The notes beneath the pieces are model-generated. The model did not search any database and was not told the origin of the DNA. It saw only the letters and a list, made by a program, of their open reading frames with translations. A stretch of 64,000 bases of DNA. It comes from Eledone cirrhosa. Its lineage: Eukaryota. Below are positions 1-64,000 of this stretch, piece after piece (the stretch's first letter is position 1; every line of letters starts with the position of its first letter). The DNA lies in NCBI GenBank assembly GCA_964016885.1, contig OZ024747.1:87606001-87670000 (forward strand), in the 5' to 3' direction. The position numbers and the translations under genes are program-made.

Positions 1-25
1 GGCGCGCTGGTTTGAGACACATCGA
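1..25 (-). CDS. UBA6: UBA6 exon, partial (runs off the window start)
   Basis: polypyrimidine tract plus tag acceptor at 26-40; (S)RCVSNQRA continues the reading frame. Confidence 0.88.
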
Positions 26-899
26 CTAGTGGAAAAAGAGAAAAATCAAAGTAAGAAAAATATCATTAGATTTACAAACACACAACACTTACATACACAT
101 ACCACACACTTATATACACACATGACACACACACATATACACAATAGACCATATACCACACACACACACATATACACAATAGATCATATACCACACCCAA
201 ACACACATATATACATATAAACCATACACCACACATACTATTTCATCTCCTGGTTTAAGATTGTATAAAAGCAGGCAATGATCCACTAACAAGCCAATAC
301 AAATAACCAAAAATATATCAATGGTATTCTTCTTACATACTTCCACTTGTAGTTATCTCCTAATTGTCTAAATATACAGAATTAAGCTGAATACTCAAGA
401 TGATGGTAGATCCATAGATGCCACACTACACTCAATATAATAAATATATAGATTGAAGTAGAAGAATTAGCTAAGTCATTTTAGCATTGGATTAAAATAT
501 TTCAGAGTATTTGTTCTGGTTTTCTGCACTCTGAATTCATATCTTGCTGAGGTCAACTCTGCCTTTCAACCTTTTGGTGTTGGTAAATGATGTAGCAGCT
601 CAATGCAGTGGAGTTGTGGAACTGTTAGGATGTGATGGCAGATCCTTGTAGTAACTCTTTTGTCCCTTGGAATTCTGAGATCACCAGAGACATCATTGAT
701 TTGAAACTGTACTGGCCTTTGTCCTTCCCTTGGATAACATTGGGTATGGAGAAGGGAGACTTGGATGACTGCTGGCCTTACATAGAAAAACCCAGTCATG
801 GACTGCATGTTGTAGGAGATCTTTCCAAATGCAGACACATAATCAATCATAAGTGAAGGAGGCCTACCATGTAGACTGAAACATTATGTCAGTTAAAAC

Positions 900-1170
900 A
901 AACTAAATAGACTAAGATCTGGTGTTGGACGTGCAAAAGACACTCTTGCAAAATGTGGATATTTAAAGGATGGGGACATTGTGTGACTGTGGCATCAAAC
1001 CAAAGACTATGTGGTACCTCCTGATATGTCCCCTGCTGGAACACCTCTACACAACATTAGACTTGGCAGAGTTTAATGAGAAAGGACAGCAATATGTTCA
1101 ACTGTGGTGGAATCACATCTAGCCAAACTTTGTAATTGACACTCTTGTGGACACGACAAGAGGAAGAACA
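900..1170 (+). mobile_element. Decayed 3' end of a non-LTR retrotransposon (Ingi/Vingi-like)
   Basis: LNRLRSGVGRAKDTLAKCGYLKDG then a C/H-rich knuckle remnant; A-rich (GAA/CAA) tail; homologous to 29735-30130. Confidence 0.65.
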
Positions 1171-1288
1171 ACAACAACACCATGTGGTTGCTACAGGGGA
1201 GTTAATCAATACAAGTATATGTACAAAGAAAATATGATTATTTGGAAGATTTGTTTGAGAATAAGAAAATCTTGCTTTTCTTTCTTAC

Positions 1289-1394
1289 CTGTCCATATAG
1301 CGCCGTGCTTCAACATTGTCTAATGCATTAATGAGAACATCCTGGTTTTCAAAGAAAGCATCACTATAGATGGTGTATTCAGTCTGAGGACAGA
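1289..1394 (-). CDS. UBA6: UBA6 exon (106 nt)
   Basis: (V)[34 protein letters not shown](S); [10 protein letters not shown] motif. Confidence 0.96.
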
Positions 1395-1736
1395 CTAAAC
1401 AAGATATGAAAAAGTAGAAGAGAAATGTAAAAACAAAACAAAAAAAAAATAAGAAAGAGATTTTGTATTTTATTTACAAGTAAAAATATTTAGACATGAC
1501 AAAAGATTCGCATGAAAATATGGTGTACATCAAATGATGTTTCCAATGTTGATGGTAAAGAATTTTATGGAAGAGGTTATAATGATTGAATCAAATACAG
1601 TACATAACTGAACCTTATTTTATTCAATTCTGAAAAGATGAAATATAATGCCAAGCCTGGCATGATTTCAACTGTGAATAGATTTAACAAAATATCACAA
1701 AACATTTTGTCTGGTACTCTATTATATGTATATATA

Positions 1737-2352
1737 TGATGGACTCTCCCGTTGATTCGACATATGAAGGTTCAACAGCCTTTTCAGTTCATTGTTTTAT
1801 GTTTATACCTCAAATGGCACCTCAATCCAGCTGCTGATTTACACGTCAATCCGTATTTAGTGCAGGGGACAGGATCTTGAATAGAGCAGGCTGGAATGCT
1901 TGACCGGATTCTGGTGTTAGATCTTATCTCATGAAGGTGGGCTAAACGAGATTTCTCAAAGCTCTTTATACCTTCATGGCAGACGGTTCTCCATCTTTTA
2001 CAGTCATGGCTTCAAACGAAGAAAGAGGTACATTGACAGGTTAAAGATTGTACTTCAGTTTATCCTTATATCAGAGTATTGGCCTGGCTACACTATTCAC
2101 ACCATCCTGGAGCTGACTGTACAACAGTACCTCAGGTGTGTGATCCCCAGGCATCTGTAGAACATGACCAGCCCATCTGAGTTAGAATTGCATCAGAAAT
2201 GACTCAATCCCACCAATGTTGCACCTTGTGAACAGTTCAGCATTGGAGACTGTCAGAAAGTGCATATCCACAGACAGAGCGAAGACAGCGTTTGGGGAAG
2301 ACATCAAGCTTATGTATGTGAATGTGGTAAAGTGTCCATCGCTCAGAGTCAT
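1737..2352 (-). mobile_element. RTE-clade LINE 3' fragment (donor copy)
   Basis: interrupted frame with LRWAGHVLQMP, LLYSQL and a terminal zinc-finger remnant CKSAAGLRCH; TA-rich 3' end near 1737. Confidence 0.8.
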
Positions 2353-2357
2353 AAATA

Positions 2358-2541
2358 TATATCATCATCATTTAATTTTACGTCGGGTTTTCCCTGCTTG
2401 CAAGGGTGGGACGGGAACAGATTCTGGCTTGATTTCTACAGCTGGATGCCCTTCCTAGCACCAACCTCATTTACAGTGAGTGCTGGGTGCTTTTTTGCCG
2501 TGGCACCTCCACGACCACTTTGCAGTGAAATGATAGGGACC
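2358..2541 (-). mobile_element. SINE family A, head-truncated copy followed by (GATA)n
   Basis: near-identical to the body and tail of copies at 5445, 14020 and 15220; (GATA)n at 2553-2598. Confidence 0.85.
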
Positions 2542-2551
2542 ATATGGATGA

Positions 2552-2599
<48 letters not shown>

Positions 2600-2635
2600 C
2601 AATTCTAATAAGGTTTAAACTGATAAACTATTTAC

Positions 2636-2665
2636 CTTTATTTTGATGTGCTTCAATGTTCAGAG
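2636..2665 (-). CDS. UBA6: UBA6 short exon (30 nt)
   Basis: tttcag acceptor, gtaaat donor, phase 1-1; (A)LNIEAHQNK fills the gap between INP and VCP. Confidence 0.9.
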
Positions 2666-3985
2666 CTGAAATTGCAAAAATTAGAATTAGCCTCTCATTT
2701 TTATACCAACCATACAATTTGTAAACCCTAGTATCATTGGTTAATAGATTTGGTTAATGACTAGCTCACTAGATTTTGATGGTAAGAATGACAATGGTGT
2801 GTTTGGGTAACTTGGACAGATTAAATACCCCAAGGAATGTTTTTTTGTTTGTTCAATGCATCAGCTTACCTCTTTTCTTGCTGATGTATATATCTTTCAT
2901 TGATACACACACACACACACACATATATATATGTGTGTGTGTAAACACATAGATATGCACACATATATATATATATTTATATGTTTGTGCACATCTGGGT
3001 ACATCTACAAGGGGTTTCTTCACAGTTTCTGTCTAACAAATATAACTCACATGGCTTTCTTTGACTCAAGGGTAGGGTGGAAAACATTTAACCAAAGTGC
3101 TGCATAATGTGATTGAATCTAAAACCACATGGATGCAAAGTGAACTTCTTAACCACATAGTCATTCCTATACTTGAGGTAAAAATGCCTAAAAGAGATAA
3201 CCCACATTATATTTAACACTTTTTATCCCAAACCACATGAAACCTCAGCTTGTTCTATAATACATCATCATCATTTAATGTCTGCTTTTATTGCTATTGT
3301 TAATGATGATGATGTATCACAAACCAGTAGAAAGCTTTCAATCATAATTTTATGTAATAACCTTTAAGTTACACTACAAACATTAGTTTAATAATGAGAA
3401 AGTTAGTTATTAAATCCCTCCAAAATCTTGACTATTTTCAAAATTAAATGAAAATCATAAGTAGTGTTTTTCATTAGAAATATGCTAACAAGATGGTTAA
3501 ATGGCTTTCATGTCAAGCGTTTTTAAAAAATAGTTCTTGAAAAAAAACCCTACAAGGATCAAGAAGTTCACATTAATCTAGAAGAATGTCACAACCCAAA
3601 CTAAGAATGGATCCAAGATTTCTCATCCAAAAGAAAGGAAAGGAGCTGCTTATCAGATCAGACCAAGAAAACTATGTTTCCATAGGCCTTTCTATCGCTG
3701 ATACTATCTGTCAGTCACAACCCCTGGCTGATGATAGGAGGTATGATTTTAACTCAGAATGCACACAGCCAGAACAGATATAGCAAAACATCATGTCCAA
3801 TTCTTAACAAGTACCCCTGGACTGGTATTTTGTTTACTGAAACCAAAAGGATGGAAAGCAAAGTTGACCTTGGCAAGATTTAATCTCAAAGTACAGAAAG
3901 CTGGAAATAATACCCTGGTATTTAATTTGATACTCTATCAATTCATCACCTGATTCTTATCCAATGTGAAATGTTAAGAACTTAC

Positions 3986-4034
3986 CAGGGTTTATTTCTA
4001 AGACAGAATTGGCTGCTGTTGTACTCTTCGGTTG
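3986..4034 (-). CDS. UBA6: UBA6 exon (49 nt)
   Basis: follows a 91-nt intron; QPKSTTAANSVLEINP; gtaagt donor. Confidence 0.93.
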
Positions 4035-4125
4035 CTACAAGAGAAAACAGTAGAAAGATATTTAGAATTAAAGATACAGTTTAAAACTGTAAAACAGCAA
4101 GAATTTTTAATGAAAAATTACTTAC

Positions 4126-4203
4126 TCTAATATGATGAGGCCGGAAAAGAAACTGTCGGTTTAAATTTGATTTTTCAATCAAATCATTATCTGTGATTGT
4201 AAT
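4126..4203 (-). CDS. UBA6: UBA6 exon (78 nt)
   Basis: ITITDNDLIEKSNLNRQFLFRPHHIR; FLFRPHHI is UBA6-like (UBA1 has FLFRPWDV). Confidence 0.96.
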
Positions 4204-5014
4204 CTAGAAAATAAAAAGTCAAGACATTTAAAATAATAGATTAAGATATGAGAGTGTTGTAATTTGCTTGAAGCATTCTGTAAAGTGTAGAAAAAGGTGT
4301 TTTATTGAAAGGCTACCACAATGCAAACCAGACCTTAATTGTTAAAAATATAACAAAGATGTTGGGATGTTTCCTTGCAGTTATTTATTGGTCCTTATAT
4401 TTCAGGATATTATACGTTCCTCAAAAGAATATCAGATATATTTTATTCTTAAAATATTAATTCTTTTTTCTTTAATTTTGCTTTCATCTTAGCATAAGTT
4501 GCAAGATTCCTCAAATATAAATAGTCATAGCCAACAAGAACAATGCATTTTAAAACTGACTCTTTTAGCAAATAATAAACACATCAACATGAAAAGGGAA
4601 TGGTAGTAATTGTTTAGTTAAATTATTATTACTTTCAATATTGAACTATGAAGTTCATTAACAGATTTTAGTTATATATAACATATACAGCACAGTTTCC
4701 GTTTAGCAAATTTTATTCACAAATTACTGATCAACCCAGGGCTATTATAGAAGACACTTGTCGAAGATGGTACTCAGTGGGATCAAACCTGGAATCCTGA
4801 AATTGTAAAGTGAGCTTCTTAACCACACAGCAAACTGACACACATTGACTGGTGTGTCTTTGCTATTATTAGGGAGTGACTTTAACATGAGATCAATTTT
4901 TACAATAATATACAGCAATTTATATAGTGTAAGAATATATTTCTCTGTGTATTTGATACATATTAACAATTCCCTGTATTTTAAAGTTGAGTAATATAGA
5001 ATAACTTCACAAAC

Positions 5015-5092
5015 CAATCCGTTGCCTTCGGTTGCTAAACCAAGTAAAGCAAAGTTTTTCAACATTTCACATCCTATTGCTCCACATCCAAC
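5015..5092 (-). CDS. UBA6: UBA6 exon (78 nt), ATP-binding GxGxxG loop
   Basis: VGCGAIGCEMLKNFALLGLATEGNGL; GCEMLKNFALLG resembles UBA6 rather than UBA1 (GCELLKNFAMIG). Confidence 0.96.
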
Positions 5093-5439
5093 CTAAAAGA
5101 AAATGAAATAATCCAACATCAGTAAAGTAACATAACTAGCAGATGACATGTACAGTTAGAAGATGATTCTATTCAGATGAGGAGGAGGAGGATTTCTTTA
5201 TTGGGTTCAAGATCATAATGTGGAGGGAACAACATTTTACAACAAAATGCATAATTACAAAAAAGAAAAAAACAACAACAAAACAGCAAGAAAACAGAGA
5301 ATTAAGAGAAACCAAAATAACAGCAGAAAGGCAGAACAAGCAGGATAGGCTAAGTTGACCTAGGCAGGGTTTGAATTCAGGAGGTAAAGCAGTTTGCCTG
5401 ATCTAACAATTCTACCAATCCACCACCATAACATTTTTT

Positions 5440-5700
5440 CATTTCATTTCATTTCATTTTACGTCTGCTTTTCCATGCTTGCAAGGGTGGGACGGGAACT
5501 GATTCTGGCTTGATTTCTACAGCTGGATGCCCTTCCTAACACCAACCTCATTTACAGTGAGTGCTGGGTGCTTTTTTTCCGTGGCACCTCCACGACCACT
5601 TTGCGGTGGAATGATAGGGACCCCAGTCCCTATCATCTCATTTCTACAGCTGAGTAAACTGGAGCAATGTGAAATAAAGTGTCTTGTCCAAGGAAACAAC
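5440..5700 (-). mobile_element. SINE family A, truncated copy
   Basis: same body as 14020-14437; ends 28 nt from the exon donor at 5728. Confidence 0.85.
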
Positions 5701-5728
5701 AGTTGTTCTTATTATGTATGTTACTCAC

Positions 5729-5807
5729 CATAAACAAATGAATCTTCTGTAGTTTCTGTAAGGTATCTTCTCCAATACACAATCTTAACAGATCATAACG
5801 GTCATTT
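5729..5807 (-). CDS. UBA6: UBA6 exon (79 nt)
   Basis: cctag acceptor, gtgagt donor; NDRYDLLRLCIGEDTLQKLQKIHLFM. Confidence 0.94.
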
Positions 5808-6547
5808 CTAGGAGACAACAAAAATTAAACTTTACACATTATTTTATAATTTGAGATAAACATTACAACAATGTTTTGCAAAGAAATAACCTTTTCTTCT
5901 CCTGTTAAAGAAACAATTCAATATCAGACCATTTGTTCTAAGTACTGGTTTCAGGCTGCTCAAGCAGTCACAGCTTAATTTGCTCAATATAGAAATCAAA
6001 TTTCTCTCAACAAACTCCCTGGCTATCTTTAAAATAAATGCATCCAGACTCACATTATTCAATGTAGTTTTCTTTTTTGTGGTGATAGGATGCCATTTGA
6101 AGGAGATTTTGCCGAGTCCTATTCTAAGCAGGACAAATGATTGCAAAGGAAACTCCCTTGCTGTTGTCTGTGTTTATAGTCTTATATAGATACATTATTT
6201 AAATCATTAAAAAAAATTTTTTTTTTAAATTAAAGAACTCTGGCAAGTAACAGATATTGGGGGTTAATAAGAATGATTACTCTTTTTGATATCGAACCAC
6301 ATAAAACAGCCCCTATGATACAAAAAGTTTGTTTTAAAGTGTTTATTTAAAAACCTTCCTTTATAATTTTATGCAAGAACCTTTGTTAAATTATATTCCA
6401 AACACCACCTTAATAATGAGAAATTTAGTAACATTACTAAATTGCCCACAATTTATTATTTTCAAAATTATTTGAAAATTATATGTGGTGTTTTTCATGG
6501 TAACAATAGAGGCTAAAAATATTGAATGAAATCCACTGAAAACCTAC

Positions 6548-6609
6548 TTTTGATGGAAGTTGTCATCAATGGCATCTTCTAAAATCACATCTGTTACATC
6601 CAAATACAG
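6548..6609 (-). CDS. UBA6: UBA6 exon (62 nt)
   Basis: tacag acceptor, gtaggt donor; LYLDVTDVILEDAIDDNFHQ(K). Confidence 0.9.
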
Positions 6610-7724
6610 CTGTAAAGAAGAAACCCACAAAATACATTTAATAAAATTATTACAAAGTTTGGCTAGACGATGATATTTCATTCTTTACAAAGATAACAAA
6701 GTTAAGAGGACTTGCCCAAGATGTCAGACAATGATACATCACCAGCTTTTGGAACATTATAGGTAGACACTCTAATTGACAATAATTCTAAGGTGGAGTT
6801 TCAGAATAAGCCATAATTTTTTTCTAAATCTGAGGATGAACCATTGAAAAGTATGGGTGTAGCACCTTTGGTGCCCCTTCTGTAATGGTATCAGGATTGC
6901 AAAGTGAACTTCTTAATGGCGACAAGGAAGGTCGCTTGACCACGTCTTGACCAAACAAAATATAATATTTTCACCAAAAACTGCCCTTTAAACACATGTC
7001 AGATGGATTACAATATTCATTATTACAATTACTTTGACTGTTCCCTGACAACTAGTACCAGTTTCAAGATAGAATTATCTTAACGAAGTATATACAATTT
7101 GACTTGATTTTCCCCCAACAAACCACGTGTGGACATGGACGGGGAAATAAGGAAAAAAAAACAAAACAAATCACTACATCCCTTAAGGATCGCAGTAAGT
7201 ACTCCACAAAACATATAAACAACAATATACACACAGATTTATATACAGATATATACCATATGCATATACACACACGTGAAAAGAAACCACACTATTTCGT
7301 GTGAGACACTATACCGGCCAATTTTACCAATTTACATTGGTAAAATATTTCTTAACATTGACTTCGCTTCTAACCCACATACACCTTTTAATTATATATA
7401 TATACTAGCAGCTGAAAGTTAATAATTTGAAAAAAAAAATATTATTGAAAGTTTATTATAAAGAAGCAGTATCAGGGGGTAAAAAACAAAACAAAAAAAA
7501 ACGTTATTTCGCTGTTAATAAACAACTGCCTTCTACAGTACGTTTCATTTAACTTACGCAGCATATTTATTTGTTTACATGCACAGACTCTTCTGTACAC
7601 ACACAACATTTAGGAAAACGGAAACAAAATACACAAAAAAACGAAACAAAAAAACAGACATTTTATTTCTATCGTAATCAAGTGTGCTAAACCTATATTG
7701 TTTACATTCTGTGTTTTTCTACGG

Positions 7725-8957
7725 ATGGGTAGAAATAACAAAATTGCCATGGTGATATCCATCGATGAAGTATGCGACAAAACTGGTCGATGTCCCAAAA
7801 TAGAACATTGCCCGGAAGATCACACCTGCCATATCCGTACGGAACCCGAAAACTCGTTCCGTAATCGTTGGGTCGAATGTGGAACCTGTCGCATCTCTGT
7901 CTGCCTTCAATGCGCCACAGGCTTCCGGAAGATCCCAGGCCAAAATAAGAAACATCATATTGCTACGATGGATAGACTCTGGGAGATGGTCCAGCTAACA
8001 AACTGGTCCTTTCAGTGCCTGGACTGTATGCCTGCTTCTCCCATTGCTGCGGAACAACAACAACAAAGACCGAAGATCGTGTCTTCTACCATTGTTCCTG
8101 AACAACAACAACAAAAACCGAGGATCGTGTCTTCCTCTACCATTGTCCCTGAACAACACCAAAAACCAACGACCGTAGCTTCTGCTACTACCCCCGTTGA
8201 AGGACTTCATCAACAACAGCAACCCATGTCTTCCTCACCCGTTACTTTTCAACAACAACAACCGACGACTGTGTCTTCTACCATGCCTCTTGAAGGAGAA
8301 GAACAACAACAAAAACCGACCGTCAATACGGAGTTTGAGGAAATACGGCAAATGATTTCCGCTTTAAGTCAAGAAATAGCGGAAATAAAATTAAGCGTTC
8401 GTGTAGAACCCCACAATGAGGGATCTTACTGGAGTGCCTTGTTAAAAAATCTCCGCGTACCTCATGTTGAACCTAGACGCATTGAGAATGCCACTGAATC
8501 TGCAAACCACGAAGTGATTGCCATTGGTGTGCCGGAAGACATAGTTGATCTTCAGGCATTTGCTGCCAGTTCATCCAAAGACCTGGGCTGTGCTCCCGCA
8601 AAGGGTGCTCTACGCCTTGGCCGACCAGGCCCGAAACCCAGGTTAATTAGACTGTCGTTTTCAAACTCAACTGAGGCACTTTCATACCTTGTAGCCTCTG
8701 ATAAAGCTAGGTGTGAAAGTCGGATTGCTTTCCAAACACGTCCTGGTCTTCCACCTGATGTCCACCCAAAGTTGCGTGCTGCAGCTTCCCTAAACCACAG
8801 CTCGGCAGAACATGAAAGCTTCATCCTACGAGATGATGGGCAGATATGGAAGTTTGTTAAGGCTGGCGAATCATGGAAAAGAGACACCAGCTGGTCTGAA
8901 AACACTGTACCCACAACAACTGACAATAAAGAAACTGAAAAAACTCTGGGAAACTAA
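7725..8957 (+). CDS. LINE ORF1 protein: PHD-like Cys/His finger, Q/T-rich repeats, coiled coil, probable RRM-like C-terminus
   Basis: intact ORF of about 410 codons; WVECGTC-x4-CLQC...FQCLDC; EFEEIRQMISALSQEIAEIK; RLGRPGPKPRLIRLSF; ends GN*. Confidence 0.85.
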   Translation: MGRNNKIAMVISIDEVCDKTGRCPKIEHCPEDHTCHIRTEPENSFRNRWVECGTCRISVCLQCATGFRKIPGQNKKHHIATMDRLWEMVQLTNWSFQCLDCMPASPIAAEQQQQRPKIVSSTIVPEQQQQKPRIVSSSTIVPEQHQKPTTVASATTPVEGLHQQQQPMSSSPVTFQQQQPTTVSSTMPLEGEEQQQKPTVNTEFEEIRQMISALSQEIAEIKLSVRVEPHNEGSYWSALLKNLRVPHVEPRRIENATESANHEVIAIGVPEDIVDLQAFAASSSKDLGCAPAKGALRLGRPGPKPRLIRLSFSNSTEALSYLVASDKARCESRIAFQTRPGLPPDVHPKLRAAASLNHSSAEHESFILRDDGQIWKFVKAGESWKRDTSWSENTVPTTTDNKETEKTLGN

Positions 8958-9013
8958 ATCAGAACAACCTGCCATCCCCTGCACATAATCATAGACTGGA
9001 ATCAAAGTACAAA

Positions 9014-11838
9014 TTGTTGTCCTTGAATGCACGTAGTCTATGCAATAAGATTCATCTTTTTGACTCCTACGTCAAAAGTATCAACCCGGACTTCATTACA
9101 GTCACGGAAACTTGGGCACATCCCTTACTCTGTGATGAGGTTTTCAGCATGACTGGCTACAACCTGTTTCGTAAAGACCGTATTAATCGTTGTGGTGGTG
9201 GTGTAATGGTCTACATTCGGTCAAATCTGTTGGCAATTCCTTGTGCTGATTTGAACCAATCACAGCAGGAAGTTTTTTTCTGCGATATACGTATGACCAT
9301 GTCAACACTGCTACTTGGAGTCGTTTACCGTCCCCCAAATTACCATCAGGACACTCAACTTTGTGATATCCTCAGAGCTGCTGCCAGGAAGACAGCCACT
9401 TATGTTTTCATTGCAGGTGACTTCAATTACCCTGAGATTGACTGGGAGACCTTTCGTTGGCCGCCAAGTGCAAATGACTTCCTTGAGCTGGTGCTGGACT
9501 CGAGTTGGTCCCAGGTGGTCACCTCCCCAACGAGAGGTGACAACACTTTGGACCTACTCTTCACCACTACTCCTGAAACAGCTGGTGCTGGACTCGAGTT
9601 GGTCCCAGGTGGTCACCTCCCCAACGAGAGGTGACAACACTTTGGACCTACTCTTCACCACTACTCCTGAAACGGTCATTAGTGTTACTGCTGAGGAACC
9701 TTTAGGTGACTCTGATCATGCTATGATCATTGCCAATCTATCCCTCATGGGCAGTAACAAGAACCACAACCATCTCCAAACTGCTCACTTTGACTGGAAT
9801 AAAGCAGACTGGAACTGTTACTGCACCGGCCAAACTGGCTTGAGTTCTACGACTCTGGAGATGTCAACACTACTCCAGAACATCCTGAGCTCAATATGGA
9901 CATCATGTGCAGCATCGGTGCCACGTAAGCGGAAAAAACATCCCAAAAGCGCAATTTGGGAGACTGCAGCAGTCCGTCTTGCCAGAAAAGAACGGCGCAA
10001 TGCTGAACGCGAGTACAAACTTCACAAATCAGACATTAATAGGAAGAGGCGAAATAGATCGTCCAACCACCTCAAACAGGTGACAAAAAAGGCAGTGCTT
10101 CAATTTGAGCAGCGCATAGCAACCAGCCCTGACAGTAAGGTGTTCTGGAAGTATGTTCACTCAAAGCAGAGGCCTCACTCTCCAGTTGGTCCTCATCGCA
10201 ATCCCCACACAAGCCAGGTTACTGACGTCCCCAAGGAATGCGCAGAGCTCATTGCTGAATGCTATGCAGGCATTTTCACTATTGAAGACCAGAGTGTACC
10301 ATCTCCACCACCTATGACACCGGACTCTATTACAACCATGGAATTTACACCTGCAATGCTGCGACGTCACCTAAAAAATAAACGCAACCATGCCTCTCCT
10401 GGTCTTGATGGTGTTACGTACCTGCTTCCTTCTACACCAGTTATCACGCTTCTTCCAATTCTGTCTGAACAACAGTGCTACTCCAGAACAGTGGAAAACT
10501 GCCAGTGTCATTCCTCTGTTCAAAAAGGGTGACCGCACATCACCTGTGAACTATCGTCCAGTCAGTCTTACTAGTTGCATCGCCAAACTGATGGAATCTT
10601 GTGTCAGAGAAACACTTTGGAACTTCTGGAGCTCTCACAGTCTTATCCGGCCCTCGCAATTTGGATTTATCCCCAACACCAGCTGCTGTGATCAACTTAT
10701 AGAGTTTCTTGAGGACATCACCCGGATCACTGATGGCGGTTCATGGGTGGATGTTCTTTACCTTGACTTTGCGAAGGCCTTCAATTCTGTGCCACACAAA
10801 AGGCTTATGGCAAAACTCTCTGCAATGGGTGTGAAGGATGATCTTTTTAACTGGTTGAAGTCCTTCATTCTCAGTCGAAGAGAGGTAGTCACGGTTCTGG
10901 GACAGCATTCCTCACCATATGAGATGTCATCTGGTGTACCACAGGGATCTGTTCTTGGCCCCCTTTTGTTTGTGGCATATATTAATGACATAGATGCCAA
11001 CTTAAGGAATGCCACAGTACTAAAGTACGCAGACGACATCAAGCTGTACCTTGAGATAAAAAGGACAGATCCTGAACACTATAGATCTTGCTTGCAGTCT
11101 GACCTGGACACAATGCAACAGTGGATCTCAGACTGGCAACTCAAGCTAGCTGTGGACAAGTGCACCACCATGCATTTTGGGAGTAAAAACCCAGCGTCCA
11201 CATACTCCCTTCACAGCACTAATATCAAGAAGTCTTCCTGTGAACGTGACCTGGGCATTACGGTCAGCAGCGATTTGCGTTGGATGAGGCACGTCTCTAA
11301 AATTGTCAAGAGGGCCGAGGGTGTCTTAGCATCACTCAGCAAGACCTTTGTCAGCCGCTCTCCAGATATCTATTTAAGGCTGTATACAGCTATGGTGCGA
11401 CCACACTTAGAATTTGCATCACCAGTCTGGAACCCCTATCTTGCTCAGGACATTGACCGCCTGGAAACTGTTCAGAGACGTGCAACCAAGCGAATACCCT
11501 CCATCAGGCATCTACCATACTCTGAGCGCCTTGCTTCCCTGGGCATGGATTCATTGAAGCTCCGACGCCTGGCAACTGACTTGGTAAACACCCACAAAAT
11601 TGTTAACCATGTTGCCAACAACAACCCTGAGTACCTTTTCGATTTCCATGTGTCTAACACACGTGGACATGCCCACAAAGTAAGAAAACAGCACAGTTCC
11701 CATGACTTTCGGAAACATTTTTTCACGCTCAGAGTTGCTGAAGCATGGAACAAACTACCTGCATCAGTTGTTAGCTGTCGAGACACTGCATCCTTTAAGG
11801 CCTCCATGCTTCCCGAGATCCGCGAACAGAACAGCTAA
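9014..11838 (+). pseudogene. LINE ORF2 (AP endonuclease plus reverse transcriptase), frameshifted
   Basis: APE motifs LNARSL, TETW, YRPP, GDFN, SDH; RT motifs YRPVSLTS, QFGF, LDFAKAF, GVPQGSVLGPLLF, YADD; C-terminal TRGH...VAEAWNKLP; split over three ORFs. Confidence 0.93.
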
Positions 11839-12725
11839 CACATACACACATGTACTTCCCTGACATTTGTGTATTATTCTATGTACTATATTGACGAGTT
11901 GTAGTGCACCTGAGCACTTTACACAATAATTTCATTATTATTATTATTATTATTAACCATTCAGTCATGCTTGTGTTCACATATACACACACACACGCAC
12001 ACACATATATATTAGCAAATGAGGTATATCAAGCCACAAATTGTATATAAACAATAAACCCAATGAGACACTTTCACCCTCCTAGTGCAAACATTGATTG
12101 TTCCTCAGAAATGACTTTTCAACAATAAGTTTTATTAAGGTATAATCGTCAATATAATATTACAAATACAAAAAGAAAAAGAAAGAAAAGGGAAAGGAAA
12201 AAAGAAAGAGAAAAAAAACACACAAACAAATCATACAGACATCTAGGACCACATACAACAAACCACTGCCAGAGCAAAAGATAACAATTGTAACACATTA
12301 TACTATAACTACCAGAAGTTGTGACTGGAAGATAGTATCAGCAATGGAAAAAACAATGGAAACAGTTTCTTTGGTCCGATCTGATGATCAACTTCTTTTT
12401 TCCTATTATATATTTGCAGCAGCTATTCACAGTAACAATAAATGTTTGTTTAACACAGGTTTACTGAAATTTACAAATTACTACCATCAGATAAATTACC
12501 ACATTTCTAATAAATATAACATAATCCATTCTGTTTTAGATAGTATTAAGTAAACATTTACATAGCACTTGGTAAAATTTACATGGTATTTAGAAAAAAA
12601 TTTGCACAATTTTTGTTAACATTTAATATTTGACAATAACTTTCTAAGAATTTGACATTTAAATACATATGAGAATATATAAATATACCTATAAATATAC
12701 CTATAAATATATATATATTACTTAC

Positions 12726-12869
12726 CCATTGGCTCAATGGGGTAAATTTACCAGTGATTGCTTTGAGAACTTCTTGAGCCATAAATCCTCCAAGAATTGC
12801 ACAAAGAGGTGGAAAGCAACCTTTACAGGTTAATGACAGTTTCTTTATAAGGTTTTCATCAAGTTCCCC
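12726..12869 (-). CDS. UBA6: UBA6 exon (144 nt)
   Basis: ttcag acceptor, gtaagt donor; GELDENLIKKLSLTCKGCFPPLCAILGGFMAQEVLKAITGKFTPLSQW (AQEVLKAxTGKFxP motif). Confidence 0.96.
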
Positions 12870-13500
12870 CTGAAATTTGAACGGTAAGTTTTTAAAATGA
12901 TTTACTAACTTAAAATGAAACAAGAGGTAAACAATACACAAGGGGATCTTCCACTGGGCTAAGGGGGCAGGGAATGGTAGGTGCATCTATACAGGCTAGG
13001 GGTCAGGGGAAGGAAATAATGTGAGGATAGGACTGGGTAATGGGTAGGAGTAGAGTAGAAGTAAATGAATAAATAGATAAATGAATTAGTAAGTAAATGG
13101 GTGAATAGGATAAAATAAAATAGAATTTGAAGTATTTAAAAATATATAATTAAGTTAATAATATGGAAGGGTGACTTCTAGTTAAATGTGTGTATTATGT
13201 GTGCATACTGCATGCATTACATACACTCACAGACACACATATACACCCACACATATACATATATATATACAGAGAGAGAGGCATATATATATGTGTGTGT
13301 GTATGTACATATATATATATATGTACATATATACAAGCACATAAGTGTTCATACTCATGCCATACAAATCATATATATGTAATTGAAGTTACATTTACAT
13401 AAAGACAACAAAAGTCAAATTATTTGAGGTAGTCTCTATACACCAAATGATGGAAGAAATGAAGTTTTGCTTCGGTGCAGACCCTTACAATATTATTTAA

Positions 13501-13721
13501 CTCTTTAGCTTTTAAACCGGCTGTATCTGGCCAGAATTCTCTCACCTCTTTCTGTTCAAACTGGCTGTAACCAGCCGCTTATACTGATGTTATGGTATTG
13601 TTGTCAAAATAAATAATATCAAAATCTCATAGATTCGATATTACGTGAAATAATTATGTGAGGGAAAGCCTTTACCATGAAAATACAATAGTAAATATAG
13701 AGTAATGTAAATGCTAAAGGG
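13501..13721. mobile_element. ~220 bp MITE with TTAA target sites (piggyBac-like)
   Basis: TTAA-C(T)CTTTAGC...GCTAAAGGG-TTAA; family copies at 30351, 38640, 45500 (partial) and 55048. Confidence 0.8.
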
Positions 13722-13750
13722 TTAAACAAAAATTAGAAAAAGTCACTGAC

Positions 13751-13817
13751 CTGCATGGACATTGAAGAATTTAGTTCCTTGGCCTTTGATAGCAACAATT
13801 GAGCATCATCTGAACAT
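13751..13817 (-). CDS. UBA6: UBA6 exon (67 nt)
   Basis: tag acceptor, gtcagt donor; CSDDAQLLLSKAKELNSSMSMQ; phase fits both neighbours. Confidence 0.88.
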
Positions 13818-14019
13818 CTAGCAGGCACAAAAATAAAATAAGGAAATTATATTTTTCATGTTTATAAAATTTACTAAAATCAGTATTCTTTGTGTATGAT
13901 GCTGGATGCTAATTTTATTTATTGTACTCCATCACACACCAAAACATGCTCCTACAATTATTTCACTTTTATTGAAAATAAAACAGAACTAAAGTAGATT
14001 ACCTAAAAGTTATATATAT

Positions 14020-14433
14020 ATATCATCATCATTTCATTTTATATCTGCTTTTTCCCTGCTTGCAAGGGTGGGACAGGAACTGATTCTGGCTCGATTTCTA
14101 CAGCTGGATGCCCTTCCTAACACCAACCTCATTTACAGTGAGTGCTGGGTGCTTTTTTTGTCATGGCACCTCCACGCCCACTTTGCAGTGGAATGATATG
14201 AACCCCAGTCCCTATCATCTCATTTCTACAGCTGAGTAAACTGGAGCAATGTGAAATAAAGTGTCTTGCTCAAGGAAACAACACATCACCCGGTCTGAGA
14301 ATTGAACTCACAACCTTTCGATTGCAAGGACAATGCTCTAACCACTAAGGAAACAACACATCACCCAGTCTGAGAATTGAACTCACAACCTTTCGATTGC
14401 AAGGACAATGCTCTAACCACTAAGCCTTGTGCC

Positions 14434-14437
<4 letters not shown>
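14020..14437 (-). mobile_element. SINE family A, full length, with a 75-bp internal duplication of the tRNA head
   Basis: reverse complement of the 15220 copy; 14272-14346 is repeated at 14347-14421. Confidence 0.88.
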
Positions 14438-14467
<30 letters not shown>

Positions 14468-14641
14468 GAAAATATAGAAATTAATGTGAGCTAGAAGCCA
14501 ACAGTATTTCATAATATATAAATGACTATAACGTCAAAGTGGAAAATAATTAACGTAAGATGTGGGAAAATAATTCAAACTCAATAAAAAAAAAAAGTCA
14601 AGACAGATTTTATCCACAGATTTTGTGAAATCCAGGGAAAA

Positions 14642-14765
14642 AATGTTACTTGTTTTATATGGAAAAAAGTGGCTTGAAACGCCAGTTTTTTAGAGAAGTA
14701 ATTTGATTGGTTGGTCAATAAGTATAATAAATTTCGCGCCAGTTCGCGTTACAAAGTTCTTCAAA

Positions 14766-14800
<35 letters not shown>

Positions 14801-14920
14801 CTCAGGTTGTTTTTTCATATATGAAATTTATTATACTTATTGACCAACCAATCAATCAAATTACTTCTCAAAAAACCTGGCGTTTCAAGCCACTTTTTTC
14901 CATATAAGACAAGTAACATT
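14642..14920. repeat. Long inverted repeat (~95 bp arms) enclosing G34; MITE/foldback-like
   Basis: 14642-14735 is the reverse complement of 14823-14920; poly-G at 14767-14800. Confidence 0.9.
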
Positions 14921-15074
14921 CAAAGACCAACCAGATGTGAGAAAAACCACAGACCCTCCATCTCAACTCTACTTTTGAAAAGCAGAAGAACTGCGAAACC
15001 AGTAAAGGAACCAAATAAATATATATATTTTTTAAAAAATAAGACTCCAGTTACATTTTCGATTTCATCTTTTT

Positions 15075-15132
<58 letters not shown>

Positions 15133-15219
15133 CTATATATATATATATATGACTATCCAGGAAGCTCCAACCATTAAGGTTGTCTTTTTTCCGGGTATGT
15201 CAATATTTATTTATAAAAT

Positions 15220-15555
15220 GGAGGCACATGGCTTAGTGGTTAGAGCATTGGCCTTGCAATCGAAAGGTTGTGAGTTCAATTCTCAGACCGGGCGATGTGT
15301 TGTTTCCTTGAGCAAGGCACTTTATTTCACATTTCTCCAGTTTACTCAGCTGTAGAAATGAGATGATAGGGACTGCGGTCCCTATCATTCCACTGCAAAG
15401 TGGTCGTGGAGGTGCCACGGCAAAAAAGCACCCAGCACTCACTGTAAATGAGGTTGGTGTTAGGAAGGGCATCCAGCTGTAGAAATCAAGCCAGAATCTG
15501 TTCCCGTCCCACCCTTGCAAGCAGGGAAAACCCGACGTAAAAATAATGATGATGA
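15220..15555 (+). mobile_element. tRNA-derived SINE family A (chimeric copy)
   Basis: A box TGGCTTAGTGG, B box GAGTTCAATTC, internal hairpin atgatagggac/gtccctatcat, (GAT)n tail. Confidence 0.88.
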
Positions 15556-16250
15556 TATATATTTATGACTCTGAGCCATGGACATGTTACCACATTCACA
15601 TACATAAGCTTGATGTCTTCCCCAAACGCTGTCTTCGCTCTGTCTGTGGATATGCACTTTCTGACAGTCTCCAATGCTGAACTGTTCACAAGGTGCAACA
15701 TTGGTGGGATTGAGTCATTTCTGATGCAATTCTAACTCAGATGGGCTGGTCATGTTCTACAGATGCCTGGGGATCACACACCTGAGGTACTGTTGTACAG
15801 TCAGCTCTAGGATGGTGTGAATAGTGTACCCAGGCCACTACTCCGATATAAGGACACACTGAAGTACAATCTTTAACCTGTCAATGTACCTCTTTCTTCG
15901 TTTGAAGCCATGACTGTAAAAGATGGAGAACCGTCTGCCATGAAGGTATAAAGAGCTTTGAGAAATCTCGTTTAGCCCACCTTCATGAGATAAGATCTAA
16001 CACCAGAATCCGGTCAAGCATTCCAGCCTCTATCTATTTATCTATCTATCTATTCATCCATATGGTCCCTATCATTTCACTGCAAAGTGGTCGTGGAGGT
16101 GCCACGGCAAAAAAGCACCCAGCACTCACTGTAAATGAGATTGGTGTTAGGAAGGACATCCAGCTGTAGAAATCAAGCCAGAATCAGTTCCCATCCCACC
16201 CTTGCAAGCAGGGAAAAAAGTGGACGTAAAATGAAATGATGATGATGAAA
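15556..16250 (+). repeat. Inverted, circularly permuted duplicate of 1888-2575 plus the second half of the SINE
   Basis: 15378-16029 is the reverse complement of 1888-2540 with few substitutions; 16030-16080 is the reverse complement of about 2525-2575. Confidence 0.92.
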
Positions 16251-17067
16251 TGAAAACAAATCTGTATTTATCTGATGAAAGCGCACCATAATTTGCCTTG
16301 GTTGCCCTTGAAATATGTATAATAAAATAAATATGGTTTTATAAATATAGTTTCCATTTATTAATATATTGTGTATTTACTCCACTAATCTGTTGAGTGC
16401 TTTATATCAGTTATAAAAATGTTTAAGTTTGTTGAATCCCAACAAATTAAATATAACCTCTACATATATATATATATTAACTAGTCTGTGTACTATTATA
16501 ATATTATTCTGCAGCATTAAAAGAATGCTTATACCTACAGTAGATCCAAAAGTTCCACCCCCATAAAAGTGTTGCCTGGGGCAGACAGTTCCCTCGTCTC
16601 CCTCTAGCTACGCTAGTGGTGTGTGTGTGTGTGTGTGTGTTTCTGTCCATCAATGCCAGTGTTTGACAAATAGAAATAGATAAAATAAGCATTGGAGTTG
16701 ATATGATTAACTAAATTAAAAGGCAGAGTCACAGCATGGTCATAACTTGACTGAAACTAGTAAAAGAGTAAAAGAAAGAAAAAAAAGAGTACATATATGT
16801 ATATAATATTAATTTTTTTAAGAATATCTGAGCTTTTACTTTAAGGGTTTATACTTATGTTTTGTTAGGTGTGTATGTTTTCTTAATTACAGTTAGAGAG
16901 GGGGTAATATGTTTCCCTATGTATCCATCATTGCTACGATACAGCCCTACTTTATGGGGGTTATATGTGCTAATTTTAATTCTGTTTCTGGTATCTTTGC
17001 AATAAGATAATGTCTGCATGTAAAAATACTAAAATCAACATCAACAAGACAAGAGAATCCTACATAC

Positions 17068-17144
17068 CTGGTGTTGGGAAGTCTTCCATTCATCTGGTAA
17101 AATGATTGTAGAGCAAGAAATGCACAATGAATGCTGTGGGGAGC
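17068..17144 (-). CDS. UBA6: UBA6 exon (77 nt)
   Basis: aag acceptor, gtatgt donor; APHSIHCAFLALQSFYQMNGRLPNT(R). Confidence 0.9.
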
Positions 17145-17209
17145 CTTAGTATAAAAAAGAAAACAATCAAATAGCACCCTCGTTATTGCATGTGATATAT
17201 ATATATATA

Positions 17210-17248
<39 letters not shown>

Positions 17249-17370
17249 TTTATGCAGGGTTCAATCAGGGGTAACCACAGTAAGTAAGGTACTCAATGCA
17301 TAGCAGAGTATAAATAGTTAATATAGAAATGACTTCTACAGGACTAGAACTGTTTCATTCGGGAGAAATA

Positions 17371-17982
17371 TCTATATATCTAAAACAGAGAATGTCTGTC
17401 TGTCTGACTCCCTAAAACTCGAGAACCACCCAACCGATTCTTTTCAAACTTTACACATGTAATACTTATGGTTCTGTGAGTGTTTTGAGCAAATTTTCAA
17501 TGCCCTAGGGACCGCATTACGCGACTTAGCGATCTCTCTCTATAATTCTTAGTCTTTCTTTTTAGATAGATACATAGATATAACGTTGCGGCCTTATAAT
17601 ATCTTTCTGTATGTCTGGCTGTCTGCATTACAACATTATGACGTCACTGTGTGTATTTGTATATATTGTGTGTGTGTATATATATATATATATAGTGTGT
17701 AACGTTTTTCGAAATATTTACTTCTGCGTTCACAGATTGATTTTTTTAGTTTCAGAAGATCCCGTTAAGGGTGAAAGCAGCAATTCTTTGCTTAAATTTA
17801 ATCTGTTATTTTGATATATATATATATATATAATTATATATTCGTGTACAGATATTTTTGCATACACAATAACAAAATATAAACAAACGTATTTATTTCA
17901 CGAGGCTCGATAAGGATAAATATATATCAAATATATAAGAACCCTAGAGCAAATCCTGAGCAACGCCGGGCCATTCTGCTAG
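17371..17982 (+). mobile_element. Non-autonomous Helitron
   Basis: A|TCTATATATCTAAAA 5' end, (TGTC)n, subterminal GC-rich hairpin cctgagcaacgccggg, CTAG|T 3' end, no TSD. Confidence 0.78.
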
Positions 17983-18128
17983 TTAAATATATATATGTAT
18001 ATATATTGGAATTTCATATTTCTAAAGAAATACGATATGTTTATAGATAAACATTTAGAAAGTTGTAGCTATGCAAAAAATACCGGGGGTATCGTCCGCT
18101 GGTGGTGTCCAGCAGAAGCAAGGGGACA

Positions 18129-18172
18129 ATTGTCGATGCATTTCGAACTTAACTGGTTCTCATCAGGATGAA
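18129..18172 (-). ncRNA. Minimal type I hammerhead ribozyme-like motif (Penelope/retrozyme-type), probably decayed
   Basis: minus strand reads ttcatc-CTGATGA-GAAC-cagttaa-GTTC-GAAA-TGCA-TC-gacaa. Confidence 0.62.
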
Positions 18173-18197
18173 GAAGAATTACAATGAAAATACTTAC

Positions 18198-18260
18198 ATT
18201 CATTCGATTTAGATCAGGAGTTAACAAACTGGGTTTTGTCAGTTGGGTTTCTAGACAGTC
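18198..18260 (-). CDS. UBA6: UBA6 exon (63 nt)
   Basis: ttcag acceptor, gtaagt donor; DCLETQLTKPSLLTPDLNRMN. Confidence 0.9.
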
Positions 18261-20280
18261 CTGAAATTTTGCAGAATAAAACATTAAGGTTGGTTAGTAA
18301 ATCAATTACCAGTTATATACTGGTGTCAATTCAATTAACTATGCATCTAGAAATATGTGGCCTTAACTGAAGTCTAGTACATCATTAGAGTTAGTTGTTA
18401 AAACAATTAACTGTATTATACCTGTGTCAATTCAATCAATTATAAACCTTTCCTAGAAATATGTGACATCTACTGATGTCTAGTACATCATCATCATCGT
18501 TTAACATCTATCTTCCATGCTAGCATGGGTTATCATTGGTATTTATTTTGAAGATAAAAGACATACAGGATTTGAATTCAGTTTAATGAAATACTGAACT
18601 TTTTGTACCATAAAGATTTTGGCCTAGACATTGCTATTTATCCAATCCTAATAAAACTGAACAGTTGATTAAATAGATCCCAGTACTTGACTGGCACTAG
18701 CAATAATTAATTGTATTTATTATATGTGTTTATATTTTCATTCTGAATGAATTGTGAATAATTTGTAATATTATTTATACAACTATGAATAAAATGTAAT
18801 ATGATCTTCATCTTAATATACATTAATTTCATATACATATTGTATATTGTAACATATAAATGTTACAATATACATTAATTATTACTAATTCTATTACCAT
18901 TTTTGTTTCTATAACTTAGCATGTAATTTCACTTGTATTCATTCTATTTATATAGTGGCACTTTATTGAATTAAATTGAATGGAAATACCACATATCTAT
19001 ACTCTTAAACATATAGGCCTGTTCATATAGGCACACATACACAGAAAATTAATTGAAACAGTGTCTTTGTTAGGCTTCAAGTGGAAGACATTAATTTCTA
19101 TAATTAAATATAATTAACTATAATTAAATATGCAGACAAAAATACAAAAATTACCACATAAACAATATATCAAAATAATAGAATTATTGAAACAAATGAA
19201 TTTCTTTGATGTTATAGAGTAAATTTAGAAGTGGTATATATTAGCTCAGGGCAAGTTGTTCTTTACTATATCTTGTGATATAACCATAGGCTTATCCAAG
19301 TTGTCTTTTTTCTAAACAGATCATTAAAATTTCCTATTCATAAAATGTTTCTTTGCTGTGTGTATCTGGCTCAGAATAGGTACACAGTAGCCTTGTATGT
19401 TGCAAGAAGACACTAAAAGAGTTGACACCAGAAAAGGTATCCAACCATAAAAAATTGCCTTAAAATAGACCTTAGGATGAGTATTAAGCCCATCATGGAG
19501 CCCACAAGGCTAACCCCTGCTTTAGCAGAGAAAATGAATCTAAAACACTTGTTGTACAGAATGTTTCTTTTAAATGGAAACTAATAAAGGTTATATTGAA
19601 GAATCATGCTTATACCCATGGCATTTTAATTCTGTGGGCAAGAAATTAACTCTTTCATTGCCACCACCAATATAGGAACCCCATCAAATAGAATAGATCT
19701 CTGTTGGTTTCAACAAGGAGTGTTCCAATTGTTTTATAATTAGAAGAACCTGCTCATGCAATGAATGTGCAGGTGGTTGATCATTCCACAGACACAGATA
19801 CCTTCAATGTAATTCTCAGGGAGATTCAGCATGATACATTATGTGACAAGGCTAGCCCTTTGAAATACAGGTACAGACCATCTGACAAGCTTTTAAACAG
19901 TTTCTCACTACCCAGTTTTATTATACACAAGGCTAGGATCAATCCAAGACTATGGTAAAAGATGTAACATGATAGGATCAAATCCTGAAACCACATTGTT
20001 GTAAAACAAACTTCTTAATTTGGCTGCATTCACAACACCATCAAATATCCCCCCTGAAAAATAGTGACAGAGTAGAATATCCTTTTCACTTGGTTCCATT
20101 TGATTCGACATAGTCTTGGAATCATGAAAAACCATCAGGCTTCAAATGAAAAAAATAAACAATAGTTTCCTACTGAACCTCATGCAAGTCCAAGTTCAAA
20201 AGCTGTCTGAGTCAATTTTCCAGTTTATGAAAACTGAAGTGCTCCAGAAAAGGAAGAAAGCAAAAGGAAATATCTTGATA

Positions 20281-20378
20281 TCAATCACAACAAGTATTCT
20301 GTACTCAATCACAACAGGTATTCTGTACTCAACCACAATAGATATTCCATACTCAATCGCAATAGATATTCTGTACTC
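20281..20378. repeat. 24-bp minisatellite, about 4 copies
   Basis: unit tcaatcacaacaagtattctgtac with variants. Confidence 0.85.
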
Positions 20379-20938
20379 TAACATGTCATGAACTATCCAA
20401 CCATAAAGCACCCAGAGAATGTAACTGCTAAGGATTTCAATATATATTTTTGTTTGCATGCAGCTACCATATGTGAGAGGATTATTAAATAATGCGGCAG
20501 CTACATTTAAGTAAGGTGTGTCTGGGGGAGTTGCTGTTGAAGAGAGTGTTGAGCTGAATCTCAGAGATGGTGTGAAAATGTTTTGTTACATATGAGACAT
20601 GTTGAATGGAAAAGGGGTGATGGAAATGAATGTGGAAGGAGGTAGAAGGGAAAAACCAAGAAAGACATGGCTAAAGATGATGAAGGAGAAAATGAAAGCA
20701 GGTGAGGGGGAATACAGAGGATAGGCAAAATGGAGAAGCTTATCATGGGGTCTGCAACACTAACCCTTGCTTTAACAAGAAAAATGGCCTTAAGTACTTC
20801 TGTTTGTGCTGTTGTTGCATGTAGCTATTATATTGAGAGAAAGAAAAACAGACTGACAGATGTGAAATGCTTATTCTAATGTGTTTTGTGAACAATAACT
20901 CTGAATATAACATGAGGTCAAGATAGAAAAATGATTAC

Positions 20939-21048
20939 ATGATGTCCTTTCTCTGGAATCTTTAACTGCACACAAATTCCTCCTTGGTCATATTCACTGA
21001 ATTCCTCTCCACTTGTGTCACAAATCTTGAATGTGAAAGGATTTAACA
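20939..21048 (-). CDS. UBA6: UBA6 exon (110 nt)
   Basis: AG/GT bounded, phase matches both neighbours; (V)LNPFTFKICDTSGEEFSEYDQGGICVQLKIPEKGHH. Confidence 0.93.
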
Positions 21049-21279
21049 CTATACATAGAAGATAAAAAGAAAAAGAAATGAAAGTTATATACCCACCATC
21101 TAACAAGCTACATTATACACAACCAGGCACATTACTCAGTGAACAGAATCATCAGCAATATATACATTAACAATTATGAAACAATAAGATGAGATTTGTC
21201 TGCTATATCTTTCATTTCAAGCGACAACATAGAAACAACTCCATTGAGGATGTTCAGGACTACAACAGCTTTGATAAAA

Positions 21280-21471
21280 GTCTTTTCAGCCAGGAATAAC
21301 TTAATCTAACCCTCTCATCGCCATATTTCTAATGAGAGACATTGCTCATTTGAAAATAATAAAAAAAATCTAAATCCCTCCAAATGTTTTATTATTTTTA
21401 AATAGGCAATGTCTCTCATTAGAAATATGACAATGAGAGGGTTAGATTAAGTTATTCCTGGCTGAAAAGAC
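21280..21471. repeat. Near-perfect foldback palindrome (~85 bp arms)
   Basis: gtcttttcagccaggaataacttaatctaaccctctcat... pairs with ...atgagagggttagattaagttattcctggctgaaaagac. Confidence 0.92.
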
Positions 21472-21657
21472 CTGGCTCCAAACACCAACTTAAGACACAT
21501 TGTCTTGGATGCTATACACTGGAATCAAACCCAGAACCTTGTGATTGTAAAGTGAGCTTCTATACCATTCCACCATGCTGTGTTCACTATAATATCATTA
21601 CCGGTAAGCAAAAACAACAAAATTTCAAGAAAAAAATTGTATAAGAATGGAACCTAC

Positions 21658-21781
21658 CGGAAACTGAACAAACTTTTCCATTTAGGGCAGTCATACCTTT
21701 AACTTCTTTGAAAGTGACCTGATCTGTTGTCTGAAGATAATGTCGAGTGTTTTCTAAACAAGTCACAATAGCGGGATTACC
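21658..21781 (-). CDS. UBA6: UBA6 exon (124 nt), first catalytic cysteine half-domain (FCCH)
   Basis: AG/GT bounded; GNPAIVTCLENTRHYLQTTDQVTFKEVKGMTALNGKVCSVS. Confidence 0.95.
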
Positions 21782-22114
21782 CTGGAAAAGAAGAAATTAC
21801 AAACTCTCTGAGAAAATGTTTCTTGGTATAGTATCATAGAAATAGAAATAATGATGAAATAATTAATATTTCAAACAGATAACACTTGAACCTAAATTGA
21901 TATTAGAACACTGGCCAAAACAGTTCTATTAATCAAAATCATATATTTCAAATCTTCCAGTATAATTTTATATAAGAATGATATATTAAGTTACTATCTT
22001 AGACATGAAATAATTAATAGTTTTAGTAAATCCTTAAAAAATGATTTAAAAAGAGTGTATTTCATTAGAATACAGTCATGAAAGTGTTAATATTAACAGT
22101 TTAAAACTTAGTAC

Positions 22115-22237
22115 CTTAGTTATATTGCCAACAAACAATTCCTTTGGCTCTTCTCCATTAGTGTCAAAAATGTCAAATTCGTTTCCAAAATCACAGAAAC
22201 ACCCAGCAAAGACACCAAAAACATCTCCTGATATAAA
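22115..22237 (-). CDS. UBA6: UBA6 exon (123 nt)
   Basis: AG/GT bounded; FISGDVFGVFAGCFCDFGNEFDIFDTNGEEPKELFVGNITK (FCDFG motif). Confidence 0.95.
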
Positions 22238-22375
22238 CTGGAATTAGAATTATATGCCTTTATAAAAAAATATATATATAACATCATAAGAAAGCATATT
22301 AAAGAATTGTGAGAGAAATATATCTTTAAAATATCATTCTCTTAATTGCTATAGGAAAACACATCTATACCATAC

Positions 22376-22456
22376 CTTGATTGGAGGATCCTGTTTACGG
22401 CAAAAATCATTCACTTTACGTTGAACATCTAATGATATTTCTGTTAAAATGACACA
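22376..22456 (-). CDS. UBA6: UBA6 exon (81 nt)
   Basis: AG/GT bounded, phase 0-0; CVILTEISLDVQRKVNDFCRKQDPPIK. Confidence 0.93.
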
Positions 22457-22834
22457 CTAGAAATTAAAAAAAATATATTTTTGAGGAGAATTCACAGATA
22501 AATCTTAAAATACCAGTTTAATATGTGTGTTTGTATTAAAATAACAGTTTAATACCTATGTGTATGGACATTAAATGATGATGATGATATATACACATTA
22601 AAATAGCAGTTTAATGTGTGCATATATATATAGAAAGAAAAGTGCAACATGGCTAAATAGTTAAGAATTTTGCTTTGAAATCATAAAATCTTGGGTTGAA
22701 CACACAATGTGGCATCTAGGACAAAAGTAATTTATCAGAGCCTCCAGTTGACTCAAGCTTTGTGAGGTAAACCTAGTACCAGTAACAGCTAGAAAGGGGG
22801 CAGTCGTAAAATCAGTCAGCTGGAATTTGCAGGC

Positions 22835-23575
22835 GACATGGTGTTTCTTCACTCAACAGAACAGGATCTTCAATATGCACTTGATACGTTAGATGCTGAG
22901 TGCTGCATGGCTGGAAAGAAAATCAGTGCTGCGAAAACTGAAACCCTCGTCCTCTCAAGGAAGCCTGCGGAGTGCACTCTACATGTAAAGCAGGTAGAGA
23001 AGTCAGGGCCATGTTCATGAGTGATGGAAGGCAGGAGGCTGAATTAAGTGCAAGAATTGCAGGAGCAGATGCAGTAGTGCGCCAGCTTCAGCATTTCGTA
23101 ATTAGAAGGGAGGTAGGTGTAAAAGCCAAACTTGCCATCTCCAATTAAGTATTTGTGCCAACCCTTACCTATGGTCATGAATCTTGGATAATGACCAAAA
23201 GAATACGATTATAAATACAAATGGCCAAAATGGGTTCCTCCAAAGGGGTTCGGAGAAATGTTACTCGATAGAGTGCATAGCTTACAGATCAGAGAGTCAC
23301 TCCAGATAGAGCCACTACTTCTCCAAATTGAGAGATCACAGCTCTGATACTATGGGAATGTGGTTAGAATGACTCAGGTCAGATTTTACGGGCAAAACCA
23401 ACTAACAGGAGACCCAGGGGTAGACCCTCAGCAAGATGGTTGGATAACATCCATGAGCTCGGCTTCTGACAGCACTTGTTGGAAGGAGTGTTTGAGGACT
23501 CTGCCCCCACGACCCTCTCAGAAATAAGTGGACAAAGAGGAAGATGAAGAAGGAGGAGGAGGAAGAGGAGGAGAA
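22835..23575 (+). mobile_element. Decayed RTE-clade (Expander/Rex3-like) LINE, RT to 3' end
   Basis: DLQYALD..ECCMAGKKISAAKTETLVL, PTLTYGHESW, EPLLLQIERSQL, GRPSARWLDNI; stops and frameshifts. Confidence 0.82.
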
Positions 23576-23843
23576 TATCTAATTATGATGATGTCAAATA
23601 CATGTAGACCATCATGCTATGTTTTTCAGATTCTTCATTTGTGGGGCTTGTTATTATTACGTTCTGAGTTCAAATCCCGCTTTGCTTTGCATCCTTACAG
23701 GGTCGATAAAATAAAGCACCAGTAATGCGCTGGGGTCTGTTTAATCGATTTTCCCCTCCCCTTCAAATTGCTGGCCTTGTGCCTAAAGTAGAAATGGATT
23801 GGAACACACATACACAAGAACATCACCATAATTATCATCATAC

Positions 23844-23955
23844 CTGATAATCCTTTAAATATGTGAGATCAGTAGAATCATGAAGGGAAATTGTAGTAGT
23901 GTTTATTGTAACATATGGGTTTAATTCAGCAATTCTTTTATAACAAGCTTCAGCT
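23844..23955 (-). CDS. UBA6: UBA6-type E1 enzyme, most 5' exon found (112 nt)
   Basis: ttcag acceptor, gtatg donor; (R)AEACYKRIAELNPYVTINTTTISLHDSTDLTYLKDYQ, with the ELNPYV motif of the E1 inactive adenylation domain. Confidence 0.93.
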
Positions 23956-26900
23956 CTGAAAATAAAAATATTTGAAAGAAATAAAGAAAACAAAACGCAT
24001 AACATTTTTAAAGCAATTATAAATGGGGTTAAATCCAAGGGAAATAATTCAAAGCCGTCAGAGTTATTTTCCTTGAAATATTCATGATGGAAACTGATGA
24101 CCAAGCAAAATACATTTAATATATGTTTCTTTTCTCTTACAAAATTATCGCTATTAGTTACACATCTTATTCTCCCTTTACTTTACTTGTGTCTGTATAT
24201 CAATACTCATGCCCCCTCCAATCCTTAGCTACTCCTCTCTTCTAAAGCCCTGAGATATCCCCACTATTGCACACTAGTGGCTACTCTCTCTCTACCACTT
24301 GTGTACCCCCCCCCCCACTGCCATCTCTTACCTATCTCTCATCACTGTCCCCATCCACCCCACACTCTATCGACTACATTCCTCATACCTATTACATCCC
24401 ATCTCCGCACATACTATCAGCCACCACTTCCCACATACATCTATAACTTCATACCTATCTCCCTCCCCTATCTTTGAAAATTCATCCAACCCTTGCTAGC
24501 GAGGAATCATCACCGTTTAACGTCCATTTTTCCATGCTTGCATGGGTCAGACATACCGTCCAGGTTGAGAGACAAGTTTGACCAGGATTGGCTACACCAT
24601 ACCTTGCTCTGACAGGACTGTAAATTTGGCAAGGATTTTTACAGCTGGATGTCCTTCTTAACACCAACCACATTTACAGTTTGGGAGTGGATGGCTCGGT
24701 TATGAGGAGGGACAGGCCAGATGGCCGTGCCGAACCCTTCTCACAGTGGAACCATAGCTTGGGACCCGCACCCACAATTAGAGTGTGGAACTGAATGGCA
24801 CTGCTATGAGGAGGGACAGGACAGTTGGCTGTTAAGTGATGATGATGATGGTAATGAAAAGGTTAACAAACAAACTTCCTCAGCCTAAAATTTGTGACCT
24901 TGTACTATATTAATTACTGTGTCATATTAAATAGTGTTTCTCCACCCACCCCTTGTAATAATGTTGCTTCTACTGTTTGTTTAATATTAGCAAAAAGTTG
25001 TTAGTTCTGAAAAAAATCAAACATGTCAAATTGTACAAACAAAAGGTGTTGTTATTTCCTGCTATAAACAAAATATTCCTCAAACATCAATAATGACAAA
25101 ACCTGCCTTTTAAGTTATTCAATTGTCTAACAAAAACATTACATCATATTCACAATTGTTTTTAAAATGTATGAAGGGTTTTTCTGATGACTTGTTTTCT
25201 CCCCAAACCTGGAGGCTATTGTCCTGCTTTCAACAGTGTTAAGTAACTGAAACTATAAGATACCAGTCCATAACAAGTTACTGCTGGTACGTATTTTCAA
25301 CTGAGTCTATTGGAGCAATGTGAAATTAAGTGCTTTGCTCAAAAACACAACACACCACCCAGTCAAGGAATTGAATCCATGGCATTATGATAGTAAGTTC
25401 AACACCAAAACCTCTAGTTCATGCATCTTCTCTTTTCTGGTGCCAGGATTAAGTATTTAATGCACTATAGAGTATATGGAACACGTTTATCTGGTAGACA
25501 CAACTACACAGAAACCAGACATTGAGGCTGATGAAAGTCTGATGAATTTCAAAGAATTTAGTAAAATAACTTTCTAATTATTCTGCTGGTATTTGAAGTA
25601 TAGCTTAACAAAAGTTCTTTCAAAAAATTATGATGGAAGGTTTTCAGATAAATATAGACACTTTAAAATAAGTAATTTTCTATTATACAACCAGGGGAAG
25701 TTTAGTATCAAAAGGGTTAAGGAAAGGTAAATTATACCTTTGCCCAAACACCTAAACAAGTGATGCACACTCTTTTTCAAGAGCTGGTCTATTTACAAGG
25801 AAAACATACACCACCAAATATATATTTACTTGTAACTAACTGCATTATGCAACATAGGACATAAGACTTGCCCAAAACTTTGGTATGGATCACTGGTGGT
25901 CCACCTGGGCCACATTGTGTATCACTGACCTAAAATATTTAGTTATAAAGACTCTTTTACTGTTTAGAATTAAGTAATCTCCAGATTTCCTTTCTATCAA
26001 TTTATGTATTTTCCTCAATTAAAATCTGTCTCCTCCTTTTCTCTTCCTTTTGCAATCTTTCTCTCTTTCCACACACATATACACACACACTGATATCATA
26101 TACAAATTTTTATCTTTCTCTCTCTCATCCACTTTACCTCTCATTTTATCATATAACCTCTCTAATTCTCTCTTTCTATTGTAAATTTCTATCTTCGAAA
26201 CTCGCTTTCCACTTTTCGTCTCTTACACTATATCTTTCTTTCTCTCTCACTCTTTCTTTCATACCTTACTACCTGTTCACATGATTACCTGTCACACAAC
26301 CTATCTCTCCATTCTATCAGTTACTCACATACATTTTATCTATCTAATTAAATTATCTTTATATGTTCCTTCTCTGTGTTTCACCTCTCTCAGCACAGCA
26401 ACTGCTTTCTCCTCTCAGTATGACAAAAGGAGGCAAACCAACAAAATAAAATTGCTGACTGATTTAGTGTTTTATAGTAACTCTCAATATGTTGTATAAT
26501 AAAATAACGGGCTCTGTGTACAGACATTTACACAGACTAGAATACATAAACATGCACACAAATTCACGTTAAAAGCAATAAAATGTTTTCGCCTGAAATG
26601 GTAGAGCACATAACTAAATGTATATTCAAGAGAGTATGTTTGTGTAGATTAATGTATTAAAATGTTGATGTATGAGCATAAACATATGTTTGTAATTGAA
26701 TATATATGAGTGTATATATGCATGTTTGTATATGTATAAACAAATATGTCTTTTTGTATGTCCTCATGTAAATGTGTTTGTGTGTACTAGCCTGTGAAAA
26801 TGTCAGTACACATTTCCTATTACTTTGTCATCATTCTGTATCATCCAACTGAGTGATGTCAACCTTAAAAATATCAAGAGCATATCTGCAGTCAGTCAGT

Positions 26901-28162
26901 AGCTCTGATATTGCAGCACAGTGGCAGTTAATACAATACAGAGTAGTGAAACAATCTCCTATATAACAACTGATGTCCAAACATTAGACTTATAAATAAT
27001 GTGTCTGGCCACTATATAACCTTCCACCAAGTTTACCAAACAATCAAAGGTCAAAATAAAAGTTTCAATTGTGATACTGACATCCAGCAAACATTCCTGC
27101 ACTTGCACACCTCCTCTTTAACATTATACTGAGTACATACATGACAGTTAGTTTGAAATTGTTTCTCTACAAGTTAAACATGAAAATGTGGGACTGTGTG
27201 TGTGTGTGTGCATATGTATATATGTAAGCATGCATGCATGTGTGTGTTGGCGATGTGTTTCTCTTCACTGCTTTTCACTATCTTAAAAAGTAATATCATG
27301 CATTTATAAAAACCAAATGTAACTGATACAGAAAATTCTGAACTAGCCATTTATCAGGTATTTTAGCCATTGGTCATCAGTTGTTCTGGTAGTATAGCCA
27401 TAGGTTACCTCCAATGAAGCAAACTATGATGGCATTCCAGCCATAACCATCCTGTTTTCTTTCATTTTTTTTCAAGAGTAGTCATTATTATCATCATTTT
27501 ACACTCACTTAACATGCTGGACATAAGGATGATACATCACATAGGTTTCCAAAACTAACCTGGCTGAAATTTACTTAACTTCAGTGATCAGACAAGCACC
27601 TATGCTTTCAAAATGATATAGTCATAAACTATGGTATGGCATTAAATATAGTAAAATCTAAACTATAATAAAGGAAAGTCTGCAGGACTGCGTATGTTTT
27701 TATTTTATCCCGTTAGTAAAATAAGTTGGATTACTTTGAATAAATAATGAATGAATATTACATAATTTATCTACTAAATTTCGTAAACAAAAATAATTTC
27801 ATAAAAATAAATAATTTAAAATTGACTTCTTTTCAAAGTTGCACTTCCAGTATATTGTTGCCACCACAACCACTTCAAATACCATATATATAGAAAGAGA
27901 GAGTGTGTGATGTCAACACTTCCGGTGGCGATCACTTAAATAAACATACTAATTTTCTGTCACTAATTTTCTCCTAATGTAGTTTATATATAATATCGTC
28001 TTTTTTTAATGTATCATGAATTACGTTACTGATTACATAAGACAGTGTAACAACGTCTTCATTCAATTTCTGTTTATATTGTCAATTTTACGATTTTATT
28101 TGATGTATCATATCTACATGTATATATACTTGTGTATAATATCAATATACACACTACACATG

Positions 28163-28200
28163 CTAGCAGAAAACCACCCGAAGGGTGGTTTCTCTGCTAG
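28163..28200. repeat. 38-bp hairpin bounded by CTAG at both ends
   Basis: ctagcaga-aaaccaccc-gaa-gggtggttt-c-tctgctag. Confidence 0.85.
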
Positions 28201-29734
28201 TTTTATATAATATAATTAATATATAACTATATCACCCAATATTATTGTATAGTGAAATTTAAAGGATTTTTGGCTTCTATGCAAGTTAAGCAACTGCATA
28301 GAGGTTCCACCATTGGTGTATTCAGAAATATATTTATATTCAGAAGAAAGGAGAGAAAAGAAACCAATTACCAAGTCAGACCAAGGAAATAATGTTTCCA
28401 TTTGTCTTTCCATTGCTGATATTATCTATTGAGTGCAACTCCAAGCAGAAGTGTCACTGCTTTTCTGGTGACAGGCAGTGGGATTGGAATTCAGAATACA
28501 CAGAGCCAAAACAGATATCACAAATCCTCCTGTCTGATGATTTGACCATTCCATCAATGCACCATCCTTGAACTCTTATTTTATTTATCAACCCCGAAAA
28601 GATGATGTGCAAAGCTGACCCAGGTGGCATTGGAACTCAGAGTGCAGAGAGATGAAACAATCCTGACACTCTCATGACAATTCACCACCTTTTAATATTC
28701 ACTCATCATCCAATACAAAAAGAAAAACATTCAATAGACAAGGAAGTATATATAGAACTATATTTATTGCAATAACATGACCATTTCAGAACAAAATAAA
28801 TATATATTTTTCTGTTTATTTCCCTTTGTTTTTATTTTAAAAATATTTTTTCAAATCTATTCTGGAATGTTTATATTTCCATATTTGCTTCAATTGTTTT
28901 AACAACTTGATACTCTTTCTAACATTAACATTAATCACTCCCAACTACACTATGGAGTAGATGATTTTATTTCCCTGTTGTTTTTTAAAGAAAAAAGAGG
29001 CAGGGGGAGTAGAAAGGAAGAGAAAATGAATGATAATGCAGAACAAGGGAGAGATAATAGAGGAGGAGGAATAGTAAATAGAGAAATATTTAATGGTTGT
29101 GCTGCAGGTGTATCTTCTTGACAAACCAACTTCACAGTTCTTCACATCAAGTTTTACTTACTTACAGGGGTAACATTTTTGAGCTGAGCCAATGAAAGAG
29201 GCTTCTATGTGGTTACTTGATCTACTAGAAATAGTAACTAAACCACTATCAAATCACACACTACTGTCTCAAAAAGGAAGAACAAATTAGATAAGGTAAT
29301 CCAGAGTACAATATGTTTTGAAAAATAATGGGATGATTATGACTCAATCTGGGCACCAGAGGTTTAACAACAACCACCCTTGCAAGCAGGGAAAAGCGGA
29401 CGTAAAATGATGATGATGATGATGATGAACCCATGCTAGCGTGGAAAAATGGACGTGTGATGATGATGATGATGAACAACATTAACCAGAAGTGTGACTT
29501 TTATTGTCATTGAAGTTTCACTGCCATATAAAGACAGTGGTAGTACAATGGTGTTGTACAGACATATTGTCATGACAATGTTGATTGCTGTTGTCTCATG
29601 TACTGGAAGACTGCAGTTGCTCTTCAAATTCTATAGTTTATGTAAACTTCCATGTTTCCATCACAGTTGTTTACTGTCACCTAAGTAAATCAAATATTTT
29701 AACTTCTTCCACTTTTGTATTTCTATGTTCTTCT

Positions 29735-30130
29735 TTTCTTCTTCTTCTTTTTATCGTGTCCACAAGAGTGTCAATTACAAAGCTTGGCTAGATGTGGTTC
29801 CACCACAGCTAAACACATAGCAGAGTTTAATGAGAAAGGGCAGCTAAGTCCAATGCTGTGCAGGAATTTTCCAGCAGGGGGAATATCAGGAGGTGCTGTG
29901 TAGTCTGGGGTTCAGTGCTGCAGTCATACATGTCACCATCCTTTAAATATCCCCATTTTGCAAGATTGACTTTTGCACGTCCAACACCAGATCTTAGTCT
30001 GTTTAGGCATTTCCACACTGCATAGTTTGAATCTGCTCCGGGGAGCAGTGCCTCGCTCACCTTTAGCTCCATTGTTGTTACAGATGGGAGGTTGTTAAGT
30101 TTTTCTTCCCAGCGAGTGAATCTTTCACTA
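29735..30130 (-). mobile_element. Decayed 3' end of a non-LTR retrotransposon (Ingi/Vingi-like)
   Basis: LPGAD..VWKCLNRLRSGVGRAKVNLAKWGY...QTTQHLL..PLLENSCTALDLA; (GAA)n tail; same family as 900-1170. Confidence 0.7.
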
Positions 30131-30350
30131 CTTATGCTTGATGTTCCTATATTGATATGGCATTAAGAGTTGCTGTTAATTTGATTAGTCTTTGTTTTTA
30201 CACAGCTAATCCTAAGTCCAATCTTTCCTGCTGTTTATTTTCACCTTGTGATAATGGATTTAAATAAAATTTAATAAAAAATTCATTATATGTTGTTGTT
30301 GTTTTCATATCAATAAATTCTTGCTAAAACACAATGTTTATTTAATTTAA

Positions 30351-30571
30351 CACTTTAGCATTTACATTACTATATATTTACTATTGTATTTTTGTGGTAA
30401 AGGCTTTATCTCACATAATTATCTCACATAATATCGAATCTATAAGATTTTAATATTATTTATTTTGAGAACAATACCTTAACGTCAGTCTAAGGGGCCA
30501 GTTATGCCCAGTTTGAATAGAAAGAGGTGATATAATTCTGGCTGGATACGGCTGGTTTAAATGCTAAAGGG
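30351..30571. mobile_element. TTAA MITE copy
   Basis: aligns with 38640-38860. Confidence 0.78.
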
Positions 30572-31819
30572 ATAATGTCCTATTACAATTGGGGTGTTTG
30601 AAATTGTAAAGTATAGGTATGGGCTACCTCCTGTGGTCGACAAAATAAGTCACTGTGATATACTCATGCCAGTTCATTTATCTCATCCTTTTTCCTATGA
30701 ACATGAGCTTTATATATTAAAAACAAACTGATGTTTGATATTACTAAATAGTATTAAAATAAAAAGAAAACATTCTGCATTAGTTCATAAAAGCAAACAT
30801 CTAAACTTGAGGCCTATACTAACAAGTTCAAACAGATAAAAAAAAATTATTAAAAGAATATACTGTATATTACTAAAAGAATATACTTTGTAAACTGTCA
30901 ATTAAAATGTGATGAGGAGGTGTGGTGTACAACAAGAGAAACAAATAAACCAGAGTTTTTGCAGACAAAAGCCAACTATAATAGCTAAGAAGCACAACAA
31001 AGTAGAAAATAAAAGAAAGAAAATCACACAATCAGGTTTTCATTAACTGAAAGTCAGACTAAATAATCATTACTGAAAGTAAAAGATTTCTCCTGCTCTG
31101 TAGATCTACATGAGAAATTGTGTCAAAAACATTGATTATCTTAAAGAACAATTATCAAAAGAGAATTAGAAAAGCAGTTGCTATAAGTGTATCTTATATC
31201 TGATAAGAAATAGATTATAAAATACAGGATATGAAAATAAAGTGGTACACTATAGAATAGTGTCATAAAAACTAGTAGTAGTATTTGTTGTTGTTGTTAC
31301 AACTCAGACCTGCATATGTTACCATATTCCTCATGAAAACAGTCTATGATTTGCAGATCATTTTGAAAACAACTGCATTATTAAGGTGGTGTTTGGAATG
31401 TAACTTAACAATGGTTCTTACATAACATTGTGATGGAAATTTTAGATAAATACAAACACTTTAAAATAAACAGTATTGTAGAACTAGAGGCAGTTTCAGG
31501 TGGTCTGGTTTCAAAAGCGTTAACAGACAATCTCTTTCCTTGGTAATCGTGATGTTGTTCTAGTGTAAGAAGCTAATACCACTTTAAACAGAAATAGTGT
31601 TAGATCAGCTGAGGAACTGACACTTAGCTGTGAATTATTTCATAATGGTAAACTTGTTTTGAATTGGCTATGAATAAAATTTTGCTTGGTTAGCAAGGAT
31701 TTATATTAATATATTTTGTAGGCACTCTAGCTCAAGAGTCCAAAAGGGCTTGGGGTCCATGAGAATACTCAAGGTTTCAATTGAATCTGACATTTATATA
31801 AGAAATGAAAGTACATAAA

Positions 31820-32010
31820 ATAATTGTTTCTACTTTAGGCACAAGGCCAGCAATTACCCAGTGCATTACTGGTACTTTATTTTATCGACCCCGTAAGGAT
31901 GAAAGGCAAAGTCAACCTCGGCGGGATTTGAACTCAGATCGTAAAGGGACGTAACTATGCTGGAAAGCATGGGTGTCCGACCCTCTACCGATACTGCCAA
32001 TCCACCACCA
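31820..32010 (-). mobile_element. tRNA-derived SINE family B
   Basis: reverse complement of 35241-35433; flanked by the direct repeat aaagtacataaaataat (TSD-like). Confidence 0.85.
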
Positions 32011-32299
32011 TAAAGTACATAAAATAATACAATAAAATACTACTTGCTTATACAGGTTTCTGATTTATATATAACTAGTCTTTATTTTTATAACTGATTA
32101 TTTTCATATCTATTTTTGTACATAGCTAGGGTTGATGTGGGGACAAGGATTTCATTGGGAGCTTGCTCTATATTACGTTCTCCACCCCACATGTGTGTGT
32201 GTTATTAAATATCCTATGCATGCATGTCTGTATGTGCACACACACACACACGCACACACACACAGGAAAACAGAAAGAACTAGGTATGAAGAAGTGGTC

Positions 32300-32650
32300 A
32301 GAAGGAGAAATTTATTGAGTGTTCAATCTTTAACATATGTTTCTATACAAATACATAACCGTCTACATGTGCTGACTGCATTATCCAATGCTCATTCGTG
32401 TGCACTACGTTTCAGCTATTGCACTTCATCAGAAAGAAGTTAACAGTAAGTAATGCTTATTGCAGAAATGCGGTACCCACACCTCAGAATATAAAAACAT
32501 TTTTTCTTCCTCCCTGTTAACTTCATTCTGATGAAATTCATAATTGAAATGTAATGCATATAAATGAGCATTGGATAATGCAGTCGGTTATGTGATTGTA
32601 CAGAAACATATGTTAAATATTCAACACTCAATAAATTTCTCCTTTTGCCT
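32300..32650. repeat. Diverged long inverted repeat (~145 bp arms), old foldback element
   Basis: aaggagaaatttattgagtgtt...aagttaacag pairs with ctgttaactt...aacactcaataaatttctcctt. Confidence 0.85.
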
Positions 32651-32808
32651 AGTTCTTCCAGTTTTCTTGGTACCATGTCTATACTTATAAATACTCCCAT
32701 GATTTTCTCCTTGGAAATTGTACCATAACCTGTTTAACTGGATAGAGCATAACTACAAAAGTGTTCCAGCTTTGATCATCCTCTTTTGTTTTGTTTTATA
32801 TATTAATA

Positions 32809-32844
<36 letters not shown>

Positions 32845-35084
32845 GGACTACATTATCAATTTTAAGACAGTAAGGTTTAATATGTATGTATACGTATCTG
32901 GTTTAGAATAGGTTTATCGTATACTTGTGTGTCATAAGAAGTGACTAAAAAGAGGGTTATCAAGTTGTAAAACATTGCTTCAAAACAGTCCCACAGTGTG
33001 TATGAAAGTATCATGGGGTTTGTGGGGAAAATGGTTTTGAAACACTTGTTGAACAGTTGGGTTTATTATAAAGATTTGACTACTATTTGACTACTAACAA
33101 CAAAGGCGCTCTCCTTCTTTTCATTATGTAAATATAAATGTATGTAAGTTTAAGAGATGAGTGTGCATTTTGTTGTATTTATTGTGTGTGTGTGTGTGTG
33201 TGTAAAAGGGAATATATAGGATTGAGGAATTCAATGTGAGATATGAGAAGATAAATGAATGATGGTTGGCAGCAATGGAGTTGGGATAAAATACTCTAGA
33301 ATGTTTATTTGTAGGATTTAATGATTGTTGAGGACAGGAAAGAAAGGATAGATGGAATAGAGAAAAAATATTATCACCACTACTACCACTATCACCACCA
33401 CCACCAGCAATAGATTATTATTACTACCATCAATATTACAACCACCAACTTTATCATTACAACCACCACTACACTATTATCACAATTATCACCACCACTA
33501 TATTAGCATTATTATCATCCCCACCCCTAACACTATACTAATAACACTATTATCATCACCACTATCTTTATCATCACTACCACCAATAAACTATTGTGAC
33601 CACTATTTGTACTATCACCAACACCACCTGAATATGGAAGTGAGTGATTAATATCCACAGATGTGAGTGATATTATGTCCTTCCTTGTTACTCAGTTGGC
33701 ATGATACAGTGATTAGGATAGAGGGTGAAAGATGAAAGGGTAACAAATAGGACAGGAAACTTAGCACACACACACATACATACATACATACATACACAAG
33801 GGCATTAAATTTGAAACTGTGAGAAAGTGAAAATGTTTATAAAAACAAATGTAAAAGATATAACGGTTTCTGATTTAGGCACAAGGCCAACAATTTGTAG
33901 GGAGGGGAAAGTTGATTAAATTGACCCCAGTGCGTGATTGGTCCTTTATTTTATCGACCCAGTAACAATGAAAGGCCATAACTCTATGCTATGAAGCATG
34001 GTAAAAGATATATATTATAAACTCAAATGTAAGGTTGTATTACTTTAGTTTGACTTAGTATATAAAAAGTAAACTGATATTCCATATTTTCAAGGCTTAG
34101 TACAGTAATACAACTAATACAGTATCCTAGAAAAAAGAGAACAATAGACTTTAAAAGCACAGGCTATGTTAAAAGTGTCATTTGAGCTAAATTTACAGTT
34201 GTAAAGTAAGAGTCTGAAAGCTAGATTAAATTGAAGCTATAGGCAGTCATCCTTGTGAGTTATGATTTTTGAACAAGTAACCTATATGTTCATACTCACA
34301 CTGCTTACAGTTAAGCTGTACAATTAATGGATTTTTATTATAAAGATAATCATTTAATTGTTTTCTGACAATGTTGATAACGTTACCATCTCATGTCCTT
34401 CGCAAAACATCAGGGGCCTAGGAGACAGAAATGTGAAAGAAATACCTCGGGGGATGAATGGATTGAAAAATAAAGCCTCAAGTAAGATGAGAAAAATAGG
34501 ATTACCCTTGGCATGGTTTTAACACAGACCAGAGTACTAGGGAGTCAAATGGAAGAGGGGGAGGGGTGTCACTAACTGCTCCAAATACCTAAGGTGCAGG
34601 TTTGAAAGGGTGCTATATTTTCTCTAGCATATAACACCAGTTACTTAAGGTGGGGGGCACAACAAATGCCTTTGCCTTGTGTTGAAAATGTTTGCTACAT
34701 GACTGTAGGGTGCTACCAAAATAGACATATTAAAGCACCTGATAATAATAATAATAATAATAATTGTTTCTACTTTAGGCACAAGGCCAGCAATTTGAGA
34801 GGAGAGGAAAGTCGATTAAATCGACACCAGTGCATTACTGGTACTTTATTTTATTGACCCCCCCCCCCCCCCCATAAGGAATAATAATATATATTTTCTA
34901 CACACAGCAAATCTCTTGATGAAAACAAAGGATTACAGCTCTGAGGATTACCACCTTCTACCTCATTACATCCAGGTGTGTGTGTGATTGGTACTTGTTT
35001 GCTGGGGTAGTGGTGGGGATAGGGAACTGGTAGAATTGATAAGTGCAGAAACATAGCTAATAAAGTTTATTTAAAACACTGGAG

Positions 35085-35117
<33 letters not shown>

Positions 35118-35240
35118 GATACAATGCCGTGTTGACATTCTGGTTAAGAAGAGGATGTAGCTTAATTGTAATTCTTCTTCCTCCTCCTTCTCCTCATACT
35201 ACTACTACTACACATTATATATAGATAGTGGATATATATA

Positions 35241-35605
35241 GGGCGGTGGATTGGCAGTATCGGTAGAGGGTCGGACGACATGCTTTGCAGCAAAGAGTTA
35301 CGGCCCTTTATGATCTGAGTTCAAATGCCGCCGAGGTTAACTTTGCCTTTCATCCTTACGGGGGTCGATAAAATAAAGTACCAGTAATACACTGGGATAA
35401 TTGCTGGCCTTGTGCCAAAAGAAGAAACAATTATATATAGATAGTAGTGCTGATGCTGAGTTGCACAGTGAAAGGGTAAGAGAGAGAAATATTGTTTCTA
35501 CTTTTGGCACAAGGCCAGCAATTATCCCAGTGTATTACTGGTACTTTATTTTATCGACCCCGTAAGGATGAAAGGCAAAGTTAACCTCGGCGGGATTTGA
35601 ACTCA
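35241..35605. mobile_element. Tail-to-tail pair of SINE family B copies (35241-35433 +, 35489-35605 -)
   Basis: head ggcggtggattggcag, B box GAGTTCAAAT, body gcctttcatccttacggggtcgataaaataaagtaccag. Confidence 0.88.
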
Positions 35606-35979
35606 AGGAGGAGTGAAATAACAGGGATGATACATGAAAGAGAGAGAAAGAGAAGGGTGGGGCGGGAGTAAAGGCAGTGAGAGGGAAAGGAGGGCAGGGG
35701 TGAGCAATAAGAAAAGAAGCATGAAATTATTACAGAGGTGGTGGGAGATAAAGTATTATGAAGGGGAGGGGTAGGTGGAAGATATTTATAGAGAAAAATG
35801 AAAGAGCAGATTAAAAAATATAAAGGGACAAAAGAGAGATAGTGAGAGACAGAGAGAGAGGGAAAGAGAGGTAGTGAGAGTGAGAAAGCAAGGGAATATC
35901 TTTGCAAGATGTGAATTTGGAGCTATCATTAGTGGATGGAGAAGATAAAACAGATTGGTACTGAGATAGTCCTCTATTC

Positions 35980-36190
35980 TCCAACTATCAGTCACTCTCT
36001 GACAGGTTTGCAGTGGAGCCCATAGCAATGGAGACTTCTGGTGTCCTTGGCCCTAGGGCCACTTTTCTACTCACCACCAATGGCACAGAGTTGGCTACCT
36101 GCAGGTGTAAGCCCCACAATTTGGAATGGCTCTTCCTGCGTGTTTCCCACACCATCCTCTGGGAAAACAACTCTATTCTGTCTGCCAGGG
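35980..36190 (+). mobile_element. Relic of a restriction-like-endonuclease non-LTR element (CRE-clade-like C-terminus)
   Basis: YQSLSDRFAVEPIAMETSGVLGPRATFLL...EWLFLRVSHTILWENNSILS resembles the Y...F.P.A.ET.G..G...QR.S....GN pattern. Confidence 0.65.
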
Positions 36191-36479
36191 CCACAGGGCG
36201 GCCAGAACATTGGCCCCCATTTGCTCATAATAGTGAGAGATGGCGAGAGCGGGAGAGATGGAGGCAGTGAGAGATGGCGAGAGCGGGAGAGATGGAGGCA
36301 GTGACAGTGGGAATTTGGTCCCTTCGTGTTCGGAACTGGTGTATATGTTTCACAGACACACACTCACATTGATAATAGCTAACTAGCAGATATGACACAG
36401 TATATTAAATAGAGAATGTATTCTTGGGGTAAGGTACAATAATACAGTTAGCAATAGCTTCTATGATCATTAGTATTCC

Positions 36480-36870
36480 CTCTTTCATTATATATAGTAA
36501 CTTCACACCTTTGGTACCTCTATGTTCAATAGTACTATTCTGCTATCACTATACATAGTAACCTCACCTCTATGGTATCTCTTTGTCCAATAGTATGGCC
36601 TTCTTTCACTATAACCTCACCTCACCTTTCAATATTACATTACCTCCCTGCTACCTTTATGTTCTGTAGTACTGCCCTCTTTCACTATACACTATAACCT
36701 CACTTCTCTGGCATCTCTATGTTCTATAGTACTACCACTATATACAGTAGCCTCCTCTCACTTCCCCTCTCTATCATTATACATAGTAATCAGTTACCTC
36801 ATCTCTTTGGTATTTCTGTGGCCAATAGTATGTCCTCTTCCACTACATATGTGTAGCAACATTACATCTC
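36480..36870. repeat. Degenerate ~60-65 bp tandem repeat
   Basis: recurring actatacatagtaacctcacctct...tgtccaatagtat motifs. Confidence 0.6.
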
Positions 36871-38639
36871 TTTCTGATATTGGAAAATCAATCAGTCAAT
36901 AAATCAATAAATGAACACGACTGCTTAGACAGTGTGACCAATAGTTGGGTGGTTGTATTTTATTTTTTATTTTTTTTACAGTTCAGTTATTGCAATTTAG
37001 AAGGTAGTTTAAATGAAATTGTATGGTGATATTTCTCTCAGACTATCCTAGCCATTAAGACTATCTTGATTGGTAATAATATATTTCTCTCGTATATCAT
37101 GAATTATCATACTGAAAAGTATGAGAGTTTAATAAATTGATGTTAACCTTTGTGTTACCATATTTTTAATGAAATGCATGGTTTCAATCAATTTTGAAAA
37201 TATGGATGAATTCAGTAATAAATTTAACTTCATTTTTATGCTGTTTGCAACATTACTTTAAAAGATCCTAAATAAAATTAAGCTGCTTTATTGTAAAAAA
37301 AAATGCTTGTCTTTTGAGGTTATGAAAATAGAAAAGGAAGGGAAAGGTAAGGGCTCTGGGGTCACAAAAAAATGGGAGGGAAAGGGGTGGGTGATGGGCT
37401 CTATGTCAGGTTTTAATCTAAATATGGTCCCTTTAAAGCAGGCAGTTTTGTACAATAAAACCAGATGAGTTAAATATATTTTTCATTTGTTGTTGTTTTT
37501 TTTTATTGGTTGCCATCTTGGGGCACCCCTTCCAAGGTTGATAATATTGACCCCAGCTCATATTTCAGTCTTGTATTTATTTTACTTTGTTTTTGTCAAA
37601 ATGCTAAGTTAGAAGACATAAGATGACACAAAATAAACAACACTAAGTTTTAGACAGGATTAGACATAAACACAGACACACATACATATATATTTCAACT
37701 GAGAAACAAAACTGACAAAAACAAGTTTATTATTAGCTGATAAACAGCCGTTTTCAAAGTTTAGGGTTCATGGGAAAATTAATTTAAATAAAAGGGGTTC
37801 TTAGTACTGAAAATGTTGGGAATCACTGATACAGACTATGAGTATTTTGATATTGTTATATGCCATATATTAGACAAGACAGTGATTTAGATATTAAATA
37901 TACACTCAGCAGATTTAACATTATCTTATTTGTGTAAGTAGGGACTTAACTGTTACATATTGACTATGATAGTTTTAACATTATACAGAGGATCTTCATT
38001 GTACATGGTCAAGTGGTTCGCCAACATCATTATTATCACTGTTTGATGTTTTTTTGCCATACTTGCATGGGTTAGACAGGCTGCCCTATACTGAGATCAA
38101 ACTGGTCAAGTGACTGATGTCCTGCCTGTATACTCTGTTTTGGGCTTGGTTTCTACAGCTGGATGCCCTTCCTAATGACAACTACTTTACAGTATGAACT
38201 AGAAGCATTTTATTGTGACACAAGCACCTTATAGGATGGACTGGGTGCTTTTAATTATAGCACCAACACTACCACCTTACAAACTCCCATGTTATTAAAA
38301 AAAACATGTATATTGAAGGCCCTTATATAAAAGTACCTAGGTATGTTGATGTTTTGAAGATGGCACAACTTCAGTTTCTCTGGAGGCTGATAAAACTCAG
38401 GAAAAGAGTGATGGCAGAAAGGGCTACAGTTTTCTGCTTTACATTGGGTGATACAGTTCAGTTTTATGTGGAAAAAAACATTTAGAGTTTACAGCTTTTT
38501 AAACAATTTTTTAGAAAATATTTTCTAACTGTATATATTCGAAGTTGCTCTATTTAAAACCACATAAGATGTAGGCTTACTGCAGTTTAAAGTTTTAATA
38601 TATTATATAACTGACAAGGTACATGCATATATATATTAA

Positions 38640-38860
38640 CCCTTTAGCATTTACATTATTCGATAATTACTATTGTATTTTCATGGTTAACACTTTATTT
38701 CACATAATTATCTCACATAATATCGAATCTAGGAGATTTTGATATTATTTATTTTGAGAAAAATACCTTAACATAAGTATGGGCAGCTGGTTACAGCCAG
38801 TTTAAACAGAAAGAGGTGAGAGAATTCTGGCAAGATACGGCTGGTTTAGATGCTAAAGGG
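38640..38860. mobile_element. TTAA MITE, best-preserved copy
   Basis: TTAA|CCCTTTAGCAT...ATGCTAAAGGG|TTAA. Confidence 0.85.
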
Positions 38861-39299
38861 TTAAATTATAAAAGATTCATCATTGTTATACATTATTTTT
38901 TGATAATATTTCATTAGAAAGAATATTGATGGTGTAGTTGTTTAGTACCTGGCTAGCCCAGATTGAACAGACCTGTAATACAAAGACATTTTAGTCATAA
39001 ACATCCAGCCTTTTTGTATATATAGGATCATATTATCCAATGTGCCCGGCAGTTTTTCTAGAAAGTAGGATGTGAGAGTGTGATTTCTGGGAACAAATGA
39101 AAAAACTACAAAACCAATATAACTTACCGATTCAAACCAGCATCTACGTCTTCTTCATGGAGGAAGAACTGAGTGCCCAAGTCAGCTACTGTAGCAACTT
39201 TGTCATCATATATTGTCAGAGACTAGGAAAAAACAGGGAAATAATAATATCATTAATAGTAACAGATTATATGTGCTAAGAGGATGGAGACAGCATTAG

Positions 39300-39900
39300 A
39301 ACAAAAGAAAATAACATGGTATGGTACATAAAAAATTCCACAGAACCACTGTTGTTGGAAGTAAGAAGGTCAGGGCTGTGCAAAATAGAAGGTTGTAAAG
39401 AACAAACACAGCACAACCATTTGAAGATGGATGAAACTGAAAGTAGATGGACAAAAGAATTTATGGACAATTCCATAGAGATGTTGAAGATAGGACAGAC
39501 AGAGAAAAAAGGTGGTTATGGATGGCTAAAAGTGATCAAAAGCCAGAAACAGAAGCCTTAATCTGTGCTGTTCAAGAACAAGTACTAAGAATTAACTACA
39601 TCAAATATAGAGTAGAATACAAAGCAGAAAGTGATGAGAGTAAAATGTTTGTAGCATGAATGGAGAAATTGTATGGCATATTACCAGTCAATGTACACCA
39701 CTAGCTCAGAAAGAATATAAGAGACATCACGACAACATAGTAAAGATAGTCCATTGGGCACTTTGTGGCAAATATGTACTTAATAGAGCAGAAAAGTAGT
39801 ACAAACATAACCCGGAGGGCATTATTGAAAATGATGGTGCAAAGATCCTGTGAGACTTTGTGATACAGTGTGACCAAGAGATTGAGCATAGGAGATCTGT
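39300..39900 (+). mobile_element. Decayed R4/Dong-clade non-LTR retrotransposon, zinc knuckle and start of the RLE domain
   Basis: GQFHRD...KPETEALICAVQEQVLRINYIK...HITSQCTPLAQKEYKRHHDNIVKIVHWALCGKY...IENDGAKILxDFVIQCDQEIEHRR. Confidence 0.82.
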
Positions 39901-40219
39901 GAACAAAACTAAGTGCAGAATCCCCTAAAATAGAAAAACAATTATCAGAAAAATAAAAAGAACAAACAAAAAAAAATCAACAAACTAAAATTCTGCTTGA
40001 CACTGGTTATATACTGAAAACTTTCCGTCCTAGTCTGTTGTCCCAGTTTTCAAAAAGGGAAAGAAGTCCCTTGTAGTGAATTACCATCCTAGGTCTTATT
40101 GAATTTTGAATTATAAATGTTCTGCTACTATAACTTCACTCCTGAAGAACAAAGGGCAAAAATGTGCATTGAGCTTAATTCATCTTACCAATGGAAATAG
40201 TGAACTATTACACTATAAC

Positions 40220-40269
<50 letters not shown>

Positions 40270-40759
40270 AAAAAAAATGTCATGACAACCCAAGATGCCT
40301 TTTTCTGTTCATTTATGGAAAGAGAAAGAGAGAGAGTAACTCTTTAGAAATGATTATGTATTAATATAACATATTTCTTGAGAATATGTCCAAATACTTA
40401 TGTGATGCATTAACAGTGGTGAGATGATAGCTGATGATGATGATGGTAGCAGAAAAATTACAAGTTTATAAGGTGGGGTTAAACTGAAAAGAAAAAGATA
40501 GGCATTCAGAAATAGAATATTTTAATCATTTTATTCCTACCCTTGTTATCTTGAACTTTTAAGTTTCTTAATTTTTAAAGCACTTTCAAATGAGGACTGC
40601 TACAGCCATTTCAATAGCTATATATATTTTTCTTTTTTCTTTTCTTGGATTTTGTCATTGAACTGACTGGGACTTTCCAAGGTAGTGTTTTAAGCCAGAG
40701 GCCTTTCATGATGTCTACTCTTTTAGTCACCTTTTCCAACATGCAGATATATAATATAT

Positions 40760-41060
40760 CTATTCTAAAAACTAGGATACACTGGGAATAAAAGAAATCA
40801 AATGCTGTGTGCAGGAAAGAAGACTGCAATGGTATGGACATGTGATATGCATGAAGGACAACAGCTGTATAAAAAGGTGCAGAGCACTCGTGGTCATAGA
40901 GTGCCTTGAAAGATGAAGACCTATGAAGATGTGGATTGAAACAATAAAGTCTAACATGGCTCAGCTGAACCTCTTTATGGAGATGACACAGGACTGAGAC
41001 CTCTGGCACTACGATGTACAATAAAAGACATGAGTAGACAACCCAACCCAGCATGTGCTT
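40760..41060 (+). mobile_element. RTE-type LINE 3' relic
   Basis: LGIKEIKCCVQERRLQWYGHVICM...RPMKMWIETIK. Confidence 0.7.
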
Positions 41061-42727
41061 AGATAGGGTACCCAGCTCCTATATTATGGTTCTGCTGTGA
41101 GCAGGATACAGCGCGACCAACTGGTCAAACCCTCCCATAACAGTACCAACCAGTTCTACACTGTAAACTTGGTTGATGTTAGGAAGGACATCCAGCAGCT
41201 GTAAAACATACCAGATATGTGCAAGGTGCAATGCAACCATCTGGCCAGACTTGCCTCATAACATGACCACCCAGTAACACAGCCCCACTATCAGCAAAGC
41301 ATGGCACTGTCAACTGGCCAGACCTTCCTCATAATGGGACCACCCAGATTCCAAAAATACAGTACCACTGTGAGCATGTCTTCCTTGGTCTTATGTATTC
41401 TCTGTCCCCCTATATTCAACAGCATCCCTCCTCTCCCAAGTGACTTTCATCCTTCTTCAACACCTATCCATCTGATTCCGTTTCTCTTCACATTTATCCT
41501 CTGCAATAATGAGGATGATGATGATGAATATGTATAAATATTCTAACTGTAAAACCTGTTTCCAATGAGTTAAACTATTTAATAATATCATAATAACATA
41601 CAGTGCATAACGATTTTTAAACATTGCATAAGCATTAATAGATTATTTGGTAATCACTAGAAGCTTTGTTTCCATATTGTTTGCCAAGACTTATATAGTG
41701 AGATAGCCTAAAGGAAACCATTACTATACAATTAATTGACTTCAAATGGATATTTTGGGTGCATGAAGTGAAATGACTTAACTAAAAATCAAATCTATAT
41801 TGCAGACTTATTTTCATTGGAGTTTTATACCAGTCTAAAGTGTTAATACACATTGTGACTACTAATTTGTTAACCATTTGATTAGTTGTTATTATGAATT
41901 TATTGATTATTAAATGGAATGACATGGTTAAGTCAAGTATTGAGAAAAGGTGAAAGAGATGGAAATGAATGTGAAAGAAAATACAGTAAGGTGAAAACTA
42001 AAGATGGTGGAAGAGGAAATGAAAGCAAGGAGTTTGTTGAAGAGGAATTGCAGCCAATAGAGCCAAAAAAAAGAAGGAAAAAAGAAAAATTAGCATGCTC
42101 CATCTCACAGGTTAGCCCCTACTTTAGCAGAGATAATGGCCTTAAAATTCTTGTTATTGTTGTTGCCAACAACACATGAGTTTAATAATATATATTTGAG
42201 TGGGGGGTCCCCAAAAACAAGAAAAGCATATTTTCAAATTTGTATTGAAACATTTTCTAAATTAGTTTAATAATAATTATCTTGGCTTTTTCTACTAAAA
42301 AAGAAAATGAAAATATCAAAAAGAAATATTTTATTAACCAACTGGAGCAAATGAATTAGTTGTCTTAACAGAATTATTTATAGAGAAGGGAGTTATAAAT
42401 ATGTTGTTTTAAGAAACTTATTTTTACAAATCAAGCAAATATTATTTTGATGACATTTCCTGTATTTTTTATTCAGCTACTTTTTTAATACATCTACAAT
42501 ATAACAGAGTGTTGCACTAGCTAATCTTATAACAATGATGTTTATTAAGCAGGTTGTCACAACACCCAAAAGCAAACAAACTATTCTTGATAATCGAATT
42601 ATGTCTTCAGAAGAAATTTTATAAGCTAATGGACTCAACAATTACATTTCAAAACAGAATAACATCATTTAAAGTTGAAATATCTTCAAAAACCTGAACA
42701 GAAAATTAAAACTATAAATTCATAATA

Positions 42728-43332
42728 TCTAAAGACAGCCATAATATTTTATGAAGAAGTCATTACATCTAAAGACAGTCATAATATTTTATGAAGAAGA
42801 CATTACATCTAAAGACAGCCATAATATTTTATGAAGAAGTCATTACATCTAAAGACAGTCATAATATTTTATGAAGAAGTCATTACATCTAAAGACAGTC
42901 ATATTATTTTATGAAGAAGTCATTACATCTAAAGACAGTCATATTATTTTATGAAGAAGTCATTACATCTAAAGACAGCCATAATATTTTATGAAGAAGT
43001 CATTACATCTAAAGACAGTCATAATATTTTATGAAGAAGTCATTACATCTAAAGACAGTCATATTATTTTATGAAGAAGTCATTACATCTAAAGACAGTC
43101 ATATTATTTTATGAAGAAGTCATTACATCTAAAGACAGTCATATTATTTTATGAAGAAGTCATTACATCTAAAGGCAGTCATAATATTTTATGAAGAAGT
43201 CATTACATCTAAAGACAGTCATATTATTTTATGAAGAAGTCATTACATCTAAAGACAGCCATAATATTTTATGAAGAAGTCATTACATCTAAAGACAGTC
43301 ATAATATTTTATGAAGAAGTCATTACATCTAA
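42728..43332. repeat. 40-bp minisatellite, about 15 near-identical copies
   Basis: unit aaagacagtcataatattttatgaagaagtcattacatct, exact 40-nt period. Confidence 0.97.
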
Positions 43333-43516
43333 CTCATAGAATTGTAATCATATAACTTAAAGATAAATACATATTGTCATATTATAACATCATAATTCAG
43401 TGAATTTTCTTACATAAAATTACAATGGTATGTTTTTAGATAAATATCAACTTTAATATAAACAGTTTTGTATCATAGAAACAGAAGTGGTCTCAGGAAG
43501 TTTGGTATCAAGAGAG

Positions 43517-43551
<35 letters not shown>

Positions 43552-43646
43552 AACCAGTAAGACCCCATATTACCCACTCTACTACCTCAAGTATTGAGTA
43601 CTTTGGTGCGTTATGGTCCACCTGGTTCCTTACCACATTTCCTTCG

Positions 43647-43690
<44 letters not shown>

Positions 43691-46346
43691 AAGATTGAAG
43701 AACAGAGTAAAACAACCAAAAGTGGAAATTTATGGTGAAAAGATTGAATAAAAATGTTGGTGGGTTTATATGGTGGGTGAAACATGCTACATCAGCATGT
43801 TTGGTTAGTGAGCCTCAGAAATGAAGTATGTCAATGACAGAAGATTTCTAATGTTAAGATGAGCAGGATGACATTCTTTTGTGTAAACAAACATAGGAAA
43901 TGATTCAATGGATTGTGAGCTGTGTGCATGTTATCTATCTTATCAGATGAGTTGGTTGTCAACAGTAATTTCCATTTGCATTCTTTTGTGTGCATGTGTG
44001 TACATGCATTTATATGAGACTGTGTGTGTATGCGTGTGTGTTTATTTGTATGCATCTGTCTGTCTTCTATGTTATTTGAACATGTATCTCTGTCAATGAA
44101 AAATGAATTTACGTATGAGTGAAAATCTTGCGTTGTAATTGTGTTCAGTTGTGTGTGTAATTGTGTATTTGAATTTTATATGCATTTTCTTTGGCTTTGT
44201 GTGTTTATGTTGATACAATCATATTATGTGTATGTGAGAGAGAGATTTTGTGATGAATGTATGTAGATGTATATGCATGGTGCTGTGATAGAGAAAGGAA
44301 AGGTTTGTGTGTGTATATGGGGTGAGAAGACAAGTTCATCCAAAGTTCACAGACAACACTCACATTGAAGTTGCTACTATTGAAAATATCAAGTGTTGAA
44401 TGACTGTTGCACATATTATTATTAACATCATTCTCATTATCAATGTTGTTAGAAACATTATCACCAGTCTACATATACAAAAAACACAACACAAACATAC
44501 ATGAATAAACAAACACACACACATAATGCACACTCACAATGCACACACAAACACATACACACAATGAACACACAAACACACACACAACACAAACACATAT
44601 ACAAATAAACAAACTTCATCAGCATGCAATATTCCTTTTCAGACCAAGTAAAAAAAAATGTTGTTTTACATGATAATGAAGCTGGAAAATGTAATAGCCT
44701 GGAAATGATAAGCAGTGATGTTCATGTTCTCCCCAAAGCCATATACAATATATTTGAACTAAGGCTACCAATTACAAAATATCTTTACCAACAGACGGTG
44801 GTGGTGACTACTACTATTACTGGTGATAGTGGTGGTGGTGGGTTTTGGTAGTAGTAGTAGTAGTAGTATTAGTAGTAGTAGTCACTTTTATGGCAAGGAA
44901 TGAAGCTAATTTTGTTGGGATTGGGTTTGTAATTGATATTGACTACAGTTCAATGAGATGATAATGCCATACAGTCTATTTCACTCATTTTCTATAATAA
45001 ATTGTCAATACAGCTGATATTTCTGTGTAAAGCACCCTAAACATACCACTGTTCATTTGTTTGTTATATTTTACTGTTTCATCAGGGAAAGAAAGGACAG
45101 TGCCCATGGACCTTTTGTCTTTTCTTTGGACAACATATGTGGTGTGGAGAAGGAAGATTGGCATGCATTGGCAACTACTGGTCTTCCACAAAAAACACCT
45201 CGACCAAGTTTGTGTCTTGGAGAGGAACTTACCAGGTGCAAACTCATGGCCAGTCTTTAAAGAGGGAAAAGGGGAAAGTTTGCATGTGTGACTATATGTA
45301 ACAGTTAACAGAAAATATGACACAGAATATTCTTCAGATCTTTCCAACCATAATATTGCCACCATGAGCCAACAACAGAGCCTATTCGTGCTTGTTCTAC
45401 ACACCATAAACAGCAAGCAAGTCTTCCTCAAATCACACTTTACCATCTTAAATAATAGTGTAGTCCTACATAACCCCCCACCCACCTTTAAAAACAGGAT
45501 GGTTACAGCTGGACTGTCTTTGATTCTCTCACCTCTTTCTGTTCAAACCGGTCATAACTGGCTGCTCATACTTATGTTAAGGTATTGTTCTCGAAATAAA
45601 TATTATCAAAATCTCGTAGATTCGATATCAGTGTTTACCGTGAAAATACAATAGTATATATAGAGTAAATGCTAAAGAATTAATATCCGCAAACCATATT
45701 GTACCAGCTTAGAAAAAAAAGGAAAAAAAAACATTGTCTAGAGATAAAAGACATTGATAGTCATGGCTGGAATGCCTTTGTTTAATCATATGTCTGATTG
45801 ATCATGGTTCATAAGAGCCTAAACAGCAGCAGCAACAACAACAACAACAGCATAAGCCAGAAAGAGGATCTTTAAATATCTCACTTGACCAACTTCAATT
45901 TAATATCCAAATCTCCTTCAAGAAACTCCCTAGTTGGAACCATTTTTTAAAGTCCTACAGCAAACCCCATGAGTATATGAGTGTCACAGCCAATACTGAC
46001 AGAACAAAGGGGTTCAAGTTATATCAGTGATGTATGGCTTCACAGTGATGTAAGGGTTCACCAGAGACTACTTAACAACAATTAAAGCTTTGTCAATAGT
46101 TAAACACAAAATTTATTAACTAAATACATCTGATTCGATTCAAATCCTTTAGATACTAACTTGTCTCAAACTACCTCTAGTTCTATGAAACAAAACACCT
46201 TATTTTAAAGAGTTCCTATATATATTTATATATATACATGTATATATATATTTATATATAAGAACCGTAGAGCAAATATTTATTAAAATAACATTAAAGT
46301 TTAAGCAAAGAATCGCTGCTTTCACCCTTAACGGGATCTTCTGAAG

Positions 46347-46433
<87 letters not shown>

Positions 46434-48980
46434 TAGCGTGGAAGATAGATGTAAACGATGATGATGATATATATCAGTAAGGAATTATATATATATAGGC
46501 ATGACTGATTTACATAATAACAGGCGGAGGAACAGGATTTTGCAAGGATGTCTTCTATATATGCTAGACATTGTATACTACAAAATGAATAGCACAGCAC
46601 ATGGCATAAATTGTCACAAACAACATTTTCACATATAGCTATCAATTAGCCTAAAACATGATACAAATACCTCACCATAAATATACTTTTGGTAGGTTGT
46701 TACACATTCCCAACTATCTTTCTCCCTCTCTCACTTGCACTTACATACACTGTATACACACACACACACACACGCACAAACTCAGTCTCTCTCTTCTGAA
46801 GTGTCTGTCCTTTTCCCAAAAGAAATATATCACATATTTCATTTGGGAAAGGAAAAATACAAAGCTCTTGCTCTGGGTGTTTCAGAGCTCACAGTGCATG
46901 TATACACACACATGCAATACATCCACACACTCACACACACTCACACACAGACACACACACATGCATGCATGGGTCCAACCCTTGCTAATAGGGAAAATAA
47001 ACATTGAATGATGATGATAACATACATAATATATGTAAATAGATATGGCTTTATAATACACTTTGGTAGCTAGCGCACTGCTTACTATATATCTTAATTA
47101 ATTACCAACATGAGCACTAATTAAATGCAATTTAGTATATCCATTTCAGAATACTACTAAGAGCAAATGGGTATATATATCCACCGGATACATGCTTCCT
47201 TGTGGCTGATTGGATGATATACACCTCTTCTGATGATATTCCAACAAGATCAATTAAAGATGTTTATAATTTTTTCAATTTACAGGGAAATTCATATTTT
47301 CAGGCATGCTTACATGCATACATATTAGATATGTGTATATATTTACACACGTCAGTGCAGTCTCAGTTACACACATATATGTATACACATACAAAAAATA
47401 TATATACATACATACAAACATGCACATACTCACAAATTCATATAAAATACATAGTATTAACATACATAAACACAACATACATACATGCACATGCAGATCC
47501 AAACATACACATGCATGCACACATTCACACACACACAAATATGTATATGCACATTCATACACACACATACACATATGCATGAATGTGCACATTCTTACAT
47601 ATACAGACACATATCAATGTATGTGCATTCACAAAAGATGATTTAATAGAAAATTAATTTCATGGAAAGAAGTAACCTTTTTTAAAAACCTTTTACCTTA
47701 TGGAAGTGTGAAAGAAGAAGGTTGTGTAAATAGATATTGAAGTAAATAAAAATATAGATTAACAACAAGATATGTGAAGTTCCTTTATCATTTCACTGTC
47801 AATAAAATTCCTCACTGATAATGAAATTTAAGCATTTCACATAGTCTGTAACACATAATAGCGTTGCTGCTACTGCAATAATAAAACTATATTTTATCAA
47901 ATGATTAATATGTAATTATTTTAATATCAAGAAATTCTCGCCATCCTAATGCTTCCCTAGGCATCCCTACAATTATGGTGAAACATACCTAAGCTGAAAG
48001 CATCCAAATTGTTGCCTTGACAACAATAATGTATTACATTCCAGTGAAGTAAAACTGGGTGGGAGGTGGGGCAGAGATGTAATGGGGTACTCAATGCTTT
48101 GTTTCTCTTTTTCTTCTTTTCTATAGTTAAGAAGAGAAATAAATGGTAGAGGTATTTTGGTGAAGGAATAGGAATCAAATCTGGGAGAAATGTAAGGAAT
48201 TAGTTGTTGTATTAAAGACTTAAGAATAAGAACAGAGAGTGGGCGGATGAGAGTGGTGGATGAGAGGAATGAGCAAGTTAGACTTACAACATGAAGTTTT
48301 GGAATGGTTTAATCCCAAATTATTTCACTCACTAAATCTATATAACTGATATTTTGGCACAAAATGTCCTTAATATGGCACTGTTAAATTACTGCATTTC
48401 AGATATTCTTTCGAATCAGATATCCTGTTGTTTAAGTCTTTCGTCGCCAAAACTTTTAATGACAAGTAATTTTCAAATCATAAAAGACATAATTTTGAAA
48501 ATACTAAAAAAATTTGGACAAATTTAGCAACTTCTGGCAGAAGCACCACTGCTTTTCTGATGACAGGGGTGGGATATACAAAATGCACAGAGCCAGAACA
48601 TATACCACAAAGCAACTCATCCAACTTTTTAACAATTCCACCAATCCACCGTCCCTGCACTGGTACTTTATTTATCAATTCTGAAAAAAATGAAAGCAAA
48701 GTTGATCTCATTTGAAATCAGAGCACACAGCGAGCTAGAATGAATGCCCCAATATTTAATCCAACTCCAATGGCTCTGCCATTGACAACTGAAAAGAAAA
48801 TTCAATAGGTCTTTCATGGCTGCGTAATCAGGTGATTACTTTATTTATTTTTTTATTTTATAACTGTATACAAAAACCTGCAATAGAGAATGGGACATGG
48901 TGTTTAGTAATTCTTAGCTATCTGACCATGATATATTACCAATTAACTTAACTTAAAGCATGACAGGTTAACATGACTAC

Positions 48981-49475
48981 ATAATAATAATAATCATGAA
49001 ATAATGAAAATTATTGTGTACAGTTCTCAGGTGCACTACAACTTATCAAAGGTGCATGTATAGTACATAGAATAATGTACAAATGTCAGGAAAGTAAACA
49101 GTGTGTGAGTTATGATATACACACAGACACATGCATGTGTGTGTACGGAGGGGAGATATCAGGTTAAGTGTTGGCAAATTTCAGGAAGCATGGACGTTTT
49201 GAAGGATGCAGTGCCCCGGCAGATAACTACCAATGCAGGTAGTTTGTTCTATGCTTCAGCAACTCTGAGTATTCAAAAATGTTTCCGAAAGTCATGGAAG
49301 CTGTACTGTTTTTTGACTGTGTAAGGATGTCCATGGGTGTTAGACATATGGAATTCAAAAATGTGCTCAGGGTTGTTGTAGGAAAGATGGTTAATAATGT
49401 TGTGGATGTCTATCCACCAAGTCAGTTGCCAGGCATCAGAGCTGTAATGTATCCATGCGCAGGGAAGCAATGTGT
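48981..49475 (-). mobile_element. Older 5'-truncated copy of the same CR1-group family as 6917-11952
   Basis: reverse complement matches 11510-11950 (HDFRKHF, gtagtgcacctgag, ATT tail). Confidence 0.88.
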
Positions 49476-49769
49476 TCAGAGTATGGTAGATGTAAACTAT
49501 CAACTAATTATAACATACAATCAGTTAATGAACAATCATGGCACAACATAGAGTTAACAAGACAGTTAACAAGACATACAACACCACCAGCCAATACAAC
49601 ACACAACACCAGTTAAGACATATCAGAATACACAAACACACAACACCACAACAATTAACAAGGCACATAATACAACACCAGTTAATAAGACATACAATGC
49701 CACCTATTAACAGGAAGGCTTCTGTCTTTTTTCATTGTTCTATCCACAAAAACACACACATTATATATA

Positions 49770-50051
49770 AAAGTCTAAAGTCTGTCTTAAGCCAGAAGGC
49801 TCATTTGGCTGGTGCTTATCCCAGTTTCCTGGCGTGAAGCAACTGAGAGTACAAGACTCCTCCCTGGACAGAACGCCAGTCCATCGCAGGGTTTAAACCT
49901 CCAGCTATTACTGTTACTCATTTTCAGCTGAACGTACTGGAGCAACGTGAAATGAAGTATTTTACTAAAGAATAAAACATGCAACCCAGGAATCGAACCC
50001 ACAACATTATGATCGTAAGTCCAACACCCTTACCACTAGGCTACGTGCCTC

Positions 50052-50052
<1 letters not shown>
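49770..50052 (-). mobile_element. tRNA-derived SINE family C
   Basis: reverse-complement homologue of 58409-58700; cctgcgatggactggcg core; (AGACTTT) tail. Confidence 0.82.
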
Positions 50053-50096
<44 letters not shown>

Positions 50097-52210
50097 AAAA
50101 AAGACATGTTCATAATTGGTCCTTTAATATGTCAAAATATATTTCTTATTTACTGAAGAGAGAGGGGCAAAGAGGGAGGGAAAGAGAGAGACAGGCTGAT
50201 TCTGCGTGTGTGTTAATTTATATTGGTATTTCTCCCATCTCTGCTGGTATTTCAGCAGAACCAAATAGTTAAATAGTAGCTTCATGACCATATATACACC
50301 ATATATCAACACATAAACACATACATAGTCTCATACCAAATATAAATGGCACAGAAGTGTGTGTACATACACACAAACACACATATTCATACACACACCG
50401 ACAAACATTTGCACACACACACATGCAAACATACAAATACATACACATTGTCAACAAATTATATTTAAATATACAAGATATAGTCATGTTTAGTTGATAC
50501 ACTTCTCTCTTTCCTACTTAACTTTTCTTCTCTCTAACTCATTCTCTAGCTTTTTCCATGGTGTGTCTGCTATTTTATTCTTTCTCTTTAGTTCTTTTCA
50601 GTCTGTTACTTCCTTCCTTATTACCCCTTCTCTTATTTTCTTCTCTCATTCTTATTCTCATACATACACTTTAGGCATTTCAACATGGTTAACATTGCCT
50701 ATTTAGCAGAAATAGATCAAACCAAGGACAGCTTACCAGTGCCAAACAGTTCCACAACTGTGTAATAATACAGTAATTATGTATGTGTGTGTGTGTGCAT
50801 GTGTGTGTGGAGGAATAGTTGTATTAGTGGTAGGGGGTAAGGTAATGGATGGTGGTAGGGGGTCCTATATATGAAATAGGGAATTATACTTACTATGTTT
50901 GTGTGCACGCACATGTGCGTGTGTGTGTAAGCAAATTGGGGCATGAGGAGTGAGAAGAGGCAAGAGACAGAAAGAAAGAGAAAGGGTATGAGACATTAAA
51001 TGAAGAAGACTATAAAAATATAGACAACAAGAGCATCACCAGAAACATTTAGTCTTACTATTTAGTCATTCAATCATGCCTGTCTCTCTATCCCTTGGTA
51101 TTAAGTTGCTAGTAGTAATGATACCAAAAACTAGCCAAAAAAATTGCAATGCTAATCCTTCTATCAAATGTAACAATTGACTCACATAATGAGACTGGTG
51201 GAGTTCACACCTTGGCAGTAGTGGCATCGCAGATGAACTCAGAATATAAAGAGTTGAAGGAGCTACCACAAGGCATCACATCTGATGCTCTAATAATTCC
51301 ACTAATCTAACAGCCTGGATTGGTACTTTATCAACCCAAAAATGAAGGCATGCAATGTTGATTGTGGCAGGATCAGGACTCAGCACACAGAAAGCTGGAA
51401 CAAATACACTTTAATCCAATTTTTTAACTCTGCCAATTTGTCACAACTCCCTCGATATCTCCACTGTAGTTCATTTTTAACCTTCTACTTCAAAATGTTC
51501 AAATATCTCTCATATCCCACAACAGCCATTCCATTACCAAACTTTCACTTACTGCCTATATTTTTGAATTTATTTTAAATAAAATCAAGAACTTGTAGAA
51601 ATATAGTAAAGCAACTGTCATTATTAAGCTGGTGAAGAGCAGTGGATTGGCAGAGTCAGTAGAGCATTATACTACATTCTTTACAGCATATAGTTACATC
51701 CCTTTATGTTTTGAGTTCAAATCCTGCTGAGGTTAGCTTTGTCTTTCATCCTTACAGAGTCGATAAAATAAAGTACCAGTAATGCACTGGGGTTGATTTG
51801 CTCAACTTTACCCTTCTCCAAAATTGCTGACCTTGTGCCTCAATCAGAAACCATTATTAAGCTGGTGAGTGGAACAAAATAAAATACTTTTATATAGAAT
51901 TAGGTTGGACATTTTAATTTAAACATGAACATGGTAAAATGTATCAGAACTAGTGACAATCAAGGACAGGTTAGTATGAAAAGGGTTCAAACAATCTGTA
52001 TACAACAATATATCTTGATAACCTATTTTCTCTAGCCATACCCAAATCCTGGTATTTCTTGTAGCATACACTCTTCTATAGTGTCTATGTTAGTACAGTC
52101 CCAGTTCTGTACTCAAATCCTCACATCCCTTCAAAAGACCGCAATGGGGTTCCCCTCTTATTTCTCAGCTGTCAAATTATTGTTTCAATCATTTCAATTT
52201 TCACTCTATT

Positions 52211-52293
52211 GAAAAGATTTACTGGATCTGGATGAGACACTAATCCATTAATCCCACATAATCTTATCACAACGGAATTAGCCTGATTTTGTC
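52211..52293 (+). pseudogene. Possible decayed fragment of a CTDNEP1/Dullard-like FCP/SCP phosphatase
   Basis: one frame reads LDLDETLIH*SHIILSQRN*PDFV, preceded by aag att (KI) across a small deletion. Confidence 0.4.
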
Positions 52294-52719
52294 TGCTGCT
52301 TACTACCCACTCTTTCTCTCTCTCTCTCTATATATATATATACCAATTTCTCCCCTTCTCTCTCATCATATACCCCTCTGTCTCTCGTTTCCTCTAAGAA
52401 TTAAGGTATAAATGTATATCTTCAATGAATTCACAGCTGTTGTTGATTCAGCAGATTTCCTCCTCATAACAAATGGCTACCTTCCTCTTCTCTAAATTTC
52501 CCTACTACAAATCCTAATCCAAATACACACACACTTGCTGATGTGATCTTTCAGCCATTCTAAAAGTGAATTAAACTATTTTCAAAAGGCATCACACAGT
52601 ACAGACCATTAATTTCAGTATATTGCAAACTTTTCAAGGTTTAATGTAAACATATGCAACCTTGGGTAACAGAATGGGAAGCACAAATATACAATAAATT
52701 GTTTCATAGTTTTTATATA

Positions 52720-52900
52720 ATTGTTTCTACTTTTGGAACAAGGCCAGCAATTACCCAGTACATTACTGGTACTTTATTTTATCGACCCCGTAAGGATGAA
52801 AAGTAAAGTTAACCTCGGTAGGATTTGAACTCAGATCATAAAGGGTCGTAACTCTATGCTACAAAGCATGACGTCCGACCCTCTACCGATACTGCCAATC
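52720..52900 (-). mobile_element. SINE family B
   Basis: homologous to 31820 and 35241; further copies near 23660, 33865, 34762, 51640, 58915 and 60768. Confidence 0.85.
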
Positions 52901-53954
52901 CCTGTTTAGTATTATTAATGATATTAAAGGTGGGTAGTGGAATAAGAGAAACAATCAAGCACTGAATGAAATGCCTTGAAATATTTAGAAACCTCTACTA
53001 AAATTGGGTGAAACAAATACCATTAAGGTATTTCCATTCAAGAGGAACAGATTTCTCGTTTAAGTTTTTTGAATTACATTGCCAAAATATAAACACACAC
53101 ATGCACACACAACACAACAGAATTCTGCATAGTTTCTGATTACCAAATTCTACTCACAGTGCATTAGTCAAGCTGGGGTTATGGTAAGAGAAATTATCAC
53201 ATCTGCTTGAGGCTCTGCATAGTGGGATTGAACCCATAACTACATGGCAGTGGAAAAAATCTTCTAAACCACACAGCTACATGTCTGTACCATTGACTCA
53301 GTGAGTAGATTTATTTGAGAGTTTTATTTGTTTTTGAGAGAGAATTCCATAGAAGAAGATAATTTGGGGATGGTTTTCACAATAACCAAAGTTGTCCATA
53401 TTAAATATCATTTAGATCATCCCTCTTAATTTTCCTTAAAAGTGCATGAAGGGTTTGGCTAAACAGAAGAGTGTAGTAAAAGGGTTAACACTGTATGAGT
53501 TTGTAAATGGGTGTGTGAGAGAGAGAGAGAAAGAGGGGGAGGGGGTAGAAAGAGAGAGAGAAAGAGGGGGGGGGGGGGTAGAAAGAGAGAGAGAGAGTGT
53601 GTGTGTGTGTATATGCATACAAAAACATGCATATGAAAACTGAAGAGAGGGTGTGTAAAAATAAAAGGTAAGTAGAGAAAATTGTATACAAACATGTGTG
53701 TGTGTACTAGTCAATACATATACATCTTCATGCACACACACACACACAAAGACAACAACAACAACAACACACTCATAAAGATCTCTTCAATCAATAAAGA
53801 CTATTTACTCACAAAGTAAACAACAGAAAGATTATCCACTAATAGTCTTTTATTTTAATAATAGAGAGCCTAAATTATCATTGATATCAAGTCGTTGCCT
53901 CTTACAGATATAAACATGAATATACAAACAAACACAAAAACACACATACACACA

Positions 53955-54760
53955 CAAGCAGCAGCACCTACATCACCACCTCCAGCACCACTATCACCAA
54001 CACCACCACTAGCATTCATACCAGCAGCAGCACCAACATCAACACCAACACTAGCAACTATACCAGCAGCACCACCACCACCAACACCACCACCACTAGC
54101 ATTCATACCAGTAGTAGCACCACCACCACCACCAACCATACCACCCCCACCACCAGCATTCATACCAGTAGTAGCACCACCACCACCAACACCACCACTA
54201 GCAACCATACCACCACCACCACCACCACTAGCATTCATACCAGTAGTAGCACCACCACCACCACCACCACCACCACTAGCATTCATACCAGTAGTAGCAC
54301 CACCATCACCACCACCACCACTAGCAACCACACCAGTAGTAGCACCACCACCACTAGCATTCATACCAGCAGCACCACCACCACCATCACCAACACCACC
54401 ACCAGCATTCATACCAGTAGTAGAAACCACCACCAACACCACCACTAGCAACCATACCAGCAGCACCACCACCACTAGCATTCGTACCAGTAGTAGCACC
54501 ACCGCCACCATTACCAACACCACCACCACCACCACTATCGCCAACACCACCACTATCGCCAACACCACCACTAGCATTCATACCAGTAGTAGCACCACCA
54601 CCACTAGCAACCATACCAGTAGTAGCACCACCAACACCACCACTAGCACCACCACCACCACTATTACCAACACCACCACCACCACCACTATCGCCAACAC
54701 CAGCAGTAGCATCACCACCACTATCACCAGCACCACCACCACCATCACTACTACCAAATG
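53955..54760. repeat. (ACC)n-based compound minisatellite
   Basis: recurring ccaccactagcattcataccagtagtagca; accounts for the Pro/Thr and Gly/Val ORFs. Confidence 0.9.
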
Positions 54761-55047
54761 TTATCAGCCTGTTTAGTTATTCAGTTATTTCATGATTAAT
54801 CATCCCAGATGGCCTACAGCTGAAGTAGATTCTTTAAAATAATCTTTATTGTTTCATGTTTCTTAGTTCAAATCTGTCCAAGGTTGACCTTGTCTTTCAC
54901 TCCCACAACAAGATCAATAAAATATATGTCACTGATATATTGGAGGTTTTGAGAGAAAAAAATTGAAATAAAGACCTACAAAGTATTGGTACTACATAAC
55001 TCTTGGTAACTAACTGCCCCTAGTTCTATGATATGAAACTGTTTTAA

Positions 55048-55265
55048 TCCTTAGGCATTTAAACTGGCCATATCTGGCCAGAATTCTCTCACCTCTTTCT
55101 GTTCAAACCGGCCATAACCAGTTGCTCATACTTATGTTAAGGTATTGTTCTCAAAATAAATAGTATCAAAATCTCCTAGATTCGATATTATGTGAGATAA
55201 TGTGAGATAAAGCGTTTACTGTGAAAATACAATAGTAAATGTAGAGTAATGTAAATGCTAAAGAG
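55048..55265. mobile_element. TTAA MITE copy
   Basis: aligns with 13501-13721; TTAA on both sides. Confidence 0.8.
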
Positions 55266-55369
55266 TTAAAGTGTTTATCTAAAAACTTTCCATCATAATT
55301 TTATATTTCAAACACTAGCTTCAGCATTCAGTCACAAGAAGGGAGATAGATGTAAAAGCCCATTTGTTA

Positions 55370-55670
55370 TTTGTGCCGACTCTTACCTAATGTCATGAAT
55401 ATTGGGTAATAAATGAAAGAATATCATTGAGAATACAAGTGACCGAAATGGCGTTACTTGATAGGGTGTGTAGTTCAGAGCCACTACTTCCCCAAATTGA
55501 GAAATCACACCTCCAATATTACGGACATGGTCAGAATGTTTAAGCAAAAGAATCATTGGAAAGATTTTGTGGGTAAAACCAACCAGAAGAAGAATCAAGG
55601 GTAGACCCCCCCAAGCAAGATGATTGAATAACATCCAAGAGCTCAGCTGGTCTCATTTGAGGATCCAGGT
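55370..55670 (+). mobile_element. RTE (Expander-like) relic
   Basis: homologous to 23150-23460 (gagccactactt, LQYYGH, gggtagaccc). Confidence 0.72.
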
Positions 55671-56313
55671 GGGTGAATTTGAGGGCAAGAAGAACAACAA
55701 CATTAGCATAATATTGAGAAAGTTAGTTATATTACTAAATCTCTACAAATTTTTCAATTTTTCTTTTAAATCAATCAAAAATCATAGGCAGAATTTTTTT
55801 GGAGATGTATGGTAATGAAATGGTAACACAGGTGCTTTGAAACCACATAGATAACTTTATTTTTCTAAATTTAAAAAAAAAAATGAATAAAAAATAAAAA
55901 TAATAAAAAATGTCTAAAATAAAAAGCAAATAAAATTTTATCAAAACAATTTCTCTCATACATATTTATATACATTATTATTTACAGCAAAGGATTCAGT
56001 TATGAGAGCCTCATACCATGACAACATACTATGTAATAACACAAACAGCATGCAATAAAGGGAGGGGGAAAGAAGTATGTCTATAAAATTAAAATGAATC
56101 TGTTAGCTTGACAGTATATTTTCCCTTATAAGGTATGATGTTATATTAGCTTGAGAGTATTTTATATTATATCTGATTTTATATTGTTTTTCATATTAAT
56201 CAGTATGTCTTTATCACAGTAATTCTCCAAAATAAAGAGAATAATATCTACATTAAGTATCAATAGTTTAGAAGCAGCATACCAACTGTTTATCTTGTGT
56301 ACACACACACATA

Positions 56314-56970
56314 TACAAGGTTTGTTCCAAAAGTAAGAGTACTGATTTTCCTATGTACGACATGGTAACGCAGCAACTCAATGTATGTAGTGTCAGTTAT
56401 GACCTTGGCTGCATGTACACACTTGTCTCAACATGATCAATTGAGTCAGTCATAAGTTATTGCTTTTTATGTACGGACATGTTTATAATCTCTGTTATGA
56501 TTCAAGAACCTATCAAACAATGATATGTAGTAAAATTTTGATTGAAATCAACAAATCTATTACATTTATTTCTTAAATACAAGCTTATGGAGATGCCACT
56601 ATCGAGAAGTAAGGGTTTTGAGTGGCATAAAATGCTTTCAAAGACAGCCAAGGAAATGTTGAACATAAACCTCATTCTGGAAGGTCAATCTTGTCAACAA
56701 ATGAACAAAATGTGGAAGTAGTGTAGACGGTGATGGCGAAAGATTGCTGATTAAGTGTTAGGATGATTGCAGAAGAAACAGGGTTGGATAAAAATGCAGT
56801 TCACAGAATTTTAACTGACCATTTGCTCATGCAAAGAAATTGTGCAAAACTAGTGCCCAAACACTTGTATGTAGATCAAAAAGTGAACCAGATGGAAATT
56901 TGTCAGGGTTTGCAAGAAATACTCAAACGAGCCAAATTTCTTGGATAAAATAATAACAGGAGATGAATCA
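56314..56970 (+). mobile_element. Truncated, decayed mariner transposon
   Basis: TA plus caaggtttgttccaaaagta TIR-like end; HTH region AYGDA...FEWHK, SGR, LSVRMIAEETGLDKNAVHRILTDHL, CAKLVPK, ending at the first catalytic motif IITGDE. Confidence 0.88.
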
Positions 56971-58039
56971 TTGCAATCATCATTTTTCCCATGTGGACAT
57001 GGGTTGGATGGGTTGTTATAGACCAAGTCAGTACTTAATTAGAGATACTGACCTCCCAGACAGAATGGAGGCCACGCCATACATGACAATTTTAGCAGGA
57101 TTTCTACATCTGGTTGCTCTTCCTAATGCCAATCTCTCTCTCTCTCTGTTAACTCATTATCTCTCAGCCAAATCACATCCTATCATTTAAAAAGAAATAG
57201 AATGACACATATATAGATATATGGGATCATATAGTTCTTTTTACACTGTCTGAAAGATGGTCATGCCTGGAACACTTTTAATCATATCTTCTTTACCAGG
57301 GTTGGCTCATTTCTAAACAAACTACAGTCCCTTAACAGCAGTAATTTTTTCATTTTTCAACAAAATATTTATTCAAATTTTCAAAATACATTTATTTATA
57401 GTATCGTAATGACAAAAAGAAAGAAAATGAAAAAAGAAAAAGGGCGGGGGTAAACTTTACACCCTCGGTTGGCCGTATATTTCAGTTGTACCCAGTAAAT
57501 AAAATGGTTGAAAACAGAGAAACAGCCATCTGTACCTATTGTATCAGTTATACCACCTCACGGGGCTTATTCTTCAGATGTGATGTCCTCGTCCCAATTT
57601 GGTGGAGGAAAACAGCAGTCCCATGACAACATTGGTGGTGTGCAGGACAGCAGTTGGGTATGCAACATAGCAGACAGTAGTAGTAGCAATGTCAAACATA
57701 AGGGTGTGTATGCATGGGTACAGCAACAAAAATAGCAGCATCAGTATTAATAGGGATGGAAATGCAAAAACGAAAGAAAATAATAATAATAAATAACAAT
57801 AACGCCCCCCCCCCCTCCTTTCAGAAAATTAAGAATAAAGGTGTGAAGAACAGTCATAATAGTATCCTTTGTAATAAGGGTGCTGAGAATAGCAGTAGTA
57901 GTAGTTGCAGCAGCAGTAAGAGTGTGTAGAAAAACAATTGTAATGATGGGGGTGGTAGCAGGGATGATGGGGGTGGTAGTTGATGATGGAGGTGTTGAAC
58001 AACAGAAGAAACGGTAGTATAAGAAATAAGGGTGTGGAA

Positions 58040-58330
58040 AACAGTAGTAGTAGTAGTGGAGATAGTAGTAGTAGTAGTGGCTGTAGTAGAGGTAGTAGTA
58101 GTAGTAGTGGCTGTAGTAGAGGTAGTAGTAGTAGTAGTGGCTGTAGTAGAGGTAGTAGTAGTAGTAGTGGCTGTAGTAGAGGTAGTAGTAGTAGTAGTGG
58201 CTGTAGTAGAGGTAGTAGTAGTAGTAGTGGCTGTAGTAGAGGTAGTAGTAGTGGCTGTAGTAGAGGTAGTAGTAGTGGCTGTAGTAATAGTATTAGTAGT
58301 AGTAGTGGCTGTAGTAGAGGTAGTAGTAGT
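58040..58330. repeat. 30-bp (GTA)n-derived minisatellite
   Basis: unit ggctgtagtagaggtagtagtagtagtagt. Confidence 0.92.
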
Positions 58331-58408
58331 GTTGCAGTATTAATAGAAGTAACATCAGCTGTGTAATAACAGTAGTAATAGTTGTAGCAGTATCAGTAGT
58401 ATATACAG

Positions 58409-58700
58409 TGGAGGTGTGTGGCCTAGTGGTAAGGGTGTTGGACTTACAATCATAATGTTGTGGATTCAATTCTGGGCTGGGTTGCGTGGTGTGATCTTGA
58501 GCAAAACACTTCATTTAATGTTGCTCCAGTATACTTGGCTGAAAATGAGTACCAGCAATAGCTGGGCTTTAACTCTACGATGGACTGGTGTCCTGTCCAG
58601 GGGGGAATCTTGTACTCTCAGTCACTTCACACCATGAGACCAGGATAAGCACCAGCCTAATAAACCTTCTAGCTGAAGACAGACTTTAGACTTTTAGACT
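58409..58700 (+). mobile_element. tRNA-derived SINE family C
   Basis: A box TGGCCTAGTGG, B box-like GGATTCAATTC, cgatggactggtgtcctgtccagggg core, agacttt tail. Confidence 0.82.
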
Positions 58701-59125
58701 TGGTGTATGTTATTGGCCTTGGCAGGATTTGAACTCAGAACTCAGGAACAAGAATAAATACCACAGGTATTTTGTTCAATGCTCTACCGATTTTGCCAAT
58801 TCCAGATTCCAGAAAATAAAGTAGCAGTCAAGTACTGTGATTGATTTAATATACTTGCCTCCTCCCCCTCCCACAGATTGATGGTCTTGTGCCTAAACTA
58901 GGAACCATTATTATTACGGCCCTTGCCAATCTGAGTTCAAATCCCGCCGGGGTTAACTTTGCCTTTCATCCTTACGGGGTCAATAAATAAAGCACCAGTA
59001 ATGCACTGGGTAATTGCTGGCCTTGTGCCTAAAGTAGAAACAATTATTATTACTGGATTGGCGGTATCGGTAGGGAGTTGGACAACATGCTTTGTGGCAT
59101 GTAGTTACGTCCCTTTGTGTTCTAA

Positions 59126-59330
59126 GTGGTGGTGATTGTAGTAGTAGCAGCAGTGGTGGTGGTGGTGGTGGTGGTGGTGGTGGTGGTGGTGGTGGTGGTG
59201 GTGGTAGTAGTAGCAGCAGTGGTGGTGGTGGTGGTGGTGGTGGTAGTAGTAGTAGTAGCAGCAGCAGCAGTGGTGGTGGTGGTGGTGGTAGTAGTAGTAG
59301 TAGCAGTAGTAGTAGTAGTGGTGGTGGTGC

Positions 59331-59373
<43 letters not shown>

Positions 59374-61500
59374 GGTGGTGGTGGTGGTGGTGGTGGTAGT
59401 GGTAGTAGTAGCAGCAGCAACAGTAAATGCAATGCCAAAAGATGATACCCACAACTGTAATAATATCAGTAGCAACAGTCATATCAGTAATATGATGATG
59501 GTGGTGTGAGTAGTTCTGGCAGAGGTGGTGGTGGTGGTGTGAGTAGTTCTGGCAGAGGTGGTGGTGGTGGTGGTGTGAGTAGTTCTGGCAGAGGTGGTGG
59601 TGGTGGTGTGAGTAGTTCTGGCAGAGGTGGTGGTGGTGGTGGTGTGAGTAGTTCTGGCAGAAGTGGTGGTGGTGGTGTGAGTAGTTCTGGCAGAGGTGGT
59701 GGTGGTGGTGTGAGTAGTTCTGGCAGAGGTGGTGGTGGTGGTGTGAGTAGTTCTGGCAGAGGAGGTGGTGGTGGTGTGAGTAGTTCTGGCAGAGGTGGTG
59801 GTGGTGGTGTGAGTAGTTCTGGCAGAGGTGGTGGTGGTGGTGTGAGTAGTTCTGGCAGAGGTGGTGGTGGTGATGTGAGTAGTTCTGGCAGAGGTGGTGG
59901 TGGTGGTGTGAGTAGTTCTGGCAGAGGTGGTGGTGGTGGTGGTGTGAGTAGTTCTGGCAGAGGTGGTGGTGTGAGTAGTTCTGGCAGAGGTGGTGGTGTG
60001 AGTAGTTCTGGCAGAGGTGGTGGTGTGAGTAGTTCTGGCAGAGGTGGTGGTGTGAGTAGTTCTGGCAGAGGTGGTGGTGTGAGTAGTTCTGGCAGAGGTG
60101 GTGGTGGTGGTGTGAGTAGTTCTGGCAGAGGTGGTGGTGTGAGTAGTTCTGGCAGAGGTGGTGGTGTGAGTAGTTCTGGCAGAGGTGGTGGTGTGAGTAG
60201 TTCTGGCAGAGGAGGTGGTGGTGGTGTGAGTAGTTCTGGCAGAGGTGGTGGTGGTGGTGTGAGTAGTTCTGGCAGAGGTGGTGGTGGTGGTGTGAGTAGT
60301 TCTGGCAGAGGAGGTGGTGGTGGTGTGCAGGACATCAGTATTATTATCATTACCGTCATTATCGATGTAACCATCACTACCACCAGTAACATTATCAACA
60401 TCACTATGAACATCACAATCATCATCATCATCATAACTACCATCATCATAACTACCATCATCATCATCATCATAACTACCATCATCATAACTACCATCAT
60501 CATCATCATCATAACTACCATCATCATAACTATCAACATCAACATCGTAACTACCAACATCATCGTAACTACCATCATCAACATCATAACTACCATCATC
60601 AACATCATAACTACCATCATCAACATCATAACTACCATCATCAACATCATAACTACCATCATCAACATCATAACTACCATCATCAACATCATAACTACCA
60701 TCATCAACATCATAACTACCATCATCAACATCGTAACTAACAACATCATCACTACTCTCCACATCACAGTGGATTGGCAGTATCAGTAGAGGGTCGGACG
60801 CCATGCTTTGACGCATAGAGTTACGGCCCTTGCCATTCTGAGTTCAAATCCCGCCGAGGTTAACTTTGCCTTTCATCCTTACGGGGTCGATAAAATAAAG
60901 TACCAGTAATGCACTGGGGGTTGATTTAATTAACTTTCCATTCCGCTTCAAATTGCTGGCCTTGTGCCAAATGTAGAAATCATTATTATTACCAGCATTA
61001 CACCATCACTATCACCATCACCATCACCACTATCACCATCATCATCATCACTATCATCATCACCATCACTATCATCAGCATCATCATCATCACCATCACT
61101 ATCATCATCAGAATCACTATCATCATCATCATCATCACCATCACTATCATCAGCATCAGCATCACTATCATCATCATCACCATCATCAGCATCACTATCA
61201 TCACTATCATCAGCATCACTATCATCACTATCATCATCATCATCATCACCATCACTATCATCATCACCATCACTATCATCAGCATCACTATCATCATCAT
61301 CATCACCATCACTATCATCACCATCACTATCATCACTATCATCATCATCAGCATCACTATCATCATCATCACCATCACTATCATCATCACTATCATCATC
61401 AATATCAACATTACCATTACATTGCCATCACTATCAACAACATTGAGCCTATCACCATCCCCATCATCATCATCGTCATCATCATCACCAACAACAATAG
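59126..61500. repeat. Field of GGT/GTA/CAT microsatellites and minisatellites (GTGAGTAGTTCTGGCAGA(GGT)n at 59505-60325; 21-bp CAT unit at 60420-60750), with a SINE B at 60768-60990
   Basis: periodicity visible directly in the sequence. Confidence 0.95.
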
Positions 61501-61579
61501 TATCATTACACTGGAAGCAGAGTGTATGTGCTTGTGTGTGCATGTGAGTGTGTGCATGCATGTGTGCGTGTATATATAG

Positions 61580-62360
61580 ATGTGTGAGTGTGTTTCTGTG
61601 TCAGTGTATGTGTGTGTGTGTATGTCTGAGTGCGTTTCTCGTGTGTATCAGTGTGTATGGCTGAGTGTGTTTTTGTGTTCTGTCTGTGTGTATGTCTGAA
61701 TGTGTTACTATGTCAGTGTGTGTGTGTGTGTGTTTCTGTATCAGTGTATGTGTGTGTGTGTATGTCTGAGTGCGTTTCTCGTGTGTGTCAGTGTGTGTGT
61801 ATCAGTGTGTATGGCTGAGTGTGTTTTTGTGTTCTGTCTGTGTGTATGTCTGAATGTGTTACTATGTCAGTGTGTGTGTGTGTGTGTTTCTGTATCAGTG
61901 TATGTGTGTGTGTGTATGTCTGAGTGCGTTTCTCGTGTGTGTCAGTGTGTGTGTATCAGTGTGTATGGCTGAGTGTGTTTTTGTGTTCTGTCTGTGTGTA
62001 TGTCTGAATGTGTTACTATGTCAGTGTGTGTGTGTGTGTGTTTCTGTGTCAGTGTATGTGTGTGTGTGTATGTCTGAGTGCGTTTCTCGTGTGTGTCAGT
62101 GTGTATGGCTGAGTGTGTTTTTGTGTTCTGTCTGTGTGTATGTCTGAATGTGTTACTATGTCAGTGTGTGTGTGTGTGTGTTTCTGTATCAGTGTATGTG
62201 TGTGTGTGTGTGTATGTCTGAGTGCGTTTCTCGTGTGTGTCAGTGTGTGTGTATCAGTGTGTATGGCTGAGTGTGTTTTTGTGTTCTGTTTGTGTGTATG
62301 TCTGAATGTGTTACTATGTCAGTGTGTGTGTGTGTGTGTTTCTGTATCAGTGTATGTGTG
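61580..62360. repeat. TG-rich higher-order tandem repeat, ~140-154 bp period, about 5 copies
   Basis: tatgtctgagtgcgtttctcgtg recurs at 61621, 61761, 61915, 62069 and 62213. Confidence 0.9.
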
Positions 62361-62809
62361 TGTGTGTGTGTCTGAGTGTCAGTGTCTGTATGTGTGTCTG
62401 AGTGTCAGTGTGTGTGTGCATATGTGTGTGAGTGTGTCAGTGTCTGTGTGTGTGTGTACATACATGTCTGTGTCTGTGAGTGTCTGTATGTGTGTGTCAG
62501 TGTGTGTGCGTGTGTGTGTGCTTCAGTGTCTGTGAGTGTGTGTTAGTGTGTGTGTGTGTGTACATACATGTCTGTGTCTGTGAGTGTCTGTATGTGTGTG
62601 TCAGTGTGTGTGCGTGTGTGTGCTTCAGTGTCAGTGTGTGTGTGTTTCAGTGTGTGTGTCAGTGTGTGTTAGTGTGTGTGTGTGTGTGTGTGTGTTTCAG
62701 TGTGATGACTAACACATCTAACCTGACTAGTCAGAGGAGTGGTGAGAGAGATGTCTGGATAGAATGTCATTGCTTGGGTACTTTAGCTGAACCAACTGAT
62801 GATACTGTG

Positions 62810-64000
62810 GAGGAGGAGGTGGTGGCAGTGGTGGTGGTGGTGGTGGTGGTGGTGGTGGTGGTGGCAGCAGTGGTGGTGGCGGTGGTGGTGATGGTGGTGG
62901 TGGTGGTGGCAGTGGCGGTGGTGGTGATGGTGGTGGTGGTGGTGGTGGTTGTAGTGGTGGTGGTGGCAGTGGTGGTGATGGTGGTGGCAGTGGTGATGGT
63001 GGTGGTAGCAGTGGTGGTGGTGGTGGTGGCAGTGGTGATGGTGGTGGTGGCAGTGGTGGTGGTGGTGATGGTGGCAGTGGTGATGGCAGTGGTGGTGGTG
63101 GTGGTGGCAGTGGTGATGGTGGTGGTGGTGGCAGTGGTGATGGTGGTGGTGGTGGCAGTGGTGGTATTGTTGATGGTGGTGGTGGTGGTAGTCATGGTGC
63201 TGCTGGTAGTGGTAGTTATGGTGGCGGTGGCAGTGATGGTGGCGGTGGCAGTGATGGTGCAGCTGGTAGTGGTAGTGGTAGTGGTGGTAGTTATGGTGAT
63301 GGTTGTGGTGGACTGGTTGTGTGGCAGTGATGCTGCTGATGGTGGTTGCCTGGTTGTAGAGGTTGTGTTGTGACTAACCAGTGTGGTGGTGGTGGTGGTG
63401 GTGTATGACTAGATGTGCCAGGTAATGTGTATGTGAATGGTAGTGAGGATGGTGTGACAGTCTGTGACTGGCTCTGGTTGTTATGGTGTGTGTAACTAGC
63501 AGTATATAACTAGTTGTCATGGTGATGGTGGGTGGCCAGTTATGGTGGAGGTGGCAATGGTGCTTGACTGATTGTTGTAGTGGCAGTAGAGTATGACTGG
63601 TAATGGTGGTGGTGGTGGTAGGGTGTGTGTGGTGGTGGTGGTAGTGTGTGTGTGGTGGTGGTGGTAGTGTGTGTATGGTGGTGGTAGTGTGTATGGTGGT
63701 GGTAGTGTGTGTATGGTGGTGGTGTGTGTGTGGTGGTAGTGTGTGTATGGTGGTAGTAGTGTGTGTATGGTGGTGGCGGTAGTGTGTGTATGGTGGTGGT
63801 AGTGTGTATGGTGGTGGTAGTGTGTATGGTGGTGGTAGTGTGTGTATGGTGGTGGTGTGTGTGTGGTGGTAGTGTGTGTATGGTGGTAGTAGTGTGTGTA
63901 TGGTGGTGGTGGTGTGTGTATGGTAGTGGTGGTGGTGGTGTGTGTGTGGTAGTGGTGTGTGTGTATGGTGGTGGTAGTGGTGTGTGTGTATGGTGGTGGT
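62810..64000. repeat. (GGT)n/(GT)n low-complexity region
   Basis: seen directly in the sequence. Confidence 0.9.

What the first reader, a model, noticed from the sequence alone, without database searches (positions are those of the whole stretch)
15220..16250. Footprint of a ~690 bp DNA circle that integrated into a SINE by a single crossover
Seen in sequence: the donor locus reads [RTE fragment from 1888] - [SINE-A part] - catatggatgaa(TAGA)n. Read on the minus strand, the 15.2-16.2 kb locus has [SINE-A part] - catatggatgaa(TAGA)n, joined directly to aggctggaatgc (donor position 1888) - [RTE fragment] - [SINE-A continuing to its tRNA head]. The donor's end is therefore fused to the donor's start (circular permutation), and the insert is flanked by two SINE bodies. 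Diagnostic bases are exchanged reciprocally. The inner SINE has donor-type cgtcgggtttt/ggaacagattc but family-type gtggaatg...gcagtccc. The outer SINE has non-donor ccactttttt/gatgggaactg but donor-type gtgaaatgatagggaccatatgg. Scattered substitutions between the copies argue against an assembly artefact, and the RTE continues to its natural end (1737) only at the donor. Inference: an extrachromosomal circle closed at a GATA/atagag micro-match and re-entered the germline by Campbell-type recombination, using SINE homology as the landing site.
Basis: partly seen in the sequence, partly recalled or inferred. Interest (0 to 1): 0.85.

Follow-up and report, generated by a model that had tools for sequence, protein, structure and literature searches.

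The report
Permuted nearby copy inside a SINE
A 690-base piece of old transposon DNA sits, copied and circularly reshuffled, inside a short mobile repeat 13 kb from its intact source; it was likely written there by local DNA-break repair rather than by a free DNA circle, and both kinds of event are already known in other animals.

Summary
The structure is real. Donor 1888-2576 reappears, permuted and inverted, at 15377-16246. Its new junction occurs once in the genome. The whole 15219-16252 block fills one empty site of a young host repeat, with an AAAA duplication, so one SINE was expanded by about 690 bp. Rare donor markers switch reciprocally, with both switch points inside donor 2420-2527. 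The copies differ by 9 changes in 466 bp, 4 in the donor and 5 in the copy, which argues against an assembly artefact.

A circle is not needed. Copying from the nearby donor during break repair, with one microhomology jump, would give the same product. Location favours this: at least 14,432 SINE landing sites exist genome-wide and 3 lie within 14 kb of the donor, so a free circle would land here about 2 times in 10,000 or less. A circle made and recaptured locally is not excluded (about 20%). The same topology is published for human SVA elements (PMC9132208), and local repair-mediated duplications are published too (PMC2671141). Reads did not confirm the junction. Verdict: new member of a known kind.

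The parts
1737..2353 (-). Donor: 3' fragment of a multi-copy LINE (the RTE label is recalled, not tested); complete to its natural 3' end only here
   Evidence: Other genome copies are 78-91% identical, against 98% for the acceptor copy. A longer family copy (L005) carries Pfam RVT_1. Family copies run continuously across position 1888.
2361..2541 (-). Donor SINE, 5'-truncated at 2541, carrying 6 rare letters
2542..2596 (+). Donor truncation junction (11 bases) followed by a (TAGA)11 array
   Evidence: the junction occurs at 2 places genome-wide
15141..15218 (+). Left arm of a young host repeat, ending in the AAAA target duplication (15215-15218)
   Evidence: In 19 of 19 host copies this arm runs straight into the right arm; joint 15218 to 16267 in reads of 4 of 4 runs
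15219..15563 (+). Inner chimeric SINE: recipient's head half (Pol III A- and B-box-like motifs at 15229 and 15274) joined to the donor's tail half
   Evidence: Donor letters at 15533, 15531, 15499; family letter at the site matching donor 2528; boxes matched with recalled patterns; ARAGORN finds no tRNA gene
15564..16029 (+). Copy of donor LINE 2353-1888
   Evidence: 9 substitutions in 466 bp: 4 donor-derived and 5 acceptor-derived when polarised on 28 family copies
16029..16063 (-). New junction (TAGA array joined to donor 1888, 1-base overlap) plus the copied TAGA array and truncation junction
   Evidence: Unique in the genome; overlap measured
16064..16252 (+). Outer chimeric SINE: donor's truncated 5' part joined to the recipient's tail half
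   Evidence: Donor letter at 16077; family letters at the three donor-specific tail-half sites; 3 private C-to-T changes
16253..16477 (+). Second AAAA of the target duplication (16253-16256) and right arm of the host repeat
   Evidence: 40 other scored places, the best 96-98% identical over about 221 bp, from 2046 candidates; empty site

Best explanation
A permuted copy of donor 1888-2576 lies inside one SINE 13 kb from the intact donor, and it was likely written there by homology-primed repair of a break in that SINE, with no free circle. Shown: a SINE occupies a single host site with a 4-base target duplication, it is now split into two reciprocal chimeras, and about 690 bp of permuted donor sequence lies between them. 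Inferred steps: (1) The recipient SINE broke within the 108 bp matching donor 2420-2527. (2) The tail-side end invaded the inverted donor SINE and copied past its truncation into the TAGA array. (3) Because the donor SINE is truncated, the new strand then ended in non-SINE sequence and could not anneal back. (4) It re-primed about 690 bp back on the same donor at 1888, on 1 base of overlap or on ATAGA with a 3-base loss, and copied the LINE piece and the tail half of the donor SINE. (5) It annealed to the head-side end through SINE homology. An equivalent version has both ends copy the donor outward and then be end-joined (SDSA plus end joining). Both versions leave the donor intact. The product is probably neutral intronic DNA.
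For: Location: 3 other copies of this SINE lie within 14 kb of the donor, against at least 14,432 exact sites genome-wide, or roughly 36,000-55,000 after scaling by the 4 of 10 and 6 of 23 copies that carry the exact word. A well-mixed circle would land here with probability about 2e-4 or less. Local templating is the rule for repair-mediated duplications: 824 of 1,136 human cases have the donor within 5 kb (PMC2671141, section 6). Synthesis from one or both break ends followed by end joining is the commonest product in a fly germline assay (PMC2895639, passages). The donor is intact and in cis. The copy stops inside a microsatellite, and a TAGA-phase 5-mer lies within 10 bases of the junction, as at 3.9% of LINE positions. 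Another recent two-copy local inverted duplication (177 bp, 99%, 877 bp apart) lies nearby. By inference, a circle would also prefer its own 100%-identical 690-bp locus to a 94-95% identical SINE of 180 bp or less.
Against: No marker separates copying from a crossover: one shared switch point at donor 2466-2527 needs only 1 post-event change, and so does one staggered arrangement. 13 kb and 690 bp lie outside the proximal class in PMC2671141 (within 5 kb, maximum 619 bp), and the passages I read there describe no permuted case. A nearer inverted SINE (14008-14349, under 1 kb from the recipient, 93% alike) was not the template used. The model needs a backward jump or an end-join in place of simple annealing. 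The same topology was read as circle integration in PMC9132208. Of 2 other local duplication candidates checked genome-wide, 1 was a multi-copy repeat. Reads did not confirm the junction.
Confidence: 0.62

Rival explanations
1. A 690-bp circle (donor 1888-2576, closed by end joining) formed from a sister chromatid or homologue and integrated into the recipient SINE by one crossover. To fit the location it would have to be made and recaptured locally.
For: It predicts every junction seen, and one shared switch point fits with 1 post-event change. The identical topology is described for SVA_B/SVA_D chimeras flanking a permuted human duplicon (PMC9132208, section 7). Short microhomology at circle closures is reported (PMC7450558, passages).
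Against: Landing within 14 kb has probability about 2e-4 or less for a free circle. Published circle-type duplications lie 0.09-58 Mb from their source or on other chromosomes and mostly lack homology at the insertion site (PMC7450558). No excision scar and no tandem copy at the donor in this assembly.
Confidence: 0.2
2. The insert formed while the recipient SINE was inserting. The nascent SINE cDNA, or the insertion break, invaded the nearby donor SINE and captured its flanks in permuted order.
For: The ages cannot be separated: host repeat 4 private changes in 281 sites, recipient SINE 7 in about 343, post-duplication 5 in 466 (Fisher p 0.38-0.76). The whole block sits within one target-site duplication.
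Against: It needs three template switches in one insertion. The point estimate for the recipient SINE (2.0%) is older than for the duplication (1.1%), though not significantly.
Confidence: 0.08
3. A donor allele first gained an ordinary head-to-tail duplication of 1888-2576. Ectopic gene conversion entering at one SINE copy and leaving at the next then wrote one unit into the recipient SINE.
For: It gives the same product with one homology-driven event; the new junction has the form of a tandem-duplication junction.
Against: The junction exists once in the assembly, not at the donor. No second haplotype of the acceptor flank is held. It needs an extra allele that has since been lost or is unsampled.
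Confidence: 0.07
4. The locus is an assembly chimera, or a copy of a mobile SINE-LINE composite.
For: No listed read or contig spans the junction. A third SINE-LINE join at the same LINE position exists on contig C21.
Against: Each copy carries its own derived changes (4 and 5). The new junction has 1 base of overlap, so repeat collapse cannot make it. The block fills a clean empty site. The C21 join has an 88%-identical match with indels and lacks the truncation and TAGA junctions. Only 3 such joins match genome-wide.
Confidence: 0.03

Closest known systems
SVA-recombination-mediated insertion of the lcr16a circular intermediate in hominines (PMC9132208; section 7 read in full, plus passages)
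   Same: Identical topology: a permuted duplicon flanked by two reciprocal chimeric retroelements, with the recipient's target duplication at the outer ends and an intact donor.
   Different: There the duplicon is tens of kb long, carries genes, uses full SVA elements and seeded a gene-family expansion. Here it is 690 bp of repeat DNA, the shared homology is 180 bp or less, it lies 13 kb from the donor and it is single-copy.
Repair-mediated duplications, by SDSA capture of proximal DNA inside transposons (PMC2671141; section 6 and passages)
   Same: A short single-copy insert inside a transposon, templated from nearby DNA; two-ended capture joined at microhomology is described.
   Different: Most donors there lie within 5 kb and proximal inserts are 619 bp or shorter. 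That screen excluded repeat-derived inserts, and I saw no permuted case with long homology at both outer junctions.
Circle-mediated segmental duplications (PMC7450558, passages; PMC7188851, first quarter of the text and passages)
   Same: The A-B/C-D order flip and a non-homologous closing junction with 1-2 bases of microhomology.
   Different: Those are 22-3918 kb long, at least 0.09 Mb from the donor, and reported without homology at the insertion site. PMC7188851 itself cautions about its same-chromosome cases.
SDSA plus end joining in the Drosophila P{wa} assay (PMC2895639, passages), and template switching between inverted repeats in DUP-TRP/INV-DUP (PMC11293582, passages)
   Same: Homology-primed synthesis ended by a microhomology or end-joining junction; inverted repeats in cis, including Alu pairs, start the event.
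   Different: The fly assay uses the sister allele as template. DUP-TRP/INV-DUP has two junctions and amplifies the interval between the repeats. Here there are three junctions, and the 12.6-kb interval is single-copy and not inverted.

Membership tests
Circle-mediated duplication | Donor order A-B-C-D appears as C-D-A-B in the copy | tested here: met
   recovered as the only case in 694 kb
Circle-mediated duplication | Single new junction joining the donor's end to its start | tested here: met
   Unique in the genome; 1-base overlap
Circle-mediated duplication | An extrachromosomal circular intermediate existed | not testable with these tools
   Sequence alone cannot show it; no excision scar or tandem copy at the donor
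Circle-mediated duplication | Insertion site free of the donor's position, as expected of a diffusing circle | tested here: not met
   13 kb from the donor; 3 of at least 14,432 sites lie this close
Repeat-homology (SVA-type, Campbell-like) integration | Two reciprocal chimeric repeats flank the insert | tested here: met
   3 donor markers in the inner copy only, 1 marker plus the truncation junction in the outer only
Repeat-homology (SVA-type, Campbell-like) integration | Recipient's target-site duplication at the outer ends | tested here: met
   AAAA on both sides; 19 of 19 host copies have the empty site, 16 with the exact letters
Repeat-homology (SVA-type, Campbell-like) integration | One crossover point shared by both chimeras | tested here: inconclusive
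   Both switches lie in donor 2420-2527; shared and staggered points fit equally well
Repair-mediated duplication (SDSA capture) | Insert interrupts a transposon and has one other source in the genome | tested here: met
   98% match only to the donor; all other LINE copies 91% or less among 40 scored of 729 candidates; junction counts
Repair-mediated duplication (SDSA capture) | Donor intact and close in cis (class boundary 5 kb in PMC2671141) | tested here: inconclusive
   Intact and in cis, but 12.8 kb away, beyond the published proximal cut-off
Repair-mediated duplication (SDSA capture) | No retroposition hallmarks (new tail or target duplication) around the insert itself | tested here: met
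   The insert's ends lie inside SINE homology; the only target duplication belongs to the recipient SINE
Repair-mediated duplication (SDSA capture) | Empty orthologous site (plain SINE) in a relative | tested here: inconclusive
   No second haplotype in the assembly; laid runs are swamped by repeat reads
Mobile SINE-LINE composite element | Many near-identical copies with the same internal junction | tested here: not met
   3 joins genome-wide: donor, acceptor, and one at 88% identity on C21
tRNA-derived SINE | Pol III A and B boxes in the head, high copy number, simple-repeat tail | tested here: met
   Recalled box patterns match at 15229 and 15274; 14,278 exact words; no intact tRNA gene
RTE clade of LINEs | Clade placement of the reverse transcriptase | not tested
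   RVT_1 found in 2 of 3 frames scanned from copy L005, which shows a LINE-type element; RTE is a recalled resemblance

The most novel reading that the evidence does not exclude
A sub-kilobase DNA circle re-entered an invertebrate germline by crossing over within 180 bp or less of 95%-identical SINE sequence, about when that SINE had just inserted. Tens of thousands of SINE copies would then act as landing pads that copy and permute neighbouring DNA.
Probability: 0.2. Interest if true: 0.5.

Novelty: new member of a known kind. Interest (0 to 1): 0.32.

Why it matters
The event itself is one probably neutral intronic duplication of repeat DNA. Its value is as a clean worked case. Circular permutation with reciprocal chimeric flanks is usually read as proof of a DNA circle, yet here the position argues for local copying. 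In a genome with tens of thousands of near-identical SINEs, the donor-to-acceptor distances of all such inserts would measure how often true circles re-enter the germline. That question is open, and this locus supplies a search template and a positive control. A side effect: the copy creates a 654-bp, 98%-identical inverted repeat across several exons of an E1 ubiquitin-activating-enzyme-like gene, which could pair in the pre-mRNA (untested).

Tried and rejected
Read confirmation: 9 runs were listed and 4 laid on 15155-16610. Repeat-family reads swamp the stretch, 16023-16064 was skipped as a repeat, the tables are truncated and no listed piece spans the block. This neither confirms nor refutes the junction or a pre-insertion allele. 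The best holders may also be the assembly's own sample.

Second haplotype: a search with the acceptor's right flank found no alternative copy.

Further permuted inserts: 1 candidate in 694 kb holding 23 SINE matches, namely this locus. That is 0.02% of the genome, so it gives no rate. One close same-strand SINE pair was inspected and is unrelated; a second such pair (near -152 kb) was not inspected.

Local duplication base rate: 10 candidates in 694 kb, 5 of them within 13 kb including this locus. I checked 2 of the other 4 genome-wide: 1 is two-copy and 1 is a multi-copy repeat.

Mobile composite: rejected.

Back-spliced RNA circle: rejected by inspection, as the junction has no GT..AG ends on either strand.

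Two successive inversions followed by recombination with a normal homologue: possible on paper, but it needs three events with breakpoints that nearly coincide.

Dating the recipient SINE against the duplication: not resolvable.

Earlier findings of the scan: nothing returned.

Literature: 7 searches listed no report of this locus or of a sub-kilobase SINE case in an invertebrate; most hits were seen only as listings, so this is not proof of absence. No supplements were opened.

Full report
1. Observation. Reading both loci and blasting them against the window confirms the arrangement. On the minus strand the acceptor reads: SINE tail half, donor truncation junction, TAGA array (16246-16029 = donor 2361-2576, 94.5%), then directly donor 1888-2541 (16029-15377, 98.0%), then the SINE continuing to its head at 15219. 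Genome-wide pattern counts show that the truncation junction occurs only at the donor and the acceptor, the TAGA-to-LINE junction only at the acceptor, and the donor's tail-half SINE haplotype only in the donor and the inner SINE. Among 40 scored of 729 candidate LINE places, the acceptor is 98% identical to the donor and all others are 78-91%. Family copies run through position 1888 without a break, so the donor holds the ancestral order and the acceptor is derived.

2. New anatomy. The two flanks of the block are the two arms of one young host repeat. All 19 fetched host copies join the left arm directly to the right arm, 16 with exactly the letters seen here and 3 with one- or two-base differences. 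The same joint appears in reads or contigs of all 4 laid runs. The filled site repeats AAAA on both sides. The 1034-bp block is therefore one SINE insertion of about 340 bp enlarged by about 690 bp, which equals donor 1888-2576. Both loci lie between exons of an E1 ubiquitin-activating-enzyme-like gene on the minus strand. The exon near 12.7 kb matches UBA1, UBA7 and UBA6 chains in the PDB. Recalled E1 motifs hit at 118,964, 5089, 4191, 1320 and -1227 in window coordinates, all on the minus strand, so the interval between donor and acceptor is not inverted.

3. Markers. Against 30-31 family copies, donor-specific letters at 2385, 2387 and 2419 are shared with the inner SINE only. The letter at 2528 is shared with the outer SINE only; it is in 154 exact words against 14,278 of the family type. 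The outer copy has three private C-to-T changes (donor 2412, 2449, 2465) and the donor has one private letter (2458). A scan of switch positions puts both switches between 2420 and 2527. One shared point at 2466-2527 needs one post-event change, and so does one staggered pair. The reciprocal exchange is real, but a single crossover is neither shown nor excluded.

4. Age and artefact check. The LINE parts differ at 9 of 466 sites, 4 derived in the donor and 5 in the acceptor when polarised on 28 family copies. That is about 1% per copy and is what a true, somewhat old duplication gives. The donor SINE is older than the duplication (6 of 181 against 4 of 466, p = 0.03). The host repeat (4 of 281), the recipient SINE (7 of about 343) and the post-duplication acceptor (5 of 466) cannot be told apart. 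Reads gave no independent confirmation.

5. Mechanism. At least three routes give this exact product: a circle with one crossover; break repair that copies the donor with one backward jump, or from both ends followed by end joining; and conversion from a tandemly duplicated donor allele. The sequence cannot separate them, but position can. At least 14,432 exact SINE sites exist, and perhaps 36,000-55,000 copies, since only 4 of 10 and 6 of 23 sampled copies carry the exact word. Three lie within 14 kb of the donor, and none of comparable length and identity in the 30 kb upstream. A freely mixing circle would land here with probability about 2e-4 or less. A window reader can only notice local cases, but that does not remove the weight of this figure: for this event, free circles would have to outnumber local copying events about a thousandfold to be favoured. 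Local templating is documented. In human, 824 of 1,136 inserts in transposons have the donor within 5 kb, and 20 are chimeras of two donors, attributed to two ends joined at microhomology (PMC2671141, section 6). In the fly germline, incomplete synthesis from one or both ends followed by end joining is the usual product (PMC2895639, passages). The donor's truncation offers a reason for the odd outcome (inference): a strand copied past 2541 ends in non-SINE sequence and cannot anneal back. The junction has 1 base of exact overlap, and a TAGA-phase 5-mer just upstream is as close as at 3.9% of LINE positions, which is weak support for microhomology-guided re-priming. Against this reading: 13 kb and 690 bp exceed the published proximal class, a closer inverted SINE was not used, and a circle made and captured at the same place is not excluded. 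I put repair copying at 0.62, a circle at 0.20, insertion-coupled capture at 0.08, a tandem allele at 0.07, and artefact or mobile composite at 0.03.

6. Multi-copy unit: the SINE-to-LINE join matches 3 places genome-wide. The third (L030, contig C21) aligns to the acceptor at 88% with indels, has a full SINE, and lacks the truncation and TAGA junctions. It looks like an independent join at an AT-rich LINE site, though its origin is unexplained. Marker switch: present. Long reads: not available. Scan for more cases: only this locus in 694 kb.

7. Comparison with what is known. PMC9132208 (section 7 read in full; passages) describes the same topology for two human SVA elements and reads it as circle integration by repeat recombination, noting that it may or may not be unique. 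PMC7450558 (passages) and PMC7188851 (part 1 of 4 and passages) use the order flip as the sign of circles for large human duplications, the former without homology at the insertion site. PMC11293582 (passages) shows template switching between inverted repeats in cis, including Alu pairs, finished by microhomology. The cattle and tilapia cases were seen only as citations in these papers. The locus works like the SVA case in topology and like a repair-mediated duplication in scale and position. It meets the order-flip and chimeric-flank features of the circle class, fails the expectation of a position free of the donor, and leaves the defining intermediate untestable. The RTE label is recalled; only RVT_1 was shown. 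The organism was not identified. My impression of a cephalopod-like genome is untested (one search was seen as a listing only).

8. Verdict. A real, well-resolved permuted duplication inside a SINE, and a new member of a known kind, most likely a scar of local break repair. Interest 0.32. It would deserve about 0.5 if a circle were shown, and it is useful as the template for a genome-wide test of how often permuted inserts come from circles.

Noticed in passing
window 1290-12986 (exon motifs at 1320, 4191, 5089, about 12,700), with further motif hits at -1227 and 118,964: Minus-strand exons of an E1 ubiquitin-activating-enzyme-like gene (UBA1/UBA6 family). The 654-bp, 98% inverted repeat formed by donor and acceptor brackets several of these exons and could form double-stranded pre-mRNA.
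   Followed up: partly
L030 (G000:C21:20136296-20137200): A full SINE joined to the same position of an 82-88% identical LINE copy as at the donor, with no LINE sequence beyond the SINE head. A recurrent join site or a reverse-transcriptase template switch; unexplained.
   Followed up: partly
window 15141-15218 and 16257-16477; L055-L073: Young host repeat (97-98% between copies) ending in (AT)n. At least 6 of 19 copies (L059, L060, L067, L069-L071) carry short inverted self-copies at their variable end. Family not identified.
   Followed up: no
L142:223-399 and its partner 877 bp away (G000:C7:87486223-87487453): A 177-bp, 99% identical inverted duplication present only twice in the genome; a candidate repair-mediated duplication.
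   Followed up: partly
window 14642-14920: A 98-bp inverted repeat (93%) around a run of about 35 G; may be a local fold-back copy or an assembly weak spot.
   Followed up: no
window 14272-14424: A 78-bp tandem duplication inside the head of the SINE at 14008-14437.
   Followed up: no
window 7614-11838: A near-intact LINE with long frames resembling endonuclease and reverse-transcriptase domains (by eye). It has a 94-bp exact tandem duplication at 9486-9673 and a 98.9% copy of one part 326 kb away.
   Followed up: no
window 42717-43332: A tandem array with an apparent period of 40 or 80 bases and about 96% identity between copies.
   Followed up: no
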